Positions 1 to 64,000 of a stretch of DNA of 64,000 nt are shown in pieces. The notes beneath the pieces were generated by a model. The model had not been told where the DNA came from. It made no database searches and saw only the letters and a list, made by a program, of their open reading frames with translations. The stretch lies in sequence record MH383160. The stretch is one strand, 5' to 3'. A program made the translations under genes and the position numbers. Every line of letters starts with the position of its first letter. The first letter of the stretch is position 1. The DNA is from Escherichia phage UB.

Positions 1-303
1 TAAATCATTGAACTCATGTGATGCAGTTTGAACTTTAATTTCTTTGAAGTTATTGGTTATACAACCGGAATAAATATTTCGGTGCAACTCTCTGTACAAC
101 GCAGCATAATCTATGAATTTTGCTTTAGGGTTAAAATCAAGAACACTTTCACCTTTATATGACAATCGGTGGAACGCCGAGAACATAGTCACTTCCCACG
201 GTTGCTTAATATCTAGCTCAGTAATATCAATATTATTGGACAGAAGAACCGTAAAAATCTCACCAATCTTTAATAGTAACTTAGTACGTGCTAGTACTGT
301 CAT
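1..303 (-). CDS. hypothetical protein (partial, C-terminus beyond window start)
   Basis: ATG at 303, open frame of 101 codons to window edge, continues minus-strand gene chain; absent from ORF track because no stop in window. Confidence 0.4.
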   Translation of the reverse strand, partial: MTVLARTKLLLKIGEIFTVLLSNNIDITELDIKQPWEVTMFSAFHRLSYKGESVLDFNPKAKFIDYAALYRELHRNIYSGCITNNFKEIKVQTASHEFNDL

Positions 304-314
304 AGGTTCAATCA

Positions 315-728
315 TTATACACCTTCATATTCATCAAGGAAATCTTCGATGATCATTTCAGCTTCATCCATATGCATCGCATCAACTTCAATAATACGAA
401 TTTTAGATGTATCCCAAATCATAAAGCTAGGAACATTGTCTGGCTCGTAATCATTTTTGTACTGAACAGCATCATAACCTTGAGCCGTGCAATTCTCAAT
501 AAGTGAACGCCACTCATCATCACTGCCTAAATCTTCACACAGAAGCACGTTATCAACATCAACTTCTAAGGTATGCAAGTATACTGTACATGCGTCAACA
601 ACGTTTAGTGGGCTTCTCAGCTTGCGTAAGGCAGCTTCCAAAGCACTGTGTTTACCTCCCATATGAAGTCCACCATACGGGATATAAAAGTTATCAATTT
701 TTACAGTACTCGCATGATACAGTTTCAT
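315..728 (-). CDS. hypothetical protein
   Basis: ORF track 137 aa; AGGAA 8 nt upstream of ATG; in minus-strand chain. Confidence 0.55.
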   Translation of the reverse strand: MKLYHASTVKIDNFYIPYGGLHMGGKHSALEAALRKLRSPLNVVDACTVYLHTLEVDVDNVLLCEDLGSDDEWRSLIENCTAQGYDAVQYKNDYEPDNVPSFMIWDTSKIRIIEVDAMHMDEAEMIIEDFLDEYEGV

Positions 729-737
729 ATTTCATTC

Positions 738-1322
738 CTATTTCAGTACTTTAGTCAATGCTTTCACAGCGGTTTCGAGTTGAGCATAGTCGTTAATTGT
801 AAGGTAATGAATACCATGTGCATTCATTTCAGCATCTATTTTACTATATAAATCAAACATGTCAAGGATATGATTGTATGCATATGAAGTATTTGAAACA
901 CACAATTCTTGGAACAAACGTTCTTCCAAGTCATTCACAACTTCACCATGAATGTCAAGTACTACACCATCTTTGTAAGTATAGTATTCTTCACTCCACT
1001 CTTCAGAAAGTCGGAACAGTAACGGATTCCCGCCGAACACTTCCATGTCATAGGAATTTATCTCACTAAGTAGTGTTTCACCTGGTTCTGGTGTGAAGTC
1101 GAAATATGCGAGTGTTGAACCATCATAGTCCTTGAGTGATATACCAGTATGATTTAAGCTTACTTCACCATAATTATTATTCTTGAACTTAATTTTGATA
1201 TTAATCTCAATGTATTTTATTGTCTCATCATCACTGAAATTGTAATCAATTTTATACTTTTCCCAAAGAAGTTTGATATCTTTGAAGTACTTTAATTTAC
1301 TTTCAATTTCTTTAAAGTCCAT
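738..1322 (-). CDS. FQ-motif family protein (hypothetical)
   Basis: ORF track 194 aa; motif ERLFQELCVS. Confidence 0.6.
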   Translation of the reverse strand: MDFKEIESKLKYFKDIKLLWEKYKIDYNFSDDETIKYIEINIKIKFKNNNYGEVSLNHTGISLKDYDGSTLAYFDFTPEPGETLLSEINSYDMEVFGGNPLLFRLSEEWSEEYYTYKDGVVLDIHGEVVNDLEERLFQELCVSNTSYAYNHILDMFDLYSKIDAEMNAHGIHYLTINDYAQLETAVKALTKVLK

Positions 1323-1914
1323 CTGGAACCACCATTTCTTGAATGTGCTTACATTTTATATTTCCCATATTAGTATGCAATATAAGGGTGTGATTACGCA
1401 ATGATTTTACTTTATAGCACTCATTGAGTACTGAAATAATTCCCCATAACTCTTCTACACTAATAGTGATAGGTTCACTTGTACTCAGTTGCATTAGTGC
1501 TGCTTCAACATCATCTTTGTTATTAATAGTGAACTGAATTCCTCTTTTGAGAATTTTAGTTTTTGGATTGTATTCAGCTAATACATCACCTTCTGGATAA
1601 CCCTCATGAAGTAATAATGTTGTTTCAAAATCACCGCAGTTGAAGTTAATTTCATCATAATCAGGTACACAAATGTTTCCTTCCCCGTACTCATTAGGTT
1701 CAGATTCTAGTGTTAAAATACGCTGAGTCTCATTGCTCAGGATGATAGAATCATTCCAGTACTGGGTAGTGAATGCTCTACGTTTCTTTTGAAAGCACAT
1801 ACTCGACATTGACCCATACTTCTTGTATATGGACTTCTTGAACTCAATAGCAGCAGGAGCCACCTTGATAACTTCACGAATTAAGTCAATAGCTTCTTGA
1901 TAACTTTTTCTCAT
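1312..1914 (-). CDS. hypothetical protein
   Basis: ORF track 200 aa; overlaps neighbours by a few nt in chain. Confidence 0.55.
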   Translation of the reverse strand: MRKSYQEAIDLIREVIKVAPAAIEFKKSIYKKYGSMSSMCFQKKRRAFTTQYWNDSIILSNETQRILTLESEPNEYGEGNICVPDYDEINFNCGDFETTLLLHEGYPEGDVLAEYNPKTKILKRGIQFTINNKDDVEAALMQLSTSEPITISVEELWGIISVLNECYKVKSLRNHTLILHTNMGNIKCKHIQEMVVPDGL

Positions 1915-2462
1915 TTATCGTATCCATATAAAATATGATCTAGTGTACTTTGGACTTCTTCATGAAAGAATGAAGGGTAAACTTGTATTAATTTATCTTT
2001 AAGTTCAAGGGAATGGCATAGTTCTAATGTTTTGTAACAATCCTCGTACTGTGCCAGTACATGCAATGTACTTAACTGAAAATGTTGTTCTTCGGAGTAC
2101 AATAAATCATAAACCATATTATCGGATAAAAGATTAGATTTGATTGAAGGATCAAGTACTGTCTGATGGTGACCAACCCAAAAGATAGCTTTGGAGTTAA
2201 TGTTATTACAACCCCATCCTTTCCCCATCTTTTGGTGAATAGCAAATACACAGGAATCATACAAATTAATGTTCAGACGTTCTTCGTCTGCATGGATAGT
2301 TACACCATCAATAGATAGTGTATATTTGAAATCCATAGCCCCCTCACTTCGTGCACGGGAACTAAAGACGAGATATCGATGAATTATGGTATTGATTTTA
2401 TCTGCCCATCCTTCAACACATTTGGATGCACATAATGTAAAAAGATCATGATTGTAGTTCAT
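1911..2462 (-). CDS. FQ-motif family protein (hypothetical)
   Basis: ORF track 183 aa; motif EEQHFQLSTLH; RBS AAGGAGA upstream. Confidence 0.65.
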   Translation of the reverse strand: MNYNHDLFTLCASKCVEGWADKINTIIHRYLVFSSRARSEGAMDFKYTLSIDGVTIHADEERLNINLYDSCVFAIHQKMGKGWGCNNINSKAIFWVGHHQTVLDPSIKSNLLSDNMVYDLLYSEEQHFQLSTLHVLAQYEDCYKTLELCHSLELKDKLIQVYPSFFHEEVQSTLDHILYGYDK

Positions 2463-2491
2463 AAAATTCTCCTTGAGAACAATGTATCATA

Positions 2492-2517
2492 CAAAAAAAC
2501 CAGAGTCAACCCCTGGT
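2492..2517 (-). terminator. intrinsic terminator
   Basis: minus-strand hairpin ACCAG-loop-CTGGT followed by U7 run, just after stop of 2524..3105. Confidence 0.45.
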
Positions 2518-2523
2518 ACAAAT

Positions 2524-3105
2524 TTAATCCATCATAAGTGGGATGATTGCCCATATCTTTTTCATAATCATATCTTCAGTAAAAACAAATGTTTTAGGAG
2601 CAGTATATGATATTGACACACCAAATGGAAGTTTGATTGCATCATCAATTATATTATGAATATCAAACCATGTTTTAACATAATCATATGGTGGAAGTTC
2701 ATGAATTGTACTTAACTGAAAGTAATGTTCTTCACCAAAATCATTATATTCAATTTCACAAATTTTAGTGAATTGTTGATTCCATTTAGATATAATACTA
2801 TTTTTATTATTGTACATAGTAGTTCTATGCATAAAACCATTTTTGCTAGTATGATTTGATATTATGTTTTCTTCAATGTCAGTATCTATTTTAAAATTCA
2901 TATCAAAGTTGTAGTACGGACTCGAAGATTCTTTGAATTTTAAATGTAAATTGCGATTGTTATTAATTTCAATTTCAATACAAAACACATCTGAATCAAA
3001 ACGATTAAACTTGTAATCGTTATCTTCCGGTAGATTCTGTATTTTTTTCATAATACTAAGCATAGGGTGTACTACACTTTTAATAAAATCATTTGTTATT
3101 TTCAT
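2524..3105 (-). CDS. FQ-motif family protein (hypothetical)
   Basis: ORF track 193 aa; motif EEHYFQLSTIH. Confidence 0.65.
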   Translation of the reverse strand: MKITNDFIKSVVHPMLSIMKKIQNLPEDNDYKFNRFDSDVFCIEIEINNNRNLHLKFKESSSPYYNFDMNFKIDTDIEENIISNHTSKNGFMHRTTMYNNKNSIISKWNQQFTKICEIEYNDFGEEHYFQLSTIHELPPYDYVKTWFDIHNIIDDAIKLPFGVSISYTAPKTFVFTEDMIMKKIWAIIPLMMD

Positions 3106-3598
3106 AGTATTCCTTTAGAACTTTATATGATTCAACAATACTATCTTGTGTATAATTTGAACTATATACAACAGCACTTGTTTTAGTTGACCATAGATAT
3201 GACATAAAGGTTATAACACTACTACATGGACTTAATGTATTGTTTTGAAATTCAATTTCTTCAATGTTATCAGTACTGGTATAGATGAATTGGAAAGTAT
3301 CTCGTTTCTGATTCGATACCGAAACTAAAGTGCAATCAGTATAAGGGTTGTATATAAATGTCTCATTACTAATTGAACTATCATTAGTATATGAAGGTTT
3401 GGGAATATAAATCAAACGCATGATATCACGTTCAAGACCTGACTTATTACTTTCCACCAAAGAAATCATATCTATAATTGTCATATGTTCAACACTGACA
3501 TGGAACTTTTTGTTTAGAATTACATCTTTTGGAGAATTTTTATATGAAGACAAAATCTCATACATCTCAACCAATTCGCGTGCATTTAATAAACTCAT
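3089..3598 (-). CDS. FQ-motif family protein, divergent (hypothetical)
   Basis: ORF track 169 aa; motif EEIEFQNNTLS. Confidence 0.55.
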   Translation of the reverse strand: MSLLNARELVEMYEILSSYKNSPKDVILNKKFHVSVEHMTIIDMISLVESNKSGLERDIMRLIYIPKPSYTNDSSISNETFIYNPYTDCTLVSVSNQKRDTFQFIYTSTDNIEEIEFQNNTLSPCSSVITFMSYLWSTKTSAVVYSSNYTQDSIVESYKVLKEYYENNK

Positions 3599-4023
3599 AT
3601 TTTGTCTCTTAATGAAAGAATATCCTTAGTATAAACTGAAACAGAAATATGATTATATTTCATCATTAATTTATACACATAAGAAGCTAGTACTAAATCG
3701 TAAATTAATTTAGTATTATATAGTACTTGGTATTGTAACGCAAGTGAATCAATATCATCTTTACTTTCAATATCCAGAAATGTACCAAAAATTGTAGTAC
3801 CGTAGAGATGAAAAGTGGAATTAATGCAATCAATGCATTCATTGTCCAACAGAGTAGATGATGATGCCCTCGGTGAATCCCAAATAGTCACTGCGTGTAT
3901 GCCCTCAACGAACAAATCTATCCATATTTTGTGTCGTTGTCTTTTTTTTGTTTTATAATTTTCTGGATTTGAAAGTGTAGTTTCAATTATATCCCATATG
4001 TACAAACAATCATCTCTTGTCAT
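3595..4023 (-). CDS. hypothetical protein
   Basis: ORF track 142 aa; 4-nt overlaps with neighbours. Confidence 0.55.
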   Translation of the reverse strand: MTRDDCLYIWDIIETTLSNPENYKTKKRQRHKIWIDLFVEGIHAVTIWDSPRASSSTLLDNECIDCINSTFHLYGTTIFGTFLDIESKDDIDSLALQYQVLYNTKLIYDLVLASYVYKLMMKYNHISVSVYTKDILSLRDKI

Positions 4024-4601
4024 TATAGCACCTTATCCATTGCTGCATTTAATGCTTTTAAACGATCTACATTCAAATTATTGAAGATGTATGTTCCTAA
4101 CATGTGGAAATCGAACTGGTACTTTTTGTATTCATGATAAATTAAACTACAAAAAATAACAGTACTAAGAACCTCTTCAGGTATAACAGTGCTCATCTGG
4201 AACAGTTCTTCTTCAACTGTACTTGATTCTGGATTGATAGATTTTAACACATACTCTTCATCACCGAATAGTACTTTAATATTATATAAAACACCAATAG
4301 TACTAATATGGAATGGGTGGTGTGAAAAACTTCCATCATCCTTAATTTGTATATCGGTTCTAATCTCACACTCTTGATTACTTTTATTTTTATTTTTTAC
4401 AATACAAATATTTCTAGCCCCAGAAATAGTAAGAATACCGTGATCGTAATATTCATTGGACCAACATTTAGATGAAATTGCTACATCACGGATGAGGTAT
4501 TGTTTTTCAATTTCTTTCGCACTACTAACAATTGATAACATTTTTGTACTGATATCATATAATAACTGATGGCGTTCTGTCATATAACTATAAGCGTTCA
4601 T
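4023..4601 (-). CDS. FQ-motif family protein (hypothetical)
   Basis: ORF track 192 aa; motif EEELFQMSTVI. Confidence 0.65.
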   Translation of the reverse strand: MNAYSYMTERHQLLYDISTKMLSIVSSAKEIEKQYLIRDVAISSKCWSNEYYDHGILTISGARNICIVKNKNKSNQECEIRTDIQIKDDGSFSHHPFHISTIGVLYNIKVLFGDEEYVLKSINPESSTVEEELFQMSTVIPEEVLSTVIFCSLIYHEYKKYQFDFHMLGTYIFNNLNVDRLKALNAAMDKVL

Positions 4602-5172
4602 ATTTTTCCTTAACCGATTCTATATTTTGAAGTAGTGTATTCAGAACATCAGTCTTGTAATTGATAAAATCATTGTACATAACTAGTTCACCACAATCAA
4701 GAACTTTTGCAGTATCGTAACAAAGCATTAAGTACTCGAATTCTTTGTAATTGTCCAACAATGATTTCTGGAAAATGAATGCATCTCGAATATCTTCACT
4801 TTGGTCTAATTCTGGTGGAACATCCAACCCAATAAAACCATCATCTTCACTGAAATCAGATTCTACAATTTTATTCATTTTTTCATGTAATGCATTCGCA
4901 AATACCATATTAGAAGAAATAGAACCAATACGTTCACGATTTCTGGATGTGCGAATGTACATAGTAATCGTATCCCATGAACTTTTAATTTTTTTAGAAA
5001 ATTCATAAGTTTTATATACATCCAACTGAACTGATCCAAAACGATGTTTGGATTTGTTTTCAATTTTCAGTCGATAATCATCAAATTCAACAATTTCTGT
5101 AATGTCATGAATCTCTGAAAGTTCTGCAATGTCATGCATGAGTCTCAAAATTTTAGTTCTGATATGGTTCAT
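4588..5172 (-). CDS. FQ-motif family protein (hypothetical)
   Basis: ORF track 194 aa; motif DAFIFQKSLLD. Confidence 0.6.
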   Translation of the reverse strand: MNHIRTKILRLMHDIAELSEIHDITEIVEFDDYRLKIENKSKHRFGSVQLDVYKTYEFSKKIKSSWDTITMYIRTSRNRERIGSISSNMVFANALHEKMNKIVESDFSEDDGFIGLDVPPELDQSEDIRDAFIFQKSLLDNYKEFEYLMLCYDTAKVLDCGELVMYNDFINYKTDVLNTLLQNIESVKEKYERL

Positions 5173-5735
5173 TGTGCATCCTCGAATTTAACAGGTACAT
5201 GTTCATTAATGAAATTCTTAAGAGCCTGTACTAAATCCTCTAATTCTTTTGTACTGTATTTTAAAATAGTTTTAAAGTGAATCAAATCTTTTCTTTCCAT
5301 GATCTTTGGAATTTTATATGCTAACTCTAAACAGCGTACAGTACTGGCATCATACAAAAGGTTTGCGTTGAACATTAGCACATTGTATTCATCAGATGAA
5401 ATTTTATAATTATATGTATCAATCACTTCATGTGTGTATAAATTCTTATACACAATTTTATTCTCACTGAAGTTTGAGCAAACACACAGATAATCGTTGT
5501 AAAATGAAGAACGATAATCTTGTTTACGTTGTACATCTGCTATGATTTGTAATACTGTATATTTTTCTTCAGAATCCAACTCAATGTTAGCATAACTGCT
5601 CGCAGTTTCAGATACAAGGATATTGATGTTATATTTCTCATTAACTTTAATGTACTGGCGTGAACCAGTATCAGGAATGAACTTAAAACAATGCTTCAGA
5701 AGTAAGGTAACTTCTTTAATTAATTCAGTACTCAT
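5169..5735 (-). CDS. FQ-motif family protein, divergent (hypothetical)
   Basis: ORF track 188 aa; RBS AGGAG 5 nt upstream; degenerate motif DEYNVLMFNANLLYD. Confidence 0.55.
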   Translation of the reverse strand: MSTELIKEVTLLLKHCFKFIPDTGSRQYIKVNEKYNINILVSETASSYANIELDSEEKYTVLQIIADVQRKQDYRSSFYNDYLCVCSNFSENKIVYKNLYTHEVIDTYNYKISSDEYNVLMFNANLLYDASTVRCLELAYKIPKIMERKDLIHFKTILKYSTKELEDLVQALKNFINEHVPVKFEDAQ

Positions 5736-5762
5736 ATCTTCTCCTGTCCTCTATTAAAAGCG

Positions 5763-5791
5763 ATTATAACACATCTAAATGCTACTGTAAA
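5763..5791 (-). promoter_or_regulatory. sigma70-like promoter
   Basis: minus strand TTTACA-N17-TATAAT with TG extension, between terminator and RBS of 5169..5735. Confidence 0.5.
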
Positions 5792-5799
5792 GACATAAA

Positions 5800-5822
5800 C
5801 ACAAAAAGACCCATAAGGGTCT
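5800..5822 (-). terminator. intrinsic terminator
   Basis: hairpin AGACCC-ATAA-GGGTCT directly after stop of 5823..6389, U-rich tail on minus strand (T-run also on plus strand). Confidence 0.5.
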
Positions 5823-6389
5823 TTATTTTGGTAAAACACTGTCAATGTACGCTAGAGCTTCATCTCCGAGGTACGTTCCATCTATTGTTATGTAATAGTT
5901 CATGGGAATATCACACCCAACCTTCTCATAAATTTTCATACATGATATCACATCTTCATCACAAATGGTACTCAATTGAAAAAGTACTTCATCAGTTAAA
6001 GGTACGATATCATGTTTAGATATAGGATTGGTATTTTCATTTAAAACAATATCAAACAAGTTGGGAGTATTCTTTGACGAAATGTAACGATGCTTACTAC
6101 GAATTACCATTCTCGATAGTGAAATACTGGAACTCCATCTTGGATCAACATCTTCATATGATAACGATATTAACATCTCGTGAAAATCTTGGAATTTCAT
6201 TGATGCATAATATGTTTTTTCCTCACCGTACATTCCAAATGATTTGAATTCAATGTCACCTATATTGTGTGTATCACTGGCACTATTCACGAAATTTAAC
6301 AGACTATTGATTAGTCTGATTAGAATATCATCTTTATCCATTCTTAAATAACTCCAAGTGCATGTCGTATAAATCTCTGAAGTCTTCAT
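5823..6389 (-). CDS. FQ-motif family protein (hypothetical)
   Basis: ORF track 188 aa; motif DEVLFQLSTIC; start may instead be internal ATG at 6341. Confidence 0.6.
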   Translation of the reverse strand: MKTSEIYTTCTWSYLRMDKDDILIRLINSLLNFVNSASDTHNIGDIEFKSFGMYGEEKTYYASMKFQDFHEMLISLSYEDVDPRWSSSISLSRMVIRSKHRYISSKNTPNLFDIVLNENTNPISKHDIVPLTDEVLFQLSTICDEDVISCMKIYEKVGCDIPMNYYITIDGTYLGDEALAYIDSVLPK

Positions 6390-6897
6390 AGAAATCTTTT
6401 TCTTCCAGAATATCCTTTAAACTAGGAAACTCTTCCATAATTTCTTCTATATCCGATTCTATGAAAAACCCTGATGGATTATCGTAGTTTTGTAACAGAT
6501 AACTGAAAGTAATAATGTAAAGAAGTTCATTAGGATCGTGAATTAAACTTAGCTGGAACATAGCTGATTCTAAATCGGATTCAGTACTAAGATCAACCCA
6601 ACGTGAATTTCTATAATCAATTCGTACTTGACTTGTATTTGGATTCCATGTGAAGCAATGTGTACCAATATGACCTATACAACCAACCCTTGTACTGTCT
6701 CCGGTATCAACACTGATATCAACAAATAGTTCAACACTGATATCGGATGATGTTACACGACCTTTTTTCAGAAATAAATCATTATCCTTACGAAATTGTT
6801 TGGATGAAAGAGTGTCAATGATGCACATCAATGTTTTTGCAAATGCAACACAATGACGAAATTCAAGCCTATGAAATTGGTAATCATTGATATTCAT
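6334..6897 (-). CDS. FQ-motif family protein (hypothetical)
   Basis: ORF track 187 aa; motif ESAMFQLSLIHD. Confidence 0.65.
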   Translation of the reverse strand: MNINDYQFHRLEFRHCVAFAKTLMCIIDTLSSKQFRKDNDLFLKKGRVTSSDISVELFVDISVDTGDSTRVGCIGHIGTHCFTWNPNTSQVRIDYRNSRWVDLSTESDLESAMFQLSLIHDPNELLYIITFSYLLQNYDNPSGFFIESDIEEIMEEFPSLKDILEEKDFYEDFRDLYDMHLELFKNG

Positions 6898-7436
6898 AAT
6901 TCAACCCCCAATATTTTATCAGCAATTGATATAACCTTATCATTGAATACATTACCAATCTCAATCCTTATATACATAGCAGGTGGAATCTTTCCTTGTA
7001 GTGAATAATATGTTTGTATACCTAAGTACTCATTATCTGATAATGAAAATTTGATTCTCTCCATATCAATGTCTGTTACTGGTAAATCAATCATTTCATA
7101 ATGGTAGTCAACGTTTTCAGTGTATATTTTATCGAAGTAATTTGAATAATCACTACTAATATAGATGCTATCATCACGAATAATCACTTTATAATCAGAA
7201 GGTTCAAATTTATCTTTAGAAGAAAAGAATGCATCATCTATCTTCTCTTCTCTTATACCGAATAACATTTTACCATCATATTTTACATCAAGAATACTAC
7301 CTAGTATATTAATGGTACAATGCTCATCAATATTATGACGTAAAGAACGAGTCTTGTATTTTGGGTTAATGAAAATTTTCATTAATTTTATACAAATGTC
7401 AGTAATGCATTTTACATTCTCATTTTCTATGTACAT
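6894..7436 (-). CDS. hypothetical protein
   Basis: ORF track 180 aa; 4-nt overlap coupling. Confidence 0.55.
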   Translation of the reverse strand: MYIENENVKCITDICIKLMKIFINPKYKTRSLRHNIDEHCTINILGSILDVKYDGKMLFGIREEKIDDAFFSSKDKFEPSDYKVIIRDDSIYISSDYSNYFDKIYTENVDYHYEMIDLPVTDIDMERIKFSLSDNEYLGIQTYYSLQGKIPPAMYIRIEIGNVFNDKVISIADKILGVEL

Positions 7437-7914
7437 TAAAAGCCCTCTTTAATTCTTTTACATTTTTAATGAATACTTTCATTGCAGAAATCTCAAAAGA
7501 TAATGTATTAAATTTGCAGTACTTTTTAAAGTACGACATTATGAATAACATTTTGAGTTCTTTTTCTGTGTAAATTAAACTATTTTGAAAGTAACTTTCT
7601 TCTGATAAATCATCAAGAAACGGATATAAAACTCCATTTGTTCTCAAGAACATGATACCTTCACTCCATGATCTAAATGAAAGGTAATCAGTCTTACCAC
7701 ATTCATATAAGGAGTTTATCATTCCATCAATCATTAAGGAGAACTCAATACTGTATCCTAATCTTTCACACTTGTATCTCTTATCTTCTTTCTTTGTAAT
7801 TACGAAGTGATGACCCAGTGAGTCTTTGTTATCGAAAATGAAATCAACTGTCTCTAAACACTCCTTAGCGAACTTCATAGTTTCTCTGTACTTTCGGTTC
7901 ATTAGTCTCTCCAA
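7420..7914 (-). CDS. FQ-motif family protein (hypothetical)
   Basis: ORF track 164 aa; motif EESYFQNSLIY. Confidence 0.65.
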   Translation of the reverse strand: MERLMNRKYRETMKFAKECLETVDFIFDNKDSLGHHFVITKKEDKRYKCERLGYSIEFSLMIDGMINSLYECGKTDYLSFRSWSEGIMFLRTNGVLYPFLDDLSEESYFQNSLIYTEKELKMLFIMSYFKKYCKFNTLSFEISAMKVFIKNVKELKRAFNVHRK

Positions 7915-8315
7915 ACTTTACCAGGGAAGTGTTTCTCGTAGTACTCATCATCACTTAACATATAATCAGGAGTTTCTACTTCTATGGTTTTGAAGATTGT
8001 TTCTGGAATGTGTGTGACTTTATTGGGTTGTACTTTATGTTCGCGTAAAACCTTCTGTATCGCTCCTAGACGTTGTAAATCGATACATGTAGGAAAGACT
8101 AAGCTGTACTGAAATAGCTCGTCGGGGGTCATTATAGACACATCCTTAGCTTGTTTGATTTTATTGTTGGCATCAATGAATATATCAAATCCTTGTACAG
8201 CATTATAGCTTACATAGGTTGTTTTATTTTTGTCAATAGGAGCACTTAAACGATATCCATATACCCCGTGTTGGTCAACAATGCATCGTTGCATAATTTT
8301 AATCATTTCGAACAT
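7902..8315 (-). CDS. FQ-motif family protein (hypothetical)
   Basis: ORF track 137 aa; motif PDELFQYSLVF. Confidence 0.65.
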   Translation of the reverse strand: MFEMIKIMQRCIVDQHGVYGYRLSAPIDKNKTTYVSYNAVQGFDIFIDANNKIKQAKDVSIMTPDELFQYSLVFPTCIDLQRLGAIQKVLREHKVQPNKVTHIPETIFKTIEVETPDYMLSDDEYYEKHFPGKVWRD

Positions 8316-8661
8316 AATTTACCTCGTATGTGTTATAATTCCACGCTTTAACACTATCCATTTGTATATCCTGAACTTCATGGAAATATTTAAGTACCTT
8401 CTGGTATTCCATTATTTCATATACATCTTCAGTATTGACAGTGCTCTCCTGAAACAATTCCTCTTCTGATAAAGTACTATAATCCGGGATTTTTATTTCA
8501 GAATATATCTCATTCATATATGAATCATTTTGGTAAATCTGTAGATAAAACTGATTATATTCAGGGATATAGGTTACGAAATGGTTCTTGTTGAATTCAT
8601 ATCTTGAAGCAAAGCATTCATTGCCATCCGTCATGTACTGAATTGTTTTCTTATTTTGCAT
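8299..8661 (-). CDS. FQ-motif family protein (hypothetical)
   Basis: ORF track 120 aa; motif EEELFQESTVN. Confidence 0.65.
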   Translation of the reverse strand: MQNKKTIQYMTDGNECFASRYEFNKNHFVTYIPEYNQFYLQIYQNDSYMNEIYSEIKIPDYSTLSEEELFQESTVNTEDVYEIMEYQKVLKYFHEVQDIQMDSVKAWNYNTYEVNYVRND

Positions 8662-9121
8662 TCAAATAATCCACGCATTTATAGTAGACTGCTAAATCTA
8701 AAAAGAATCGTTGATTGTATTTGTAATGATTAAGTAGTGCACCATAAAATAACATAGCATTAAGTACTTTTACATCATGAATACAAGAACCCTGAAAGTA
8801 CATTTCCTCTGACATGAAGACTAAATCATTATACGGAACAAATACTGCTTCTCTAAATGTATCAATATTAATCTTCAAATCAGACCCAGGGCAATATGAA
8901 ATGTATTCGGCTTTGTAATGAAAGTCATTATCATCAAAGTACTCCGCGTAGATTTGATTACCTCTACCATTAGTAAATGCTAGTCTTCCTTTAGATGAAC
9001 TGAACTCATCGTATTGAAACATACCACCAAAAGGCTTAGGACTTCTGAACTCCTTTGCAATGCGATAGATATTTTCTGTAAATTCTAAAACACCATAGTA
9101 ATCATATTCTGTAGTAATCAT
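8651..9121 (-). CDS. FQ-motif family protein (hypothetical)
   Basis: ORF track 156 aa; motif EEMYFQGSCIHD. Confidence 0.65.
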   Translation of the reverse strand: MITTEYDYYGVLEFTENIYRIAKEFRSPKPFGGMFQYDEFSSSKGRLAFTNGRGNQIYAEYFDDNDFHYKAEYISYCPGSDLKINIDTFREAVFVPYNDLVFMSEEMYFQGSCIHDVKVLNAMLFYGALLNHYKYNQRFFLDLAVYYKCVDYLNAK

Positions 9122-9594
9122 AAACCATTTTTCTCCAGGTACTCAATAATACAATCGACATTGTTCAGGTCCAAGTAGAAATGATCACTATCGGAATTTA
9201 GTTCATTTTTAAGGGCTGTTAAAATCACTGAACTGAAAACAATCCTCTCTGGATACACAGTACTGTACTGGAAGAACTCTTCTTCAGTGTTAATTACAAT
9301 CGTATTAAATGCTTCATTTATAAGAAGATGATTGTAGTATTTGAAATTATCTGAACTTGGAAAATGGTATGAAATAAAATCACCACTTGGTACTTCATCA
9401 AGTACTCTAATGCTACAAGTTGATTCATCTGAACTATAGAGTAACCCATCCATAAAGGAAAGGTATCCATTTCGTTTAATAACTTTATGTTCCCCCACGG
9501 AAAAATCTTCAGTAACATTCGCAAGGAATTTATAAACCCTGATAATGTCTTTTGCTATTTTTTGTGCATTGCTAAATGATAGGTCTTTGGACAT
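9118..9594 (-). CDS. FQ-motif family protein (hypothetical)
   Basis: ORF track 158 aa; motif EEEFFQYSTVY. Confidence 0.65.
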   Translation of the reverse strand: MSKDLSFSNAQKIAKDIIRVYKFLANVTEDFSVGEHKVIKRNGYLSFMDGLLYSSDESTCSIRVLDEVPSGDFISYHFPSSDNFKYYNHLLINEAFNTIVINTEEEFFQYSTVYPERIVFSSVILTALKNELNSDSDHFYLDLNNVDCIIEYLEKNGL

Positions 9595-9627
9595 TGTGAT
9601 ATAACCCTTTACAATTAATATAAAGAG

Positions 9628-9658
9628 ATTATATCACAAAGAATCGGAGGGTGTCAAG
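9628..9658 (-). promoter_or_regulatory. sigma70-like promoter (consensus hexamers)
   Basis: minus strand TTGACA-N18-TATAAT in 59-bp gap upstream of 9118..9594; -35 overlaps stop of upstream gene. Confidence 0.55.
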
Positions 9659-10190
9659 ATGGGTTGCGAAGTTCTACCATTTCTTTCCAAACTAATTGGT
9701 AATCTTCTAAGTCCAGATAGAAGTCTTCATTCCAGTGCTCATGAAAGTACTTATACATGAATAGAACTCCTAAATCGTATGCAGGAAACAATAATGATAG
9801 TTGAAAGTAGTATTCCTGATTTAAAACTATATCAATGAACTCTAATGTACGTATGCCACCTTTCGATGAACGTATCTCAATGTGTGAGGTATCCTTTATA
9901 CTGTAACACATGAAACCGCCTCTGAATTCTGGATCATATTCACATTCGAACTGCTCACTGTTGTTATAGAAATCTCTCCCACTTTCTTTATCTTTCGGTC
10001 TACGTACTGATACATGAATATTGTTATCACGGTACATTGAACGATTTAGTATTTTCAAACATTTGAACTTATTTTCTTTAATGAACTTGATAATATCAAT
10101 TATATCTTGTGCAGTACTGATAGCTGATTCGAATGTATCCAACTTAAGATGATTATATTGTGTTCCATTGTTCATTTTTTCATCTAACAT
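9654..10190 (-). CDS. FQ-motif family protein (hypothetical)
   Basis: ORF track ORF trimmed to internal ATG (10190) preceded by GAGGT RBS; motif QEYYFQLSLLF. Confidence 0.6.
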   Translation of the reverse strand: MLDEKMNNGTQYNHLKLDTFESAISTAQDIIDIIKFIKENKFKCLKILNRSMYRDNNIHVSVRRPKDKESGRDFYNNSEQFECEYDPEFRGGFMCYSIKDTSHIEIRSSKGGIRTLEFIDIVLNQEYYFQLSLLFPAYDLGVLFMYKYFHEHWNEDFYLDLEDYQLVWKEMVELRNPS

Positions 10191-10197
10191 ATAAACC

Positions 10198-10533
10198 TCA
10201 TAATTCATACATTTTTGATTTGAACTGCATATGACCACCTATTTCACATGGATAACAATTCATAATTTTGTTCAATAAAATCTGGTATTTTTTAATAACT
10301 TCTATATCAATTTTTATATTACTATTAAAAACTAATGATTCTTGAAATAATTCACCCTCGTCAAGTGAAGTAAAATCATTTATCTTCAACGGTATATTGT
10401 TGCATCGCAAGGAGAATGTATTTTCATCACGAATTAAAGTATAGAAATCATTATGTTTTTTATTATAATCAAATTTCACAAGTAGTAGTTTAATATGAGT
10501 AGCGTACATTACTTTCACTAATTCAGTCTTCAT
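10198..10533 (-). CDS. FQ-motif family protein (hypothetical)
   Basis: ORF track 111 aa; motif EGELFQESLVF. Confidence 0.65.
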   Translation of the reverse strand: MKTELVKVMYATHIKLLLVKFDYNKKHNDFYTLIRDENTFSLRCNNIPLKINDFTSLDEGELFQESLVFNSNIKIDIEVIKKYQILLNKIMNCYPCEIGGHMQFKSKMYEL

Positions 10534-10885
10534 AACGGAATAAAATTCTCCTGTACTGCTCCGGTCCAGTACTCAATCTCTTCACTGGATAATTATCAAA
10601 GATTCTTTTCATTTCTTTCTGGATTAAACATAAGAAATCAAAGTTACAATCGTACTTATTATCCCATACTAAACTTTCTTGGAATAACTCATCCTCTTGC
10701 ATTAGTGTAGTGTCAATTACATCTTCACGAACATAGCTATATACTTCATAGCTCTTGAAGCCATCTTCTGATAATTCTAATTCATATGCCGCCATATCAA
10801 ACATATCATCATGGTTTGTCTTCAATGATATTAAACAAGTAACTAATTTTTTAGTTGTATAGTATGTAATACTTAATGTGTTCAT
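10523..10885 (-). CDS. FQ-motif family protein (hypothetical)
   Basis: ORF track 120 aa; motif EDELFQESLVWD. Confidence 0.65.
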   Translation of the reverse strand: MNTLSITYYTTKKLVTCLISLKTNHDDMFDMAAYELELSEDGFKSYEVYSYVREDVIDTTLMQEDELFQESLVWDNKYDCNFDFLCLIQKEMKRIFDNYPVKRLSTGPEQYRRILFRYED

Positions 10886-10890
10886 TTGTT

Positions 10891-11493
10891 TTATACCTCA
10901 GTATAAAGCTTACAATAGCTTTCATCAAAATCACAAACACTTCTCAAGTACTGACACAGGTCAGTAAAAATATTTACATTTGCTATATATACATTATCAA
11001 ATTCTACTCGTTGAAAGAATGTATGCATAGAATTTGTAATATATCTCATTGCAGATTCACGTTCCATCGTTAAATCATTTGTGAACATTGCATCTTCATC
11101 AGTACTGACTAATTCAATATCAAATGATTGCATATATGGAATACTCTTTCCTAGGGCATAACTATCACCATATGATGCTTCTACTGCACCTTTAGAATAC
11201 ACCAATTGATATAAGTCCGAAATAGGGTTATAAAACGTGCGGCAAATTGAGGAACATAATTTATTATTCATCCAATAGAAAACCCTATTTGAATTACCGT
11301 CAAATGCTATACGCAATCCATCACCATCTAGAGTAATAATCCCATCCAGCATAAAAGAGAACTGAACTAATGCTTTTTCTAAGTCCATTCTTTTGTGATA
11401 AATGATTTCTTGCATATAGATAATATCATTTACTAATTTCTTAAAAAACAAATGCACATCTGCACTACAACATTTATTTGCATTTATTGGCAT
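10891..11493 (-). CDS. FQ-motif family protein, divergent (hypothetical)
   Basis: ORF track 200 aa; degenerate motif DEDAMFTNDLTM. Confidence 0.55.
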   Translation of the reverse strand: MPINANKCCSADVHLFFKKLVNDIIYMQEIIYHKRMDLEKALVQFSFMLDGIITLDGDGLRIAFDGNSNRVFYWMNNKLCSSICRTFYNPISDLYQLVYSKGAVEASYGDSYALGKSIPYMQSFDIELVSTDEDAMFTNDLTMERESAMRYITNSMHTFFQRVEFDNVYIANVNIFTDLCQYLRSVCDFDESYCKLYTEV

Positions 11494-12044
11494 AATAGTT
11501 CCTTATACATATTATGTACTTTACAAATCTCATTATAGTATTTCATATCAATATCATTTGTATTAAAAACGGAAACAGACAATACCGCTAAATCATCAAT
11601 GAAGTAATTATTATCGGCGTACTCTTTTAACTTATTGAACATATAGATGCATTTTATACTTAATTCATCATGCAACACACTGTTCTGAAAAATATTCTCT
11701 TCAGTATTAGGAGATAAGTAATCTTCAATTATATACGATAAACTACTATCGCAATCTTTATAGATTGAAATTGATGGATGTAATGTGTCATACATTACAC
11801 TAAACAGATCACCGTCATATGTGGATATTAAACTATTATTGGAAACAGTAGGATGATAATATTTCAGTACTGAAAACTTTGAACAATCAGTGCAGTAAAA
11901 ATGATCCATCCCTCGACGACTTTCGTATGAGAATAGTTTACTTGTATATTCAATCCCTTTGGTGCGACGGATTGTTTCATGCATTTCTGCACATTGCATT
12001 AAAATTACCATACGTTCAAACGCAAGATCTAAATCATCGTACAT
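11484..12044 (-). CDS. FQ-motif family protein (hypothetical)
   Basis: ORF track 186 aa; motif EENIFQNSVLHD. Confidence 0.65.
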   Translation of the reverse strand: MYDDLDLAFERMVILMQCAEMHETIRRTKGIEYTSKLFSYESRRGMDHFYCTDCSKFSVLKYYHPTVSNNSLISTYDGDLFSVMYDTLHPSISIYKDCDSSLSYIIEDYLSPNTEENIFQNSVLHDELSIKCIYMFNKLKEYADNNYFIDDLAVLSVSVFNTNDIDMKYYNEICKVHNMYKELLCQ

Positions 12045-12225
12045 AACGGATATCCTTCTTCAACGAATTAATATATTCCAAAATAACTTGTTCCTGATAT
12101 TGAGTTCCCAAGTACATCAGGACTTTCAACTCTTTGAATTCAGTACTATATGAGTCTGTTTGCATCATTCTAGTAGAATATATATTGAATAGTTTAGCAA
12201 TGTCATTTTGGTCTATTATTTTCAT
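12034..12225 (-). CDS. LGT-QE family small protein (hypothetical)
   Basis: ORF track 63 aa; core YLGTQYQEQ. Confidence 0.55.
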   Translation of the reverse strand: MKIIDQNDIAKLFNIYSTRMMQTDSYSTEFKELKVLMYLGTQYQEQVILEYINSLKKDIRYVR

Positions 12226-12421
12226 ATATTCTCTTCTGGATTAGTTCCTGTAAGTGCTGAATATAACCCTTCATTGCAACATCCTGTTTGTTAGAGCCAA
12301 CGAAGAACAAGAGCTTAAAGTCATGGTAATCCATTTTTGGTTTAGTAGTGAACCATATGTCCCACACTGCACTCACAGTTCTCATGTATTCAATTCGATT
12401 AAATGTTTTTGAATACTTCAT
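12203..12421 (-). CDS. LGT-QE family small protein, divergent (hypothetical)
   Basis: ORF track 72 aa; core FVGSNKQDV. Confidence 0.5.
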   Translation of the reverse strand: MKYSKTFNRIEYMRTVSAVWDIWFTTKPKMDYHDFKLLFFVGSNKQDVAMKGYIQHLQELIQKRIYENNRPK

Positions 12422-12935
12422 CGATGTTCATCGCCAATAAGTTAATATACAAATTACTGTTAAATGCTATCTGCAATTCCATATAGAACTGAATGATAGC
12501 ATAGTCAGGGTCAGTACACGATAGTTGAAAGCACTGTTCTTCAAATGAATTGTAATTGTACTTAGGGATGTGAATTTCACGCTTCAAATCAGGTTGACCC
12601 CACTTCATCGCGTACACACCAATGTTATTGTTCTTTTTCCTTTTCTTAAATGTTAATTGTTGAATATTTCCTGCGTCATCCAGGAAAATAGTATTATTCG
12701 ACACAGGTGCACCAATAGAAAACAATGATGTATCAATTACGTGTGTCGCACGCACCTCACACTTCTGGAATGCCCCAGTACCCTGTAATACATAATGAAA
12801 ATTGTACTTCTCATTAACAACAGTACTAGGATCGATTAAACCAGTACTGCATTTTTTGAGTACTGGTACAATGGTGCGAATCTTTTTTGATAAATCTTGT
12901 AATGCATCAAAGTCATTGATGTTAACTTTCATCAC
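12399..12935 (-). CDS. FQ-motif family protein (hypothetical)
   Basis: ORF track 178 aa; motif EEQCFQLSCTD. Confidence 0.6.
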   Translation of the reverse strand: MMKVNINDFDALQDLSKKIRTIVPVLKKCSTGLIDPSTVVNEKYNFHYVLQGTGAFQKCEVRATHVIDTSLFSIGAPVSNNTIFLDDAGNIQQLTFKKRKKNNNIGVYAMKWGQPDLKREIHIPKYNYNSFEEQCFQLSCTDPDYAIIQFYMELQIAFNSNLYINLLAMNIDEVFKNI

Positions 12936-13381
12936 TCGAATGTAGCCTCTTCAGTAGTAACAAAATTGGTTAGTGTATCCAGTTCAGCAGTGTCAAGATA
13001 AAATACATCTAGTACAGATTTCTGATATATTACACTGAATGTGCATAGATTGTCAAGTGTTCCTTGTTCATAAACAGTACTACCCTGGAAGTACCCTTCT
13101 TCAGTACTCAGGGATAAAATATCTGAAATTTTAAAAGATTCTTCAGTTGCATGTCTTTCTATATTAACTATATTGCCGTTTCGGTTCAATGAAATATAAT
13201 CGTATGCTAACTCAATTAGACTATAATTATCCGCATTAGTGTCAAATAAAGCGACAATTTTTCGTCTCAATCTCTCATCGTGATCATGGTTTTCATCAGC
13301 TAAGTATTCAGGATTTTCTTTGAAGAATTTAACGACGCGTAGAATATCATTTGCTTTCTTGATTGCACTTTCGTAACTCAT
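12932..13381 (-). CDS. FQ-motif family protein (hypothetical)
   Basis: ORF track 149 aa; motif EEGYFQGSTVY. Confidence 0.65.
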   Translation of the reverse strand: MSYESAIKKANDILRVVKFFKENPEYLADENHDHDERLRRKIVALFDTNADNYSLIELAYDYISLNRNGNIVNIERHATEESFKISDILSLSTEEGYFQGSTVYEQGTLDNLCTFSVIYQKSVLDVFYLDTAELDTLTNFVTTEEATFE

Positions 13382-13686
13382 AATAATTCAACCACTCCAT
13401 CTCTAAAGTACATATAACTACCACCATTGGATACTGTGAATTCTATTGTCCCCAATAATATATTATATTTTTTTATTTCACATGTAGTACTTGTAGTGTA
13501 AGGCTCACCATCTCCTAAGTACATTGACATATGACATAGAACTTTTCTACCAGCATATTTCTCTTCAAACGATTGTTCAAAACTATGCATAATTTGATTT
13601 AAAGCTGAAATGTAATTAATAAAGTCAGGTATTTCTGTCAATGAATTATAAACCGTACAAAGTGAATCAAATTCATTTTTAGTCAT
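13378..13686 (-). CDS. hypothetical protein
   Basis: ORF track 102 aa; 4-nt overlap with upstream gene. Confidence 0.5.
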   Translation of the reverse strand: MTKNEFDSLCTVYNSLTEIPDFINYISALNQIMHSFEQSFEEKYAGRKVLCHMSMYLGDGEPYTTSTTCEIKKYNILLGTIEFTVSNGGSYMYFRDGVVELL

Positions 13687-14000
13687 TATATTTCTATCTC
13701 AATGTAATCCTGTGTGATTAAATAATCCCAATGATACTTCACCTGCTTTTGTAATTCAATTAACGTAAAGAAGTTGATCGATTTATCCCATACGAGCGAT
13801 TCCTGGAAAATAAATGATTCATGTTCATCGTAATAATCACACTCTAAAAAATCAGGTATATATTCACTATCGTGAATGTATTCAACAAACGAACTAGCTT
13901 GGCATTTCTTTACTACTAGTAATAATGAATTATCATGATCAAACAGATACAATAAACTAATTTCACCAGGGACGTACTGAACACTGAATAAGTTTTTCAT
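13686..14000 (-). CDS. FQ-motif family protein (hypothetical)
   Basis: ORF track 104 aa; motif ESFIFQESLVWD. Confidence 0.65.
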   Translation of the reverse strand: MKNLFSVQYVPGEISLLYLFDHDNSLLLVVKKCQASSFVEYIHDSEYIPDFLECDYYDEHESFIFQESLVWDKSINFFTLIELQKQVKYHWDYLITQDYIEIEI

Positions 14001-14449
14001 TCTATACCTTCTGGATCTTTACGAAGTTCTTCGAAATCCAAATAAAATCGAGGACAGTTAACACTCTTTAAGTACCACATAATAACTAATGCTTCAAGTA
14101 CTTCATCATCGTAAACAGTACTGTTTTGGAAGTAATACTCTTCACTATCCCACGGACCTTCCAGTACTTCATAATTCAAAATTAATGGTTTTTTGCGATT
14201 AATAAAACGAATGCTACCATTTTCAACATAACTAATAAATTCTGCATCTCTATTGTATTCAGAAAACGATATAGGACTATTGGAATTCAACCCAAGAATA
14301 ACCCTTACACCAACGGAGTTATTATACATTTCATCCTTGTAGTAGTTGCCGTTCTCGGCTTTGTACACTTCTTTGAACTTTCCTGCCTTTATATCGTCAA
14401 AGTATCCATGTAGTTCTTTTGCTTTTTCAAGAGCACTTTGTAATGACAT
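13997..14449 (-). CDS. FQ-motif family protein, MSLQSALEKAK subgroup
   Basis: ORF track 150 aa; GPWDSEEYYFQNSTVYD...IMWYLKS; one of 5 tandem paralogs. Confidence 0.7.
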   Translation of the reverse strand: MSLQSALEKAKELHGYFDDIKAGKFKEVYKAENGNYYKDEMYNNSVGVRVILGLNSNSPISFSEYNRDAEFISYVENGSIRFINRKKPLILNYEVLEGPWDSEEYYFQNSTVYDDEVLEALVIMWYLKSVNCPRFYLDFEELRKDPEGIE

Positions 14450-14915
14450 TACCTTCTCCTACAGTATTCTCTACATATTCATAATCAAAATAGAAACTAC
14501 TGGAGTCAATACTTTTGAAATACCACATAATTACAATAACATCTAATTCTTCTTCATTGTACAACGTACTATTCTGGAAGTAATATTCTTCACTATCCCA
14601 CGGTCCTTCCAGTACTGAATAAGGAATGATAGTGTCATCAGCATCACTATCTGTGTTGTAGATGGTAATATCTTCATTACGGCAATAACTAATGTACTGA
14701 TTGTACATATGATATTCACAGTTATCACTGTCACCAGTATCAGTGTGCAGTACTAATGTTTCTGCACATATCTCGGACTCGTCATAATCGTCACGGTCTT
14801 TTACAAAAAATTCAGTATCAGATGTTTTATACACCCCAGGTACTGAACCTTCCTGTACCATAATCATGTACTCATGAATCTTCTTTGCTTCTTTCAATGC
14901 ACTTTGTAACGACAT
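14427..14915 (-). CDS. FQ-motif family protein, MSLQSALEKAK subgroup
   Basis: ORF track 162 aa; GPWDSEEYYFQNSTLYN...IMWYFKS. Confidence 0.7.
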   Translation of the reverse strand: MSLQSALKEAKKIHEYMIMVQEGSVPGVYKTSDTEFFVKDRDDYDESEICAETLVLHTDTGDSDNCEYHMYNQYISYCRNEDITIYNTDSDADDTIIPYSVLEGPWDSEEYYFQNSTLYNEEELDVIVIMWYFKSIDSSSFYFDYEYVENTVGEGNVITKCS

Positions 14916-15358
14916 TACAAATCCCCTGTACTTAAATATTCACATGCTCCCCAGTCAAGAAAAAATGGTTCAAACTTCAATTCCTTAAAGTACCACAAAA
15001 CAACCAAGGAATCAAGCATTTCTTGGTTAAAAATAAGACTCTGTTGGAAGTAATACTCTTCAGTACCCCACGGGCCATCAAGTACCCCGAAGTCAACAGG
15101 TGTATTTGATGTGTCAAACGTAATCTTAGTACCTGGAATATATACAAAAAAACTAGTATATTGACTACATGAAGAGTACTGTATAGTATTGTCTTTATCC
15201 TGTCCCATAAGTAAAATATCATCAGAGTATGTCTTTATACCTGATAGATAATACTCATCACCAAATGCACTTACTTTATCACCATAGAACCCACTTTTTA
15301 TGTTATCGTGGAAGTGATGTATTCTGTGTGCTAGTTCAAGTGCACTTGCTAAACTCAT
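14915..15358 (-). CDS. FQ-motif family protein, MSLQSALEKAK subgroup
   Basis: ORF track 147 aa; GPWGTEEYYFQQSLIFN...VLWYFKE. Confidence 0.7.
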   Translation of the reverse strand: MSLASALELAHRIHHFHDNIKSGFYGDKVSAFGDEYYLSGIKTYSDDILLMGQDKDNTIQYSSCSQYTSFFVYIPGTKITFDTSNTPVDFGVLDGPWGTEEYYFQQSLIFNQEMLDSLVVLWYFKELKFEPFFLDWGACEYLSTGDL

Positions 15359-15825
15359 ATATCCTCTTTAATAACTCGTAGTAGATCCAAGTCCAAATAG
15401 AAGCTAGGACAATCTGTATTATTAAAGTACCACAGAATGACAAGCTTGTCAAGTACATCTTCCTCGTAGATAGTATTCTGCTGGAAGTAGTACTCTTCAC
15501 TTCCCCAGTCATTATCCAGTACTGAATACGGAAGATGTTTCTCTGCTGCACCAGATATAATGTCAGAATCTTGTATTAAAATATCAGCATCACGACAGAA
15601 GTACATGTAATTATCTTCCAAATTAACATCACACCCATTGAGTGTTGTTTCAGAAGAATCTAAGTTTTCTTCATACATGTGAATGTACTCACTACTGTCA
15701 TCGTATCTCATTCGACAATAAGATTTACCTTCCTTGAATAGATATCCATTAAGACAATTTGCTACAATTTCTTTGCTGCATAAATCAATTAACTTCGCAA
15801 TCTCTAATGCTCTTTCTAAACTCAT
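15355..15825 (-). CDS. FQ-motif family protein, MSLQSALEKAK subgroup
   Basis: ORF track 156 aa; NDWGSEEYYFQQNTIYE...ILWYFNN. Confidence 0.7.
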   Translation of the reverse strand: MSLERALEIAKLIDLCSKEIVANCLNGYLFKEGKSYCRMRYDDSSEYIHMYEENLDSSETTLNGCDVNLEDNYMYFCRDADILIQDSDIISGAAEKHLPYSVLDNDWGSEEYYFQQNTIYEEDVLDKLVILWYFNNTDCPSFYLDLDLLRVIKEDI

Positions 15826-15826
15826 T

Positions 15827-16318
15827 TCAACCCCTGTTAATACCGTTATCTACAGTTTTCTTTACGTATTTGTAATCGAAATAGAAGTTCCCAGAACCAA
15901 TACTTTTAAAGTACCACATAATTATAATAACATCAAGTACTTCATTATCATATACAGTACTTTGTTGGAAGTAATACTCTTCACTATCCCACGGACCTTC
16001 CAGTACTTCACTCGGAATTATAATGTCATTGGAATCGCTGTCAGTACTGTTGATGGTATCTGTATCATTAATATAGACCATGTACTCATTATGCATATTA
16101 ATGAAGCATTCATAATCATTAGGGTCGGTATCTAGTATGCACGTTTCTGTATCCAGTACGCACGTTTCTGTATCTGAGCAGTCATTATAAAGGAGGTTAT
16201 CCGGTACATAATATTGAGTACTTGTGTCTTTGAAAACACCGTAAACTGAACCTTCTTTTGCCATATTCATGTACTCATGAATCTTCTTTGCTTTTTCCAA
16301 TGAACTCTGTAATGTCAT
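15827..16318 (-). CDS. FQ-motif family protein, MSLQSALEKAK subgroup
   Basis: ORF track 163 aa; GPWDSEEYYFQQSTVYD...IMWYFKS; internal short tandem repeat ETCVLDTETCILDT. Confidence 0.7.
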   Translation of the reverse strand: MTLQSSLEKAKKIHEYMNMAKEGSVYGVFKDTSTQYYVPDNLLYNDCSDTETCVLDTETCILDTDPNDYECFINMHNEYMVYINDTDTINSTDSDSNDIIIPSEVLEGPWDSEEYYFQQSTVYDNEVLDVIIIMWYFKSIGSGNFYFDYKYVKKTVDNGINRG

Positions 16319-16327
16319 TTTATAATC

Positions 16328-16687
16328 TCATATATTGAAATAATAATTATTCGTTCTTGATGGGGATGGATTAAATACGTTTTCTTTTTCAAATCTCTTC
16401 ATTTCATTTTGCAAAGAAACCATTTCTTCAAATGTACAGGAGTACTTATTCTTATCAAACACTAATGCAGCCTGAAATAGTTCGCCATCGTCCAGTACTG
16501 TATAATCTATAAGACTCTCAGATTCATAGTCATAGTCGTCATGTGATACATGAATAAATTTAAAACAAGAATCTTTGTAATGCATATATAAACTCAACTC
16601 ATGTTCCGAGTCGCCCTTAATAAGATTACAGCACAAGTCCCATCCTTTAGGTAACTTATAATAGTACATAGAATAATCATATGTCAT
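16328..16687 (-). CDS. FQ-motif family protein, ELFQxxLVFDK subgroup
   Basis: ORF track 119 aa; DGELFQAALVFDKNKYSCTFEEM. Confidence 0.7.
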   Translation of the reverse strand: MTYDYSMYYYKLPKGWDLCCNLIKGDSEHELSLYMHYKDSCFKFIHVSHDDYDYESESLIDYTVLDDGELFQAALVFDKNKYSCTFEEMVSLQNEMKRFEKENVFNPSPSRTNNYYFNI

Positions 16688-17043
16688 TCTTGAATTCCTA
16701 AATTGAATTTGTATTCTTGATTAATACTTGCATTGGGTTTATGCAAAGCAGCATACTCTTTCATTTCATTTTGTATTGCAATAACTTCTTCAAATGTACA
16801 CAAGTACTTCTTATCAAATACTAATGATTCTTGGAATAGTTCTGCGGTATCCATTAATGTATAGTCCGGCATATCTTGGTGTGGATACTGTAATGAACTG
16901 TAATCAATGAATGTAAATTTACCCTGAGTGTAATGAATATACTCATTCGCACTGTGCATTAAATCACCTTTGTTTAAATTACAAAAGTACTGATAACTGT
17001 GCTTGAAAGTATGTACTGATATTAAAAAATCAAATTCCATCAC
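16684..17043 (-). CDS. FQ-motif family protein, ELFQxxLVFDK subgroup
   Basis: ORF track 119 aa; TAELFQESLVFDKKYLCTFEEV. Confidence 0.7.
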   Translation of the reverse strand: MMEFDFLISVHTFKHSYQYFCNLNKGDLMHSANEYIHYTQGKFTFIDYSSLQYPHQDMPDYTLMDTAELFQESLVFDKKYLCTFEEVIAIQNEMKEYAALHKPNASINQEYKFNLGIQE

Positions 17044-17417
17044 TCTTCTCCTAGATTAAAAAATTTCCAGAAATCGGCCTCACCAGTACTGCACCAGATA
17101 TCTATACATTCCCTGTGAATACATTTAATTCTACGCTGTAATTCAATCATCTCTTCTAATGTACAGATGTACTTCTTATCAAATACTAATGCCTCCTGGA
17201 ACAGTGCAGCATCATCAAGTACTGTATAGTCCGGCATCTCGATAGATATCCCATGAAACCCAGTACTAAAATCCATCAAATAAAAGTCAGCATTCCAGTA
17301 CTTTAAAATCTTGTCCCTAGCGTAGTTTAAATCACCCTTGTATAAGTTAGAGTGCGTAACTAACTCACCAGTGTACATCCATGTCCTTGCACAAAATTCA
17401 TTATATTTTATTTCCAT
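17040..17417 (-). CDS. FQ-motif family protein, ELFQxxLVFDK subgroup
   Basis: ORF track ORF trimmed to ATG 17417 (MEIKYNEF) by length comparison with the two paralogs; DAALFQEALVFDKKYICTLEEM. Confidence 0.6.
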   Translation of the reverse strand: MEIKYNEFCARTWMYTGELVTHSNLYKGDLNYARDKILKYWNADFYLMDFSTGFHGISIEMPDYTVLDDAALFQEALVFDKKYICTLEEMIELQRRIKCIHRECIDIWCSTGEADFWKFFNLGEE

Positions 17418-17614
17418 CTTAATCTCTACTATAATTAATAAGGTAAACTCCAATATAAGGAGCACGTTGCGGGGGCGGGGTATTTTTTGTTTCAGGAAAC
17501 ATGAACTGTACTCTGAAAAACACAATATAAAACTTTATATTAAACATATACCTTAGCATGTTTTTCAGCGGAAATTTTTTTGACCCCCCTGCGGCCTGTA
17601 AAAATGAAACGTCT

Positions 17615-17824
17615 CTATTTATTCAGCCTAGAAAGCTTGATTTCTTCAATCCTTTTCATCGCACAAAGCCTTCGACTCGTCATCTCGTATAAATTCAATA
17701 CTCGGTGTACCGTATTATCTACACTCTGAACCAAATATGTATCCTTCAAAATCAAATCCATCATGTATTCAAAACCCTTAATACTATGCGAACTTAACAC
17801 TTCCGGCTCTTCAAACGTAATCAT
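17615..17824 (-). CDS. hypothetical protein
   Basis: ORF track 69 aa. Confidence 0.45.
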   Translation of the reverse strand: MITFEEPEVLSSHSIKGFEYMMDLILKDTYLVQSVDNTVHRVLNLYEMTSRRLCAMKRIEEIKLSRLNK

Positions 17825-18041
17825 AATTCCAATCCCCTATCCCATCTAACCTTCTAAGATATCTTGCGTAAATTATTTCGAAATATCTGTGCAACGAAAT
17901 TACGGATTGCTCATAATCATCATTCCTGTACATTGTGCATGTAAGAAAATCATTTAACCCAAAATCTAAACTGCACTTGAACTTCTCCTTTGCAATATCA
18001 CTATTACTTGCACTTTTCATAATAAACCCTTTGTACCGCAT
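17811..18041 (-). CDS. hypothetical protein
   Basis: ORF track 76 aa. Confidence 0.45.
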   Translation of the reverse strand: MRYKGFIMKSASNSDIAKEKFKCSLDFGLNDFLTCTMYRNDDYEQSVISLHRYFEIIYARYLRRLDGIGDWNYDYV

Positions 18042-18174
18042 TGGTGTACTGTGAACTCAGCACCACTAATAGGTAATCTATATTGTAAGCACGATTTCCT
18101 CGTTGACTAGCACGGCTGGAATAAAGAATATTATCCACATATGTATTGAACTGATCTTCAAATAACTCTTTCAT
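18004..18174 (-). CDS. small hypothetical protein
   Basis: 56-codon ORF (MKELFEDQFN...) filling the 18042-18195 gap; below ORF-track length cutoff; weak RBS. Confidence 0.3.
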   Translation of the reverse strand: MKELFEDQFNTYVDNILYSSRASQRGNRAYNIDYLLVVLSSQYTNAVQRVYYEKCK

Positions 18175-18195
18175 CAGCATTATCCCATCACATAA

Positions 18196-18747
18196 TCATA
18201 CATTAACAACTTTATCGATGTAATCTTCTAACATATCAATATATCTGGTATTGGTTCTAACTAAAAGGTATGCAAATCCAGAGAACTCATGTGTATAATG
18301 CTTTACAGCGTACATACAACGAAGCTTATCATTGTCATACATTGTACTGTACTGAAACAAACTCTCGTCTGATAGCTCTAATAACGCTTGGGCTTCACTT
18401 CTCGTGAACTTCATAGGGTCATGTACTGCATCACAAAAACAAACCTGTGTCTCGCTATTGAAACCCTGTGATAGATATATACCTTCACACTCTGAACGCA
18501 CCGATACTGCATTATAACTATGTGTTGCCCCCATCATATCTGAACTCAAAACTAAAATCAACCCATTTTTATTTTTAATCAACAAATCTGACTTAAGGGA
18601 TTTGATCTCCGTATGGGAAATATCACCAAATCTTCCTGGGACTTCAAACTTATCAACGTTGTATACAATCTTTTGTACTTGCTCTTTTAAACGCTTAATT
18701 GCACTTCTGTCTTTTTCTAATGTATCTAATAAACTCATTGAACTCAT
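18196..18747 (-). CDS. FQ-motif family protein (hypothetical)
   Basis: ORF track ORF trimmed to internal ATG 18747 with AAGGA RBS; motif DESLFQYSTMYD. Confidence 0.6.
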   Translation of the reverse strand: MSSMSLLDTLEKDRSAIKRLKEQVQKIVYNVDKFEVPGRFGDISHTEIKSLKSDLLIKNKNGLILVLSSDMMGATHSYNAVSVRSECEGIYLSQGFNSETQVCFCDAVHDPMKFTRSEAQALLELSDESLFQYSTMYDNDKLRCMYAVKHYTHEFSGFAYLLVRTNTRYIDMLEDYIDKVVNV

Positions 18748-18757
18748 TGTGCTTTCC

Positions 18758-19102
18758 TTACATATTTGTACCGAACAAAACGGAACTTTGAATGCCATTA
18801 ATCGACACTTCATGTACATATATATTTTGTCTGAACAAAGGAACTAATTGAACTAAACTCGTTTGCATAATAATATGCATATGTACATTGTCATATGCCG
18901 TTTCGTATTGGAAACGTGCAGCTTCATCTTCTATGAAATTCGGAACTTGGACTGGATTCTCAAAATTTGTCCTTGTACTGAACTGTACATCATTGTCCTG
19001 TACCTTAATACCATATGAATTATCATTGTTATCAACTACATCAAATTCAATTAAACTACCATCTTTACTGACGTTTACTATATAAACCGAAAATCGACTC
19101 AT
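18758..19102 (-). CDS. FQ-motif family protein, divergent (hypothetical)
   Basis: ORF track 114 aa; motif DEAARFQYETAYD. Confidence 0.55.
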   Translation of the reverse strand: MSRFSVYIVNVSKDGSLIEFDVVDNNDNSYGIKVQDNDVQFSTRTNFENPVQVPNFIEDEAARFQYETAYDNVHMHIIMQTSLVQLVPLFRQNIYVHEVSINGIQSSVLFGTNM

Positions 19103-19614
19103 AAACCTATTTCCTCTAAATCTTTGACAAATGTATCATAATCCGATAATGACAAAAATATGTCTGTACTGATGTTTTGACGTAATGTATTAAACAAATT
19201 ATGTACCTGTAATAAATCAGGTGCATAAATCAGGGATTGCTGGAAATACGATTCTTCTGTATCTAATATATCCCTGCACTCAATTTCACGAACTCGTTGG
19301 TATATTGAATTTAATAATACATTTTCATCTTTGAGCATTGGAAGGTATCGGATGTACATGTGCTCCATCAACTCATCCTGGATTGAACCCCTGAACTGCA
19401 ACACGTATTCAAAACACATCACTACATCTTGTAGGTAATTGGCACTGTAATTATTGCTGTAAACAATCTTATGACTTCTGAACTCATCATCATTTCTGAA
19501 CCAATTGTCACCTACTTTGGTGTACTTATGACTAAGCTTCCCATCCTCCAACGCTCGAATGAACTTCATAATGTTAATTGCAAAATCATATGAATGATGC
19601 TTGTGTTGATGCAT
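19099..19614 (-). CDS. FQ-motif family protein (hypothetical)
   Basis: ORF track ORF trimmed to ATG 19614 with GAGGT RBS 6 nt upstream; motif EESYFQQSLIY. Confidence 0.65.
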   Translation of the reverse strand: MHQHKHHSYDFAINIMKFIRALEDGKLSHKYTKVGDNWFRNDDEFRSHKIVYSNNYSANYLQDVVMCFEYVLQFRGSIQDELMEHMYIRYLPMLKDENVLLNSIYQRVREIECRDILDTEESYFQQSLIYAPDLLQVHNLFNTLRQNISTDIFLSLSDYDTFVKDLEEIGL

Positions 19615-19621
19615 TTTTACC

Positions 19622-19816
19622 TCAATTCTGTCCGAAAAAATAACCAAAATGTTTAAAGCAAGAAAGCATTACTATGTTCATCACTCTATCATCAAATTCA
19701 TCTTGTGTTTCTGCACATAATGTTTCACAGATATTCAAATGTAATAATTCAAGCTGGAAACTGTCGGTGAACCAATCAAACTTACGGTATTTTTGTTTAA
19801 CATCAACTGTAAGCAT
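19622..19816 (-). CDS. hypothetical protein
   Basis: ORF track 64 aa; abuts neighbours. Confidence 0.45.
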   Translation of the reverse strand: MLTVDVKQKYRKFDWFTDSFQLELLHLNICETLCAETQDEFDDRVMNIVMLSCFKHFGYFFGQN

Positions 19817-19817
19817 A

Positions 19818-20441
19818 CTATATATCCAACCCTTTTACAACATCTACGAAATGTTCAAACACTTCTTTTGAAAAATAACCACCTTCACAAAAAAGCATAC
19901 TAAACGGTGGCAGCATGTCCGATAACTCTTTAGCTAAATTGATTTCTGCTCTTAACTCTTGAACATCAATGATATCATGTACTAAAGATAATTGAAACAT
20001 GAATGCATCTACATCTTCATTCATTTCTGAATTGTAATATAACTCTTCAGGGAATTTGTCGGTTTCGTAATAATAAAAAACTTTATTGTTGAACACACCA
20101 CTAATAGGAACATCATTTTCATCTTTCTTTGAAATGTTTGTTTCCCATGACTCTATATTATTAGGAACAAAAAAATCATAGGCTGACTTTGAACCCTGTA
20201 CTGAATCCAACTTTATTCCATAATATTCCGTATCCATGTATTTCTGCTGTAATGTAATACCACGTGTACTGACATTCACTTGGAATATATCATCTTTATC
20301 TGGAACACTAAATGGAATACATAACACTGAATTCTCAGGGTATTTGGCAATGAATGCATCCAGCACTTTATTAAGCACTGGAATGGCAATTTTACTGTAC
20401 TGCATCAAATCATACATTTTAATTCTGGTCATATCATTCAC
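19818..20441 (-). CDS. FQ-motif family protein (hypothetical)
   Basis: ORF track 207 aa; motif DAFMFQLSLVHD. Confidence 0.65.
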   Translation of the reverse strand: MNDMTRIKMYDLMQYSKIAIPVLNKVLDAFIAKYPENSVLCIPFSVPDKDDIFQVNVSTRGITLQQKYMDTEYYGIKLDSVQGSKSAYDFFVPNNIESWETNISKKDENDVPISGVFNNKVFYYYETDKFPEELYYNSEMNEDVDAFMFQLSLVHDIIDVQELRAEINLAKELSDMLPPFSMLFCEGGYFSKEVFEHFVDVVKGLDI

Positions 20442-20973
20442 CTGTGTATGTTTTCACCCTTAGCGATTCAAAATCCCATACATCACTGATTGTACCATTG
20501 TGCCTGTAATCATAATATTCTACTAATACATTATACAATAACTTCAACGATACAAATTCATGATTCCACGGAGCTTTATTGTCATGAACACATTTGGTGA
20601 TATAAGGTATAATATATAAACTAAACAACACTAATGGTGAATGTATACATTGCATTTGAAAATATTCTTCTTCTTGCATACAATGTTCAGGAATAATTAG
20701 ATCATAATGTGTCTCAAATAAATGTAAACCTATTGTGGTTTTTTTCGTATCACATGCGTACCATATTGTACTATCCGAAATAAATGGAATGATACCATTA
20801 TTGTTTGCAATGTACATCATATGGTAAGAGCGATTTGTCTTGTTAAATATCTCGATACTTTCGATATTACTACAAATCATGTATTCAAGGCAATCAATGA
20901 TCTTATCTTTAAATGTACCAATTTCATTGAATGACATTGCTTTCTGTACTTTTGATACTGTTGTACTGCTCAT
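20434..20973 (-). CDS. FQ-motif family protein (hypothetical)
   Basis: ORF track 179 aa; motif EEEYFQMQCIH. Confidence 0.65.
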   Translation of the reverse strand: MSSTTVSKVQKAMSFNEIGTFKDKIIDCLEYMICSNIESIEIFNKTNRSYHMMYIANNNGIIPFISDSTIWYACDTKKTTIGLHLFETHYDLIIPEHCMQEEEYFQMQCIHSPLVLFSLYIIPYITKCVHDNKAPWNHEFVSLKLLYNVLVEYYDYRHNGTISDVWDFESLRVKTYTGE

Positions 20974-21512
20974 ATGTTCTCCTTAAAAAAATCCAAATAC
21001 TCTTCATTGAAAGCATATGTATCATCTTTTTTGTTATGCACCACATAATCATAAAGAGCTATGAATGCAGGGATTATGATCTTACATGATTTATTATTGT
21101 ATTTGTACTGCTCCAAATCAACGGTGTTCAATTTAGCAATAAGCATAGCAGCAAAGATATCTTCATGGCGGTGTACTGTGCTGTACTGAAAATACTCATC
21201 CTCTCCAATATCGGGATGATATAACGGTATAACCAAATTATTACGAATTGACATTTTATATTTTTGTAATGCAGCTAAATGCATGAACCACAATCTATCT
21301 TCATGGAAAGATGGAAAAATAATTTTGTCTGTGCTAATAAAAATTTCTTCATTTCGATTATTTGTCACAAGAGGTGCATACATTTTAATTTTTGCAGATT
21401 TAATAATTAAATTAAAAATATAATGAATCTTATGAACTGCACTTGATGCATCTTCGTATGTACTTGGGATTATGAAACTCACTATATGTTCTCCTTTAAA
21501 ATGAATACACAT
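20970..21512 (-). CDS. FQ-motif family protein (hypothetical)
   Basis: ORF track 180 aa; motif EDEYFQYSTVH; true start may be GTG at 21482 after AAAGGAG RBS because ATG 21512 lies inside the promoter -10. Confidence 0.6.
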   Translation of the reverse strand: MCIHFKGEHIVSFIIPSTYEDASSAVHKIHYIFNLIIKSAKIKMYAPLVTNNRNEEIFISTDKIIFPSFHEDRLWFMHLAALQKYKMSIRNNLVIPLYHPDIGEDEYFQYSTVHRHEDIFAAMLIAKLNTVDLEQYKYNNKSCKIIIPAFIALYDYVVHNKKDDTYAFNEEYLDFFKENI

Positions 21513-21539
21513 GATAACAGCTTTGGTCTTCTATGTCAA
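21511..21539 (-). promoter_or_regulatory. sigma70-like promoter
   Basis: minus strand TTGACA-N17-TATCAT immediately downstream of terminator. Confidence 0.45.
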
Positions 21540-21544
21540 TACCA

Positions 21545-21586
21545 AAACGAAAAAAGCCCATATCTTACGATACAGGCGTTATGGGC
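21545..21586 (-). terminator. intrinsic terminator
   Basis: minus strand hairpin GCCCAT-19 nt loop-ATGGGC followed by UUUUUUCGUUUU; overlaps stop of 21565..22071. Confidence 0.5.
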
Positions 21587-22071
21587 ATGTTGATTTGAAT
21601 TTCATTGTACAAATCATCAATATATAGACATGAAAAAAATACACTATCTTGTACTATATTGTTGTGATAAAGCATTTTAAATACTACATAAAAAAATAAA
21701 TCAATATCATCGTGGACTAAATTCTGCTGGAACCACCACTCGTCTGTTAAATCTTGTGCATTAAAATCATCAGGAACTTCAATGAACGACATATCACAAT
21801 CTTCTTTGTACTCAAACCACATGTCGTCATTCGGATAACGTTCATGCTTCTCTGGGTAACAATTGCTGGGATTAAATGTTAAAATATTAAACCCCGTAGA
21901 GCAACGTTCTTTATTTAAAAATGTATTATTCCATACCTGATATTTTTCACCAACATCAAGCTCTTCTGTTACTGATTTTATTGCACATAATGTACTGTAT
22001 ATTGTTTCTATCTTGTGAACATATTTAAATGCAGCATCTAAGCTGAACTCTAAATCATACATGTACTGCAT
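21565..22071 (-). CDS. FQ-motif family protein (hypothetical)
   Basis: ORF track 168 aa; motif DEWWFQQNLVHD. Confidence 0.65.
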   Translation of the reverse strand: MQYMYDLEFSLDAAFKYVHKIETIYSTLCAIKSVTEELDVGEKYQVWNNTFLNKERCSTGFNILTFNPSNCYPEKHERYPNDDMWFEYKEDCDMSFIEVPDDFNAQDLTDEWWFQQNLVHDDIDLFFYVVFKMLYHNNIVQDSVFFSCLYIDDLYNEIQINMPITPVS

Positions 22072-22391
22072 AAAATTACCTCAACTAAAGCAAGGACTGT
22101 ATTGAATTCCACTATACTTGTAATTCCTTGAAGGTACATGTACTTTGCTACTACATATTTCTGTACTAAATTATAATTATTAAATTCCTCAAAATTGTAA
22201 TTTAGAACATAATCTGTACTCAAAAATATCTTATGCATCTCTAATGCACTTTGATAATACGCGTACAACTCACGGATATCAATACTGGTTAAATTATATT
22301 GTTCATATCTATGATACGGGATGGCTTCAATTTCAATACTATAAAACCATTCTCTTAACTTATTAATATCAAATGTATTATTCAGCTTCAT
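22050..22391 (-). CDS. hypothetical protein
   Basis: ORF track 113 aa. Confidence 0.5.
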   Translation of the reverse strand: MKLNNTFDINKLREWFYSIEIEAIPYHRYEQYNLTSIDIRELYAYYQSALEMHKIFLSTDYVLNYNFEEFNNYNLVQKYVVAKYMYLQGITSIVEFNTVLALVEVILCSTCMI

Positions 22392-22944
22392 AACTCAATA
22401 CCTCCATTAAACACTCATACACACCGTCAATCGCATAAGCACAAAAATTGAAATTAATTTTGTGATTCTTGTGTAATGGACTATTGTGTACTGTACTCAT
22501 TATGACATTATAAAATAACAAACGCACTGGTACAAGCATTGAACCTTGGAAAAATTCTTCCTCTGATTTATATGTATTGTACTCTATTGCGTTGTTCGTT
22601 TCTTTATCATATGTTACCATTACTAACGGGGCATTTTTATTATACCATGCGTACTCTAAATCATTCTTTCCAATAACAGAACCAGGTGCGAAATCCAAAA
22701 GACCAATAACACTACGGGCATTTGGTATATCTGGTGTATTGAATCGTTTATCAAAATGACTCGTGCACGCAATATATGTATTGTACTTCGATGGAATAAT
22801 ACCAATACATTTGTGGAAATGACGCTTGTGATATTTCTGGGCATTATATAAGGCTGCAACAATACAAGCTAACTTTTGTCCCATAAGGATGGCATTAGCG
22901 TAGGTGTACTGAATTTCATTGCTGGTATGGTACTTCGAGGTCAT
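22378..22944 (-). CDS. FQ-motif family protein (hypothetical)
   Basis: ORF track 188 aa; motif EEEFFQGSMLV. Confidence 0.65.
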   Translation of the reverse strand: MTSKYHTSNEIQYTYANAILMGQKLACIVAALYNAQKYHKRHFHKCIGIIPSKYNTYIACTSHFDKRFNTPDIPNARSVIGLLDFAPGSVIGKNDLEYAWYNKNAPLVMVTYDKETNNAIEYNTYKSEEEFFQGSMLVPVRLLFYNVIMSTVHNSPLHKNHKINFNFCAYAIDGVYECLMEVLSYEAE

Positions 22945-23227
22945 AATATTTCCTTTGCCATATCATGGGCTTAAAATCAATAACAGCTTTCTGTATCTTT
23001 TTTAATAATAAGACATCATAACCACCCGTGTCAATCACTAATTGCTGTTGGAACAATTCTTCATCGGATAATGTATTGAAATCTACAAAATAATCTGTAA
23101 CTATCGAATCATTTAAATGTGCCATGTACCAACCTGAACTTCTTGAATAAATCAAATTCCACCCATCGTCATCATCTTCTAATTCAACATAAATCATATC
23201 TGGGGTATACATCATTTTATACTTCAT
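22916..23227 (-). CDS. FQ-motif family protein (hypothetical)
   Basis: ORF track 103 aa; motif DEELFQQQLVID. Confidence 0.65.
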   Translation of the reverse strand: MKYKMMYTPDMIYVELEDDDDGWNLIYSRSSGWYMAHLNDSIVTDYFVDFNTLSDEELFQQQLVIDTGGYDVLLLKKIQKAVIDFKPMIWQRKYYDLEVPYQQ

Positions 23228-23765
23228 AACTATATCCTTGCATTAATAAATCATAAACTACATGGACTAAATTTAATTGAATATAAAATTTTAAACCTTT
23301 AATTAATGAATTCAAATGCATTGTACTGAATAACATTAGATACATCATCTCATGCGGTTTTGTGATTAATGATTTTTGAAATACTTCAGCTTCATCATAA
23401 GGGTCTATGAACTGAAATTTGTCTTCATCATAATTTGTATTGGAATGCTGATATATAAAATAATCATCATTGGTATTGTACCACAAATATCCTTCGAATC
23501 CTGTACTAACATCTTTGGTCAATGGGGATGCTGATACTGGATTTGAACTGATTAATGCACCTACATCAACAATCCCCGTTGTATCATATTCGATTTCAAC
23601 ATCAATATCAATGTATTTCCTTGCGATATCTGCGTTTATGGACAAATATAAACTACCACCTGTCCTCTGACTCAGGATTCCATCTATCTGCGATATAGGA
23701 TGGTTGTTATTGAGGATAAGCATTATTGTACTTATCTTGTGTGCTAATAACTCTATCTCATTCAT
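23217..23765 (-). CDS. FQ-motif family protein (hypothetical)
   Basis: ORF track 182 aa; motif EAEVFQKSLIT. Confidence 0.65.
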   Translation of the reverse strand: MNEIELLAHKISTIMLILNNNHPISQIDGILSQRTGGSLYLSINADIARKYIDIDVEIEYDTTGIVDVGALISSNPVSASPLTKDVSTGFEGYLWYNTNDDYFIYQHSNTNYDEDKFQFIDPYDEAEVFQKSLITKPHEMMYLMLFSTMHLNSLIKGLKFYIQLNLVHVVYDLLMQGYSYEV

Positions 23766-23965
23766 AATTTACCTATCGATGGATACCTAGGATTTGTAGG
23801 ATGTAAAATCCTGTCCTGTACTGAAAGGTGCTCAAATGTAATTAAACTCAAATAATAATCGTAATTATCAATACCACCCTTCAAATGTATATTGTAATAC
23901 ATCTTAATACTATCTAATAATGAATCCTGTAATGCATTTAATGTTATCGTATTAATCTTTTGCAT
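23762..23965 (-). CDS. hypothetical protein
   Basis: ORF track 67 aa. Confidence 0.45.
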   Translation of the reverse strand: MQKINTITLNALQDSLLDSIKMYYNIHLKGGIDNYDYYLSLITFEHLSVQDRILHPTNPRYPSIGKL

Positions 23966-24171
23966 TAATGTTCTTCTCTTAAAAATCGTTTGATAGCATA
24001 ATCTAAATAAAATTCATAACACATGCTATCTCTGTTCTTTATCCATATTTTGTAATCGGATTTTATATTACTCAACAAATAATTTGTATTAATTGTGTAA
24101 TAATCCAAACGACCTAATCGTGCCATTTGATAGGATACTCCGTTCCATTTATTGTATAAGATATAATCCAT
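23965..24171 (-). CDS. hypothetical protein
   Basis: ORF track 68 aa; start may be internal ATG. Confidence 0.4.
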   Translation of the reverse strand: MDYILYNKWNGVSYQMARLGRLDYYTINTNYLLSNIKSDYKIWIKNRDSMCYEFYLDYAIKRFLREEH

Positions 24172-24524
24172 CCGTAATGAATAGGACTATTCTTTTCTCC
24201 TTTAGGAATAAAATATAAAGATGTACTGGGGTTATAACTGAATAAATCGTTGTTACCAAATGTAAAATGCGATAACTCAATTTTCCTTGTACCTGTACTT
24301 GGACGAAGAGCATTCTTAACACCGAAGACTGTACCTTGATATTTCTCGGAAAATTCAAACAATACATCTGTAATTAAATCACGAAACTCCGCATGTATGG
24401 TTTCAAAAAAATCTATATTACACGATGTTTTAATATCCTTGAACTCATTATAAAAAGCATGTCTTGTATTCAAAAGAAATATTACTTTTTTAAGATCCTG
24501 AACTATTTCTGGATTCATATTCAT
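24114..24524 (-). CDS. hypothetical protein
   Basis: ORF track 136 aa. Confidence 0.5.
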   Translation of the reverse strand: MNMNPEIVQDLKKVIFLLNTRHAFYNEFKDIKTSCNIDFFETIHAEFRDLITDVLFEFSEKYQGTVFGVKNALRPSTGTRKIELSHFTFGNNDLFSYNPSTSLYFIPKGEKNSPIHYGWIISYTINGTEYPIKWHD

Positions 24525-24756
24525 TTATCTCATTCTGTAACTTAAGCATCAAAATTTGCATATTAATTTTTTGTAAAAGGTGCTTGATAAATTTCTGTGC
24601 CATTTCTTCTTGTTCTTTTGTACCAAGATAAAATAACAGATTAAATTCTGATAATCGCAAAGAAAAATCTTCATCACCACCCTTTAAACAAAAATCCCTG
24701 TACTTTGTAGCGTACAAATATTGGTTTACCTTTTTATAATACCCTGTGTTTTGCAT
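24490..24756 (-). CDS. LGT-QE family small protein (hypothetical)
   Basis: ORF track 88 aa; core YLGTKEQEE. Confidence 0.55.
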   Translation of the reverse strand: MQNTGYYKKVNQYLYATKYRDFCLKGGDEDFSLRLSEFNLLFYLGTKEQEEMAQKFIKHLLQKINMQILMLKLQNEINEYESRNSSGS

Positions 24757-24944
24757 ACTATCTCCGTTCGCAACGAATTTATATAATAATGAACAAATTG
24801 TTCTTGTGAACGTGTTCCAAGAAAAATAAACATATCAAACTCTGTTGTTTTTAAATTCAATGCATCTTTTGTAAAATTCCTGTTGAATTCCCTGTACTTT
24901 TGGGTCTTCCATTCTTGATTAATTGTCTTGTATATCGATTTCAA
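24726..24944 (-). CDS. LGT-QE family small protein (hypothetical)
   Basis: ORF track 72 aa; core FLGTRSQEQ. Confidence 0.55.
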   Translation of the reverse strand: MKSIYKTINQEWKTQKYREFNRNFTKDALNLKTTEFDMFIFLGTRSQEQFVHYYINSLRTEIVCKTQGIIKR

Positions 24945-25239
24945 TGATTCTCCCTGACATACCTTGTATTAGCTTATCATACATATCGAGCATCACTTTT
25001 TGAATATTAATTAGTACTGGCATCGTGCAAATATCAATGTCGTATACTAAGCTGTACTGGAATAATTCATCTTCCTGCATTTGTACTAAATTAGGTAAAA
25101 GATAATTGTCTGCCTCTTCATCCTGGTACTTGAAATGCATAACACCATCCTTTTTGTACAAAAGAATGTCAATATCACCTAACTCTTCTGCATAACCAAA
25201 AATACATATACTCGATGTTTTTGCTATATTAAATTTCAT
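24919..25239 (-). CDS. FQ-motif family protein (hypothetical)
   Basis: ORF track 106 aa; motif EDELFQYSLVYD. Confidence 0.65.
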   Translation of the reverse strand: MKFNIAKTSSICIFGYAEELGDIDILLYKKDGVMHFKYQDEEADNYLLPNLVQMQEDELFQYSLVYDIDICTMPVLINIQKVMLDMYDKLIQGMSGRIIEIDIQDN

Positions 25240-26045
25240 GATTTATATTGTTCCTTAAAAACACCACAATGATAATTTTTATTGTATTGTGTAATACTAT
25301 AATCACACGGCATTGTCCCGCACGAAGCTCTGTGTTTTAAACGTTCCAATACCTTATCGTAATCTTTACTGAAAATGCCATTTTCATTGGGCGTAGCAAT
25401 CATTAATGCTTGCTCATATAAATCTTTTGTTCTTGTTGAACCATGCGAATGTTTGTTAAAATAAAATACATATTCAACTTCCCAATTACTTCTTAAATAG
25501 GATATTCCGTAATTGATAATCATATAATAATGTAAATCCTTGTAATAATTGAATGTCTTATCTGTATTAATCAAAATATATGAAGAACTATCATTGTCCT
25601 TAATAACAAATAAACGACCAATCTTATTTTCTTTATCTTTAACTAATTGTCTAATTTCATCACCTTCTTCAAATTTACGATGCACTTCAATTACAGATTT
25701 AGCAATCCCAGTCTGTACTAAAGATTCATATGTTGCGTACATAAAATCACTTACATGACCTAAACCAACATCTTCTTTTCTTGGTGTCTCTGTTGTATTG
25801 ACAAACATATTCAATAACTTTTGAATTGAAAAATCAGTACTGCAATCTTTATTAATTTTAATTTTTTCTCGAATCTCTTCCTTTAATGCATTAATATATT
25901 GCTCTTGTGCTGCTTCCTGATAATTTGTACCAAGATATAAACTCAAGGCAACTGAACCTTTGTAAGATGCTGATTTCTTTAAATCACCAGAACTAAATTT
26001 TTTCATAATCAAATTGGTTGCTTCAGATTCTGTTAAAAATTTCAT
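25236..26045 (-). CDS. fusion protein: N-terminal LGT-QE module plus ~200 aa C-terminal domain with Cys/His cluster (hypothetical)
   Basis: ORF track 269 aa; N-terminus LYLGTNYQEAAQEQYINALKEEI; C-terminus contains CGTMPCDYS...YHCG. Confidence 0.6.
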   Translation of the reverse strand: MKFLTESEATNLIMKKFSSGDLKKSASYKGSVALSLYLGTNYQEAAQEQYINALKEEIREKIKINKDCSTDFSIQKLLNMFVNTTETPRKEDVGLGHVSDFMYATYESLVQTGIAKSVIEVHRKFEEGDEIRQLVKDKENKIGRLFVIKDNDSSSYILINTDKTFNYYKDLHYYMIINYGISYLRSNWEVEYVFYFNKHSHGSTRTKDLYEQALMIATPNENGIFSKDYDKVLERLKHRASCGTMPCDYSITQYNKNYHCGVFKEQYKS

Positions 26046-26153
26046 ATCATTGTACCTTATCTTAAAATTGAATAGGTAAACATGTTAACACTATTCAAAT
26101 GGAGTGTCAACATTGATCTTCATTCTGTGAATATTAAATTTCATATTATTCTC

Positions 26154-26486
26154 TTATATATTGAATTCACATACGTGTTGAACAAAATTCTTTGGAAGAT
26201 GACAATGTGCAATCATCTGCTGTTGCACTTTCTTCATATCTTCTAATGTAAAACCTAAAGAATCATCGTGTACTAACATGTACTGAAACTCTTCTTCTTC
26301 AGAGATAGAACATAAATTCGGTACTGAAATTGTTTTTGTTTTTCTTGCACCTAATTTCCAATGAAAAGAATTATTGCATTTTCTGTACTCAAATATCTTC
26401 AACCCAGCACCTCTATTAAAATCAGCTACTACAATGTAACATGAATTCTTACGTACAATACAATTAAATTTACGCATTATCTCCAC
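26154..26486 (-). CDS. FQ-motif family protein (hypothetical)
   Basis: ORF track 110 aa; motif EEEEFQYMLVHD. Confidence 0.65.
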   Translation of the reverse strand: MEIMRKFNCIVRKNSCYIVVADFNRGAGLKIFEYRKCNNSFHWKLGARKTKTISVPNLCSISEEEEFQYMLVHDDSLGFTLEDMKKVQQQMIAHCHLPKNFVQHVCEFNI

Positions 26487-26722
26487 CTCTCTCCGTCATC
26501 GCAAGAGTACTGGTACGTTGTCGTTAGGGTAGGGACCATGTTGGTAATGGGCATATTATTAACAATAACCGTAACAGGCATAAGAATCGTCTCTACTCTA
26601 CTCTGTCCTGTCCTTGTGCAATTCATCTTTTGCATTTCATCTGAATCCATGAAATACAATACAAATGGTGCAATCCCAAGAACAATACACAAGACGATAA
26701 GGAAATTTAAAAAATTTAACAT
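26477..26722 (-). CDS. small putative membrane protein
   Basis: ORF track 81 aa; hydrophobic N-terminus FLNFLIVLCIVLGIAPFVLYF; AGGGT RBS. Confidence 0.45.
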   Translation of the reverse strand: MLNFLNFLIVLCIVLGIAPFVLYFMDSDEMQKMNCTRTGQSRVETILMPVTVIVNNMPITNMVPTLTTTYQYSCDDGERWR

Positions 26723-26751
26723 AATTTTTACCCTATGATTAACGTTAGTGT

Positions 26752-26780
26752 ACTATATCAGTAATGAAAAGTACTGTCAA
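26752..26780 (-). promoter_or_regulatory. sigma70-like promoter
   Basis: minus strand TTGACA-N17-TATAGT in gap upstream of 26477..26722. Confidence 0.5.
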
Positions 26781-26781
26781 G

Positions 26782-27177
26782 CTAGTACTGCACTGTTCTA
26801 ATGAAAGTACCTTTACTCATGGATTTAAGCTTATGAACCTCTTCCTGCATACCCTTAATTAACCCTAAAGGTATAGGTAAATCATGTACTAAGCTGTACT
26901 GAAAGTATTCTTCTTCAGATAAAGTACTAACATCTGGGACTCCAATTTTAGTTAGATAATCTTGATGTGTTGACCAATAAATTATATCTTCAGTACTATT
27001 GTACTCCCCATATACTGAACAATATTGATGAATATCTTTCCTGTACCCTTGAGCAATAAAGAACTTATCTACTGCATTACCAGCATTAATAGAATTCACT
27101 TCTATTGTCACAGTACTTGAGCTTGTATAACTCTTAATATTATCAGTACTCAATAATGTGTTCTTCATAATCACCAT
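26782..27177 (-). CDS. FQ-motif family protein (hypothetical)
   Basis: ORF track 131 aa; motif EEEYFQYSLVHD. Confidence 0.65.
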   Translation of the reverse strand: MVIMKNTLLSTDNIKSYTSSSTVTIEVNSINAGNAVDKFFIAQGYRKDIHQYCSVYGEYNSTEDIIYWSTHQDYLTKIGVPDVSTLSEEEYFQYSLVHDLPIPLGLIKGMQEEVHKLKSMSKGTFIRTVQY

Positions 27178-27487
27178 TAGGCTCCTGTTTAGATTCTTTC
27201 ATTAGTACTATCATCTTATGTACTAATGGCATAGGAAACTCTAAATCCCATACTAATGATTCCTGAAAGTATTCTTCTTCAGATAAAGTACTTAAATCTT
27301 TAATATCAACGTGCTTGTATATTTTATTTTCGTAATTAACAAATGATATATATAAATCACTAACATAAGAATCATAGGTAATTGTGAATGGCTTACCCTT
27401 GTAATCCATTACATCTCTACATAGACTACTTTTGATATATGTATGTTCAAATGATTTATATACCTTGAGTTGTATATTAGTTTTCAT
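27143..27487 (-). CDS. FQ-motif family protein (hypothetical)
   Basis: ORF track 114 aa; motif EEEYFQESLVWD. Confidence 0.65.
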   Translation of the reverse strand: MKTNIQLKVYKSFEHTYIKSSLCRDVMDYKGKPFTITYDSYVSDLYISFVNYENKIYKHVDIKDLSTLSEEEYFQESLVWDLEFPMPLVHKMIVLMKESKQEPNGDYEEHIIEY

Positions 27488-27752
27488 ATTTCTCTTTATT
27501 AGCTTGTTTTGTTTTATGGTGAATTAAATCTATTAATGTAATCAAGTACAACGTCAAATAGTACTCTTGTTGATCTGTACCTAATGATACAAAGAACTTG
27601 TGCTCATAGATTAAAACCTGTTTCTCTTCAAATGGACATTTAATCCTCTGTATAGGCTTAAGTAAATGATAGTACTTATTAAATCTATGATACATTTCTA
27701 GTTCTGTCAGTACTTTCATATTAAACACGTACTCCATTAGCAGTAGCATCAC
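27477..27752 (-). CDS. LGT-QE family small protein (hypothetical)
   Basis: ORF track 91 aa; core SLGTDQQEYY. Confidence 0.55.
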   Translation of the reverse strand: MMLLLMEYVFNMKVLTELEMYHRFNKYYHLLKPIQRIKCPFEEKQVLIYEHKFFVSLGTDQQEYYLTLYLITLIDLIHHKTKQANKEKYEN

Positions 27753-27942
27753 GTAAAGCTGTCAAATACTTCTGTACTGCTTGCTCTTGTTTATTTGTAC
27801 CTAAAAGTATATACATCCATAATTCACTGTAATGTACATCTTCTGTATAAGGGTTGTTGTAACTTTTTGATAATATAGCATCAAATTCAGATGCATGAAC
27901 CCTTGTGAACTTAAGAATATCTTGTTGTGTTATGATTCTCAT
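27721..27942 (-). CDS. LGT-QE family small protein (hypothetical)
   Basis: ORF track 73 aa; core LLGTNKQEQ. Confidence 0.55.
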   Translation of the reverse strand: MRIITQQDILKFTRVHASEFDAILSKSYNNPYTEDVHYSELWMYILLGTNKQEQAVQKYLTALRDATANGVRV

Positions 27943-28154
27943 ATCTTTTCCTGTACAATCTGTATAAGAATACCTATGTGTGAATTAACAGTTCTCTCTT
28001 GATGCTGTGTTCCTAAGAGTGTCAGTACTATCATATCTGAACGCAAAAGATTTTTTTCAAGTTCACTTATATCAGTTCTTGAATCAAGTGCCATATATTT
28101 GTGATTATTCTTCCTGAATAGTGCCAAGTACTCTTGATTTGATATTTCCTTCAT
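27939..28154 (-). CDS. LGT-QE family small protein (hypothetical)
   Basis: ORF track 71 aa; core LLGTQHQER. Confidence 0.55.
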   Translation of the reverse strand: MKEISNQEYLALFRKNNHKYMALDSRTDISELEKNLLRSDMIVLTLLGTQHQERTVNSHIGILIQIVQEKI

Positions 28155-28372
28155 AGTTTATTCCTGATGCCATTTAAAAGTGCTCTAATATGCTCATTGA
28201 CAAATCGCTCTTGGGAATCTGTTCCTAGAGTGAGTAGCAATCTTAAATCTGAACTTTTGATGTGATATTCTAAATCATTATTTGATTCTTGCATCAGTTT
28301 CTTAAAGGATGAGAAGTTTGCAGCCATTAGTTCAATGTATTCTGCTGTTCCTAGTGGTTTGTGTGTTGACAT
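28151..28372 (-). CDS. LGT-QE family small protein (hypothetical)
   Basis: ORF track 73 aa; core TLGTDSQER. Confidence 0.55.
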   Translation of the reverse strand: MSTHKPLGTAEYIELMAANFSSFKKLMQESNNDLEYHIKSSDLRLLLTLGTDSQERFVNEHIRALLNGIRNKL

Positions 28373-28584
28373 TTGAGTTGTATTACCCTTTTGAGTGTAT
28401 TAATGTAATTATACACATTGGCTTCTTGATAGTTTGTTCCTAGAGTAGCTTGAACATAGATTTCATTTAACTTAATAATTTTATCAGTATCTGGTAGTTT
28501 TGATGTGTTAATGGCAAATAACTTCAAAAACAGTCCATTTAAGATTGTTAGGTATTCTTCGTCGGTAATGATTCGCATTTGCAT
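28351..28584 (-). CDS. LGT-QE family small protein (hypothetical)
   Basis: ORF track 77 aa; core IYVQATLGTNYQEA; near-identical to next gene. Confidence 0.55.
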   Translation of the reverse strand: MQMRIITDEEYLTILNGLFLKLFAINTSKLPDTDKIIKLNEIYVQATLGTNYQEANVYNYINTLKRVIQLKCQHTNH

Positions 28585-28796
28585 TGGATAAACCTTTTTA
28601 GTTCTTTGATGTAATCATTAATATTGCATTCTTGGTAGTTAGTTCCCAGTGTAGCTTGAACATAGATTTCACTTACTAGAATACTTATTTCATCATCTGG
28701 TAATTTCATGCTTTTTGTTATAAACAACTTTAGAATTAAACTACTTAATAGTTGGTTGTATTCTGTGGGTGAAATGATTTTCATTTTCATTTGCAT
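28548..28796 (-). CDS. LGT-QE family small protein (hypothetical)
   Basis: ORF track 82 aa; core IYVQATLGTNYQEC. Confidence 0.55.
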   Translation of the reverse strand: MQMKMKIISPTEYNQLLSSLILKLFITKSMKLPDDEISILVSEIYVQATLGTNYQECNINDYIKELKRFIQCKCESLPTKNT

Positions 28797-29002
28797 TTTC
28801 TCAGTACTGATTCTTTAAGTTCATTGATGTAGTCCTCAACGAATTGTTCTTGTAGGTTTGTTCCGAGATATAACAGTACTCTTAAATCTGCTCTAAGTAC
28901 TTCTTTGTCATCTTCATCTATATCAGACAGTGTTATGTTTAAGAATTTACTTGAATTCTCTACAAGTAATATTACTTCTTCACCTTCTCTTAAAATTTTC
29001 AT
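28787..29002 (-). CDS. LGT-QE family small protein (hypothetical)
   Basis: ORF track 71 aa; core YLGTNLQEQ. Confidence 0.55.
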   Translation of the reverse strand: MKILREGEEVILLVENSSKFLNITLSDIDEDDKEVLRADLRVLLYLGTNLQEQFVEDYINELKESVLRKCK

Positions 29003-29208
29003 AATCTTAGTGCTTTCCTCGACAGTAGGTACAGGTAACGTTCAGTGCATTGTTCTTGATAGTTTGTTCCTAATAAATGAACTAAATGTTGTTCAGCTAT
29101 AGAAAGCTGCTTGTCTTCATAACAAGCGTATCGTTGTTTCCTATGGTATTCTTTATTGATAACATCAAGGATGATAACACCGTATTCGTCATCTGTCAAG
29201 TGTTTCAT
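28999..29208 (-). CDS. LGT-QE family small protein (hypothetical)
   Basis: ORF track 69 aa; core LLGTNYQEQ. Confidence 0.55.
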   Translation of the reverse strand: MKHLTDDEYGVIILDVINKEYHRKQRYACYEDKQLSIAEQHLVHLLGTNYQEQCTERYLYLLSRKALRL

Positions 29209-29446
29209 GCTTTTTTCTTTTTCTTATATGTTTAGTTAAAAGGTATATTAGTTTTCTGATGTATTCTTCCTGATAGTTTGTTCCTAAGAGTGCAAGAAGT
29301 TTTGCTTCAACTAAAGCTAATTGACGTTCTTCGAATGTGTGTTCCAGTATGTACTTGGGGTTTGATTTTTTAGCGTAAGCACTATTAGTCTTCATTACAA
29401 TCTTATGATATTCATTAGCTGTTAGGATTTTTAAATACTTGATCAT
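29189..29446 (-). CDS. LGT-QE family small protein (hypothetical)
   Basis: ORF track 85 aa; core LLGTNYQEE. Confidence 0.55.
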   Translation of the reverse strand: MIKYLKILTANEYHKIVMKTNSAYAKKSNPKYILEHTFEERQLALVEAKLLALLGTNYQEEYIRKLIYLLTKHIRKRKKHETLDR

Positions 29447-29666
29447 GTATCTTTTCCTTTATAGAGAATTTAAGATATCGAAGCATACTTTCAATGTAAT
29501 ACTCTTGTCTGTCAGTGCCAAGAAAGTACATGAGTTGAATGTATAAAACTTCTGCACTCCTTTCCGCTGGAGACTTGTTTGTGTCGTTTGGAAGTTGATT
29601 TGTATGTTTTCTTGATTTAATTAGTCGTTCTTTTAACTCATCGTCTGTTAAGTATTTCATTTTCAT
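29415..29666 (-). CDS. LGT-QE family small protein (hypothetical)
   Basis: ORF track 83 aa; core PAERSAEVL...FLGTDRQEY. Confidence 0.55.
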   Translation of the reverse strand: MKMKYLTDDELKERLIKSRKHTNQLPNDTNKSPAERSAEVLYIQLMYFLGTDRQEYYIESMLRYLKFSIKEKIHDQVFKNPNS

Positions 29667-29892
29667 TTACTTTTTCCTTAATAGTAATTTTAAGATATCT
29701 AATCATACGTGCAACATATTCCTCTTGTCTATCAGTTCCCAGAAGATATGGTAGTGATTGGAATAATACTTCTGCACTCCTTTCTGCTGGGGTTTGGTTT
29801 AGGTCAATTGGACGTTTATTGGTATATCTCTTGGCACGAACTAATCTCTCGACGTATTCATTATAGGTTAAGTATATCATTTCATTTTGCAT
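29638..29892 (-). CDS. LGT-QE family small protein (hypothetical)
   Basis: ORF track 84 aa; core LLGTDRQEE. Confidence 0.55.
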   Translation of the reverse strand: MQNEMIYLTYNEYVERLVRAKRYTNKRPIDLNQTPAERSAEVLFQSLPYLLGTDRQEEYVARMIRYLKITIKEKVNENEILNRR

Positions 29893-30118
29893 TTACTTTT
29901 TCCTTAATAGTAATTTTGAGATATTTAATTATACGTTCAATGTGATACTCTTGCCTATCAGTTCCAAGAAGGTATGGTAATCTTTGGAATAAAACTTCCG
30001 CACTCCTTTCTGCTGGGGTTTGATTTGTGTTGTGAGGAAGTTTATTTGTAAGTCTTTTGGATTTATCTAGTCTTTCTGTTAACTCATCATGTGTTAAGTA
30101 TATCATTTCATTTTGCAT
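29882..30118 (-). CDS. LGT-QE family small protein (hypothetical)
   Basis: ORF track 78 aa; core LLGTDRQEY. Confidence 0.55.
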   Translation of the reverse strand: MQNEMIYLTHDELTERLDKSKRLTNKLPHNTNQTPAERSAEVLFQRLPYLLGTDRQEYHIERIIKYLKITIKEKVNAK

Positions 30119-30345
30119 TTAATGTTCCTTACGTAAATTGTCTGGATTAAACAATCAATCCAAGTTTGAATATATTGGTTTTGATACTGTGTGCCTAAGA
30201 GACTCTGCATTTTAAACTCTGCTTCAAGTTCATATCTCTTTTCTATAGAAAAGCTCAAATGACCATATTCTTTATCGTATCTTCTCAGTGCTTCCCCAAT
30301 TCTATTAAATCTTTCTGCTAATCTGATGTTATTCACAATATTCAT
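30103..30345 (-). CDS. LGT-QE family small protein (hypothetical)
   Basis: ORF track 80 aa; core LLGTQYQNQ. Confidence 0.55.
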   Translation of the reverse strand: MNIVNNIRLAERFNRIGEALRRYDKEYGHLSFSIEKRYELEAEFKMQSLLGTQYQNQYIQTWIDCLIQTIYVRNIKCKMK

Positions 30346-30632
30346 CGATCAGTATACCTCAGTGGTTGGGTCATTTGATAAAAGTACAGCTTACCTTTGA
30401 TTTCCAGTAGTAACTCCGCGATTAAGCGATTTACTTCTGTATCTTGATAGTTTGTTCCTAAGAATACACCCATCTTTAACTCACGCATCATAATCATTTT
30501 CTTACTGTGTTGGATTTCTGGGTTGTGATAAATTGTATTACGTTTGTGCGTAATTTTTGTCATACGCTCGGTATATTCATCTTTACTTAAATTGATCATT
30601 TGCATGTTAATTACCCTTACATTTATTTTCAA
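30342..30632 (-). CDS. LGT-QE family small protein (hypothetical)
   Basis: ORF track 96 aa; core FLGTNYQDT. Confidence 0.55.
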   Translation of the reverse strand: MKINVRVINMQMINLSKDEYTERMTKITHKRNTIYHNPEIQHSKKMIMMRELKMGVFLGTNYQDTEVNRLIAELLLEIKGKLYFYQMTQPLRYTDR

Positions 30633-30837
30633 TACTATTCATGAGTTCTATAAGATAGTTTTCTACCTTACCTTCCTGATAGTTAGTCCCTAGGAAGTTG
30701 CACAACACGGCTTCTATGATTTTGATTTTCCTGATATCAGGCTTCAATCTTTTGTTATTGAATATTTGAATCCTTATATCTCTGGATGCATTTAAACGTT
30801 TTTGATATTCATGGTAAGTTAAATGAATCATTTTCAT
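30607..30837 (-). CDS. LGT-QE family small protein (hypothetical)
   Basis: ORF track 76 aa; core FLGTNYQEG. Confidence 0.55.
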   Translation of the reverse strand: MKMIHLTYHEYQKRLNASRDIRIQIFNNKRLKPDIRKIKIIEAVLCNFLGTNYQEGKVENYLIELMNSIENKCKGN

Positions 30838-31052
30838 TTACGTTTAACCTCTCGCTGGAGGGCATCAATTAACATCAGTACAGCATTCTCTTGATAGTTT
30901 GTTCCTAAGACTGAAAGCATCTTTATCTCATTTACTAAAATCAACTTCTTTGAGGGTTCAATAATGTGACTATCATAAACGGCCTTACGTGCTGGATAAG
31001 TTTTCGCCAGTATAACATAAAATTCGTCTTTACTTAAATTAATCATTTGCAT
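30834..31052 (-). CDS. LGT-QE family small protein (hypothetical)
   Basis: ORF track 72 aa; core VLGTNYQEN. Confidence 0.55.
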   Translation of the reverse strand: MQMINLSKDEFYVILAKTYPARKAVYDSHIIEPSKKLILVNEIKMLSVLGTNYQENAVLMLIDALQREVKRK

Positions 31053-31261
31053 TTACTTTTAACCTCTTTCTGTAGAGCGTCAATCCATAGATCTACATAC
31101 ATTTGTTGATAGTTTGTGCCTAAGAGTGCACCTACATAGAGTTCAGTTACTAGTGCGTGCTTAAGGTTAGCTTGGATGCTCTTATCGCTTGATATCATTC
31201 TCCTTCTGCTTCCACATGTTTTCAGGAGTCTGATGTATTCAAAGCCTTGTAAATTTCTCAT
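31043..31261 (-). CDS. LGT-QE family small protein (hypothetical)
   Basis: ORF track 72 aa; core LLGTNYQQM. Confidence 0.55.
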   Translation of the reverse strand: MRNLQGFEYIRLLKTCGSRRRMISSDKSIQANLKHALVTELYVGALLGTNYQQMYVDLWIDALQKEVKSKCK

Positions 31262-31473
31262 ATTTTGGATACCACCTTGTTACGTAAGGAACTTAATAAT
31301 ACGTCAGTGTAGATGTTTTGATAGTTTGTCCCTACGAATACACCCAACTTCATTTCAGCTATTATAACACATTTGTCCTCTTGTGCAATAGATTTGTTTA
31401 ACACAATACTATACACTTTTGATTTGATAGTTTGTAACCTCCAATGATACTGATACTCATTAAGGATTATCAT
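31258..31473 (-). CDS. LGT-QE family small protein (hypothetical)
   Basis: ORF track 71 aa; core FVGTNYQNI. Confidence 0.55.
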   Translation of the reverse strand: MIILNEYQYHWRLQTIKSKVYSIVLNKSIAQEDKCVIIAEMKLGVFVGTNYQNIYTDVLLSSLRNKVVSKI

Positions 31474-31708
31474 TCTCTTTCCTCCAGATTTCGGTTCTCA
31501 TGTGTTGGCAGTGTGCTTCGATGAACATATCTATTGATTTGGCAATTGCGTTTTTATCAGTGCCTGTCATCAGTACAAGCATCTCGGCCTCACAGTGAAG
31601 TAAACGCATGATATCATAGGGTAATATTTCAGATACAGTGTCATAGTGTTTCTGTGCCAGTGTCTGCAATAGTTTACAATACATTTTGTGATTTAGTCTT
31701 TGTCGCAT
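31460..31708 (-). CDS. LGT-QE family small protein, divergent (hypothetical)
   Basis: ORF track 82 aa; core LMTGTDKNAI. Confidence 0.5.
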   Translation of the reverse strand: MRQRLNHKMYCKLLQTLAQKHYDTVSEILPYDIMRLLHCEAEMLVLMTGTDKNAIAKSIDMFIEAHCQHMRTEIWRKENDNP

Positions 31709-31965
31709 TGTTTATTCCATTCTTTTTTGGCCTTGATGGTTTTATATTGGATTTGGTTTCTTAATGCTGATAAGTATCGTTGAATGAACAGATCTTGATA
31801 GTTTGTTCCAATGAATTTCATAAGATAAAGTTCACCGTTGATAACATCCACTTCAGGTGCACCATATAAGGCATTGTTTTTTCTAAGGGCATGGATTAAA
31901 GAGAATAGGGCAGTTTGATACTCAACTCCTGATAAAGTCTTCATGTTTTGTGAGCAAATAATCAT
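31693..31965 (-). CDS. LGT-QE family small protein (hypothetical)
   Basis: ORF track 90 aa; core FIGTNYQDL. Confidence 0.55.
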   Translation of the reverse strand: MIICSQNMKTLSGVEYQTALFSLIHALRKNNALYGAPEVDVINGELYLMKFIGTNYQDLFIQRYLSALRNQIQYKTIKAKKEWNKQCDKD

Positions 31966-32179
31966 CTAGTTTATCCTGTATAACATTCGTTAATTGTTCG
32001 ATATATTCTGTGCAAAACTTATCTTGATATTGAGTCCCCATAAAGTACAGCAACCATAGCTCATTAACTTTAGCTCGCATTTGGTTCCATGTAAGGCTGG
32101 GGTCACCGTAGACTATCCTTGTGATGGGGGTTAGTTTACGAATTATAGTTTCAAATTCATCATCAGTTAAGTGTTTCAT
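31922..32179 (-). CDS. LGT-QE family small protein (hypothetical)
   Basis: ORF track 85 aa; core FMGTQYQDK. Confidence 0.55.
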   Translation of the reverse strand: MKHLTDDEFETIIRKLTPITRIVYGDPSLTWNQMRAKVNELWLLYFMGTQYQDKFCTEYIEQLTNVIQDKLDDYLLTKHEDFIRS

Positions 32180-32394
32180 TTACATTTGTCCCTTATTAGA
32201 TCAGTGAGGGCAACTATGTGTGCAACAACATACTCTTCCTGAAAGTTCGTCCCCAGTACAGCCATCATGCGTATATCGGTGGTGTTTATCCTGTGTTCCC
32301 TTACACATAAACCTTCTGTGTGAGGAAGTGTAAAATATTTGTTTATTGCAGCAACGATAATTTTATTCTTCTCGGAGTTACTTAAATGTTTCAT
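32176..32394 (-). CDS. LGT-QE family small protein (hypothetical)
   Basis: ORF track 72 aa; core VLGTNFQEE. Confidence 0.55.
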   Translation of the reverse strand: MKHLSNSEKNKIIVAAINKYFTLPHTEGLCVREHRINTTDIRMMAVLGTNFQEEYVVAHIVALTDLIRDKCK

Positions 32395-32603
32395 AGTTTA
32401 CTCCTGATATAATTCTGAAGTGCAATTAAGTATTCCCCTACATAATACACCTGAAAGTCTGTATCAAGGAATGCACCCATAAGTAAATCTTTTTCTAATA
32501 CCCTTGATAAGTTAAGGTCTGCATTTGAAAGGTATATAAGTAAGATTTCACCCTGTGCGGAATTGAAACGTTTCTTATATTCTTCTGATGTTAAAAAAAT
32601 CAT
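32391..32603 (-). CDS. LGT-QE family small protein (hypothetical)
   Basis: ORF track 70 aa; core FLDTDFQVY. Confidence 0.5.
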   Translation of the reverse strand: MIFLTSEEYKKRFNSAQGEILLIYLSNADLNLSRVLEKDLLMGAFLDTDFQVYYVGEYLIALQNYIRSKL

Positions 32604-32815
32604 AATTTGCTCCTGATATATTTCTCAAGAGATGACAAATACTTTTCCTCATAATACTTCTGATAGTCTGTTCCTAAGAATGCACCCAATAGTATATCAT
32701 TTTCCAATACCTCGGCTAAGTTTAAATCAGAAGTCTCTTCGTATATTATGAGGATTTCAAGTTGTCTGGCAGCGATGCGTTCAGTATATTGATATGAGTT
32801 TTCTATAATAATCAT
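32600..32815 (-). CDS. LGT-QE family small protein (hypothetical)
   Basis: ORF track 71 aa; core FLGTDYQKY. Confidence 0.55.
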   Translation of the reverse strand: MIIIENSYQYTERIAARQLEILIIYEETSDLNLAEVLENDILLGAFLGTDYQKYYEEKYLSSLEKYIRSKL

Positions 32816-33021
32816 AGTTTACTCTTAATATCTTCTATTAAAAATCGAATCCATTCTTCAACATAATCTTCCTGATGGTTTGTGTTCAGTACAGCCAACA
32901 TGCGGATCTCTGCTCTTGCAACTTCAATTTCAGTTTTAGGAAGGTCTTTGCTGATATCCACCATTAAGTCCATGTATTTCAAGATAAGACCGTATGATTG
33001 GGTTCGTGTTATAGTTTTCAT
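32812..33021 (-). CDS. LGT-QE family small protein (hypothetical)
   Basis: ORF track 69 aa; core VLNTNHQED. Confidence 0.5.
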   Translation of the reverse strand: MKTITRTQSYGLILKYMDLMVDISKDLPKTEIEVARAEIRMLAVLNTNHQEDYVEEWIRFLIEDIKSKL

Positions 33022-33218
33022 TGTTTCCTCGTGGACAATATTTTATTTTTCAATGTATCCATATATTGAATCACCCATCTTTCCTGATAGTTAGTTCCCA
33101 AAGTAATCAAAAGGTATAACTCCATTCGTTCTACGTGTGTGTCTGTATTATAAATCTTTGTGAAGTTTTTACGTAACAGTGATTGATATTCTTCTTTATT
33201 TAAAATACGCATTTTCAT
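33018..33218 (-). CDS. LGT-QE family small protein (hypothetical)
   Basis: ORF track 66 aa; core TLGTNYQER. Confidence 0.55.
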   Translation of the reverse strand: MKMRILNKEEYQSLLRKNFTKIYNTDTHVERMELYLLITLGTNYQERWVIQYMDTLKNKILSTRKQ

Positions 33219-33412
33219 AGTTTACTCGTTATATCTTCAATTAAATACCAAATCCAATCGTTGACATACCTTTCCTGAAAGTTAGTTCCAATGAATAGTG
33301 CCATAATTAATTCACGCTTATAGGCAATACCACGGTCATGGGACTTATACATTATCATAGCCATGTTATTGATAAGTCTTTCGTGGTGCTGTTCTTTAGT
33401 TAAAATACGCAT
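33215..33412 (-). CDS. LGT-QE family small protein (hypothetical)
   Basis: ORF track 65 aa; core FIGTNFQER; first gene of the array. Confidence 0.55.
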   Translation of the reverse strand: MRILTKEQHHERLINNMAMIMYKSHDRGIAYKRELIMALFIGTNFQERYVNDWIWYLIEDITSKL

Positions 33413-33661
33413 AGGGACTCCATTAAAAATAATATCAATCCTATAATATACGATTCGTATAAAAAATCAATAACATTTTATTCGTAATACCCCTTTATCG
33501 AAGTCGCTAAGGTTACCCGCCCTTTAGCCCCCTACGCATTTTGCCATAGTCCAATCCCTTTTATTTCAAAAAAGTCAAGGGATTACCTATGCATTTTTTT
33601 AACGCATAATTTTAAAAACGCCTTGACTTTTTTCTGAATCAGTACTAGATCCCTTTACGCA
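33413..33661 (-). promoter_or_regulatory. non-coding control region upstream of the LGT-QE array
   Basis: 249-bp gap with 13-bp inverted repeat AAAAAAGTCAAGG / CCTTGACTTTTTT (33567..33633), four CTACGCATT-like repeats and a candidate TTGATT-N16-TATTAT promoter. Confidence 0.3.
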
Positions 33662-33871
33662 TTAATCCTTCGTTACGCTAACGATTATCTGTGTATCCCC
33701 GTAGTCCTGCCATACTTCCACGCCATCGGTCGCCCTGGTTAGTCGTGCTGTCATCTGCTTAATGGTCTTAGGCTTTAGTGGAACCTGTTGCAGTACTGTA
33801 CGCATAGCATCATTGACGTTATCATGTACGCCTGCAATAGTACCTAGAACGCTGTATACTGTATAGAACAT
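33662..33871 (-). CDS. hypothetical protein
   Basis: ORF track 69 aa; AGGAG RBS 9 nt upstream. Confidence 0.55.
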   Translation of the reverse strand: MFYTVYSVLGTIAGVHDNVNDAMRTVLQQVPLKPKTIKQMTARLTRATDGVEVWQDYGDTQIIVSVTKD

Positions 33872-33896
33872 ATGTATGTACTCCTGATATAGTTAA

Positions 33897-33914
33897 GGCC
33901 GCTAGAGAGCGGCC
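33897..33914 (-). other. intercistronic GC hairpin
   Basis: perfect 7-bp stem GGCCGCT-AGAG-AGCGGCC between 33940..34341 and 33662..33871, no adjacent U-run. Confidence 0.4.
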
Positions 33915-33939
33915 TATGATGTTTGGTGATGTGTATTGC

Positions 33940-34341
33940 TTACAGCCCTAAGATAGTACGTGCTTCGTTACGTTCCGTACACAGCTGCATGATGTGAGCA
34001 AGTAAGTCCTTGCTAATGTATCCGGTGTTCATAGCTTCACGAATAGATACATCATAAGCACCGAACCCCGTGCGAACGATACGCACATCATTCAGGTTAG
34101 TATTATAGATACCGCCGAGATCAACGGCTTCGAATACTACATCAACAGAATATTCATTGTTGCCATCGTGGAAGTTTTCCAGTGCAATAGTATTGGATAC
34201 CGCCCAACGTTTGCAGTTTCCAATGATGCGGCACTGTTCCGGTTGGATAGTGCCATTACTTACAGCGTACTCCAGTGCATCTTTACCAAAAGTCCGAGCC
34301 AGTACTAAAACGTCAGCGAAGGAAGTGATTGAGAAGGTCAT
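33940..34341 (-). CDS. hypothetical protein
   Basis: ORF track ORF trimmed to ATG 34341 (MTFSITSF) with TAAGGAG RBS; the upstream 21 codons are translated promoter/5'UTR. Confidence 0.6.
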   Translation of the reverse strand: MTFSITSFADVLVLARTFGKDALEYAVSNGTIQPEQCRIIGNCKRWAVSNTIALENFHDGNNEYSVDVVFEAVDLGGIYNTNLNDVRIVRTGFGAYDVSIREAMNTGYISKDLLAHIMQLCTERNEARTILGL

Positions 34342-34395
34342 GATAAAACTCCTTAATTTAGGAGGGAGAACCATTTCCCCCTCTCTATGTAAAAC

Positions 34396-34423
34396 ATTAT
34401 ACATGAATCTAAGTACTATGCAA
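34396..34423 (-). promoter_or_regulatory. sigma70-like promoter
   Basis: minus strand TTGCAT-N16-TATAAT, then 5'UTR hairpin and RBS. Confidence 0.55.
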
Positions 34424-34430
34424 GTACTTT

Positions 34431-34763
34431 TTACATTTTGATACCTGGATTCAGGTAGCGGTGAGATCCATATTCTGGATCGGTTTCGGTCCAGTACTGT
34501 AAATCAATAGTGCCTTTAGCGTTAATCTTGTCTACCAGCTTATTCATCTTAGCGTATACTACATCGGCATCGATGCGTTTAAAGCCAGTAGCTTTAGTGA
34601 AGTAGTAGTGATTTGCTTCACTATCATTGAGGATATACCGAGCACCGTTTGCAGTCTGTGCGATAATGATTGAGTATTCTACTTCACGATCCAGTCCGTC
34701 GATGAATACAGATGAAACATTGGTACGGATGAAAGCTTTAACGATAGCGATTGAAGTACTCAT
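34431..34763 (-). CDS. hypothetical protein
   Basis: ORF track 110 aa; AGGAG RBS 7 nt upstream. Confidence 0.6.
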   Translation of the reverse strand: MSTSIAIVKAFIRTNVSSVFIDGLDREVEYSIIIAQTANGARYILNDSEANHYYFTKATGFKRIDADVVYAKMNKLVDKINAKGTIDLQYWTETDPEYGSHRYLNPGIKM

Positions 34764-34816
34764 TTTGAATCTCCTAACTTTGTGGGCCGTCGCACCATTG
34801 CCGCCCTACGAGATAC

Positions 34817-34845
34817 ATTATCGCAGTACTGATATACTTTGTCAA
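34817..34845 (-). promoter_or_regulatory. sigma70-like promoter
   Basis: minus strand TTGACA-N17-GATAAT. Confidence 0.5.
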
Positions 34846-34924
34846 TACTTTTTTATTAATAGTTTTAGTTCCACCAGCAGATAGTTACTCACCGTTATTA
34901 ACTATATATTTTGGATACACCTAT

Positions 34925-34938
34925 GCACCCTGTGGGCT
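34925..34938. repeat. conserved intergenic box GCACCC-N3-GGGCT
   Basis: gcaccctgtgggct; same box recurs at 37178, 40450, 42807, 44471, 50403 and reversed at 48367, 52116. Confidence 0.5.
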
Positions 34939-34968
34939 AGTTTTTGTCTATGCGTATATAATAGCAAA

Positions 34969-34997
34969 GGGACTGACCGGAGTCAATCCTTTTTTTA
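34969..34997. terminator. intrinsic terminator hairpin (plus-strand geometry, possibly bidirectional)
   Basis: GGGACTGAC-CGGA-GTCAATCC followed by T8 on plus strand; ends minus-strand gene 35008..35208. Confidence 0.5.
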
Positions 34998-35007
34998 TTC
35001 TTTTTTG

Positions 35008-35208
35008 TTAGATGATTCTCCAATCATCAACGATCATGGTAAGATACCGAACCAGTGATTCGAGTGATTCGTGTTCTCGATAGTCTGCCGCTCCACCAGC
35101 GGTACAAGTACAGCCGATTACGCCGTTTTGTAGTTCCTGGATCTTTACGTCGATCTGGTTGGCTTTAGCTTCTTTCAGTACTTCAACCAGGGCGATAGCG
35201 ATAGACAT
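35008..35208 (-). CDS. hypothetical protein
   Basis: ORF track 66 aa; GGAG RBS. Confidence 0.55.
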   Translation of the reverse strand: MSIAIALVEVLKEAKANQIDVKIQELQNGVIGCTCTAGGAADYREHESLESLVRYLTMIVDDWRII

Positions 35209-35263
35209 AATGTTTTACTCCAAACTATTGGCGGGAGAACTATTCCCCCGCTCTATGTAAAAC

Positions 35264-35291
35264 ATTATACATTACTGGTTAGTACTGTCAA
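35264..35291 (-). promoter_or_regulatory. sigma70-like promoter
   Basis: minus strand TTGACA-N16-TATAAT followed by hairpin GCGGGGGAATAGTTCTCCCGC. Confidence 0.55.
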
Positions 35292-35298
35292 ATAGTTT

Positions 35299-35556
35299 TT
35301 ATGAAATATCTTCGATGTAGTCGGCCCATTTCATTTTTTCAGTACTGTCAATGGCTACCGGATTATTTGGATCAAACCATTCACCATCCCCGCAATACAT
35401 ACCCACGGCAACGGTTTTATAGCCATCCTGGGCAGTACTCCACGACATAGCACGATAGATATGGCCTTTAACTGGTTGCAGTACTGGTAACGTTTTATGG
35501 TCTTCTACGTAGGCCATAGCTTGAGGATTTACCCGATATTGTGTGAATTGTTCCAT
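35299..35556 (-). CDS. hypothetical protein
   Basis: ORF track 85 aa; AGGGG RBS. Confidence 0.6.
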   Translation of the reverse strand: MEQFTQYRVNPQAMAYVEDHKTLPVLQPVKGHIYRAMSWSTAQDGYKTVAVGMYCGDGEWFDPNNPVAIDSTEKMKWADYIEDIS

Positions 35557-35584
35557 TATGTTTCCCCTTGTTGTTAGTAAAGTT

Positions 35585-35613
35585 ATTACATCAGTACTAT
35601 CAAGCTATGTCAA
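35585..35613 (-). promoter_or_regulatory. sigma70-like promoter
   Basis: minus strand TTGACA-N17-TGTAAT. Confidence 0.45.
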
Positions 35614-35632
35614 TAGTACTGAAATAAAACTT

Positions 35633-35857
35633 TTAGATTAGATTATTGATGCCGTTGATGGTAGACTCGCTTTCTTCTTTCTCCCATTGGCGGTAGTACT
35701 TCCATGCTTCATGATATGTGGCGATTAGTTCATCTTTTTGATCCTGAGTACATGCCAGTACTGAATCACTGTAAGCGGTGTTATAGATAGAATCAAATGA
35801 TTTCTTATCTGCCGCCAGGTTTACTACTGCCCGGATCAGGTCATCGTGATTAGCCAT
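35633..35857 (-). CDS. hypothetical protein
   Basis: ORF track ORF trimmed to ATG 35857 (MANHDDLIRAV) with AAGGAG RBS. Confidence 0.55.
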   Translation of the reverse strand: MANHDDLIRAVVNLAADKKSFDSIYNTAYSDSVLACTQDQKDELIATYHEAWKYYRQWEKEESESTINGINNLI

Positions 35858-35905
35858 CGTATTACTCCTTATTAGTGGGGGAGGATATCTCCCCCTATGC
35901 AAAAC

Positions 35906-35933
35906 ATTATACTTTGTTTTAGTTATTATGCAA
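35906..35933 (-). promoter_or_regulatory. sigma70-like promoter
   Basis: minus strand TTGCAT-N16-TATAAT; hairpin GGGGGAGATATCCTCCCCC in 5'UTR. Confidence 0.55.
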
Positions 35934-36189
35934 GTACTTTTTTCATATAAACATTAAATTCTACACCGCCGTAACCTTCTACGATGATATGTTTTGCGTT
36001 ATCACGTTTGCACATAGTGAAACCGTTGTTGATATGTTCTGCATTTTCCAGGGATACATCACCGATTGCAGCACATACGGCACTAATAACAGTATTCCGC
36101 AAAGTACTGGTATCATTAGCGGTCATAGTAGTTTGCAGTACTACGTTGTCGTATACGTGTGCATTGATAGTGATTTCGATAGTGTTCAT
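35926..36189 (-). CDS. hypothetical protein
   Basis: ORF track 87 aa; AGGAG RBS. Confidence 0.6.
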   Translation of the reverse strand: MNTIEITINAHVYDNVVLQTTMTANDTSTLRNTVISAVCAAIGDVSLENAEHINNGFTMCKRDNAKHIIVEGYGGVEFNVYMKKVLA

Positions 36190-36240
36190 GGTGTATCTCC
36201 TGGACTAGCGGGAGAACTATTCCCCCGCTCTATGTAAAAC

Positions 36241-36268
36241 ATTATACGTTAATCTAACTACAATGCAA
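36241..36268 (-). promoter_or_regulatory. sigma70-like promoter
   Basis: minus strand TTGCAT-N16-TATAAT. Confidence 0.55.
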
Positions 36269-36275
36269 GTACTTT

Positions 36276-36467
36276 TTAAATTTTATTTCCGATATAGTCC
36301 GGCCTGTTCTTTTCGGTCATACGCTTAAGCATTTTTTGCATATGGCTTATTGCTTGTAGTGTATCCTCTTCCAGGGATGAATCGAGATAATCAGGATCAT
36401 TCTTTACCTTGCAATGATTATGATAGCGTAGTACTGCCAGTACTTTTTTAACTTCTTCAACTGTCAT
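36276..36467 (-). CDS. hypothetical protein
   Basis: ORF track 63 aa; 4-nt overlap with upstream gene. Confidence 0.5.
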   Translation of the reverse strand: MTVEEVKKVLAVLRYHNHCKVKNDPDYLDSSLEEDTLQAISHMQKMLKRMTEKNRPDYIGNKI

Positions 36468-36736
36468 AATAAGTACTCCACTTCGTTAGCTTTCAGGTTA
36501 GTATCAATCATCAGTGGTTTTTTGTAGTCCACAAAACGATTAGTTTTCTCGATGGCGAATCCCATATAATCCAGCTTACTTACCGTGCATTCATTCTTAA
36601 AAACTTCTTTCGCTGCATTGATGGCTGATTCAATTGATAACCGACCATCTAAGTTAATGTTTCCAAATGATCCACCAGCAGAAGTAGGATTACCGTTCAT
36701 ATCTTTAATGATCATAGTAGCGGAGTAGCTAGACAT
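36464..36736 (-). CDS. hypothetical protein
   Basis: ORF track 90 aa. Confidence 0.6.
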   Translation of the reverse strand: MSSYSATMIIKDMNGNPTSAGGSFGNINLDGRLSIESAINAAKEVFKNECTVSKLDYMGFAIEKTNRFVDYKKPLMIDTNLKANEVEYLL

Positions 36737-36789
36737 AATTTTGTTTCCTTTTATTGGTGGGGAGAACTATTCTCCCCTTGATGTAAACT

Positions 36790-36817
36790 ATTATACAGTA
36801 CTGATATACTTTGTCAA
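36790..36817 (-). promoter_or_regulatory. sigma70-like promoter
   Basis: minus strand TTGACA-N16-TATAAT; hairpin GGGGAGAATAGTTCTCCCC in 5'UTR. Confidence 0.55.
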
Positions 36818-36820
36818 TAC

Positions 36821-43994: not shown

Positions 43995-44336
43995 TTATTC
44001 GAAATCTTCTGGACCGGACTGATAATCATCTTCACCGTATGCACTTTCTAACCGCTCACCAGTGTAATCATCAGTTAAGCTATCATCCTCATAGTTCACG
44101 TCTACGCCTGTGATGTAAAACTGGCTATCGTCTGGATCATTGAAATTAATTTTTTGGATGTTTACAATAACTGTATTGATGCCCAGGACACCGCCATCAG
44201 CCGTTACAAAGTACTGATAGTTTTCACAACCGCCTGAATTGAAACCGTAATTAATTTCGGCCCGACCATCATTTAAACGCAGTGCCTGGGCAATGATTTC
44301 ATTTTCAAAGTTAGATTGAGCAATTGAGATAGTCAT
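43995..44336 (-). CDS. hypothetical acidic protein
   Basis: ORF track 113 aa; AAGGAA RBS. Confidence 0.6.
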   Translation of the reverse strand: MTISIAQSNFENEIIAQALRLNDGRAEINYGFNSGGCENYQYFVTADGGVLGINTVIVNIQKINFNDPDDSQFYITGVDVNYEDDSLTDDYTGERLESAYGEDDYQSGPEDFE

Positions 44337-44387
44337 GATTCGTTTCCTTATTACCAGGGGAAACCGTTTCCCCTTGCGATGTAAAAC

Positions 44388-44415
44388 ATTATACGCTTAT
44401 TGAGATAGTTTGCAA
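44388..44415 (-). promoter_or_regulatory. sigma70-like promoter
   Basis: minus strand TTGCAA-N16-TATAAT. Confidence 0.5.
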
Positions 44416-44470
44416 GTACTTTTTAAAAATAGTTTTCAGTACTCAAACATTATACAATAGATACACTCCT

Positions 44471-44484
44471 GCACCCTGTGGGCT
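44471..44484. repeat. conserved intergenic box GCACCC-N3-GGGCT
   Basis: gcaccctgtgggct. Confidence 0.5.
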
Positions 44485-44520
44485 AGTGAGCTATCTCTCA
44501 ATGAATATATAATAGCAAAC

Positions 44521-44548
44521 TGGCTGACCGAAGTCAACCACTTTTTCA
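44521..44548. terminator. terminator-like hairpin
   Basis: TGGCTGAC-CGAA-GTCAACCA (one mismatch) followed by T-run; overlaps stop of 44546..44683. Confidence 0.4.
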
Positions 44549-44683
44549 TTTATTTTTAGCTTTTAGAATCGCCGCCTTTCGCGTCATGCCTTGCTTGATG
44601 TACTCATTTACTTTCGCTTTTTTAGCGTTTACCTTGTCTGCTTTCGTTTTAGGAGTACTGTAAATTATACCGTTAGGATTCAT
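44546..44683 (-). CDS. small basic hypothetical protein
   Basis: 45-aa Lys-rich ORF (MNPNGIIYSTPKTKADK...); below ORF-track cutoff. Confidence 0.4.
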   Translation of the reverse strand: MNPNGIIYSTPKTKADKVNAKKAKVNEYIKQGMTRKAAILKAKNK

Positions 44684-44773
44684 TTAAATCACCATAAAGA
44701 ATAGATAGGTTACTAACAATGCCGCGATCATTGCACCGACCAGGGCCGAACTGTAATAAGCTAATGATTTCAT
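44684..44773 (-). CDS. putative small hydrophobic (membrane) peptide
   Basis: 29-aa ORF MKSLAYYSSALVGAMIAALLVTYLFFMVI; ATGA overlap with upstream gene. Confidence 0.35.
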   Translation of the reverse strand: MKSLAYYSSALVGAMIAALLVTYLFFMVI

Positions 44774-44922
44774 TTTTTAGCCTGAAAATAATGTTTAATT
44801 TGAGCGGCGGTCAGTGCACAATTACGCAGGAAGTTTTCTGTATAACTGCGTCGAGTACTGAAAGAAAATTGACCTTTACCGTTCCCGATAGTAACATCAA
44901 ACCGAGCATTATATTGTTTCAT
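44770..44922 (-). CDS. hypothetical protein
   Basis: ORF track ORF trimmed to ATG 44922 (MKQYNARF) with AGGAGA RBS. Confidence 0.5.
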   Translation of the reverse strand: MKQYNARFDVTIGNGKGQFSFSTRRSYTENFLRNCALTAAQIKHYFQAKK

Positions 44923-44972
44923 TTTGTTTCTCCTGTTCTTGGGGAGAATCATTTCTCCCCTTCATGTAAACT

Positions 44973-45000
44973 ATTATACAGTACTAAAAACTAATTGCAA
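44973..45000 (-). promoter_or_regulatory. sigma70-like promoter
   Basis: minus strand TTGCAA-N16-TATAAT; hairpin GGGGAGAAATGATTCTCCCC. Confidence 0.5.
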
Positions 45001-45003
45001 GTA

Positions 45004-45150
45004 TTATTTTTTAGATTTACGTAAACTTTCTACCATCTCAGGAGTAAGCCCCAGCGGGTAGGAAACCACTTCATCCACAAAACGCAAAGGGAATACCCCA
45101 TCTAAAGTTGAACGTGCTTTCTTATTAGTACTCTTTTTTGATGCTTTCAT
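45004..45150 (-). CDS. small hypothetical protein
   Basis: 48-aa ORF (MKASKKSTNKKAR...) with AAGGAA RBS. Confidence 0.4.
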   Translation of the reverse strand: MKASKKSTNKKARSTLDGVFPLRFVDEVVSYPLGLTPEMVESLRKSKK

Positions 45151-45201
45151 TTCATATTCCTTAATTAGTGGGGAGAACTATTTCTCCACTTCATGTAAAC
45201 T

Positions 45202-45229
45202 ATTATACAGTACTAAAAACTAATTGCAA
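45202..45229 (-). promoter_or_regulatory. sigma70-like promoter
   Basis: minus strand TTGCAA-N16-TATAAT. Confidence 0.5.
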
Positions 45230-45429
45230 GTATTATTTTCTAAAAAATGTTTGTATGCTGAATCAACCACTCTTTCGATAACATACGCTAACGGCACGTA
45301 TCCAACTACATGACTACAATAAAAAGGACTACGATTAGAATCATCGTATGCAAATACTTTTTCAGGATCTGCATCAATCACATACATATTAACCTTTAAG
45401 ATGTCGATCTTATCCTGTACAGTAAGCAT
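45220..45429 (-). CDS. hypothetical protein
   Basis: ORF track 69 aa. Confidence 0.55.
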   Translation of the reverse strand: MLTVQDKIDILKVNMYVIDADPEKVFAYDDSNRSPFYCSHVVGYVPLAYVIERVVDSAYKHFLENNTCN

Positions 45430-45434
45430 ATTAA

Positions 45435-45707
45435 TTAACCTTTTAAGTACTGGCTTAAGTAGTCTTTTTGATCTTCGGTGATTGCAGTCATCTTCCCTAG
45501 TACTGGGTTGATGATATAATCCCCTGTAACGTCCTGTGACGCATTCTCAGGGTGTTTAACGGCTGGGGTAGCCATAGCCATTGCCTGGACTTGTTCGACG
45601 CTGTAACGCTCATAAAGGCGGCATTCTTCCGGTGTTAACATAGCATCAGTACGCTTCATCGGTTTAATGATGCTTTCGATCTCATTCAGTACTTGATTAA
45701 CGTTCAT
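45435..45707 (-). CDS. hypothetical protein
   Basis: ORF track 90 aa. Confidence 0.6.
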   Translation of the reverse strand: MNVNQVLNEIESIIKPMKRTDAMLTPEECRLYERYSVEQVQAMAMATPAVKHPENASQDVTGDYIINPVLGKMTAITEDQKDYLSQYLKG

Positions 45708-45758
45708 GGTATAATCCCCAATATAAGCGGCCTAAAACGACCGCTAACGATGTTTTGA

Positions 45759-46028
45759 TTAATAGGTGTAAGGTTGACGCTCAAACAATGATTGCACGTT
45801 GTACGCCCCGCTAATGGGCTTTGCTGGCAAATCGATTTTATATTGTTCACGCTTAAAGATAATAAAACGGCAATTGTTTTTAACATCAAAATTGATTGAA
45901 CGTTCCAGGAGTTTTCCATCGTGCACAAATACAAGATAACCGCTTGGTACTTGTTTTGTAGTACTGGTTGCAACCATAGACCGACGAACATGAGTACCTG
46001 CATCGATTAAAGTACTGATATTTTTCAT
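45759..46028 (-). CDS. hypothetical protein
   Basis: ORF track 89 aa; AAGGAA RBS and promoter module upstream; preferred over overlapping frame 45704..46003. Confidence 0.55.
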   Translation of the reverse strand: MKNISTLIDAGTHVRRSMVATSTTKQVPSGYLVFVHDGKLLERSINFDVKNNCRFIIFKREQYKIDLPAKPISGAYNVQSLFERQPYTY

Positions 46029-46059
46029 TTTAGTTTCCTTAGTTGTCTTGATAAAATCT

Positions 46060-46088
46060 ATTATGCCAGTACTATCAAACTATGTCAA
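46060..46088 (-). promoter_or_regulatory. sigma70-like promoter
   Basis: minus strand TTGACA-N17-CATAAT. Confidence 0.5.
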
Positions 46089-46107
46089 TAGTACTGTGAT
46101 AATATTT

Positions 46108-46251
46108 TTACTTACTTTTTGCTTTCTTAATTGCTTCCACCTGGTCGGCCCATTCTTTACCCCATACTTGTAAATTATAATGGTACTGGCAAAGAGCAAC
46201 GCCCCGCTTTAAACCAGTAATAGATTTTTTACCACATTGACAAGTTTTCAT
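46108..46251 (-). CDS. small hypothetical protein with CxC...CxxH
   Basis: 47-aa ORF MKTCQCGKK...CQYH; AAGGAA RBS. Confidence 0.4.
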   Translation of the reverse strand: MKTCQCGKKSITGLKRGVALCQYHYNLQVWGKEWADQVEAIKKAKSK

Positions 46252-46300
46252 ATTAGTTTCCTTGTAGTGGGGAGAATCATTTCTCCCCTTGATGTAATGT

Positions 46301-46328
46301 ATTATACTTTATTCGATTTACTTTGCAA
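46301..46328 (-). promoter_or_regulatory. sigma70-like promoter
   Basis: minus strand TTGCAA-N16-TATAAT. Confidence 0.5.
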
Positions 46329-46336
46329 GTACTTTT

Positions 46337-46564
46337 TTAATTTAATTCATCCAGGCAAAGGATACGCTCAACGCCCAAATCAGTTAAACTAATGGTCGGC
46401 ACTTGATAGGTTTCAATGTATGCTACAGTTGCCCACTGACCGAACTCATTAACGGCCCAGGTATTCATTGCATTTTGCAATTCCGCACCTGCCTTGTTAG
46501 TAATGACTGCAACTACTTGTTCGTTGCCAGTAGTACCAGATACGCGAGTAATGATAATAGCCAT
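46337..46564 (-). CDS. hypothetical protein
   Basis: ORF trimmed to ATG 46564 (MAIIITRVSG) with AAGGAA RBS; upstream codons are translated 5'UTR. Confidence 0.55.
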   Translation of the reverse strand: MAIIITRVSGTTGNEQVVAVITNKAGAELQNAMNTWAVNEFGQWATVAYIETYQVPTISLTDLGVERILCLDELN

Positions 46565-46619
46565 TGTTTTGATTCCTTTGATTTGGAAGGAGAACCGTTT
46601 TCCCCTCTCGATGTAAAAC

Positions 46620-46647
46620 ATTATACGCTAATCTATTAATCATGCAA
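46620..46647 (-). promoter_or_regulatory. sigma70-like promoter
   Basis: minus strand TTGCAT-N16-TATAAT. Confidence 0.55.
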
Positions 46648-46799
46648 GTACTTTTTATTACTTTTTGCAAAATACTTTAAACGCTCTCAATCGCATTCTA
46701 ACGACCTTAACGCCACCAGCTAGGGCGATGTATCAGATAATCAGTTTAATGCGTTAGAATCGATTATAGGCGGTGCTAGTGGACTGGAATACTATAGAC

Positions 46800-46827
46800 A
46801 CAAAAAAGCCCACTGTTTAAGGTGGGC
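46800..46827 (-). terminator. intrinsic terminator
   Basis: minus strand hairpin AGCCCAC-CTTAAACA-GTGGGCT followed by U6; after stop of 46850..47332. Confidence 0.6.
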
Positions 46828-46849
46828 TATTGATTCAGTACTTTAATTG

Positions 46850-47332
46850 TTATGCTTCAACTTTGCGATGAGCTTCGATCCATTCCTCGCGAGTCATACC
46901 GCTTTCTTTGATAGCGTCCAGTACTACCGCAATGCAGTTACCGCGTACAGGAATCAAATGTTCTTCACCGTTATCAAGTACTACAGTAACACGTTCTTGA
47001 ATCCATTTTTTAGGTTTAGATTCTGGCTTATCTTCACCATACTTAACCGCCAGGGCTTTATGTGCCATTTCTACAACTACTTCCAGATCCAATCCAGACA
47101 CTGCCGCCTGGATACTGTCAATTGTTGCTTGCAGTTCGGCTTCACGGGCTTTTTTCTGTTCTTCCAGTTCTGCTACCTTTTTGGCTTGTAATTCTTTCGC
47201 TTCACTGTACGCAATGTTAAAATTGTTGCGTACTGCTTTCATGGTATCGTTATCCAGGTCAGCCAGCAATTCAGCAGCAATAACAGTATCGTTTGAAATC
47301 AGTGCTTTCAGGAATGATTTTACATTAGCCAT
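46850..47332 (-). CDS. hypothetical protein (Lys/Glu-rich, likely coiled coil)
   Basis: ORF trimmed to ATG 47332 (MANVKSFL) with GAGGAT RBS. Confidence 0.6.
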   Translation of the reverse strand: MANVKSFLKALISNDTVIAAELLADLDNDTMKAVRNNFNIAYSEAKELQAKKVAELEEQKKAREAELQATIDSIQAAVSGLDLEVVVEMAHKALAVKYGEDKPESKPKKWIQERVTVVLDNGEEHLIPVRGNCIAVVLDAIKESGMTREEWIEAHRKVEA

Positions 47333-47455
47333 TTTATAAATCCTCAATTAAAGTTTAGTTTACGTTTATTAGTGTATCAAAGTTTTTTTGACGTGTCCAG
47401 TTTTTCGTTCGACTTACTGGCGGTCTACTTAGTGCTCCCCGTCTTGATGTAATAC

Positions 47456-47483
47456 ATTCTACGCCTTTTTGCGGTATTGTCAA
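47456..47483 (-). promoter_or_regulatory. sigma70-like promoter
   Basis: minus strand TTGACA-N16-TAGAAT; ~110-nt leader. Confidence 0.45.
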
Positions 47484-47534
47484 CTACTTTTTTAAAACTA
47501 TTTTCAAAGTATCTCAGTACTACAATACTACAAA

Positions 47535-47564
47535 AATAAAAAAGCCCACTGTTTAAGGTGGGCT
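47535..47564 (-). terminator. intrinsic terminator
   Basis: second copy of AGCCCAC...GTGGGCT hairpin followed by U-rich run; after stop of 47582..47881. Confidence 0.6.
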
Positions 47565-47581
47565 AGTGATTCAGTACTATA

Positions 47582-47881
47582 TTATAAACAGTTAATTACT
47601 CCGGTGTGCGTTACTTTCTCAGTATCCATAACCGTGACCGATCCACGCTTAGTACTTGCATCATAATAAATTGTTGTGCTACCGTTTTCGTCTTCTTCAT
47701 GGAACGGGCCGTTTTTAAATGCTTCTGGTTGGATCTCTAAATCCTTTAAAACAATCTCGCCCGTACTTTCATTGGTCATCGCAACAGTGCACTGAATGAA
47801 TTTTTCACTACTCACATCTAACGACGCATTAACAGCGAAAGAGGAAACAGATAAAGCCAGGGCGATGATTGCAATTTTCAT
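47582..47881 (-). CDS. putative secreted protein with N-terminal signal peptide
   Basis: ORF track 99 aa; MKIAIIALALSVSSFAVNA-SLD signal-peptide-like N-terminus; AAGGAT RBS. Confidence 0.6.
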   Translation of the reverse strand: MKIAIIALALSVSSFAVNASLDVSSEKFIQCTVAMTNESTGEIVLKDLEIQPEAFKNGPFHEEDENGSTTIYYDASTKRGSVTVMDTEKVTHTGVINCL

Positions 47882-47932
47882 TTGATTATCCTTAGTTACT
47901 AGGGGGAACCTCTCCCCCGTGCTATGTAAAAT

Positions 47933-47960
47933 ATTATACAGTACTAAAAACTAATTGCAA
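47933..47960 (-). promoter_or_regulatory. sigma70-like promoter
   Basis: minus strand TTGCAA-N16-TATAAT. Confidence 0.55.
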
Positions 47961-47965
47961 GTACT

Positions 47966-48202
47966 TTATGATTTTTTATAAAACATTTCGGCAGTGATAT
48001 TTTTACCCGTTGGTTGTACTTTATCCAGAATTTTTTGATGCCCAGGCCGTCCAAATGAATATGATCCGTAAACCGTAAACCAGTAGTTACCCTCAGTGTT
48101 TACATGTACAGCACAATAGGGAACGCCCCGCGATTCATCACTAGTAAAGTGTGCTACCGTTCCCGTTACATTCGAAGTCGTTGATTTGATTTGTTCAAGC
48201 AT
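47966..48202 (-). CDS. hypothetical protein
   Basis: ORF track 78 aa; AAGGAA RBS. Confidence 0.55.
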   Translation of the reverse strand: MLEQIKSTTSNVTGTVAHFTSDESRGVPYCAVHVNTEGNYWFTVYGSYSFGRPGHQKILDKVQPTGKNITAEMFYKKS

Positions 48203-48249
48203 TTTCTTATTCCTTAGTTACCAGGGGAACCGCTCCCCCTATGCAAAAC

Positions 48250-48277
48250 ATTATACGCGTTTAAAAACTAATAGCAA
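48250..48277 (-). promoter_or_regulatory. sigma70-like promoter
   Basis: minus strand TTGCTA-N16-TATAAT. Confidence 0.5.
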
Positions 48278-48310
48278 GTATTTTAATAAAAAGTATTTGA
48301 AAAATAATTG

Positions 48311-48339
48311 TTGACAACTGCATCCAGTACTGGCATAAT
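48311..48339 (+). promoter_or_regulatory. sigma70-like promoter on plus strand (divergent)
   Basis: plus strand TTGACA-N17-CATAAT; no plus-strand ORF downstream. Confidence 0.4.
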
Positions 48340-48345
48340 ACTTAT

Positions 48346-48453
48346 ATAAAGACGATACAGTCACTAACCCACAGGGTGCCGAGATCCGTCTATTAAATGA
48401 TTCAGTACTGAAAAAGTAACGGGGAGTTATTATCTCCCCGCGTTGTTATTTGG
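48346..48453 (+). ncRNA. candidate small non-coding RNA
   Basis: ~105 nt between plus-strand promoter and hairpin GGGGAG-TTATTA-CTCCCC (48421..48439) with U-rich tail; contains ACCCACAGGGTGC box; no ORF. Confidence 0.3.
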
Positions 48454-48667
48454 TAAGGTATAAACAGAAGTCACCTTTATTTGCTACGCCGCCAGTGTAA
48501 CGCGATGAATAGTTAGAAATATCTTGTACTTCTGCTATTACCAGTGTATCATCATTCATTTCGTCGCAGAAGCAAACGGCTGGATCTTTAACGCCGATAT
48601 TGTCGGCATGTTCCCGCATAGATTTAACCAGTGCTTCCAGTTGAGAAAGAGTAGTGATATTAGCCAT
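48446..48667 (-). CDS. hypothetical protein
   Basis: ORF trimmed to ATG 48667 (MANITTLSQ) with GAGGAA RBS. Confidence 0.55.
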   Translation of the reverse strand: MANITTLSQLEALVKSMREHADNIGVKDPAVCFCDEMNDDTLVIAEVQDISNYSSRYTGGVANKGDFCLYLTK

Positions 48668-48717
48668 TGTATTTTCCTCATTACCAGGGAGAACCATTTC
48701 TCCCCTCTATGTAAAAC

Positions 48718-48745
48718 ATTATACAGTACTAAAAACTAATTGCAA
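48718..48745 (-). promoter_or_regulatory. sigma70-like promoter
   Basis: minus strand TTGCAA-N16-TATAAT. Confidence 0.55.
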
Positions 48746-48752
48746 GTACTTT

Positions 48753-48941
48753 TTAATTAAATTCCATAAAATCATTCTCAACGTGCACAACAATCTGATT
48801 ATTTTTAAAGTCCGCAGAAAACTCAATACAATCATATACTGCTTTTTCTGTTACCATACTATGAGTACCAATCGGATTAATAGGGGATTGAATTGTTTCA
48901 ATCTCGTTACCTTGTTCATTAACAATTAAAATATTAAACAT
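48753..48941 (-). CDS. hypothetical protein
   Basis: ORF track 62 aa; AGGAG RBS. Confidence 0.55.
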   Translation of the reverse strand: MFNILIVNEQGNEIETIQSPINPIGTHSMVTEKAVYDCIEFSADFKNNQIVVHVENDFMEFN

Positions 48942-48978
48942 AACTTTTACTCCTGATAGTGTTTACCTGATATAAAGT

Positions 48979-49006
48979 ATTATACGCCTTTATTGCTTAG
49001 TGTCCA
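48979..49006 (-). promoter_or_regulatory. sigma70-like promoter
   Basis: minus strand TGGACA-N16-TATAAT. Confidence 0.45.
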
Positions 49007-49203
49007 GTACTTTTTAAAACATAATCAAAGACACTTCTCACATCATTGATCATCGCCTGGCGGTTAGCAGGTAAAGCATCAGGATCACCACTATCCCAAG
49101 CCTGTATGAAGCCTCCAAGCTCTGAATAAACTTTATTACGCAATCCGATTAACTGTAATTCTTTTTCTTCAAGCTCTTTGATACGTTCAATTAAATCACT
49201 CAT
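48997..49203 (-). CDS. hypothetical protein
   Basis: ORF trimmed to ATG 49203 (MSDLIERIKELEEKE) with AAGGAT RBS. Confidence 0.55.
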   Translation of the reverse strand: MSDLIERIKELEEKELQLIGLRNKVYSELGGFIQAWDSGDPDALPANRQAMINDVRSVFDYVLKSTGH

Positions 49204-49220
49204 TAGATAATCCTTAGTAC

Positions 49221-49508
49221 TTAACTGTAAGATCCGCAACGGTCGCAGTAGTGCCCGTCTTCCTCGTCATCGTCAACGAATTGCCCGACGAAATGATCTA
49301 CTTTCGCTTTCAGGTTATTATAATCGTTTTCTACTTCCTTTAATCGTTCCTGGTAGTATTCCAGTGCCTCAAGATACGCCGCCTCAGCAGTTTTTGCACG
49401 CATAGCTAAATTCATGCCACGCGATTCATCATAAAGCCAATAACCATCAGTGCACTGGCTAATAGATAATGACTTGCTTAATACTGTATAGCTAATTACT
49501 TTGCTCAT
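49221..49508 (-). CDS. hypothetical protein
   Basis: ORF trimmed to ATG 49508 (MSKVISYTVL) with GAGGAA RBS; C-terminal HYCDRCGSYS. Confidence 0.55.
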   Translation of the reverse strand: MSKVISYTVLSKSLSISQCTDGYWLYDESRGMNLAMRAKTAEAAYLEALEYYQERLKEVENDYNNLKAKVDHFVGQFVDDDEEDGHYCDRCGSYS

Positions 49509-49526
49509 TAGATATTCCTCAGTAAA

Positions 49527-49546
49527 GGCGGGAACCATTCCCCGCC
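49527..49546 (-). other. intercistronic GC hairpin
   Basis: GGCGGG-N8-CCCGCC between 49564..50175 and 49221..49508; no promoter in this gap. Confidence 0.4.
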
Positions 49547-49563
49547 ATTATCTCAGTACTAAA

Positions 49564-50175
49564 TTAATATGCGATTGATTCTACTACGCCATCAATAACA
49601 TTGAATTGATACTCGTTACCCTCGATCAGTGCCGTGATGTTCTCAGTAGTGAATTGATCCTCATATGCATTCTCTAAATCACGGTACAACTTGCGGGATA
49701 ATTCACGAATAGTTTCAGTGAGTAGTTCCTCAAGCTCATTAACTAACGTTTCTTGTTTTGCGGTTAAATCAGTGTAAGCCGATTCAATGTACCCGCTTAC
49801 AGTATTCTCATGCGAGTAGTGGGAGTGAGAACGCTTTACACTCATCGGCAAATCATCTTCATTCAGCAGGTGACGGATTGAGCGATACTTAGTTAATGCT
49901 CTTACCTTGCGTAAAAACTTCACTGCGTCAACGTGGTCAGTACTGATTGATGCACCGTCACCTTGCGACCAAAAACCACTGAATCGTAAATCTGCGTCAT
50001 TAATGCCATATTCCGGTAGTACTGTTTCTTTATAGTATTCAATTTCACTTTCAGAAAAATAATCATCGTTTAAGTTTTTTTCACGTTCCCGAACCAGTTC
50101 GATAGCTGACGTTTGTTGTTCTGCGTTCAATTCAGAAAAAGCCATAACATAAGTAGTAGTAGTGATAGTTTTCAT
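49564..50175 (-). CDS. hypothetical acidic protein
   Basis: ORF track 203 aa; GAGGGT RBS. Confidence 0.6.
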   Translation of the reverse strand: MKTITTTTYVMAFSELNAEQQTSAIELVREREKNLNDDYFSESEIEYYKETVLPEYGINDADLRFSGFWSQGDGASISTDHVDAVKFLRKVRALTKYRSIRHLLNEDDLPMSVKRSHSHYSHENTVSGYIESAYTDLTAKQETLVNELEELLTETIRELSRKLYRDLENAYEDQFTTENITALIEGNEYQFNVIDGVVESIAY

Positions 50176-50207
50176 TTTGTAACCCTCATTCAGTAGTTGA
50201 TGTAAGT

Positions 50208-50235
50208 ATTATACGCTTTTAAAAACAATTGTCAA
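50208..50235 (-). promoter_or_regulatory. sigma70-like promoter
   Basis: minus strand TTGACA-N16-TATAAT. Confidence 0.55.
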
Positions 50236-50317
50236 ACTATTTTATCAGGGGAGTTTTTCGTGTGCCTTACTCCTGGGCTACTTAACGGGGAGTTACTTAT
50301 TTCGTCCCCCGTCCTGA
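50236..50317 (-). repeat. ~80-nt structured non-coding unit between tandem promoters (copy 2)
   Basis: near-identical to 40277..40358, with the same flanking promoter arrangement. Confidence 0.4.
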
Positions 50318-50325
50318 TGTAAAAC

Positions 50326-50353
50326 ATTATACGCCTTTAAACATAGTTTGCAA
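50326..50353 (-). promoter_or_regulatory. sigma70-like promoter
   Basis: minus strand TTGCAA-N16-TATAAT. Confidence 0.5.
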
Positions 50354-50402
50354 GTACTTTTTGAAAAATAGTTTTTAATCACTTTTATATAGATACACTC
50401 CC

Positions 50403-50416
50403 GCACCCTATGGGCT
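50403..50416. repeat. conserved intergenic box GCACCC-N3-GGGCT
   Basis: gcaccctatgggct; here followed by a different hairpin CCGGCTT-N17-AAGCCGG (50429..50459). Confidence 0.45.
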
Positions 50417-50476
50417 ATCGCCTTGTGTCCGGCTTGTAAGTATTATCTCACTAAGCCGGATAATGGTCAAGTACTT

Positions 50477-50743
50477 TTATTCAAGTACTGCTATCTTTTT
50501 AGTACTGTACACAGTAACACGGTTGCCCTTGCGGTCGTGCTTTATTTCTACCACTCGACGCGATACACTATCAGGACTTTTTAACGCCGATAACCAGTAC
50601 TGTAAGGATCTGGCTGTACTTTGCTTTACTACCGCCCAACGTTTACCACGTTCCGATTGCACGCCCATATCTTTAAACGTTGCCCCGTCCTGGCGAGCGG
50701 CGATCCGAGCTTGTTCACGCGTTGCAAAGTATATAATATTCAT
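50477..50743 (-). CDS. hypothetical protein, FATRE...HDRKGNRVTVYS paralog
   Basis: ORF trimmed to ATG 50743 (MNIIYFATREQARIAARQDGATFKDMG); paralog of 38767..39162. Confidence 0.55.
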   Translation of the reverse strand: MNIIYFATREQARIAARQDGATFKDMGVQSERGKRWAVVKQSTARSLQYWLSALKSPDSVSRRVVEIKHDRKGNRVTVYSTKKIAVLE

Positions 50744-50825
50744 GCTGTTATCCCATCGTTGATGTATGAATAAAATCCTATTATAAAGTACTATCACCGT
50801 GCAATAGTACTTTAAATAAATTCTA

Positions 50826-51065
50826 TTACATTCCAACCATTGCAGCACGGATCGCCGTAGTGCTATATTTGAATCCGTCCGGCGTTTTATCTTGTCCAGT
50901 CTGTTCTAAAAATAGCATCATATGACGGGCCGCATCATTGCGATTAGTGTTAGCGGCAATAAAGTCCTGGGCCAACCGGTATAATGATTCATCGTTATTA
51001 ATCCAAAGGCTTACATTCCATTGAGTTTTGTTAGCGTGACCTAAGAACATTTTTGATTTAGCCAT
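50826..51065 (-). CDS. hypothetical protein
   Basis: ORF track 79 aa; GAGGAT RBS. Confidence 0.55.
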   Translation of the reverse strand: MAKSKMFLGHANKTQWNVSLWINNDESLYRLAQDFIAANTNRNDAARHMMLFLEQTGQDKTPDGFKYSTTAIRAAMVGM

Positions 51066-51120
51066 TTTTAAATCCTCGTTTGATTTGAGGCGGGAATAGT
51101 TCCCGCTCTCGATGTAAAGT

Positions 51121-51148
51121 ATTATACGCTATTTGTTAGTACTGTCAA
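51121..51148 (-). promoter_or_regulatory. sigma70-like promoter
   Basis: minus strand TTGACA-N16-TATAAT. Confidence 0.55.
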
Positions 51149-51163
51149 ACTACTTTTTAAAAC

Positions 51164-51526
51164 TTATTCGTAAATCTTGCCACTGTCAGCCCATACCAGG
51201 AAACGAGGCATATTATCCCATGCATCTTGTTTTAAATTTAAACCGTGTAATACTTCTGTACTTTCCATTCCTGGTACTGGTTTACTATACACCGCGAACA
51301 ATTCACCCATATACTGATAAGCCATCGTTAAATCACTTGCGATCATCTTATGGATCATCGCATCAAGCATCACGGTAGCGGCGTATTGTTCACGCTTAAG
51401 CGGTAACATTGCAATAAGTTCCCGATAAGCTGAAATGTGAATTTTTACCGTTTCTGCCGGAAGATCTTTCATCTCGTCGCGGAAGTTAACCAGGTTAGCA
51501 ATAATTTTATTGATTTGAGTAGCCAT
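51164..51526 (-). CDS. hypothetical protein
   Basis: ORF trimmed to ATG 51526 (MATQINKIIANL); first gene of the early-like block. Confidence 0.6.
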   Translation of the reverse strand: MATQINKIIANLVNFRDEMKDLPAETVKIHISAYRELIAMLPLKREQYAATVMLDAMIHKMIASDLTMAYQYMGELFAVYSKPVPGMESTEVLHGLNLKQDAWDNMPRFLVWADSGKIYE

Positions 51527-51581
51527 CGTTTTAATCTCTCTTAAAGTGTAGCGGGAAGTGTTCCCGCTCTCGATGTAAAAC

Positions 51582-51609
51582 ATTCTACACCTTTCCCAAT
51601 ACTTTGCAA
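51582..51609 (-). promoter_or_regulatory. sigma70-like promoter
   Basis: minus strand TTGCAA-N16-TAGAAT. Confidence 0.5.
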
Positions 51610-51845
51610 GTACTTTCTACAAATACTTTTAAAATAGTTTTCTTTCTATATAGGAGTACTATCATTCAGTACTGCTACACTAGAATCAATCAACCAAATC
51701 ACTACTATACCCCATAAAACGGCCTCAGACGCATTCTAACGCATTAATACACCTAAGCTATACATTTGCACCGCCACCAGCTAACCAGGGCTTTACGATG
51801 CGTTTAAACGCGTTAAATTATTTTCAATTATTTTGTTTTTTGCTA

Positions 51846-51873
51846 TTGACTCAGTACTAAAAAAGCGTATAAT
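51846..51873 (+). promoter_or_regulatory. sigma70-like promoter on plus strand
   Basis: plus strand TTGACT-N16-TATAAT, directed toward the iteron region; no ORF downstream. Confidence 0.4.
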
Positions 51874-52061
51874 TACTACATAGACGCGAGAAAGCGGATA
51901 TCCCAAGGGGTGCGGAATTGTGCCCAAAATTCAAGATATAAAAAAAAGGATACACTCCCGCACCCTAGCAGGTCAAAGCACTTTCTCAGTACTGAATCAT
52001 AGTACCATAGTACGCCCCAGGATGGCAAGCAAATTAATTAAAACTTTTTTCATCCAGGGTA

Positions 52062-52089
52062 TTGCTTTATTTTTCCAGTACTGTATAAT
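52062..52089 (+). promoter_or_regulatory. sigma70-like promoter on plus strand
   Basis: plus strand TTGCTT-N16-TATAAT followed by AGCCCACCGGGTGC box (52116..52129). Confidence 0.4.
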
Positions 52090-52187
52090 AGTTTCATCAA
52101 GTCGAGAAAGACTATAGCCCACCGGGTGCATAGTTACGCCCAAAATTTCAGTACTAGATTATTTTTTAAAAATATTCATCCAGGCGG

Positions 52188-52216
52188 TTGACATTGCCCC
52201 CAGTTTATTAGATAAT
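52188..52216 (+). promoter_or_regulatory. sigma70-like promoter on plus strand
   Basis: plus strand TTGACA-N17-GATAAT immediately upstream of the iteron-like repeats. Confidence 0.4.
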
Positions 52217-52312
52217 GATTCCAGATTCAGAAAAATCTAACTCCAGATACTGCGGGGAAACTATCCCCACGCGGTAGGGGAACTATTGGAAAAAAACAAA
52301 ATAAAATTTTGA

Positions 52313-52500
52313 TTTAGCCGTCTATACTTCCAGACGTGTAACCATCTAGCCGTTTAGCCGTCCAAACGTCTAGCCATACAGCCATCCAGAAATCTAGCCG
52401 TTTAGCCGTCTAGATAGATAGCCATCTTTACTTCCAGACTTCTGGAGGGCTAGACATATCTACGTCCAAAATCCATCCAGGGTAACTACGCCCAAAATCC
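52313..52500. repeat. iteron-like direct repeat array (candidate replication origin or protein-binding array)
   Basis: TAGCCGT x5 and TAGCCAT x2; 19-mer ATCTAGCCGTTTAGCCGTC repeated at 52344 and 52392 (48-bp period); CCAGA motifs; non-coding. Confidence 0.45.
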
Positions 52501-52622
52501 GTCAGTACTATACCATAGATCTATCTTTTGAAAGGGAGTATTCAGTACTGCCACAATAGCCCTCACTGTTACTGTAGGAGGATGAAGACTATCATGTAGT
52601 ACTGAATACTGTTAGAGGGAAC

Positions 52623-52642
52623 CCACCAGCTTGTGCTGGTGG
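52623..52642. other. strong GC hairpin
   Basis: perfect 8-bp stem CCACCAGC-TTGT-GCTGGTGG, no U-run. Confidence 0.4.
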
Positions 52643-52826
52643 CATAATGCTTTAGATTAAAATCAGTACTAATACCATTCTGTTAATATCAGTACTGTTA
52701 TTACGATTTTCATATGAGGTTCAAAAAGATGTACCACCACAGGAGGAACTATCTTTTCTGTACTGTCTCACGACAGGAGGTAGAGTAAATGAATTGTTCG
52801 CAGCAACTCATCTCTCTATGTAGAAC

Positions 52827-52854
52827 ATTATACAGTACTGAATCATAATGTCAA
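52827..52854 (-). promoter_or_regulatory. sigma70-like promoter
   Basis: minus strand TTGACA-N16-TATAAT, directed leftward into the non-coding iteron region. Confidence 0.45.
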
Positions 52855-53492
52855 TAGCTTTCTTTCATTATTCAGTACTGATATTCTTGAGAACTACCCG
52901 ACTACAAACATCATTATATCCCACAAATCATAAACGTCCCAACGTAAATTTCAACTTTCGAAGATCCAACTTTTATTTCATAGGTACTCCAAAATTTTTA
53001 GGATCGAGATTTAGGATGGAGTACTAACCAACTTTTTGCTGGAGCCTCAAGGGGTAATGGAATTTTACCCCGAAGGGTAAAGGGGTAATTGAAATTAAGG
53101 TGAAAGTAATAATTCAGTACTAATCATTGCGTGATTACTTTTGATTACATTTGATGTAATTTGAAAAATGGAAAAGGAGCTTGGAAACTACAAAGTACGG
53201 CAGACTTCCTCTGCCTACTTAGTGGCATATTAGTACTGAATCATTCACACACATTTCCGTGCATTCTTGAGCAATCTTGTCTATACTAATCAGTACTGAA
53301 TCATATATAATCATTCTGTGATTCTACGGTGCTCATATAAATGTTTATATATGATTACTTATGACTACCTATGATTACGGGGTTTAGCCTGGGGAGAATC
53401 CTAGTGATCGCATTTGTCCAGGCTGAATTTTAACAATTCGCCTGTACATAAAGGTTGTTCACTAGGAGCTTCCCCTGTCTACTTGTGTTTAA

Positions 53493-53693
53493 TTACTTCC
53501 TATATATAAGCATTAAGATATAGTAGTACTGATTGTACTGTACATTCTCTTTAATATTATAAGGGTCTATAGCAATCTCGGTACATCTGTTAAATGCATA
53601 TCTATTAAATGCCAGTGGAATTATAGATCTAATCCATACTTGTTCATTTTCTTTTAGTTTACTTATATAGAAGTTTTTATACTCTTTATGCAT
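53493..53693 (-). CDS. MHKEYY family small protein (hypothetical)
   Basis: ORF track 66 aa; MHKEYKNFY...YYILMLIYRK. Confidence 0.55.
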   Translation of the reverse strand: MHKEYKNFYISKLKENEQVWIRSIIPLAFNRYAFNRCTEIAIDPYNIKENVQYNQYYYILMLIYRK

Positions 53694-53706
53694 AGTATTA
53701 TGTCTA

Positions 53707-53889
53707 TTAATATGATAGTACTAGTGTTAGTACTGAGCACAATTTTTCTTTATAGTTCTTAGGGTATATAGAATCTTTTATGCACTCATTGAAGTGCCAT
53801 AGGTATAATCTTGGGTCGCATTCTTTATATATTCTTACGGGGACGAATGTTAGTTTTCTTATATAGAATTCTTTATGTTCTTTATTCAT
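53707..53889 (-). CDS. MHKEYY family small protein (hypothetical)
   Basis: ORF track 60 aa; MNKEHKEFY... Confidence 0.55.
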   Translation of the reverse strand: MNKEHKEFYIRKLTFVPVRIYKECDPRLYLWHFNECIKDSIYPKNYKEKLCSVLTLVLSY

Positions 53890-53890
53890 A

Positions 53891-54079
53891 TTAGTACCTG
53901 AATATAAGTAGGATTATGTTATAGTACTGGTTAGTACTGCAATGATTCTCTATACATCGATTAACAGTTATGGAATAGCTATATCTGGCGTAAGCATTAT
54001 CCAGCGGGATTTTACATTGAGCACTTAGAGAAAGTACAGTAGGTAGTGTATTCAAATAGAAGTCTTTGTAATTATTCAT
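53891..54079 (-). CDS. MHKEYY family small protein (hypothetical)
   Basis: ORF track 62 aa; MNNYKDFY...YNIILLIFRY. Confidence 0.55.
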   Translation of the reverse strand: MNNYKDFYLNTLPTVLSLSAQCKIPLDNAYARYSYSITVNRCIENHCSTNQYYNIILLIFRY

Positions 54080-54281
54080 ACAGGAATAGTATACCTATGA
54101 TGCCGGAGTACAGGTTAGTACTGTTACCATCTTCATTTGCGTTTAAAGTCATTTGAATACAATTATTGTAGCATACTCTGCCGAAATATGTATTAGTACT
54201 TAAAGGTGGTGTAGTCCTTAGAAACATTTGTTCTGAGGGGCTTATGTATTTGGAGTAGAATTCTTTATGTTCTTTATTCAT
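54072..54281 (-). CDS. MHKEYY family small protein (hypothetical)
   Basis: ORF track 69 aa; MNKEHKEFY...; near-duplicate of 57255..57464. Confidence 0.55.
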   Translation of the reverse strand: MNKEHKEFYSKYISPSEQMFLRTTPPLSTNTYFGRVCYNNCIQMTLNANEDGNSTNLYSGIIGILFLYE

Positions 54282-54286
54282 ATTAG

Positions 54287-54472
54287 TTAGTGTCTGTATA
54301 TAAGTAATAGTAAGAATACGTACTGCACATCTTCATCTTTAGTATTGAGTACTGTACGTATTGCGTCATGGAACAAGAATATAGTACTTGGGTCATGAAA
54401 ATTTAAAGGGGTTCTGGGTACGGCACATTTGTAGTTCCCTTTAACAAATTGTGTGTAGTATTCTCTATGCAT
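54287..54472 (-). CDS. MHKEYY family small protein (hypothetical)
   Basis: ORF track 61 aa; MHREYY...LLLLIYRH. Confidence 0.55.
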   Translation of the reverse strand: MHREYYTQFVKGNYKCAVPRTPLNFHDPSTIFLFHDAIRTVLNTKDEDVQYVFLLLLIYRH

Positions 54473-54473
54473 A

Positions 54474-54659
54474 TTAGTACCTATATATTAGGGCGAGAAT
54501 GTAGTACAATTCATATGGAATGTAATTTGGGGTGATCGCACACTGTGTATGGTAAATGAATTGTTCGGTATTTTTCTTATCCTTGATATCTATTGGGATT
54601 TGTGGTATAAGCATTTGGGAGTTTAGATCGAGATGGCTTAAGTAGAATTCTTTATGCAT
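54474..54659 (-). CDS. MHKEYY family small protein (hypothetical)
   Basis: ORF track 61 aa; MHKEFY...YYILALIYRY. Confidence 0.55.
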   Translation of the reverse strand: MHKEFYLSHLDLNSQMLIPQIPIDIKDKKNTEQFIYHTQCAITPNYIPYELYYILALIYRY

Positions 54660-54668
54660 ATTGTTCTC

Positions 54669-54857
54669 TTAGAATACGAAAGCTAGGTACAGGGTATGAT
54701 ACAGTACTCGATGATAGCTGTCAAAATCTAGTATACATGCTTTAGTACACATAGTAAAATACACTTTATCATTTTGTGCATTGATACCGCGAGGTTTATC
54801 TAATAGATTAGTTCTGAGGTACATTGGGAAATATTTTGTGTAGTATTCTTTATGCAT
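54669..54857 (-). CDS. MHKEYY family small protein (hypothetical)
   Basis: ORF track ORF trimmed to ATG 54857 (MHKEYYTKYFPMYL). Confidence 0.55.
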   Translation of the reverse strand: MHKEYYTKYFPMYLRTNLLDKPRGINAQNDKVYFTMCTKACILDFDSYHRVLYHTLYLAFVF

Positions 54858-54858
54858 G

Positions 54859-55041
54859 TTAGTACCTGAATATAAGTAGGATAGTGTTATATAGCTGGTC
54901 ATAACTACTACTATTTTCTATACTTCGTTCTATGCAGTTATTGAATCCAAGTACTGCCAAATCGTTATCCAGAGGGACTTTATATCTGGCGTAGTGTTCA
55001 AAAATGCTGGGGAGAAATTGTTTGTAGTATTCTTTGTGCAT
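54859..55041 (-). CDS. MHKEYY family small protein (hypothetical)
   Basis: ORF track 60 aa; MHKEYYKQF...YNTILLIFRY. Confidence 0.55.
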   Translation of the reverse strand: MHKEYYKQFLPSIFEHYARYKVPLDNDLAVLGFNNCIERSIENSSSYDQLYNTILLIFRY

Positions 55042-55051
55042 ATTGTTCTCT

Positions 55052-55240
55052 TTAGTACTTGAATATTAGGGCGAGGATGTAATACAGTTTATATGTTCTA
55101 TCCTCGTACATTAGGGTGTACTTAGTACATTCTTGGAACATTGTTTTTGCGTCATCTTTTATGCCCAATGTAACGTTTGGTATAAGGCTTTGTAGATACA
55201 TTGGGAGTTTCTCTATGTAGTATTCTTTATAGTTGTTCAT
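55052..55240 (-). CDS. MHKEYY family small protein (hypothetical)
   Basis: ORF track 62 aa; MNNYKEYYIEKLPMYL...YYILALIFKY. Confidence 0.55.
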   Translation of the reverse strand: MNNYKEYYIEKLPMYLQSLIPNVTLGIKDDAKTMFQECTKYTLMYEDRTYKLYYILALIFKY

Positions 55241-55248
55241 ATTATGTG

Positions 55249-55428
55249 TTATTTCGTGAAAACAAGGGTTAGTACTGCATAGTACAAGTCATACGTATCT
55301 TTAGGGTTAATAGCACCTTTAATACATTCTTTCATTAATTCATTATAGATAATTTTAGTACTGAAGGTATTGGATGTTACTATATCGGAATTAAGGTACG
55401 ACAAGTAGAATTCTTTATGTTTGTGCAT
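55249..55428 (-). CDS. MHKEYY family small protein (hypothetical)
   Basis: 59-aa ORF MHKHKEFYLSYL...YYAVLTLVFTK; below ORF-track cutoff. Confidence 0.45.
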   Translation of the reverse strand: MHKHKEFYLSYLNSDIVTSNTFSTKIIYNELMKECIKGAINPKDTYDLYYAVLTLVFTK

Positions 55429-55429
55429 A

Positions 55430-55615
55430 TTAGTACTTATATATTAGTAAAAGGATGTGATACAGTACTCGATTATAGTCTTCAATATATATCGAGGATT
55501 TAGTGCACTGAATGAAGTAGTCTTTTTCGTAGTTTTTTTCTATACCCAATGGTTCTGTTGGTAGAAGGTGTTGGAGATACATTGGGAGTTTCTCTATGTA
55601 GTATTCTTTATGCAT
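55430..55615 (-). CDS. MHKEYY family small protein (hypothetical)
   Basis: ORF track ORF trimmed to ATG 55615 (MHKEYYIEKLPMYL). Confidence 0.55.
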   Translation of the reverse strand: MHKEYYIEKLPMYLQHLLPTEPLGIEKNYEKDYFIQCTKSSIYIEDYNRVLYHILLLIYKY

Positions 55616-56273
55616 AGTTTGTAATATACGTAATGAGGTGATGCATTTTCTTATTAGTACTGATAATTTCCTGTACATGTTTTGTCAGATTGTACGCGTT
55701 TTTATAGAGTACTGGATTATCGATTACAGTACTGTACATGAATAGTTCTTCTTCCTGTAGTTCTTTGTGTTCTAGTTCTTTGAGGAATTGCAGTACTGTA
55801 TCAGTTTCGTCAGTAGGTTGTGCTTGCCAGAAGTGCATTTTCTCGTGTACTTTTTCTGATCCTACGTAGTATCCATCACCGATTTGGAATTGAGCACTAC
55901 TGATATCATTTGGTGTATTACAATTCACGAATAGGTATACGTTTCCATAAGAGATATTCAAAACACACGGGATACCATTTAACTGTATAGTTAAGCCGAA
56001 ATATACGTTTTTTATATTTTTAGTACTAGTATTAGTACTCAATACTTTTAAATCAGTATTATAGATATTCGCATAATCAATAGAGATATTATTTTTCTTC
56101 AAGTACGATTTGAGGTTCTTAGATACGAGAACTGTACTGAATTTATCCTTTTTATTTCGTTTCTTTAGTACATTAGGGTGATAAGTATATGAAGATGTAA
56201 CTGATTCTGCTTGAATACTGTTGAGGTACTTAAAGTGCTTAAGGTATTGTTTACTGTGTGCATTAAGTTTCAT
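55608..56273 (-). CDS. FQ-motif family protein (hypothetical), outlier copy inside MHKEYY array
   Basis: ORF track 221 aa; motif EEELFMYSTVID. Confidence 0.6.
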   Translation of the reverse strand: MKLNAHSKQYLKHFKYLNSIQAESVTSSYTYHPNVLKKRNKKDKFSTVLVSKNLKSYLKKNNISIDYANIYNTDLKVLSTNTSTKNIKNVYFGLTIQLNGIPCVLNISYGNVYLFVNCNTPNDISSAQFQIGDGYYVGSEKVHEKMHFWQAQPTDETDTVLQFLKELEHKELQEEELFMYSTVIDNPVLYKNAYNLTKHVQEIISTNKKMHHLITYITNYA

Positions 56274-56283
56274 TTGGTTTCCT

Positions 56284-56463
56284 TTATATAGATGCCAGGG
56301 CGAGGATTTCCCTGTAGGGATTATCTTGTGTTAGTACAGAATAAATGCAGCTATTGAGATTAATATTTTTAGTACTTTTTGTTCCTAGTTTGTAGTAATC
56401 AACGAATGTGTCGTACATGAAACGGTCTTTTATGGTTATACGTTCTATATAGAATTGTTGCAT
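56284..56463 (-). CDS. MHKEYY family small protein, divergent (hypothetical)
   Basis: 59-aa ORF MQQFYIERITIKDRF...; below ORF-track cutoff. Confidence 0.4.
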   Translation of the reverse strand: MQQFYIERITIKDRFMYDTFVDYYKLGTKSTKNINLNSCIYSVLTQDNPYREILALASI

Positions 56464-56471
56464 AGTATTCC

Positions 56472-56654
56472 TTATATAGAGATTAGTTTCATTACTTCTC
56501 TGTATGTGTACTTTTCGTTTTGTGCATCTCTTGTGACGACATATAGGAAGGTGTGTTTATCTTTTTTGTTCCCGCAATTGTAGAAAATATTGAACTTATT
56601 GAAGTTGAATCTTTCGGCGTGTTGTAGTTTAGTTAAATAGAATTCTATGTTCAT
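56472..56654 (-). CDS. MHKEYY family small protein, divergent (hypothetical)
   Basis: ORF track 60 aa; MNIEFYLTKL...KYTYREVMKLISI. Confidence 0.5.
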   Translation of the reverse strand: MNIEFYLTKLQHAERFNFNKFNIFYNCGNKKDKHTFLYVVTRDAQNEKYTYREVMKLISI

Positions 56655-56662
56655 TTTATTCC

Positions 56663-56848
56663 TTACATTTCAATAAGTTTAAGTACTGCTCGGTACGTGT
56701 ACTTAGTTGTCAGTGCTTCTTTAATAGAAACACAGAAGTAATGTTTTTTGTCTCTTATACTGCCGCGTTTGTAGTACCACACATGGGAGTTGTGACTGTA
56801 CTTGTCTCTGTCGGATAGTTGTTGGTAGTAGTAGCTTATATGATTCAT
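56663..56848 (-). CDS. MHKEYY family small protein, divergent (hypothetical)
   Basis: ORF track 61 aa; ...KYTYRAVLKLIEM. Confidence 0.5.
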   Translation of the reverse strand: MNHISYYYQQLSDRDKYSHNSHVWYYKRGSIRDKKHYFCVSIKEALTTKYTYRAVLKLIEM

Positions 56849-57057
56849 TATAATGTAATTAGCCTTACTATATTAAAGTACTCGGTTCCTGGTGTACCTT
56901 GTAGTATATTACGCACGACATTTTTTTGGTGCTGGATGATTGCTGAAGGTGCGGTTCTTTTTAGTTTTTTTAAAGTACTGAATTCTTGTTTAAGTATGAA
57001 CTGTACATCTTTAGGGAGAATATCTATGTAGTACTGATGAATGTTTGTAGTTTTCAT
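56848..57057 (-). CDS. MHKEYY family small protein, divergent (hypothetical)
   Basis: ORF track 69 aa; MKTTNIHQYYIDILP... Confidence 0.5.
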   Translation of the reverse strand: MKTTNIHQYYIDILPKDVQFILKQEFSTLKKLKRTAPSAIIQHQKNVVRNILQGTPGTEYFNIVRLITL

Positions 57058-57067
57058 ATAGCACCTT

Positions 57068-57262
57068 TTAGAACTTAAAGATGAGGTTCAGGATAGAGCG
57101 GTACTTAGTTTCAGGGAACTGATGTTCTATTGCATAACGTGTCGCCATCCTGAAATCGTAATTGTAATATAGATTATCCTTTCTCATAGGTGGTGCTAAA
57201 GAGAATGATAGCTGGTCTTGCTTGTGTAGTTTACTACCATAGAAATCTTTATGATTATTCAT
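57068..57262 (-). CDS. MHKEYY family small protein (hypothetical)
   Basis: ORF track 64 aa; MNNHKDFY...LNLIFKF. Confidence 0.55.
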   Translation of the reverse strand: MNNHKDFYGSKLHKQDQLSFSLAPPMRKDNLYYNYDFRMATRYAIEHQFPETKYRSILNLIFKF

Positions 57263-57464
57263 AGAAGTAGATTAGTCCTATTAAACCTGAGTACATAATA
57301 TTTTTGTTATTGCATTCGATTGCTTCTAGAGTACTACGTATACAATTATTAAAGCAATCTCTACCGAATTGAGTATTGGTACTTACAGGTGATACACTCC
57401 TTAGAAACAATTGTTCTTCGTTGCTAAGGTATTTGGTGTAGAATTCTTTATGTTCAGTATTCAT
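57255..57464 (-). CDS. MHKEYY family small protein (hypothetical)
   Basis: ORF track 69 aa; MNTEHKEFYTKYLS... Confidence 0.55.
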   Translation of the reverse strand: MNTEHKEFYTKYLSNEEQLFLRSVSPVSTNTQFGRDCFNNCIRSTLEAIECNNKNIMYSGLIGLIYFYE

Positions 57465-57465
57465 A

Positions 57466-57669
57466 TTAGTACTCGATTAATAGGGTAAGGATGTAATAGT
57501 ATTGCATACATTCTACCCCTTGTAAAGCATTTCTTATGTTATTATTCCTGTACGAGTTCAGGAGTTTAGGGCTACGTTTGAGGTGTTTGAAATTAGTTTG
57601 TGTATGCAGTAGGCTTTCACGTAGACCTTTTGTTGGTAGTGCATCGATGTAGTACTGTTCGATATTCAT
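57466..57669 (-). CDS. MHKEYY family small protein, divergent (hypothetical)
   Basis: ORF track 67 aa; MNIEQYYIDALP...YYYILTLLIEY. Confidence 0.5.
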   Translation of the reverse strand: MNIEQYYIDALPTKGLRESLLHTQTNFKHLKRSPKLLNSYRNNNIRNALQGVECMQYYYILTLLIEY

Positions 57670-57893
57670 ATAGATAGCAGTACTAAGATTTTTGATAATT
57701 GTTTATTGCTATCCCCGCAGATGTTGCTGTGTAAAATACTCACAATGAGGGTATCAATTGCATTGTTCATCATAAGGGTGCATCCTGGACTATTATAATT
57801 TTTTAGCTCAATTAGCCACGAACTATCCGAGAGAAATTCCCCGTACTCTAGTTCATTTAGAGTATTGAGGTAGTACTTAAGAGTATTTGTCAT
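57666..57893 (-). CDS. MHKEYY family small protein, divergent (hypothetical)
   Basis: ORF track 75 aa; first gene of array; AAGGAG RBS. Confidence 0.5.
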   Translation of the reverse strand: MTNTLKYYLNTLNELEYGEFLSDSSWLIELKNYNSPGCTLMMNNAIDTLIVSILHSNICGDSNKQLSKILVLLSI

Positions 57894-57908
57894 GTGTAGT
57901 TCTCCTTA

Positions 57909-57937
57909 TATTCCTTCTATAGTACACCAGTACTGAA
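57909..57937 (-). promoter_or_regulatory. sigma70-like promoter for the MHKEYY array
   Basis: minus strand TTGACA-N17-TACTAT in the divergent intergenic region. Confidence 0.45.
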
Positions 57938-57964
57938 AGGATGTCAAGGGTTTTCTTTATGGGG

Positions 57965-57979
57965 TAAATATGATATAAT
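57965..57979 (+). promoter_or_regulatory. -10-only promoter-like element (candidate late-type promoter)
   Basis: TAAATATGATATAAT followed by GAATAAGGAGG RBS; no -35 match. Confidence 0.35.
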
Positions 57980-57995
57980 GAATAAGGAGGGAAAT

Positions 57996-59132
57996 ATGTT
58001 ACCTTTTGCAAGAATGATGAATTATGGGAACGTAGCACCAGATAAACTAAAAATACGTGATATTGTTGCAGGTGCTAATTCATTATTACTAATAACAGAG
58101 GATAATGAATTATGGGTGCGTGGTAATAATGCGTATGGCAAATTAGGTATAGGAACTGATACTATAGTGAATGTAACCGAGTGGACTAAAGTTAGAGATG
58201 ATGTTAAGTTTGCTTGTGCTAGTAATTTAGTATGCGTTGTATTAACTGTAGATAATAAAATTTTATACTGTGGTGATGAATGGTTTGAATCTGGTGGTTC
58301 GACAAGTTCTAAAGTTGTTACATGGAAAGATGTTACGACACAATTTAGTGCAGTGAATCTAAGCACAGTTCGTGAAATGAAAATAACTTATTATTGTGTA
58401 GGATTACTTACAAATGATAATAGATTATATGCTAAAGGATATGATAATAACCAATCATTTGGTGGTTCAACAAGCAAAGTTAATGCTGTATTAGTTGCGT
58501 CAAATGTTTCAAAATTCTACACTTCTCTATCTGGTACTATATATTCTAGTACTACTGGTGGTTACTATCGCTGTGGTATAAGCAATACTGGAGCATTGGG
58601 TACTAGCACAAATTTAACTTCTTATAATTTGTACTCTGCTCCCGAATTTGCATCCGAATGTGCAGTTGGTATGTCAACATTAAACTCTGGTATATTATAT
58701 TATGATACTAATGGTATCACTAGATATGTTATAGCAGGTCAAAATAGAAATTATCAACTAGGTAATTCTTCTTCAAATACCACAAACGTATATTCGTATA
58801 CAGAATTAACCGGATATAGAGGCAGGTTTAGGGATTTGTGGAGTGATATGAATAACTCTGTTCTTTCTTTTGCTATAAGCACAGATGGCAATACTTTATA
58901 TTATGCTGGTACTAACAATACACTATCTTCTGGTGATCCTGGTGTTGAATATTCATCTGCATTCAAAGAAGTACCACACGGGTTTAATGATATAACAAAG
59001 GCGGCATCGTTAGCATATCTATCTATAGTGCAAGATTCAACGGGATGGTATTATTCTGGAAATGCAACTACGTTATATGGTTTGCCATCGAGTGGTGAAT
59101 TTATACCATTACCATTACCAACATTAATTTAA
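57996..59132 (+). CDS. RCC1-like repeat (beta-propeller) protein, MLPFARM paralog family
   Basis: ORF trimmed to ATG 57996 after AAGGAGG; repeats GNNAYGKLGIG, GYDNNQSFGG, GQNRNYQLGN. Confidence 0.6.
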   Translation: MLPFARMMNYGNVAPDKLKIRDIVAGANSLLLITEDNELWVRGNNAYGKLGIGTDTIVNVTEWTKVRDDVKFACASNLVCVVLTVDNKILYCGDEWFESGGSTSSKVVTWKDVTTQFSAVNLSTVREMKITYYCVGLLTNDNRLYAKGYDNNQSFGGSTSKVNAVLVASNVSKFYTSLSGTIYSSTTGGYYRCGISNTGALGTSTNLTSYNLYSAPEFASECAVGMSTLNSGILYYDTNGITRYVIAGQNRNYQLGNSSSNTTNVYSYTELTGYRGRFRDLWSDMNNSVLSFAISTDGNTLYYAGTNNTLSSGDPGVEYSSAFKEVPHGFNDITKAASLAYLSIVQDSTGWYYSGNATTLYGLPSSGEFIPLPLPTLI

Positions 59133-59138
59133 ATATAG

Positions 59139-59169
59139 GCCAGTACTTGATACTGGCTTTCTTTTTTTT
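59139..59169 (+). terminator. intrinsic terminator
   Basis: GCCAGTA-CTTGA-TACTGGC then T-rich run. Confidence 0.6.
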
Positions 59170-59172
59170 GTA

Positions 59173-59188
59173 TTAAATATAGTATAAT
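59173..59188 (+). promoter_or_regulatory. -10-only promoter-like element
   Basis: conserved TTAAATATAGTATAAT immediately before GAATAAGGAGG. Confidence 0.35.
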
Positions 59189-59204
59189 GAATAAGGAGGG
59201 ATTT

Positions 59205-60314
59205 ATGTTACCTTTTGGAAGAATGGTTAAGTACGGAAATATTGTACCTGGTCCTAAAAATATAATTAAAGTTGGTGCTTCTACACAAGGTCAATTCTTA
59301 TTGACTGATTCACATGATTTATATTACATAGGTAGAAATCAAGGTGGTGAATCTGGAAATGGTAATACCAACACGGTATCTTCATGGATATTAGTAAGTG
59401 CAGATGTTTCTAATTTTTTCGTGGGTGATCGTACACTTGTTATTATTAAAAATGATAATACTATATGGACATCAGGTCAAACGTACTGGTTCTCATCTTC
59501 TACAACTACTTCTTACAGTACTGTATTAGTTGAAAGGACTAGTTGGTTTACCACGGCTATACCAGTAAGTGAGATTGCTAATATTGTATGTACAAATGGT
59601 TTAATATTTGTACTTAGCACTAATTCAGTACTCTATGGTGCAGGAGATAATGGATATCGTGGTTCTTTGGGTATTGGTTCATCATCAATTTATACATTAA
59701 CTCAATGTGCTACGAACGTTCGTAAAGTAATGACAAATGCGAATGATAGTATGTATCTTACATTAGATAATAAGCTATATAGTTCTGGATGGAATAGTAG
59801 TGGGCAGCATGGTACGGGGAACCAAACACAAATTAATACTTGGGGATTACGTAGTTCTGGTGTAATCGATGCAGCAATTGGTGGTAATGCATTAAATTAC
59901 TATAATGGTACATCATATTTCGTATGTGGTCAAACTCCAAACTTTCTTAGTTCAGGTACGACTACATTCCGTGCAGTTCCTGTAAGTACTTTGCCTAATA
60001 GTTCTCCGTTGTTTATGACGAATTCACCTGCATTAAATACTGCTACACAAATGGTAATTACTAGTACATATCAGAAGGGTGTTGGGGCGAACCGTGGTTT
60101 GGGATTAAACAATTCTCAAACTGGTGCTATATATAGTGCTACCAATTTACAATTACCCGTTGAAGTTAGTGAGATTAGGGATGTTCTTTTTAGTGATGGT
60201 TTGACATCGATATTAACCAAAAATGGAGATGTGTATAGTACTGGATCGTATTACGCCATTCCAGGTGCAATCGAGGATGTTGCAGTCTTTACTAAAATTG
60301 ATTTACCAAAATAA
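59205..60314 (+). CDS. RCC1-like repeat protein, MLPFGRM paralog family
   Basis: ORF trimmed to ATG 59205; repeats GDNGYRGSLGIG, GWNSSGQHGTG. Confidence 0.6.
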   Translation: MLPFGRMVKYGNIVPGPKNIIKVGASTQGQFLLTDSHDLYYIGRNQGGESGNGNTNTVSSWILVSADVSNFFVGDRTLVIIKNDNTIWTSGQTYWFSSSTTTSYSTVLVERTSWFTTAIPVSEIANIVCTNGLIFVLSTNSVLYGAGDNGYRGSLGIGSSSIYTLTQCATNVRKVMTNANDSMYLTLDNKLYSSGWNSSGQHGTGNQTQINTWGLRSSGVIDAAIGGNALNYYNGTSYFVCGQTPNFLSSGTTTFRAVPVSTLPNSSPLFMTNSPALNTATQMVITSTYQKGVGANRGLGLNNSQTGAIYSATNLQLPVEVSEIRDVLFSDGLTSILTKNGDVYSTGSYYAIPGAIEDVAVFTKIDLPK

Positions 60315-60320
60315 CATAAT

Positions 60321-60350
60321 GCCAGTACTTGATACTGGCTTTTATTTTTT
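60321..60350 (+). terminator. intrinsic terminator
   Basis: GCCAGTA-CTTGA-TACTGGC then TTTTATTTTTT. Confidence 0.6.
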
Positions 60351-60352
60351 GA

Positions 60353-60368
60353 TTAAATATAGTATAAT
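60353..60368 (+). promoter_or_regulatory. -10-only promoter-like element
   Basis: TTAAATATAGTATAAT before RBS. Confidence 0.35.
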
Positions 60369-60384
60369 GAATAAAGGAGGAATT

Positions 60385-61572
60385 ATGTTACCTTTTGCAA
60401 GAATGGTTAAGTACGGGAATAAAGTCATTCCATATGTTCCCAATTTTACTAAATTAGTCACCCCAGCAGTTGGTTATTCATTTACATGCACAATGCTGCT
60501 GGATGTAAATGGATCAGTGTGGGCTATGGGTCTTCAGAATGGTGGAATTTTTGGGTTAGGGAATACTACACAGGTTACTGAATGGACAAAAATATATAGC
60601 AATGTTAAAGATTTTTGGTGCAGTACAGGGAATGGGTTTTGTCTAATACGAACAAATGATGATAGATTCTTTTATAGTGGTTTAGATAAATGGCTAGGTA
60701 ATAATACAACAAATACTGTAACAACATTCACTGAATGTACGAGTTATTTTACACAATTTGGTATTTCAAAAATCAAAGAGATATATGTAGGTCTTGATTA
60801 TGCTTTGATTTTAGGTACTGATAATAGTTTATATTTGTTAGGTGATAATAAAAATTCAAAGTTTGGTTTAAACACTGCATCATATTTTAATAAATTTACA
60901 TTTTTAGTCGATAATGTTAAAAAATTCTGTTCATCCATCACACCCTCTAACTGGATTATTAAACTAGATAATACAATATGGCGTACTGGGACAACATCTC
61001 ATGGAACGTTGGGAAATGGAGTTCAAAACACATATATATTTCCTTGGGTTCAATATAAGGGCACACCTGTTACCGAAGCTATAGACGTTTTTTGTAGTGC
61101 GAGTTATATTGGTATTATAACTAAAGGTACACCAGAATCATGTCCTATGTATACAATGGGCTATCAAGCTGATGGTCAGTTGGGTAATAATACTACAGCA
61201 GGGGGTTATAAATTAACGCCAACGTTATCGAAAACCGTTCCAGATGATAGTGAATTCATTCGAATTGAAAACATCTCATCCCGTGGCCTGGTATATTATA
61301 GCTCTGGTAAAATTTATAGTACTGGTTATAATAACAATGGTCAATTGGCAAATAACAGTACAATTAATTCTGGTTCATTTGTTGAAGCAATTTTACCTGA
61401 TGGTGTTAATTTTAAGAAAAGTGAATCACTTGTAGCTGGGAACGATGCAACGTTGTATATGTACATTAATAATAAATTATACTACGCGGGGAAATCCCCT
61501 GATAATATTTCAGCAAGTAGTTCATCTGTCATGAAAGAGTTCCCACTTCCAACAATCAATGCCAGTACTTGA
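60385..61572 (+). CDS. RCC1-like repeat protein, MLPFARM paralog family
   Basis: ORF-track ORF 60223..61572 trimmed to ATG 60385 after AAAGGAGG; repeats GLQNGGIFGLGN, GYQADGQLGNN, GYNNNGQLANN. Confidence 0.6.
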   Translation: MLPFARMVKYGNKVIPYVPNFTKLVTPAVGYSFTCTMLLDVNGSVWAMGLQNGGIFGLGNTTQVTEWTKIYSNVKDFWCSTGNGFCLIRTNDDRFFYSGLDKWLGNNTTNTVTTFTECTSYFTQFGISKIKEIYVGLDYALILGTDNSLYLLGDNKNSKFGLNTASYFNKFTFLVDNVKKFCSSITPSNWIIKLDNTIWRTGTTSHGTLGNGVQNTYIFPWVQYKGTPVTEAIDVFCSASYIGIITKGTPESCPMYTMGYQADGQLGNNTTAGGYKLTPTLSKTVPDDSEFIRIENISSRGLVYYSSGKIYSTGYNNNGQLANNSTINSGSFVEAILPDGVNFKKSESLVAGNDATLYMYINNKLYYAGKSPDNISASSSSVMKEFPLPTINAST

Positions 61573-61590
61573 TACTGGTATTCTTATTTG
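61561..61590 (+). terminator. intrinsic terminator
   Basis: CCAGTA-CTTGA-TACTGG then T-rich run; overlaps stop codon. Confidence 0.55.
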
Positions 61591-61592
61591 TA

Positions 61593-61608
61593 TTAAATAT
61601 AGTATAAT
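61593..61608 (+). promoter_or_regulatory. -10-only promoter-like element
   Basis: TTAAATATAGTATAAT before RBS. Confidence 0.35.
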
Positions 61609-61624
61609 GAATAAAGGAGGAATT

Positions 61625-62812
61625 ATGTTACCTTTTGCAAGAATGATGAATTATGGGAATATTGTGCCTGTACCACTACAAATTAAGAAAATAATACCAA
61701 CTGATACTGATGTTGTTGTACTTTATACTGATGGTCAACTATACGCACGAGGAAATAATGCTTTTGGGAAGTTTGGAAGAGGCAACAACACTGCATTAAG
61801 AACATGGACATTAATTAGAGAAAACGTTAACGATTTCTGGATCACACAAGGAACTTTGTTAGTTCAAGATAATGACTTAAATTATTACTATTGTGGATAT
61901 GGTGATCATATTGGTTTACCAAGTAGTACTACTACGTTTTTAAGTTATAACCAATATATTGAAAATTTGTTCACGCAAAGTTCAAGTACTTCAATTAAAC
62001 AGATGTATGCAGGTACTACGTGGTTTACTTTCTTAATGGATAATAATACAATATGGAGTACTGGTTGGAGTGGGGGTAAACAATTCGCTGATGGTACGGG
62101 TAGTACTCAACAAATAACAGATGGATCATTTGTAAAAGCTGTCACGCCTGATGTTGATATTGCACAAATACAGTCAACAAATAACTGTGTAATGTTTTTT
62201 GATACACAAAATAATTTATATATTGGTGGTGGTACGTCAGGTATAAGTACTAGTACTACATGGACTTCATATAATGAATATACTTTATATAAACCAAGTA
62301 CAACATACACAAAAACGTTACAATACACTGGATGCTCAAGTGGTGCAGTCAGTGCTTTGGTTGAGAATCCAAGTACTGGTGCACGTCAGTTTCTAGTTGG
62401 TGGTTTAGCGAATAATGGTGCATGGGGCAACAATACCACAACCAGTTCAGCACTTGCTGTATTAGGGAGCAATAGTACGACATTACCACCCGGTACTTTG
62501 TATTCAATTCATACTGGATACCCAACACAATCTAGTATACTAGTTACGAGTACTGGTGTATATGCAACTGGTTTAAATGCGAGTAGTTATGCTGGCTCTT
62601 TGGGTGTAGGTTCTAATGTTACTATTGGTAAATTTACTGCATGTCCAATGCCTACACAAATAACATATTCTATGTATGATAAAATAAAAATATATAGAGG
62701 TTCATATCGTACATTTCTAACTGATATGAAAAATATATATTCAACCGGAACTTATGATGATGGTGGTCCTAGTACAACTAGATATGTACTAGATACACCC
62801 CGTCAATTATAA
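61625..62812 (+). CDS. RCC1-like repeat protein, MLPFARM paralog family
   Basis: ORF-track ORF trimmed to ATG 61625; repeat GNNAFGKFGRGN. Confidence 0.6.
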   Translation: MLPFARMMNYGNIVPVPLQIKKIIPTDTDVVVLYTDGQLYARGNNAFGKFGRGNNTALRTWTLIRENVNDFWITQGTLLVQDNDLNYYYCGYGDHIGLPSSTTTFLSYNQYIENLFTQSSSTSIKQMYAGTTWFTFLMDNNTIWSTGWSGGKQFADGTGSTQQITDGSFVKAVTPDVDIAQIQSTNNCVMFFDTQNNLYIGGGTSGISTSTTWTSYNEYTLYKPSTTYTKTLQYTGCSSGAVSALVENPSTGARQFLVGGLANNGAWGNNTTTSSALAVLGSNSTTLPPGTLYSIHTGYPTQSSILVTSTGVYATGLNASSYAGSLGVGSNVTIGKFTACPMPTQITYSMYDKIKIYRGSYRTFLTDMKNIYSTGTYDDGGPSTTRYVLDTPRQL

Positions 62813-62818
62813 TATAAT

Positions 62819-62849
62819 AGCCAGTACTCAGTACTGGCTTTCTTATTTG
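62819..62849 (+). terminator. intrinsic terminator
   Basis: 9-bp stem AGCCAGTAC-TCA-GTACTGGCT then T-rich run. Confidence 0.6.
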
Positions 62850-62851
62850 TA

Positions 62852-62867
62852 TTAAATATAGTATAAT
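62852..62867 (+). promoter_or_regulatory. -10-only promoter-like element
   Basis: TTAAATATAGTATAAT before RBS. Confidence 0.35.
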
Positions 62868-62883
62868 GAATAAAGGAGGAAGT

Positions 62884-63621
62884 ATGTTACCTTTTGGAAG
62901 AATGGTAAAGTACGGGAATAAAATTGAATATAAGCCAGATGGTGAACAATTAATCACGACAATAGGAACAACACAATTTACAGTTCCTGCTGGCGTTACC
63001 GAAATATCAGTATGTGTTATTTCGCCGGGTGGTCAACGTGGTGCTGGTGGCGGCTTATCGTGGCGTAATAATATTCCGGTTACTAGTGGTGAGTACTTAA
63101 GTGTTTCTCTTACACATCCCAACACTACTACACCAGTTGAAAACGGTTTATATCGTGGAACTGAAAAACTATGTGTTAGCTTCACTGGTGAATATAGGGT
63201 TGGTGGACTAGGTGGGAAAGCTGCTAACGCTATTAATGATGGTGGTGGTAATGGGGGCAACGCTGGTGTAAGTGGTGGTGCAGTCATTGGTGGTGGTGCT
63301 GGTGGCTACACTGGTAAAGGTGGTAACGGAGATGCAATCACTGGTGAAAATGGTGCTGGCGGCGGCGGTGGTGGTGGTGCATTCTATAATACCTCGTTCA
63401 TTGGTACGGGTGGTGGTACTGGTATCATTGTTCAAGGTGCTAATGGTATTGGCGGTAGATACGATGGTTCATATAATGGTGGTGCTGGTAGTGGTGGTGC
63501 TGGTAAGATGTATGGTGGTGGTGGTAGTATATGGGATAATTTTTCTTATACGGCTGCTGGTGGTGGTGCTGTGCGAATAATATGGGGACGTGGGAGATAT
63601 TATCCTAACAATTCAGTCTAA
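62884..63621 (+). CDS. MLPFGRM-family protein with glycine-rich C-terminal region
   Basis: ORF trimmed to ATG 62884; shared N-terminus MLPFGRMVKYGN; C-terminal 150 aa about half Gly (GGGAGGYTGKGGNGD..., GGGGGGGAF...). Confidence 0.55.
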   Translation: MLPFGRMVKYGNKIEYKPDGEQLITTIGTTQFTVPAGVTEISVCVISPGGQRGAGGGLSWRNNIPVTSGEYLSVSLTHPNTTTPVENGLYRGTEKLCVSFTGEYRVGGLGGKAANAINDGGGNGGNAGVSGGAVIGGGAGGYTGKGGNGDAITGENGAGGGGGGGAFYNTSFIGTGGGTGIIVQGANGIGGRYDGSYNGGAGSGGAGKMYGGGGSIWDNFSYTAAGGGAVRIIWGRGRYYPNNSV

Positions 63622-63628
63622 AATATAG

Positions 63629-63658
63629 GCCAGTACTTGATACTGGCTTTCTTATTTG
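63629..63658 (+). terminator. intrinsic terminator
   Basis: GCCAGTA-CTTGA-TACTGGC then T-rich run. Confidence 0.6.
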
Positions 63659-63660
63659 TA

Positions 63661-63676
63661 TTAAATATAGTATAAT
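63661..63676 (+). promoter_or_regulatory. -10-only promoter-like element
   Basis: TTAAATATAGTATAAT before RBS. Confidence 0.35.
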
Positions 63677-63693
63677 GAATAAGGAGGGGAATT

Positions 63694-64000
63694 ATGTTAC
63701 CTTTTGCAAGAATGGTTAAGTACGGGAATATAGCACCAGTTCCAGTAGTTCCTACAATAAAAGATTTTAAGATTGGCTTTTCACATGAAGTGTTATTGGA
63801 CAGTGCAGGTGATGCATGGGGTATTGGATACAATACAGATGGGCAGTTAGGCTTTTTGGATGCAAATACCAATTCACTAGGTGTGTGGTCTAAGATATAT
63901 ACTGATGTTCGATTAATTGGAGTTACTGCTAGATATACAGTGGTAGTTACTAATAATAATAGAATCCTTTACGCAGGAAATAACTTAATTTCTAGTACTA
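63694..64000 (+). CDS. RCC1-like repeat protein, MLPFARM paralog family (partial, continues beyond window end)
   Basis: ATG 63694 after AAGGAGGG; MLPFARMVKYGN...GYNTDGQLGF; no stop in window so absent from ORF track. Confidence 0.5.
   Translation, partial: MLPFARMVKYGNIAPVPVVPTIKDFKIGFSHEVLLDSAGDAWGIGYNTDGQLGFLDANTNSLGVWSKIYTDVRLIGVTARYTVVVTNNNRILYAGNNLISST

Follow-up and report, generated by a model that had tools for sequence, protein, structure and literature searches.

How is transcription started in both directions from a short stretch of DNA that lies between two divergently oriented blocks of phage genes, and are the two directions served by the same kind of promoter? This question is raised by a window of 64,000 nucleotides from Escherichia phage UB (sequence record MH383160), which is the whole stretch of DNA that was analysed. 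Up to position 57893 nearly every gene is on the minus strand; the genes from 57996 onwards form a row on the plus strand that reaches the end of the window. These two blocks are separated by a gap of 102 bp (57894–57995). The G+C content of the window is 34%, 13% of it is non-coding, and Rfam and tRNA scans over its whole length gave no matches. By megablast of 55000–60500 and blastn of 57780–58120, the source of the window is an Asteriusvirus-type jumbo coliphage. Only Asteriusvirus jumbo coliphages were matched (36 records, including G17, Sharanji, slurp01, PBECO4, 121Q and phAPEC6); the best matches had ∼94% identity, rising to as much as 97% across the gap itself.

GenBank records for the genus have terminators annotated and no promoters, and the G17 record lists terminators only. 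A literature search found no promoter work on Asteriusvirus, and no transcript, start-site or timing data for any Asteriusvirus were found in the searchable literature; the one related RNA-seq data set comes from PA5oct, a distant phage of Pseudomonas (PMC7318152). The initial annotation of the region 57909–57990 had proposed a sigma-70-like promoter for a minus-strand gene array, a -10-type element alone for the first plus-strand gene, and a probable boundary between early and late transcription. All the elements that it had named, on both strands, were found where it had placed them. The gap is best described as an ordinary but clean switch point, with two predicted promoters of different classes standing back-to-back without overlap, their cores separated by 17 bp.

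The leftward promoter and its strand-biased class

On the minus strand, a -35 hexamer TTGACA (57947..57942) that matches the consensus at all six positions is followed by a 17-nt spacer (57941..57925) and a -10 hexamer TACTAT (57924..57919), which matches at four of six positions and keeps A-11 and T-7. The -35 hexamer was invariant and the length of the spacer unchanged in nine Asteriusvirus relatives. The -10 hexamer in these relatives reads TACTAT, TACAAT or TAGAAT, that is, always TAnnAT with variation confined to the two tolerant middle positions. The same -10 with its flanking letters (gTACTATa) is also present at a promoter-like site at 38178. Immediately upstream of the -35 lies an A-tract, AAAGAAAAC (57950..57958), which by comparison with the other early promoters of the window is probably UP-element-like. 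The spacer contains the palindrome CAGTACTG (57928..57935, both strands), which is not conserved in JNE01 or Turkey5. The promoter ends 25 nt from the ATG at 57893, with a Shine-Dalgarno (SD) sequence AGGAG (57906..57902) in between, and transcription would start near 57912 to give a leader of ∼19 nt.

A loose sigma-70 scan of the window showed no enrichment (64 sites against 64.1 in shuffled sequence) and, as these counts are equal, it carries no evidence. It was replaced by a strict composite (TTGACA-N16–18-TAnnnT) and by counts of strand bias. The minus strand has 48 copies of TTGACA and the plus strand 13; a TAnnnT follows 16–18 nt later in 29 of the 48 cases and in none of the 13. Nineteen of these 29 composites fall in the non-coding 13% of the window. 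About 14 perfect (12/12) promoters of the form TTGACA-N16-TATAAT are present on the minus strand, concentrated at 35–53 kb, and compared with these the -10 of the leftward promoter is weaker. When the early-type promoters of the window were aligned, an upstream A-tract was shared by them and an AGTACT palindrome in the spacer was very frequent. By its -35, its 17-nt spacer, its TAnnnT -10, its placement before a gene and its membership of a non-random class, the site at 57947..57919 is, as judged from sequence, a genuine sigma-70 promoter, and the initial description of a sigma-70-like TTGACA-N17-TACTAT element is borne out by both the 29:0 strand bias of the class and the conservation in the relatives.

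The perfect promoters at 35–53 kb on the minus strand are densely packed (for example at 35291, 36817, 39666, 39936, 41245, 43980 and 51148). Downstream of at least seven of them, between about +10 and +35, lie the conserved sequence 'tttacatcaag' and a hairpin rich in G+C, such as GGGGAGAATAGTTCTCCCC, which together make a repeated cassette of promoter plus 5′-stem-loop. The leftward promoter of the gap is without such a 5′ hairpin.

The first gene of the leftward array (57666–57893, minus strand, ATG at 57893) encodes 75 amino acids. Behind it come ∼18 closely spaced genes, each of roughly 60 aa, down to 53891. Members of the array match phrog_11711, a family of unknown function. The first gene, on the other hand, did not score against this model of the MHKEYY family. 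In the interval from 53.9 to 57.9 kb the minus strand has no terminator-like site, and the promoter probably heads an operon of ∼4 kb and ∼18 genes. The array is likely to consist of early, host-takeover genes. The small minus-strand proteins gp541c–548c of phAPEC6 are absent from the virion mass-spectrometry table of that phage. The sigma-70 class of the window stands before small non-virion genes, as in the predicted early regions of the related phages CBB and GAP32 (PMC5259590).

The rightward promoter and its probable TAAATA core

As no plus-strand gene lies upstream, the rightward promoter must be located in or near the gap. The start codon of the first gene of the row, which encodes an RCC1-like protein, is the ATG at 57996 (MLPFARM...), and the equivalent start is annotated in G17; the mechanical ORF start at 57978 falls within the promoter/SD block. 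A strong SD sequence, AAGGAGG (57984–57990), precedes this ATG. Further upstream, the segment TAAATATGATATAAT (57965–57979, plus strand) holds two candidate hexamers, TAAATA (57965–57970) and TATAAT (57974..57979), with a TG at 57971–57972. We found no -35 element upstream of the plus-strand elements, the best candidates being TTTTCT or TTTCTT (2–3 of 6 positions).

The functional core of this promoter is most likely TAAATA and not TATAAT. At this element TAAATATGA was invariant across nine relatives; in Ecwhy_1 the site matches TATAAATA, the canonical T4 late octamer, in full. TATAAT was broken in three of the nine (GATGAT in ph0011, TATAAC in JNE01 and Turkey5), with TAAATA kept. The initial annotation was therefore right that there is only a -10-type element without a -35, but it had taken TATAAT as the key hexamer, and the conserved and depleted hexamer is TAAATA instead. 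The octamer at 57963..57970, GGTAAATA, is probably a T4-type late promoter in variant form and agrees with TATAAATA at six of eight positions; it has GG at -13/-12, and its TAAATA core is exact. With TAAATA taken as -11 to -6, the start falls at ∼57976, and TATAAT therefore lies within the initiation region. We consider that TATAAT is most likely the A/T-rich initiation region of a late promoter and not a sigma-70 -10, with a probable start at ∼57975–57978 and a leader of ∼20 nt.

Counts over the window point in the same direction. Among all 4096 hexamers, none is as strongly depleted as TAAATA (28 copies against 144 expected, z about -10), and 6 of these 28 copies stand at the same position before six plus-strand genes. 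Because the word is so strongly depleted, the six fixed copies are conspicuous and unlikely to be incidental. They belong to a 26-nt block, TAAATAT(AG/GA)TATAATGAATAAGGAGG, which has six copies at ≤3 mismatches against none expected, each directly before a plus-strand gene (6/6) and with TAAATA in a fixed position. The other five copies read ATTAAATA as their octamer where the first has GGTAAATA. Canonical TATAAATA is absent from the window (0 occurrences against 15.6 expected). This absence at first appeared to speak against a late promoter; given the TAAATA statistics and the structural region of phAPEC6 (see below), it is rather evidence of strong avoidance.

Other assignments of the rightward element fit less well. 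TATAAT or TGnTATAAT as the main functional element is at odds with the three relatives that break it. An extended -10 of the sigma-70 class would need TGnTATAAT, which occurs only in the first copy of the window and is broken in ph0011, JNE01 and Turkey5; copies 2–6 are without the TG and read TAGTATAAT. The middle-like class of CBB and GAP32 would need a TGAAACG box, which is absent, 57951–57957 reading TTTTCTT. We also observed one TAAATA in the early block (29880–29927, minus strand), the only one there with an SD-like sequence and an ATG suitably placed (∼37 nt); it is a possible solitary late promoter within the early region.

Cassette organisation of the RCC1-like genes

The first RCC1-like gene with its SD occupies 57984..59132 on the plus strand and encodes 378 amino acids from 57996. 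Its product scored above cut-off with Pfam RCC1_2 and RCC1, falls in phrog_4219 and is 96% identical to G17_00070; the RCC1-like plus-strand proteins are classed as beta-propellers by these sequence assignments. Terminator-like hairpins are enriched in the window (18 against 6.5 expected), and there is one after each plus-strand gene. Copies 2–6 of the 26-nt block are preceded by a hairpin terminator (GCCAGTACTTGATACTGGC and a T-run), while copy 1 is without a hairpin. With a terminator in front of every cassette, each would have to be transcribed from a promoter of its own.

At the second junction (59137..59204), the hairpin GCCAGTACTTGATACTGGC with its T-run is followed by TTAAATATAGTATAATGAATAAGGAGG, before the gene at 59205. 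The next four junctions each consist of a hairpin, a TTAAATA late core and an SD sequence: 60321..60384 (core at 60354, gene at 60385), 61558..61624 (core at 61594, gene at 61625), 62819..62883 (core at 62853, Gly-rich gene at 62884) and 63627..63693 (core at 63662, gene at 63694, which is cut by the end of the window). Over positions -31 to -1, copies 2–6 share 94% identity with one another and 87% with copy 1, well in excess of the values for the gene bodies.

Some features of these junctions are of separate interest. A block of ∼110 bp, made up of the terminator, the late promoter, the SD and the first ∼15 codons, is 85–94% identical between cassettes (59137–59250, 60321–60430, 61558–61670, 62819–62930 and 63627–63740), and the gene bodies are at the alignment baseline. 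Within the first ∼15 codons, the cassettes encode a common N-terminus, MLPF(A/G)RM(V/M)(K/N)YGN, that could be a shared virion anchor. The Gly-rich protein of 245 aa (62884–63621; phrog_4474, no Pfam match) is not RCC1-like, yet it shares both the upstream cassette and the MLPFGRMVKYGN N-terminus with the RCC1-like genes. Which RCC1-like genes are present, and in what order, varies among the window phage, G17 and phAPEC6, and the conserved cassette junctions could be recombination points for the swapping of virion-protein modules. Mechanical ORF starts (57978, 59187, 60223, 61559 and 62866) extend upstream into the promoter/SD block, giving overlong ORFs such as MNKEGNM... and, from 60223, one of 449 aa; the ATG of MLPF is the conserved, true start in each case, at 57996, 59205, 60385, 61625, 62884 and 63694.

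Late-type motifs and a putative late sigma factor in phAPEC6

We examined a 50-kb segment of phAPEC6 that carries head and baseplate genes. All seven occurrences of TATAAATA and 19 of 33 occurrences of TAAATA in this segment were ≤70 nt upstream of genes on the same strand, and TAAATA was depleted here as well (33 against 93 expected). Genes behind these motifs include those for the major capsid protein, the scaffold, the protease, the portal operon and the baseplate, with products detected by mass spectrometry. In a MAFFT alignment, the elements of the window aligned with the (n)ATAAATA motifs before the major capsid, scaffold and baseplate wedge genes, and also with those upstream of gp228c, gp231c, gp238, gp245 and gp247. 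Most phAPEC6 genes behind an aligned (n)ATAAATA motif encode proteins found in the virion by mass spectrometry. Variants at -12 also occur in this phage, CTAAATA at gp228c (a virion protein) and GTAAATA at gp247. Tails of the form TAAATA-nnn(n)-(T)ATA recur in many late motifs of phAPEC6 and CBB, and EJP2 also has TAAATA-nnn-TATAAT.

The positional counterpart of the first RCC1-like gene in phAPEC6, gp549, shares the GTAAATA block, and gp551 shares the TTAAATA block. Both proteins were found in purified phAPEC6 virions by mass spectrometry, as were gp003, 005, 006, 007, 009 and 010. The first RCC1-like protein of the window has ∼26% identity to gp549 beyond the first 12 residues, and its virion association is therefore at the family level only.

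A candidate for the factor that reads such promoters is also present in the genus. In phAPEC6, gene gp237c carries the annotation of a late sigma factor. Its product matched phrog_12791 (E 3e-154) and, at E 8e-18, also phrog_234 ('late sigma transcription factor'). A phmmer search of this factor against the PDB gave no match and no solved homologue of gp55 structure, and Pfam gave none; the PHROG matches and the annotation of the GenBank record are the basis on which we regard gp237c as a putative relative of T4 gp55. The gp55-like gene adjoins homologues of genes 46 and 47. It was located in a relative ∼93% identical to the window, and lies outside the window.

The gap between gp237c and gp238 of phAPEC6 (∼130 bp; 25958–26088 of the 50-kb segment) is a second divergent control region of mixed class. 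The late-sigma gene is preceded by GGTGCTATAAT, which is of the extended -10 type and has a TGGGACA box resembling the TGGAACG of CBB; the virion-protein operon on the opposite side is preceded by TATAAATA. This region resembles the gap of the window in being mixed, with a TGnTATAAT-type promoter one way and TATAAATA the other way. It differs in that its non-late promoter is extended -10/middle-like and serves the sigma gene, and it lies outside the window. With this second case, divergent control regions of mixed class are seen to recur in the genus.

Proposed early and late transcription from the gap and alternative explanations

The explanation that we favour, at a probability of roughly two in three, is that the gap combines a leftward early promoter for the host sigma-70 with a rightward T4-type late promoter that drives the row of RCC1-like virion genes. 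At the onset of infection, the leftward promoter would be read by the host sigma-70 holoenzyme from a start near 57912, and the transcript would be a polycistronic block of ∼18 small genes. The rightward promoter would stay silent until a late sigma factor of the phage replaces sigma-70, and would then be read from near 57976 by the host core RNA polymerase carrying the gp55-like factor. Each later gene of the array would repeat the unit of terminator hairpin, TTAAATA late core, SD and MLPF(A/G)RM N-terminus, so that the array would consist of independent late monocistronic units. The footprints of both polymerases would overlap upstream of the cores, and a separation in time may thus also avoid interference. 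Both the assignments of sigma factors and the temporal classes (early leftward, late rightward) are inferred from sequence comparison. The proposed boundary between early, host-polymerase-dependent and late, phage-factor-dependent transcription gains comparative support from the sigma-70 class, the late core, the gp55-like sigma factor and the virion proteome.

The rightward element could instead be a host sigma-70 promoter without a -35, of the extended -10 or -10-only type and active early or in the middle period, with TAAATA being incidental. A perfect TATAAT in six of six cassettes of the window, the TG at 57971–57972, the likeness of the -10 part to 'TATGATATAAT' of the predicted TGAAACG-N13-TGnTATAAT class of CBB, and the placing of TATAAT 3 nt after TAAATA in EJP2 too would all fit. 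We consider it unlikely, however, since three relatives lose T-7 (TATAAC in JNE01 and Turkey5) or the entire hexamer (GATGAT in ph0011) and TAAATA is invariably kept. Moreover, five of six cassettes have no TG and none has a -35 (best TTTCTT), the position of the upstream TGAAACG box reads TTTTCTT, and a start 7 nt past TATAAT would land in the SD sequence. The avoidance of TAAATA genome-wide likewise argues that its six fixed copies are not incidental. The same loss of a usable TATAAT in three relatives weighs against a promoter of dual use, in which TAAATA would serve the late sigma factor and TATAAT sigma-70, giving the virion 'hair' genes a low early or middle expression that is boosted late. 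Such an arrangement would account for the perfect or near-perfect state of the two motifs throughout the six window copies, for their fixed 3-nt offset, which EJP2 shows too, and for the 94% (copies 2–6) and 87% (copy 1) identity of the -31 to -1 block. This conservation could, however, come equally from constraints on the initiation region and leader or from gene conversion between cassettes, and we regard dual use as a rather improbable arrangement.

It is also conceivable that there are no promoters of either kind here, the plus-strand block being a mere by-product of duplication or gene conversion in an array transcribed from elsewhere, and the minus-strand TTGACA/TACTAT having arisen by chance. 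The cassettes are clearly paralogous, and the loose promoter scan did no better than shuffled sequence. Yet no plus-strand gene or other candidate promoter lies upstream of the first cassette, the terminator before each cassette calls for a promoter of its own, and copy 1, which has no hairpin and differs in its flanks, still has TAAATA...SD. Both elements are conserved genus-wide with substitutions that are compatible with function, and the strict sigma-70 composite has its strand bias of 29:0. This explanation is therefore very hard to sustain.

The early-leftward and late-rightward assignment provides a concrete transcription map for Asteriusvirus, in which consensus sigma-70 promoters would mark the early block and (n)TAAATA the late units. 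If the RCC1-like genes are independently transcribed late virion genes, this agrees with the presence of such proteins in the particles of phAPEC6 and speaks against an early role in 'DNA condensation'.

The AGTACT palindrome

The more surprising observation was an incidental one. AGTACT, often within CAGTACTG, is the most over-represented hexamer in the window, with 262 sites against ∼19–39 expected (roughly 13-fold). Non-coding DNA has one site per 101 bp and coding DNA one per 313 bp, where it occurs in all three frames; sites at 57929–57934, 59142, 62823 and 62830 are examples. Sixteen of the 29 minus-strand promoter-like sites have AGTACT between the -35 and -10, abutting one of them, compared to 9.7% of random windows. 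It also forms the stems of the terminators of the RCC1 cassettes. The palindrome is enriched in G17 and phAPEC6 as well, including the structural region (1.8 per kb). There is no AGTACT at all in 17300–25000 and 28900–33640, and the flanks of these stretches have 3–8 sites in every 2 kb. GTAC too is scarce in the second stretch (9 in 4.7 kb), where no ORF reaches 100 aa. Both may be segments of different origin or function. The idea that AGTACT encodes the MHKEYY N-terminus was dropped, as the positions of the sites are not consistently aligned with gene starts. A literature search for CAGTACTG returned only primer noise, and no account of AGTACT was found.

A more speculative proposal, which we consider improbable, has two parts. 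In the one part, CAGTACTG would be the operator of a phage factor; such a phage-encoded DNA-binding protein could shut early promoters off or mark phage DNA at the early-to-late switch. In the other, which is separate, the GTAAATA/TTAAATA-nnn-TATAAT block would be a distinct late subclass, which could have its own timing for virion 'hair' proteins. If CAGTACTG were an operator, the gap would be a regulated switch and more than two passive promoters.

Comparison with the promoters of T4, CBB and GAP32

Bacterial and T4 early sigma-70 promoters have the form TTGACA-N17-TATAAT with an UP element. The leftward promoter resembles them in its -35, its 17-nt spacer, its TAnnnT, its A-tract and its SD–ATG leader of ∼19 nt, and departs from them in its -10, which has only 4/6 matches (TACTAT).

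T4 late promoters have TATAAATA at -13 to -6 and are recognised by gp55, acting together with gp33 and the clamp gp45 (PMC1524935). Positions -13 and -12 vary among T4-like phages, Aeromonas phage Aeh1 using CTAAATA (PMC1524935). The rightward promoter is like those of T4 in having a short A/T-rich -10-only motif with a TAAATA core and no -35; as in T4, the motif stands 16–56 nt before late/virion genes and the rest of the genome avoids the word. The genus likewise has a gp55-like sigma gene adjoining gp46/47 homologues. The differences are that the octamer in the window is GGTAAATA or ATTAAATA and not TATAAATA, and that the sigma factor of the genus (279 aa) is very divergent from T4 gp55, with no phmmer match to solved structures. 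Homologues of the co-activators gp33 and gp45 were not found in the relative CBB (PMC5259590).

For the Rak2-like phages CBB and GAP32, three promoter classes have been predicted: an RpoD-like early class with an UP-like element, TGAAACG-N13-TGnTATAAT, and a late class (A/C/G)TAAATA-N4-ATA (PMC5259590). CBB belongs to a different genus, and its promoter classes are likewise predictions. The leftward promoter, with its upstream A-tract, fits the RpoD-like class, and in both cases early promoters cluster before short hypothetical genes. The match with the late class of CBB is near-literal (Porf_201 CTAAATATGATATA compared to GTAAATATGATATA in the window). In contrast to CBB, for which it is not described, the window has the AGTACT palindrome in its early-promoter spacers, and the middle-type TGAAACG box is absent from the gap. 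The promoter logic of the gap appears to be that of T4, which has already been predicted for CBB and GAP32 and seems not to be annotated for Asteriusvirus; as the logic is that of T4, the knowledge of phage transcription is unchanged by it.

Follow-up and report, generated by a model that had tools for sequence, protein, structure and literature searches.

A shared N-terminal tag and a repeated terminator and late-promoter-like cassette in an RCC1-type gene array of a jumbo coliphage

Six plus-strand genes at the end of the window (the whole stretch of 64,000 nt of Escherichia phage UB that was analysed, MH383160) share an N-terminal peptide tag and a repeated intergenic cassette, and are best explained as the first six of an array of ~13 genes in Asteriusvirus-type jumbo coliphages, the 121Q/phAPEC6-type to which the window belongs. 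With a probability of roughly 0.55, these genes encode late-expressed, interchangeable binding modules that are docked on the virion through the tag, probably outside, each with its own late promoter and terminator, and that are exchanged by recombination at the cassettes.

According to this reading, every gene would supply one compact domain of a binding type, which is a seven-bladed RCC1-type propeller in five of the genes and glycine-rich in the remaining one, and the tag would dock these otherwise unrelated heads at one common virion site, giving each particle a mixed set of low-copy binding modules. The modules would most likely be surface-exposed and serve as accessory adhesins for glycans or proteins of the host envelope. 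Each gene would be its own transcription unit: a T4-type late promoter (TAAATA, no -35) read by a gp55-like sigma factor of the phage, then a short leader carrying a strong Shine-Dalgarno, then the gene, and last an intrinsic terminator hairpin. The near-identical 104-nt boundaries would offer the homology by which whole genes are swapped, gained and lost among related phages. Observed directly were the layout of the sequence, the folds, where the tag occurs and the promoter-motif statistics; presence in the virions of relatives comes from the literature, and late timing, docking, external location and adhesin function are what we infer.

The gene family itself is known. Arrays of RCC1-like paralogs in Asteriusvirus phages and their detection in virions by mass spectrometry have been published, with the genes taken as DNA-condensation candidates (PMC7247149; PMC5259590), and the arrays of 121Q (gp234-248), PBECO4 and phAPEC6 (gp549-gp010), annotated as 'DNA condensation protein' or 'regulator of chromosome condensation', represent the same family at the same locus as the window genes. 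There is no mention in PMC7247149 or PMC5259590 of a shared N-terminal tag, a non-RCC1 member, a terminator/late-promoter cassette for each gene or cassette mosaicism; neither the tag nor the layout of the cassettes seems to have been described before.

Organization of the array and its cassettes

A repeat search of the window recovered one family of six copies of a 104-nt unit consisting of a hairpin, a T-run, TTAAATATAGTATAAT, a Shine-Dalgarno and the first 12 codons of the gene. The open reading frames starting at 57996, 59205, 60385, 61625, 62884 and 63694 all begin with MLPF[AG]RM[MV][NK]YGN (6/6), exactly as the initial annotation had noted; its observations proved largely real and partly confirmed, and its interpretation is partly supported.

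The first promoter-like element, GTAAATATGATATAATGAATAA (57964-57985), is a diverged copy in which the late core TAAATA (57965-57970) precedes the Shine-Dalgarno AAGGAGGG. It has no upstream hairpin because gene 1 (57996-59132, 378 aa, RCC1-type by profile matches) is the first gene of the array, divergent from the minus-strand early block. The stop of gene 1 is followed by hairpin 1, GCCAGTACTTGATACTGGC, with its T-run (59139-59168; -11.5 kcal/mol, z -3.5) and by the cassette element TTAAATATAGTATAATGAATAAGGAGGG (59173-59200), in which TAAATA (59174-59179) and TATAAT (59183-59188) precede the Shine-Dalgarno. The same order is then repeated along the plus strand: gene 2 (59205-60314, 369 aa, RCC1-type), hairpin 2 with T-run (60321-60352; -10.0 kcal/mol, z -4.25) and a cassette element (60353-60380, TAAATA at 60354); gene 3 (60385-61572, 395 aa, RCC1-type), whose product is 100% identical to an Escherichia phage UB protein and whose TGA stop codon lies inside the loop of hairpin 3, GCCAGTACTTGATACTGGT with a T-rich run (61561-61592; -11.6 kcal/mol), and a cassette element (61593-61620, TAAATA at 61594); gene 4 (61625-62812, 395 aa, RCC1-type), hairpin 4 with a T-rich run (62820-62851), which is the variant GCCAGTACTCAGTACTGGC with a 9-bp stem and a 3-nt loop (-13.7 kcal/mol), and a cassette element (62852-62879, TAAATA at 62853); gene 5 (62884-63621, 245 aa, glycine-rich and not RCC1), hairpin 5 with a T-rich run (63629-63660; -12.6 kcal/mol) and a cassette element (63661-63688, TAAATA at 63662); and the 5' part of gene 6 (63694-64000, 102 codons, RCC1-type), which is cut by the window end.

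The hairpin or a close variant thus occurs five times, against 0.01 matches expected by chance, and all five copies, with folding energies of -10 to -13.7 kcal/mol and z of -3.3 to -4.3, are followed by T-rich runs. Likewise, TTAAATATAGTATAATGAATAA(A)GGAGG occurs five times with 0 expected, in addition to the diverged first copy. The earlier claim that hairpins bracket every gene holds for the five intergenic positions and fails upstream of gene 1; gene 6 runs off the window. That the genes are independently terminated units under a promoter without -35 is plausible from this layout, with termination at the hairpins and late timing of the cassette genes as its predictions.

The promoter core of the cassettes

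The cassettes had been described as carrying a -10-like TATAAT without a -35 match, and indeed none of the six TATAAT elements (0/6) was retrieved in a sigma-70 scan or had an acceptable -35 partner. The absence of a -35 was hence borne out, but promoter-like behaviour belongs to the TAAATA just upstream, and the conserved core is probably this T4-like late motif rather than TATAAT. In phAPEC6, TAAATA stands 16-70 nt upstream of 18/28 structural genes; the corresponding figures are 1/87 for early ORFs and 1-2% for random windows. In the window it is strongly depleted (21 and 7 observed versus 64 and 80 expected), and no other of the 15 A4T2 hexamers is as rare. ATAAATA was earlier proposed as the late motif of CBB and GAP32 (PMC5259590), and phAPEC6 gp237c is a gp55-type late sigma. 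The resemblance to T4 late units, which are read by gp55 from the promoter TATAAATA, lies in a lone -10-type element with no -35, in the core TAAATA, in a gp55-type sigma in relatives and in the position of the motif before structural genes (PMC5259590). The cassette core, ATTAAATA or GGTAAATA, nevertheless matches the T4 consensus at only 6/8 positions, and homologs of gp33 and gp45 were not found in this jumbo-phage clade (PMC5259590).

TATAAT could also be read as a weak sigma-70 -10 element, in which case the host sigma-70 would recognize the cassette from TATAAT alone, TAAATA would be incidental and the genes need not be late. A perfect TATAAT in 6/6 copies speaks for this reading, which we hold to be unlikely given that there is neither a -35 element nor a TGn extension, that the end of TATAAT lies only 5-6 nt from the Shine-Dalgarno, so that transcription directed by it would begin in or after the Shine-Dalgarno, and that three other genera, represented by GAP32, Yersinia phage fHe-Yen9-04 and Erwinia phage Kaldavass, keep GGGTAAATA (G(G)GTAAATA) before the first gene of their orthologous arrays with TATAAT absent there; the strong counter-selection of TAAATA elsewhere and its enrichment before structural genes also argue against an incidental motif. 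It is improbable, too, that gene conversion or a recently spread repeat alone accounts for the 104-nt near-identity, which would then lack regulatory meaning, the array being one read-through operon as in related genera. The arrays of fHe-Yen9-04 and Kaldavass are indeed tightly packed operons whose genes lie 10 nt apart behind a single upstream promoter, and the two haplotypes of the tag, MMNY and MVKY, resemble conversion tracts. However, the hairpin at 62820 keeps a stable stem though its loop has changed, every copy has the stop, hairpin, T-run, promoter core, Shine-Dalgarno and ATG in this exact order, and the first gene has the promoter part without the hairpin; moreover, homogenization and function are mutually compatible.

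A common tag on different folds

The tag comprises 12 residues, MLPF-x-R-M-x-x-YGN, followed by a short proline-rich linker and then the domain. It acts at the protein level: GAP32, fHe-Yen9-04, Kaldavass, CBB, an IMG/VR contig of 357,154 bp and others keep it, while the codons for Y10, G11 and N12 vary synonymously. A scan of IMG/VR returned 88 tagged ORFs, nearly all on contigs of 348-378 kb, whose heads fall into at least 10 unrelated clusters including RCC1, RCC1+Kelch, LamG_3 (four clusters, lectin-like), a glycine-rich type and others. The tag is thus modular and spread across Rak2-like jumbo phages on unrelated heads. The tagged proteins are near-neutral in composition (pI 5.1-9.2, K+R 5-7.6%, S+T+N+G about 40%).

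All six genes had been proposed to be RCC1-like, which applies to five of them (Pfam RCC1, RCC1_2 and WD40_RLD; phrog_4219) and not to the glycine-rich gene 5, for which the RCC1 signal was absent with both Pfam and phrog profiles. The repeated motif on which the proposal was based, in its strict form G-x-N-x-x-G-[QK]-[LF]-G, is present once each in genes 1, 4 and 6 and is missing from genes 2, 3 and 5; the blades are therefore degenerate. Structure prediction, recommended initially as a check, supported the propeller for the RCC1-type genes, of which gene 3 was modelled, and gave a different result for gene 5. For gene 3, AF2 predicted a seven-bladed RCC1-type propeller (pLDDT 79.8, pTM 0.83) that matched UVR8, HERC2-RLD, RPGR and RCC1 in Foldseek with E down to 1.5e-21 and with TM of 0.77-0.80 to UVR8. 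With these eukaryotic RCC1-like domain propellers the phage proteins share the seven-bladed fold (TM 0.6-0.8) and Pfam RCC1 repeat matches at a sequence identity of 13-19%; unlike them, the phage proteins are virion-associated, have an extra N-terminal tag and give no sign of Ran-GEF or chromatin function.

Gene 5 (phrog_4474) was modelled in a different, confident fold (pLDDT 93.1) with residues 1-12 disordered; in both models the tag lies outside the domain at a pLDDT of about 50 or less. The distant homologs of gene 5 carry the glycine-rich domain PF21722 and have the pattern FTVPxGVT...GGGG...VRIIWG in common with gene 5, which is itself under Pfam detection. No solved relative was found by sequence search, and the best match of the model among solved structures, the fiber of cyanophage Pam3, is weak.

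Virion association, location and gene exchange

When published mass spectrometry lists were mapped to tagged ORFs, 16 tagged proteins were counted in virions: eight of phAPEC6 (gp003, 005, 006, 007, 009, 010, 549 and 551; PMC7247149 Table 1), seven of CBB (CBB_536, 537, 548, 549, 551, 552 and 553; PMC5259590) and gp001 of GAP32 (PMC5259590). Among them is phAPEC6 gp005, to which gene 6 is 88% identical. The proposal that these are late or virion genes thereby gains indirect support from relatives. The phAPEC6 list also holds clearly non-structural proteins such as thymidylate synthase, SSB and a RecA-like protein (PMC7247149), and detection with 1-5 peptides is therefore no proof of structural incorporation.

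A tail-fibre or receptor-binding role had been suggested, and the range of domains found more widely behind the tag points towards binding or an adhesin function. Modular receptor-binding proteins (T7-like tail fibres; branched tailspikes of RaK2/phiKp24, CBA120 and G7C) likewise combine a conserved N-terminus with a variable binding head that is exchanged, and RCC1 propellers occur in a Pseudomonas phage Littlefix protein annotated 'tail fiber protein' and in a PollyC protein with a T7 tail-fibre N-terminal domain. In the tagged proteins, on the other hand, the conserved part is a 12-residue peptide with no folded anchor domain, and the proteins are small, probably monomeric and globular, and encoded far from the baseplate/fibre module. 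The tagged proteins, globular and of 25-40 kDa, cannot by themselves account for the ~120-nm hairs.

In T-even phages, internal-protein genes have variable bodies behind a common 10-residue targeting sequence, and their loci are mosaic between close relatives. The tagged array resembles them in its short conserved N-terminal peptide, its unrelated strain-variable virion proteins and its plastic locus, itself mosaic between close relatives, and it is conceivable, although we give it a clearly lower chance than external docking, that the tagged proteins belong inside the phage head (as inner-body or ejected proteins), with the tag as a capsid-targeting signal and with variable domains that act in the host once ejected, for instance against defence systems. 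An inner body is present in 121Q and phAPEC6 particles (PMC5646251; PMC7247149), making an internal location possible, and the low peptide counts in virions (PMC7247149 Table 1) and a short, N-terminal tag disordered in models would agree with it. However, the tag is not followed by a conserved Glu-containing cleavage motif (T4 gp21 type L/I-x-E), the first 25-30 residues are without Glu in most tagged sequences, the proteins are not basic, and instead of small basic proteins the heads belong to the LamG lectin-like, Kelch, RCC1 and PF21722 types. Fibronectin type III domains accompany distant homologs of gene 5, and annotated tail fibres can have RCC1 heads; all these features are typical of proteins that bind outside the cell. 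That the tagged proteins condense or organize phage DNA, as database names and the inner-body suggestion of PMC7247149 would have it, is very improbable: apart from the fold-family name and the presence in virions (PMC7247149), the published "DNA condensation" label is unsupported, as the RCC1 fold is a generic interaction propeller, UVR8, HERC2 and RPGR propellers outrank RCC1 among the structural matches, the pI and K+R values are those given above, and the same tag is carried by lectin-like, Kelch and glycine-rich heads without a link to DNA.

Comparison with phAPEC6 bears on the exchange of genes proposed for the external binding modules. For genes 2 and 5 there are phAPEC6 ORFs of 99% identity (99.5% for gene 2 and the ORF at 2434), and gene 4 is 89% identical to the ORF at 6063 (dS 0.38), while genes 1 and 3 (2/6) are without a phAPEC6 ortholog, the best identity of gene 1 being 27-35%. 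No positive selection was seen in the orthologs (dN/dS 0.08-0.17). Between adjacent orthologs dS ranges from 0.005 to 0.43, an about 100-fold spread, and two of three identity breakpoints fall on cassettes.

RCC1-type propellers and a glycine-rich protein behind one N-terminal sequence

At its right end, the window covers six plus-strand genes of the array (57996-59132, 59205-60314, 60385-61572, 61625-62812, 62884-63621 and 63694-64000, the last cut by the window end), and all six begin with MLPF[AG]RM[MV][NK]YGN, as the initial annotation had described. This 12-residue tag forms the end of a 104-nt repeat that makes up a single family, with six copies at intervals of 809-1259 nt. Between the hairpin and codon 12 the copies agree with a column identity of ~0.8-0.97, which has fallen to the background of ~0.55 by codon 15. 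Pairwise nucleotide identity among the genes is 0.90 in codons 1-12 compared with 0.34 in codons 13-40, and overall protein identity among the six is only 24-36%.

RCC1 repeat models are matched by five genes: genes 1, 2, 3 and 6 score above the gathering threshold of RCC1 or RCC1_2 (PF00415/PF13540), gene 4 giving merely a sub-threshold match. The WD40_RLD model (PF25390) matches all five with E-values of 4e-7 to 1.5e-28, under its 150-bit cutoff, and phrog_4219 matches RCC1-type genes with E-values down to 8e-116; NCBIfam returned no match for genes 1, 3 and 5. The strict motif GxNxxG[QK][LF]G, previously described as repeated within the proteins, was found once only, in three of them, and the strict RCC1 signature expression was set aside as too degenerate for use. 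The AF2 model of gene 3 (pLDDT 79.8, pTM 0.83), the only propeller gene modelled, displays a seven-bladed beta-propeller which in Foldseek superposes on UVR8 (7vgg_B, E 1.5e-21, TM 0.77/0.80) and also on the HERC2 RLD, RPGR and RCC1 1a12, with E-values from 1.5e-21 to 1e-13. Therefore, the propeller fold predicted from sequence holds and the RCC1 fold of these genes can be taken as practically certain.

Gene 5 (62884-63621) departs from the earlier description of all six genes as RCC1-like, having no RCC1 match and belonging to phrog_4474, and its confident AF2 model (pLDDT 93.1, pTM 0.89) shows a fold different from the propeller. Large phage contigs encode its homologs, which are glycine-rich and ~245 aa long, the more distant ones carrying PF21722; gene 5 itself gives no match to that model, two homologs (P0038 and P0102) score above its threshold, and a tagged relative on a 357,154-bp IMG/VR contig reaches E 7e-4, under the cutoff. 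Among solved structures, the near-significant matches of gene 5 were two cyanophage Pam3 fiber chains, weak at E 1e-3 and, with a TM of just 0.27-0.30, used as a weak hint only, and the family profile found no match among PDB sequences. Most gene 5 homologs in other large phages begin with a different short conserved peptide (MLELL, MIELLAISG or MFEMML, e.g. PVP-SE1 gp19), so that other phage groups may join the glycine-rich head to N-terminal tags specific to their own lineage.

Terminator-like hairpins and probable late promoter of the cassette

The hairpin of the cassette occurs five times compared with 0.01 expected and folds at -10 to -13.7 kcal/mol (z -3.3 to -4.3). All five sites were detected by the terminator scan, which listed 12 sites for the region compared with 4.5 expected, and each has the G+C-rich stem-loop and U-run of an intrinsic (Rho-independent) terminator, termination being a prediction. 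The U-run is interrupted (UUUCUUAUUUG) in four of the five, and the TGA stop of gene 3 lies inside the loop of its own hairpin. Gene 1 departs from the bracketing of every gene by near-identical hairpins described initially, having the promoter part and lacking the upstream hairpin. The element TTAAATATAGTATAATGAATAA(A)GGAGG is likewise found five times compared with 0 expected, with a diverged first copy at 57964. An Rfam scan of 57000-64000 gave as its sole match a sub-threshold preQ1-II (25.8 bits compared with 47, E 0.5), taken as chance.

T4-type late promoters carry a TATAAATA-like element at -10. In all six cassettes the core TAAATA directly precedes TATAAT, and the cassette sequences ATTAAATA or GGTAAATA agree with the T4 late-promoter consensus at six of eight positions. 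The sigma-70 scan lists no TATAAT element of the six cassettes, which means that an acceptable -35 partner is lacking throughout, and direct reading of the sequence gave the same result; the scan did not pick up the cassettes and, with 49 sites compared with 50 expected, is uninformative. Since the gap between TATAAT and the Shine-Dalgarno sequence is 5-6 nt, a start set by TATAAT would remove or truncate the ribosome-binding site, while one set by TAAATA would, from T4 late-promoter geometry, give a leader of ~17-19 nt. The distinct promoter type without a -35 element that the initial annotation had proposed is therefore right in kind, the working element being most likely the T4-like late core TAAATA and not TATAAT.

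The upstream regions of 28 structural or mass spectrometry-verified genes of the Asteriusvirus relative phAPEC6 were extracted before any motif search. TAAATA stands 16-70 nt before the start in 18 of these 28, usually as [TCA]ATAAATA or CTAAATA, compared with 1 of the 87 early ORFs on the minus strand of the window and 1-2% of random 55-nt windows. Within the window it occurs 21 times on the plus strand, eight of them in the last 6 kb, and seven times on the minus strand, compared with 64 and 80, respectively, expected from a first-order Markov model; none of the other 14 hexamers with this composition is as rare (28 occurrences compared with 78-170). This depletion, ~3-fold on the plus strand and ~11-fold on the minus strand, which encodes the early genes, agrees with stray late promoters being selected against. 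Furthermore, GGGTAAATA precedes gene 1 as well as the first gene of the orthologous arrays of GAP32, Yersinia phage fHe-Yen9-04 and Erwinia phage Kaldavass, and TATAAT is absent before the first array gene in all three. A gp55-type sigma factor is encoded by phAPEC6 gp237c (phrog_234 'late sigma transcription factor', E 8e-18; phrog_12791, E 3e-154), and none by the window. ATAAATA was proposed earlier as the late motif of CBB and GAP32, and no homologs of gp33 or gp45, the co-activators of replication-coupled late expression of the T4 type, were reported in CBB (PMC5259590). Taken together, TAAATA is probably the late promoter of the cassettes, predicting late timing of the array, and the late-promoter definition of the clade is sharpened to a core TAAATA strongly avoided elsewhere.

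In two of the five cassettes (59130-59182 and 63620-63670) the hairpin and T-run are flanked on both sides by TAAATATAG, with the left copy at 59130 and TAAAATATAG at 63621, resembling a short direct repeat. Because TAAATA is so rare in the window, this flanking repeat is unlikely to be due to chance, and it may record the insertion of a terminator beside a pre-existing late promoter. A good sigma-70-type promoter (TTGACA-17-TACTAT) at 57919-57947 on the minus strand is directed away from the array into the early minus-strand block, which makes the 100-nt gap at 57894-57995 a promoter region diverging into early and late genes. The block beyond it (minus strand, 54859-57893) holds at least 13 small tandem ORFs of 59-82 aa, packed head to tail, which resemble one another at their starts (M..[HK]KE[FY]Y...L) and at their C-terminal ends.

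Distribution of the tag and its possible role on the virion

In the models of genes 3 and 5, residues 1-12 lie outside the domain with a pLDDT of ~50 or less. In GAP32, fHe-Yen9-04 and Kaldavass, every corresponding array gene begins with MLPF[PAS][IRQV][ILM]xxYGN or MLPFPIISNT, including genes other than RCC1, namely a 'BNR repeat' protein and proteins of 169, 205, 210 and 212 aa. When IMG/VR was scanned with degenerate DNA for ATG-Leu-Pro-Phe-(5 codons)-Tyr-Gly-Asn, 24 loci were obtained, almost all on contigs of 348-378 kb; three matches on small contigs (L014, L019 and L025; 352 aa, MLPFTPLDGYGNMRGK, lacking a Shine-Dalgarno sequence) were discarded as unrelated. Once their first 15 residues were removed, 88 tagged ORFs fell into at least ten unrelated clusters, comprising RCC1 propellers, RCC1 plus Kelch double propellers, four LamG_3 (concanavalin-A-like lectin) clusters, the glycine-rich type and several without annotation, all heads being compact interaction or carbohydrate-binding folds. 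The double propellers are proteins of ~670 aa with a C-terminal Kelch propeller according to Pfam (L008 2967-4991, L015 1903, L018 8416 and L027 140). Codons for Y10, G11 and N12 vary synonymously across genera, indicating selection on the peptide and not on the DNA alone. No mention of the MLPF motif was found in the literature searched.

Published virion mass spectrometry of three phages was mapped onto the MLPF starts. Tagged proteins were identified in phAPEC6 (gp003, 005, 006, 007, 009, 010, 549 and 551; PMC7247149 Table 1), in CBB (CBB_536, 537, 548, 549, 551, 552 and 553; PMC5259590) and in GAP32 (gp001; PMC5259590). These 16 tagged proteins in purified virions, from data of which the phAPEC6 list also holds obvious non-structural proteins, lend indirect support to the earlier view of the array as virion genes, and virion association is very likely.

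The RCC1 protein proper is a chromatin-bound Ran exchange factor, from which the 'DNA condensation' label of the family derives. This label has no basis other than the family name, and the reading was rejected on the variety of head domains and on composition, which argues against a basic DNA-binding protein: array proteins are close to neutral, with abundant Ser, Thr, Asn and Gly (pI 5.1-9.2, K+R 5-7.6%). The name 'DNA condensation protein', a misleading one, has spread by copying to dozens of jumbo-phage genomes, and a testable model is offered here in its place, in which a short N-terminal tag marks a large set of virion proteins of Rak2-like jumbo phages with diverse domains. T-even capsid-targeting-sequence proteins have a conserved N-terminal peptide followed by a prohead-protease site (L/I-x-E). 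The main rival explanation, an internal system resembling the T4 internal proteins with the tag as capsid-targeting sequence, agrees with the conserved peptide found here; however, most tagged members show no conserved Glu or cleavage motif in their first 25-30 residues, and for lack of this motif after the tag it was ranked lower, lectin-type heads also speaking against it. Tail-fibre and tailspike receptor-binding proteins, in turn, pair a conserved N-terminal attachment part with an exchangeable C-terminal binding head, and in the present set one tag is found on at least ten unrelated head clusters. The interaction-type heads, the composition, RCC1 propellers in other phages that belong to proteins annotated as tail fibres or bearing a T7 tail-fibre N-terminal domain, and the unexplained fibres on capsid and sheath of the host phages, with a hexon-centre 'fibre-anchoring' protein (PMC7247149; PMC5646251; PMC5259590), favour external docked modules: array products would be made late as low-copy, interchangeable binding modules, docked via the tag on the particle outside. 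An external adhesin role would have roughly even chances.

For the tag itself, the reading as a docking signal is preferred, with a probability of about 60%. More tentatively, and rather doubtful as a whole, MLPF-x-x-x-x-x-YGN could be a portable virion-docking tag of ~12 residues shared by the whole Rak2-like clade, any tagged head plugging into a common acceptor, possibly the hexon-centre 'fibre-anchoring' protein or the hair-bearing sheath rings; adhesin display would then be multivalent and rapidly exchangeable, and fully modular in Asteriusvirus through a late promoter and terminator for each gene. If the tag is a docking signal, it offers a handle on the builders or occupants of the unexplained hairs and capsid fibres of phAPEC6, 121Q and CBB, could explain variation of the surface-binding repertoire through cassette exchange, and could as a minimal tag (MLPFARMVKYGNIAPVP) display foreign domains on a jumbo phage. 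If this model is wrong, the region is merely the already-published paralog array.

Arrays of relatives and exchange of cassettes

The array region and a second part of the window match JP4, 121Q, PBECO4, phAPEC6, G17 and others of the Asteriusvirus type at 92-96% identity (megablast), gene 3 is 100% identical to a protein of Escherichia phage UB, and gene 5 differs by one substitution (99.6% identity) from a protein on a 351.6-kb Asteriusvirus contig; the locus is therefore already known. Eleven RCC1-like proteins are encoded by phAPEC6 (PMC7247149) and 13 homologs of the family by 121Q (PMC5259590). Published work already covers the paralog array, its occurrence in virions and the late motif predicted in sister genera. 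In the literature searched, what appears new is the single tag common to many head folds, the membership of gene 5 and many 'hypothetical' or 'structural' proteins in the tagged set, and the Asteriusvirus-specific terminator and late-promoter cassette with its mosaicism. Neither the Sharanji nor the UE-S1 paper takes up the family, and a search for newer Asteriusvirus structures gave no relevant result. The tagged array is a variation on known themes, modular receptor-binding proteins and T-even targeting-sequence cassettes, and no new type of system.

By tblastn, with alignments beginning at residue 1, Asteriusvirus genomes carry 5-14 copies, and Eneladusvirus, Mimasvirus and other Rak2-like phages 1-5. 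Arrays of the other genera are tight operons with 10-nt spacers, the stop codon within TAAGGAG and a single upstream late promoter; the hairpin and promoter cassette of each gene is therefore specific to the Asteriusvirus group. The phAPEC6 record has 13 promoter elements and 11 hairpins, all confined to the array, whereas 100 kb of DNA with structural genes contained none.

Identity to the phAPEC6 counterparts is 99% for genes 2 and 5 and 88-89% for genes 4 and 6, while genes 1 and 3 have no ortholog there (best match 27-38%). Among orthologs, dS varies from 0.005 to 0.43 between neighbouring genes and dN/dS is 0.08-0.17, which indicates purifying selection, gives no sign of positive selection and points to diversification through exchange and not fast point substitution. 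The identity profile rises at cassette 3 (0.50 to 0.95) and again at cassette 4 (~0.87 to 1.00), and drops to 0.77 ~140 nt inside gene 6. This pattern is the signature of cassette-wise recombination, with breakpoints that fall on the conserved unit or close to it.

No more than a few kb separate the MLPF-tagged genes from an end of the linear record in GAP32, CBB (where they adjoin the terminal repeat), fHe-Yen9-04, Serratia phage BF, Erwinia phages pEa_SNUABM_19 and pEa_SNUABM_47 and Xanthomonas phage XaC1. Apart from the exception pEa_SNUABM_12 (312 kb of 358 kb), this points to a position close to the genome end that is largely conserved. Three MLPF-tagged ORFs of phAPEC6 (MK817115; 2434-3543, 6063-7253 and 7325-8059) are unannotated or mis-annotated in the record. 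The glycine-rich gene is present there just as the fragment gp004 (7716-8018) and so was not findable by mass spectrometry. The record repeats ~2.4 kb at both ends and measures 352,598 bp compared with 350,175 bp in the paper; the two extra copies there (starts 3 and 1218, repeating 350178 and 351393) are most likely due to an untrimmed 2.4-kb overlap and were not taken for genuine duplications.

Follow-up and report, generated by a model that had tools for sequence, protein, structure and literature searches.

The locus at positions 62884–63621 of a stretch of Escherichia phage UB (MH383160) raises the question of why a gene for a glycine-rich protein should stand in a row of RCC1-like propeller genes, with the same upstream sequence and the same N-terminus, and of what such a protein could do for the phage. 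The window, by which we mean the whole stretch of 64,000 nucleotides that was analysed, is Asteriusvirus jumbo coliphage DNA with 99.9% identity to phage 121Q.

A glycine-rich gene among RCC1-like genes

The coding ORF (62884–63621, plus strand; ATG at 62884, TAA at 63619–63621) specifies a protein of 245 amino acids that begins with MLPFGRMVKYGN. It corresponds to 121Q gp243 at 99.9% identity, and its start agrees with the annotated start of gp243. The annotation of gp243 in 121Q is "hypothetical". The gene is real and conserved: it is contained in 17 phage records at 96–99.9% DNA identity, and the ORF is intact in eight independently sequenced genomes. The 738-nt ORF recurs in seven further independent assemblies, one of them with an in-frame deletion of 3 nt. 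Among the eight genomes, 1 of the 70 glycine positions and 22 of the 175 non-glycine positions vary, and pairwise dN/dS values range from 0.1 to 0.85, with most between 0.3 and 0.85.

Glycine accounts for 70 of the 245 residues, and 51 of the 70 glycine codons are GGT; the GC content of the gene is 45%, compared with 34% for the window. The original prediction described the C-terminal ∼150 residues as about half glycine, which is overstated, since the last 150 residues contain 56 glycines (37%) and residues 101–215 contain 51 of 115 (44%). The glycine string quoted in that prediction comprises residues 136–167. The accompanying claim that GGT-rich DNA generates spurious ORFs agrees with what we find. 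Three were seen: a Val-rich frame of 102 amino acids in the +1 frame (63272–63580, plus strand), which is a product of the GGT-rich DNA, and two minus-strand frames from the ORF list (63208–63435 and 63033–63287). In the phAPEC6 record, the equivalent of 63272–63580 is annotated as gp004 in place of the real gene. Because the wrong frame was called in phAPEC6, the glycine-rich protein is missing from the only Asteriusvirus virion proteome.

The biased composition, the overlapping ORFs in other frames and the one genome with a different annotated frame could also be read as signs that a low-complexity region was wrongly sequenced or assembled, or of a non-coding GGT-rich stretch. We regard the chance of this as negligible. 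Tandem DNA repeats in the gene are few and short (≤49 nt; a pair of TGG runs and 1.9 copies of a 15-nt unit), the substitutions in the seven further assemblies spare the glycines, hundreds of full-length homologues exist and the fold is predicted with confidence (see below), and the homologue in phage CBB has been observed as a protein. The low-complexity artefact that the original prediction had allowed for is refuted by the 17 records, the eight intact ORFs and the shortness of the repeats, and a collapse of tandem repeats during assembly is rejected on the same grounds.

Four complete RCC1-like propeller genes lie upstream on the plus strand (57996–59132, 59205–60314, 60385–61572 and 61625–62812), and a further one starts at 63694 and runs off the window end (63694..64000, plus strand; start only). 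121Q and the other Asteriusviruses examined likewise have an RCC1-like paralogue downstream. Apart from their common N-terminus, the RCC1-like paralogues in the window share 23–35% mutual identity; 9 of the first 12 residues are invariant. Each of the four complete neighbours has a match among the RCC1-like Pfam models (E values of 3.7e-15 to 3.8e-28). Unlike these array paralogues (121Q gp234–248), the glycine-rich protein has no RCC1-like Pfam match. The array of 6.1 kb is covered to ≥80% in no record; pieces of it are present in 36 records, and the glycine-rich gene in only 17. Phages without the gene include Ecwhy_1, A4 and ph0011.

Upstream cassette and N-terminal tag

All that the glycine-rich gene and the flanking propeller genes have in common is an upstream cassette of ∼65 nt and the first 12 codons. 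The cassette is composed, in this order, of a terminator, a promoter-like box and a Shine–Dalgarno sequence. The terminator-like hairpin, AGCCAGTACTCAGTACTGGCT followed by TTCTTATTT (62819..62839, plus strand; −13.3 kcal/mol, z −4.07), has the stems GCCAGTACT and AGTACTGGC with a T-run after them; it closes the RCC1-like gene upstream of it and at the same time opens the cassette as its first element. The same hairpin is located 5′ of the genes at 59205, 60385, 61625 and 63694, and 11 terminator-like sites were observed where 2.7 are expected. The hairpin that terminates the glycine-rich gene (63627..63649, plus strand) likewise serves as first cassette element for the gene at 63694. The record of phage G17 annotates the cassette hairpin as a terminator.

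The box TTAAATATAGTATAATGAATAA (62852..62873, plus strand) is found six times in the window where 0 are expected, always 11–12 nt upstream of an MLPF start, and would act as a promoter. Its TAAATA and TATAAT elements look similar to those of T4-type late promoters, and the gene would be expressed late; an ATAAATA motif has been reported for structural genes of CBB, and the TAAATA of the cassette does no more than resemble it. The scan for sigma-70 promoters gives no support for one in the cassette: 37 sites compare with 32 expected from shuffled sequence, and just 9 nt separate TTGTAT from TATAAT. The Shine–Dalgarno sequence AAGGAGG (62873..62879, plus strand) is placed 4 nt before the ATG. 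With its own hairpin terminator, promoter-like box and Shine–Dalgarno sequence, each Asteriusvirus array gene would be a transcription unit of its own. Cassette and tag together would provide an identical homology patch of ∼100 nt at every gene boundary, and this patch would explain how close relatives have come to shuffle, gain and lose payloads.

The first 12 codons (62919 being the last nucleotide of 62884..62919, plus strand) encode a tag with the motif MLPFx[R/I/P]xxxY[G/A]N. The 36-nt tag sequence occurs four times in the window at ≤3 mismatches (0 expected by chance), and at the protein level MLPF[AG]RM..YGN starts six window genes (57996, 59205, 60385, 61625, 62884 and 63694). A dozen genes neighbouring the glycine-rich gene have the tag in common. 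The conserved N-terminal module was originally put at ∼40 residues; it is corrected here to 12, as similarity to the neighbour genes ends directly after codon 12. Alignment and Pfam searches do bear out the more general claim that the cassette and N-terminus of the propeller genes precede an unrelated body.

Outside the window, the motif heads ∼50 ORFs in at least nine RaK2-like jumbo phage genomes, in each case right after a Shine–Dalgarno sequence. A scan of IMG/VR with the tag pattern found it almost confined to jumbo phage contigs of 348–378 kb. The bodies of the tagged ORFs fall into at least nine unrelated clusters: RCC1, Kelch, RCC1 plus Kelch, Laminin_G_3, glycine-rich and four with no Pfam match. 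At the level of sequence, the tag is thus conserved as an amino acid motif across genera on many unrelated payloads.

A shared N-terminus need not have a role in the protein. It could be a hitchhiker of the recombining ∼100-nt cassette, or consist of codons that matter for translation initiation, and both the near-identity of the Asteriusvirus tag codons in DNA, continuous with the upstream cassette, and the recombinational mosaicism of the array fit such an explanation. However, phage CBB, which belongs to a different genus, has 11 genes that begin with the motif, and these are arranged in tight operon-like spacing or at unlinked loci, with no shared upstream cassette found among them. Their tag codons differ synonymously at invariant residues (CCT/CCA/CCG, TTT/TTC, TAT/TAC). 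Since the codons vary in this way without a shared cassette, selection acts on the tag peptide, which moreover has been retained in no fewer than four genera and in uncultivated relatives while the bodies behind it are unrelated. An N-terminus with no protein role is therefore largely refuted, and we consider it very unlikely.

Residues 1–10 of the tag are unstructured and of low confidence in the AF2 model of the glycine-rich protein. For an RCC1 paralogue, the AF2 model built from five window paralogues (pLDDT 58) is too poor to show whether the tag packs into the propeller. Our literature search, incomplete in coverage, found no mention of an MLPF tag, which is weak evidence of novelty; the shared tag seems to be undescribed before, and the glycine-rich domain itself is of a known kind.

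Fold and family of the glycine-rich module

The AF2 model (pLDDT 92.3, pTM 0.89) shows residues 13–245 as a β-sandwich with a lattice of extended glycine-rich segments. Residues 13–100 (62920..63183, plus strand) comprise a short linker and then the TNF-like β-sandwich, one half of the module, with motifs FTVPAGVTEISV and GGGLSWRNNIPV. The glycine-rich domain follows at residues 101–215 (63184..63528, plus strand) and contains ∼10 glycine-rich motifs, including the invariant GGGAGGY. In residues 216–245 (63529..63621 with the stop codon, plus strand), which carry the family signature AVRIIWGRGRYYP, the C-terminal strands rejoin the β-sandwich. DSSP assigns little or no helix or strand past residue ∼135 despite pLDDT values of 87–98; in the model, the extended segments of this part would fit a polyglycine-II/PPII lattice, as expected, and such a polyglycine-type lattice would have grown from the TNF-like sandwich.

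The fold matches known phage fibre-tip or "brush" domains, in line with the fibre-like body proposed in the original prediction. That prediction had the C-terminal ∼150 residues as the swapped unit. The glycine-rich part is indeed included, but the payload that has been swapped behind the tag is the whole of residues ∼13–245, a self-contained module. A comparison with collagen-like proteins, also suggested there, led nowhere: the longest G-X-Y run is four triplets, no long tandem DNA repeat is present, and the fold consists of a β-sandwich that bears a polyglycine-type lattice, so a collagen-like protein is rejected.

We found 199 homologues at E ≤ 1e-3, many of them carrying PF21722. They align end to end, from residue ∼13–20 to the C-terminus, with GGGAGGY, W234, G235 and P241 invariant, and 13 of the 42 aligned close homologues match PF21722 (best E value 3.8e-13). 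The window protein itself matches no Pfam family at E ≤ 1 and reaches no NCBIfam threshold, so its PF21722-type membership rests on its homologues and its fold. Sequence and profile searches of the PDB with the window protein gave no meaningful match, and the family was resolved only via homologue collection, structure prediction and fold search. A family profile finds 5,741 cluster representatives, in which the module is often C-terminal or repeated in proteins of 500–5,000 amino acids, as expected of a fibre-tip module. BFVD returned 89 matches, mostly named "glycine-rich domain-containing protein". The PHROG matched by the window protein has no assigned function.

PF21722 (Gly_rich_2) proteins of phages, bacteria and giant viruses share with the window protein the motifs F.VP.GVT, GGGLSWRN.I.V.PGE, GGGNGG, GGGAGGY.G.GG and AVRIIWG..R.FP. 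In most of these relatives, however, the module ends a long protein or follows another N-terminal peptide, M[LIF]E[LM][LM]... Stand-alone homologues in other phages lie near terminase, portal or capsid genes or beside a muramidase gene, contexts that give no clear functional pointer.

Several structures offer a comparison. In the tail fibre gp24 of cyanophage Pam3 (PDB 7YPX/7YFW), the module forms the receptor-binding tip (PMC9608196); sequence identity to the window protein is only 18–19%. A long N-terminal α-helical bundle trimerises the Pam3 fibre and docks it to the baseplate, whereas in the window protein only 12–19 residues come before the sandwich, and the prediction places no helix in them. 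Pam3 gp24 also requires the adjacent chaperone gp25, whereas the next gene here encodes an RCC1-like paralogue. The module is likewise shared with gp33, the "tail wing brush", and with a gp29 spike subdomain of mycobacteriophage Bxb1 (PDB 9D93), a siphophage of a Gram-positive-like host in which gp33 sits on tail-tip wings and has no MLPF tag. Such "brush" or polyglycine domains are regarded as antireceptors (PMC13243795; PMC13243192). Bxb1 gp33 is attached via the tail protein gp30 and not directly to the tail (PMC12646305), a mode of attachment that is not comparable with the window protein at the sequence level. In the gp38 adhesin of Salmonella phage S16 and T2-type phages (PDB 6F45), a β-helix is combined with a polyglycine-II "sandwich", the glycine-rich motifs of which are separated by variable receptor-binding loops; gp38 is a small protein of its own that attaches to the tip of the fibre by an N-terminal domain that binds gp37. 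Finally, the extracellular glycine-rich domain of ALK/LTK (PDB 7LIR, 7LRZ, 7LS0, 7NX3) is part of the ectodomain of a metazoan receptor whose ligands are cytokines; family and PDB searches gave no sequence-level match between it and the window protein.

Virion association and a candidate adhesin

The CBB homologue and many other tagged proteins are present in virions. CBB_144, the glycine-rich homologue of Pectobacterium phage CBB, was detected in virions by mass spectrometry with five peptides and 34% coverage (PMC5259590). At 254 amino acids it is similar in size to the window protein; it begins with the same tag (MLPFSPLIVYGNKI...) and contains the same module, with 38% identity over 130 residues (E value 3e-17). 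Its gene lies between nrdD and nrdG, with neither RCC1 array nor cassette, and its C-terminal end has diverged and does not have the VRIIWG signature. Mass spectrometry detected nine of the 11 tagged CBB proteins in virions, and these nine are annotated as structural; the tagged set includes all six MS-detected virion proteins reported to be absent from phage GAP32. The CBB authors propose these six as whisker candidates (PMC5259590). In phAPEC6, six tagged RCC1-like proteins were detected in virions, though with few peptides (1–4 each; PMC7247149). GAP32 gp001, which is RCC1-like, is also a structural protein by mass spectrometry.

We consider it probable, if some way from assured, that the gene encodes an accessory virion-surface adhesin made up of a docking tag and a swappable binding head. 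Residues 1–12 would be a docking tag used throughout the lineage in front of RCC1/Kelch propellers, concanavalin-like lectin domains and glycine-rich domains. The tag would plug the protein non-covalently into a common virion acceptor and, as an "anchor", would be retained in the mature virion; the most plausible acceptors would be the hair- or whisker-like fibres, or tail-sheath or capsid decoration sites, of 121Q, phAPEC6 and CBB. The module itself may bind some structure on the host surface; we would place the contact at the non-glycine residues of its loop tips, because these positions vary between orthologues while the glycines are fixed. Several observations count against an adhesin. The AF2 model contains no N-terminal helical domain for trimerisation or docking, no chaperone-like gene lies downstream, and the stand-alone homologues in other phages have genes for head proteins or lysis, not for tail fibres, as their neighbours. 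The position of CBB_144 between nrdD and nrdG counts on the same side. A further point counted on that side is that whiskers are ∼119 nm long and could not be built from globular proteins of 25–45 kDa alone.

The main rival to the adhesin is a T4-style capsid-targeting sequence, with the payload packaged in the prohead, the tag perhaps cleaved off and the protein internal or ejected. In T4, the internal-protein loci form a hyperplastic region in which a short conserved N-terminal peptide and promoter cassettes precede variable payloads. By analogy, the genetic logic of the present array may be the same; the T4 tag sends proteins into the head and is removed by cleavage at a conserved L/I-x-E site. 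T4 is a distant relative of the RaK2-like phages, which have an inner body for which the phAPEC6 authors proposed RCC1-like proteins as candidates (PMC7247149), and mass spectrometry of virions is blind to the difference between inside and outside. Several CBB tags do have L-x-E at positions 7–9, which resembles the T4 prohead-protease site. Nevertheless, position 9 varies (E, K, N, Q, A, V, H, Y or D; every Asteriusvirus copy has K or N), and an L/I-x-E motif is not conserved at the tag end among the tagged proteins compared, which leaves no common cleavage motif. All identifiable payloads are typical extracellular binding folds (lectin-like, propeller and fibre-tip glycine-rich), the solved glycine-rich modules of phages are all exposed at the tip of a tail fibre, spike or wing, and the tagged set coincides with the virion proteins that separate hairy CBB from GAP32. 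We therefore regard capsid targeting as unlikely.

Similarly improbable, in our view, is a virion component that is not an adhesin, such as a structural spacer or cap, or an intracellular protein whose detection in virions reflects carry-over. The varied contexts of the homologues, including the nucleotide-metabolism genes in CBB as well as terminase/portal and muramidase genes, would be in keeping with this. ALK-type glycine-rich domains bind protein ligands and not cell envelopes, and by analogy the phage module might do likewise. However, the coverage and peptide number of CBB_144 in purified virions are above trace, and the payloads that carry the same tag are lectin-like. Variation among the orthologues spares the glycine scaffold and affects non-glycine positions, several of which lie between glycine motifs, as in receptor-binding tips.

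Beyond the single gene, the accessory adhesin might be part of a more general arrangement. We propose, with rather less than even confidence, that the 12-residue plug (MLPFxRxxxYGN) is a universal display system by which any tagged binding domain is loaded onto a common acceptor at hairs or decoration sites, that the Asteriusvirus cassette eases the exchange of payloads, and that the glycine-rich gene is one cartridge in a modular, evolvable array of several adhesins by which the range of host surfaces is determined. Hair-like appendages have been imaged on 121Q, phAPEC6 and CBB, yet no gene has been assigned to them, and in a literature of which our coverage was incomplete we found no high-resolution structure of RaK2-like hairs. 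The tagged proteins provide a short candidate list for the whisker question, together with a testable docking motif.

The name "RCC1-like DNA condensation proteins", still in use in the annotation of these phages, was borrowed by analogy from chromatin proteins of eukaryotes. Because one member of the array is a probable glycine-rich adhesin of the fibre-tip type, because one tag unites propellers, lectin-like domains and a glycine-rich module, and because the tagged set takes in the six CBB virion proteins reported to be missing from GAP32, the array may instead be seen as a set of interchangeable binding heads displayed on the virion and not as DNA-condensation factors. If the tag alone suffices for loading, it would be a simple handle for the display of foreign proteins on jumbo phage particles. 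For the phAPEC6 record, the glycine-rich ORF corrects the wrong-frame annotation of gp004.

The glycine-rich gene and its start region

The glycine-rich gene of Escherichia phage UB lies on the plus strand, with its ATG at 62884 and its TAA stop codon at 63619-63621. The mechanical ORF call begins 18 nt upstream of 62884, but we prefer the downstream start because AAGGAGG is found 4 nt 5' of this ATG and because 121Q, G17, BF17 and other genomes annotate it. Across the 756-nt ORF region, identity is 99.9% to Escherichia phages 121Q and SP27 and 96-99.5% to 15 further Asteriusvirus jumbo coliphages. The 121Q counterpart, gp243 (245 aa), is labelled 'hypothetical protein' and sits inside the tandem array gp234-gp248, labelled 'putative DNA condensation protein (RCC1-like)'. 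The glycine content is 44% at residues 101-215 and 37% over the C-terminal 150 residues, less than the half estimated in the original prediction.

At the protein level, MLPF[AG]RM[VM][KN]YGN opens six window genes. Copies of the first 36 nt of the glycine-rich gene, differing at two positions at most, lie at 59205, 60385 and 63694 (0 expected by chance). Alignment of the six gene starts reveals a common cassette of ~65 nt 5' of the ATG, consisting of a hairpin (GCCAGTACT-loop-AGTACTGGC), a T-run, the box TTAAATATAGTATAATGAATAA and AAGGAGG. The codons of the N-terminal tag are invariant after this cassette. The protein therefore does share its N-terminus and cassette with the RCC1-like genes, as had been proposed; the suggested conserved module of ~40 residues contracts to 12, since no similarity extends past codon 12. 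RCC1-like Pfam models match the four complete neighbours but not the glycine-rich protein, whose membership of the RCC1 family was rejected. The RCC1-like window genes, including the truncated one at 63694, show only 23-35% mutual identity, yet nine of the first 12 positions never vary among them. Since the cassette is by chance open in frame, the mechanical ORFs 60223-61572 and 61559-62812 start 54 and 22 codons before the true MLPF starts at 60385 and 61625, and so falsely overlap the genes before them.

The ORF is not a sequencing or assembly artefact of a low-complexity repeat, an explanation raised at the outset and now refuted. It is open in seven further independently assembled genomes (six of exactly 738 nt, and phAPEC6 with an in-frame 3-nt deletion), and TRF detects few short repeats, all ≤49 nt (two TGG runs and a 15-nt unit ×1.9). 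Two compensating frameshifts occur solely in the 'UNVERIFIED' CMSTMSU record and are probably sequencing errors, given its UNVERIFIED_ORG flag; that copy (L030, MH494197, 151-903) is split into two annotated fragments, one of which bears a Mycobacterium PE-PGRS-type note. Among the seven copies of equal length, 23 amino acid positions vary, namely 22 of 175 non-glycine positions and one of 70 glycines, the latter at variable tag position 5. Pairwise dN/dS values, which rest on few substitutions, are 0.1-0.85 and mostly 0.3-0.85.

The spurious ORFs expected in other frames do exist, and one has been annotated instead of the true gene. Gp004 of phAPEC6 (7716-8018; window equivalent 63272-63580) is a Val-rich product of the +1 frame inside an intact 244-aa glycine-rich gene (L002, MK817115, 7325-8059). 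The phAPEC6 annotation at this locus is certainly wrong, and the true protein is consequently missing from the database behind the published phAPEC6 virion proteome.

A complete glycine-rich module

Direct family and structure look-ups with the glycine-rich protein gave no result, and its matching PHROG is without functional assignment. Collection of homologues gave 199 proteins, most of them ~250 aa long and on phage-like contigs, with PF21722 'Gly_rich_2' in many. When aligned, 42 sequences are collinear from residue ~13-20 up to the C-terminus, with the conserved motifs F.VP.GVT.I, GGGLSWRN.IPV.PGE, INDGGGNGG, GGGAGGY.G.GG (invariant) and AVRIIWG..R.FP; the Pfam model PF21722 is reached by 13 of them. 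The AlphaFold2 model calculated from this alignment (pLDDT 92.3, pTM 0.89) has strands at residues 20-100 and 215-234, and its first 10 residues are of low confidence. Almost no helix or strand is assigned to residues ~136-214, though their pLDDT is 87-98; in the model, this pattern is as expected for polyglycine-II/PPII segments. The Foldseek result agrees with the glycine-rich-domain fold, and BFVD contains 89 viral models at E≤1e-3, mostly named 'glycine-rich domain-containing protein' and including some 'collagen-like' proteins of giant viruses. A collagen-like identity, originally put forward for comparison, was rejected, as the longest G-X-Y run is four triplets.

Searched with the profile, 1.84 billion cluster representatives yielded 5,741 members (1,166 at E≤1e-30); among these, the entire ~240-residue module often forms the C-terminal end of proteins of 500-5,000 aa or is repeated inside them. 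Since the homologues are collinear, the fold is confident and the module is C-terminal or repeated in long proteins, the body is one complete, widespread and portable module and not a low-complexity tail. The postulated swap onto an unrelated body thus holds, but it involves this whole module instead of the C-terminal ~150 residues.

The protein belongs to the known PF21722-type glycine-rich 'brush' modules of phage fibres. In the Pam3 module, 12 glycine-rich motifs form a lattice of four layers whose distal tips carry variable polar residues, and the authors of that study noted a likeness to S16 gp38 and ALK (PMC9608196). Similar PPII bundles were later recognised in Pam3, Bxb1 gp33/gp29, S16 gp38 and ALK (PMC13243192). 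In siphophage hubs, 'polyglycine-rich or brush domains' are regarded as antireceptors (PMC13243795), and Bxb1 gp33 is attached to the virion through gp30 and is dispensable (PMC12646305). Unlike a Pam3-type tail fibre, the glycine-rich protein has neither a helical docking domain nor a chaperone gene, and this identity was rejected.

Stand-alone ~250-aa homologues of other phages, such as Salmonella phage PVP-SE1 gp19, carry a different N-terminal motif, M[LIF]E[LM][LM].., and one metagenomic homologue begins MLPFPIM. Sequence comparison suggests that lineage-specific N-terminal peptides ahead of the glycine-rich module may be a general pattern.

The N-terminal tag in CBB and other jumbo phages

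Pectobacterium jumbo phage CBB (genus Mimasvirus) was found by tblastn. Its protein CBB_144 (254 aa) begins MLPFSPLIVYGNKIAPY... and shows 38% identity over the first 130 residues (E 3e-17); its gene lies between nrdD and nrdG, without RCC1 array or cassette. The protein was found in purified CBB virions (five unique peptides, 34% coverage; PMC5259590), hence its record label 'structural protein'. Translation of CBB_536, 537 and 548-554 shows that all start MLPFx[R/I]xxxY[G/A]N, and CBB_247 is likewise tagged, giving 11 tagged CBB genes with the motif MLPFx[R/I/P]xxxY[G/A]N (L005, KU574722, 15969-27065; L003, 9001-9765; L036, 3001-3735). Their bodies are Kelch, Laminin_G_3, glycine-rich or of no known type. 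Nine of the 11 proteins are annotated as structural (MS-detected in virions), and these nine include all six MS-detected virion proteins that the CBB authors list as absent from GAP32 and among which they expected the whisker genes (PMC5259590). Virions of phAPEC6 yielded six tagged RCC1-like proteins, and those of GAP32 yielded gp001.

The CBB tags use different synonymous codons at invariant residues, and their upstream DNA is unrelated. Selection therefore acts, as judged from these sequences, on the tag peptide and not on the DNA, which largely refutes the idea that the tag is hitch-hiking or serves translation initiation.

A degenerate DNA pattern of the tag scanned against IMG/VR identified 21 loci (L006-L026), nearly all in jumbo phage contigs of 348-378 kb. 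Tagged contigs comprise 121Q, CBB and seven others, with two chance-like match types elsewhere. Every one of the ~50 tagged ORFs follows an SD. With the tag removed, they form at least nine BLAST clusters, which include RCC1 and Kelch propellers, a 673-aa RCC1+Kelch double propeller (L011, 140-2158; also L013 and L023), three Laminin_G_3 (concanavalin-like) groups, the glycine-rich module and four groups of 168-223 aa without a Pfam match.

Our literature search, with incomplete coverage, found neither an MLPF tag common to unrelated binding domains across RaK2-like jumbo phages nor its link to virion proteins specific to hairy phages; because of that coverage, this is weak evidence that the tag is previously undescribed.

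Proposed attachment and array mosaicism

That phages keep an N-terminal anchor and exchange the receptor-binding head behind it is well known. We propose that the glycine-rich protein is a plug-in virion adhesin, in which the 12-residue tag would dock the protein onto an acceptor common to tagged proteins on the particle, and a TNF-like/glycine-rich head would bind a host surface component via variable non-glycine loop residues. Leu at position 2 blocks methionine aminopeptidase, so Met1 is likely retained, which would leave a hydrophobic MLPF plug and, after it, a YGN turn at the mature N-terminus. The most plausible acceptor is one associated with the hair-like fibres and decoration sites, which are located at three sheath rings and hexamer centres (PMC7247149).

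The tag could instead resemble the T4 capsid-targeting sequence of internal head proteins, whose genetic logic is strikingly similar and which would be compatible with the virion MS data. We consider this unlikely: the tag departs from the T4-type sequence in the one feature that could be tested, as the conserved cleavage motif is absent from the tags compared, all recognisable payloads are extracellular-type binding folds and the solved relatives of the glycine-rich module are all exposed on tails. Possibly, the glycine-rich protein is a virion protein but not an adhesin, and the genomic contexts of homologues elsewhere are uninformative. One stand-alone homologue (L033, 8001-8744) is encoded on a phiTE/rV5-like phage contig of ~150 kb, three genes upstream of those for terminase, portal, protease, decoration and capsid proteins; another (L035, 8001-8783; a 216-kb contig) comes immediately after a muramidase that has a peptidoglycan-binding domain.

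In Asteriusvirus, each array gene forms its own terminator-to-terminator unit, and the identical ~100-nt cassette-plus-tag supplies homology for recombination. The mosaicism of the array is consistent with this: no database genome is collinear with the window over the 6.1-kb array (57900-64000) or covers ≥80% of it in one place (best coverage 65%, JP4), and array pieces occur in 36 records, the glycine-rich gene in just 17. In 121Q, the extra gene gp242 lies between the glycine-rich gene and its next window gene. An unannotated CBB relic (L005, ~27066-27140, minus strand, just upstream of CBB_554) likewise points to cartridge shuffling. Here, an out-of-frame fusion joins MLPFPQLVV to ...GGAVRIIYGDDRSFPNTLTNNQ*, GGAVRIIYGDDRSFPNTLTNNQ being the C-terminal signature of the glycine-rich family. 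From its sequence the relic resembles a second glycine-rich cartridge that has suffered an internal deletion, located on the border of the tag cluster and terminal repeat, in which case the cartridge was once also inside the CBB tag cluster.

As a practical corollary, the label 'DNA condensation protein' is probably wrong for the whole array.

The window is AT-rich (GC 34%), no tRNA genes were found in it, and 5' of the array it contains solely dense minus-strand arrays of small genes. At 1-57900 on this strand, we observed a tandem family of 27 paralogues (63-90 aa and one of 269 aa) across 12-33 kb, tandem families of 10 (106-131 aa) and eight members (147-163 aa), and three small tandem families at 53.5-57.5 kb, as would be expected if genomes of this phage group grew by tandem duplication.
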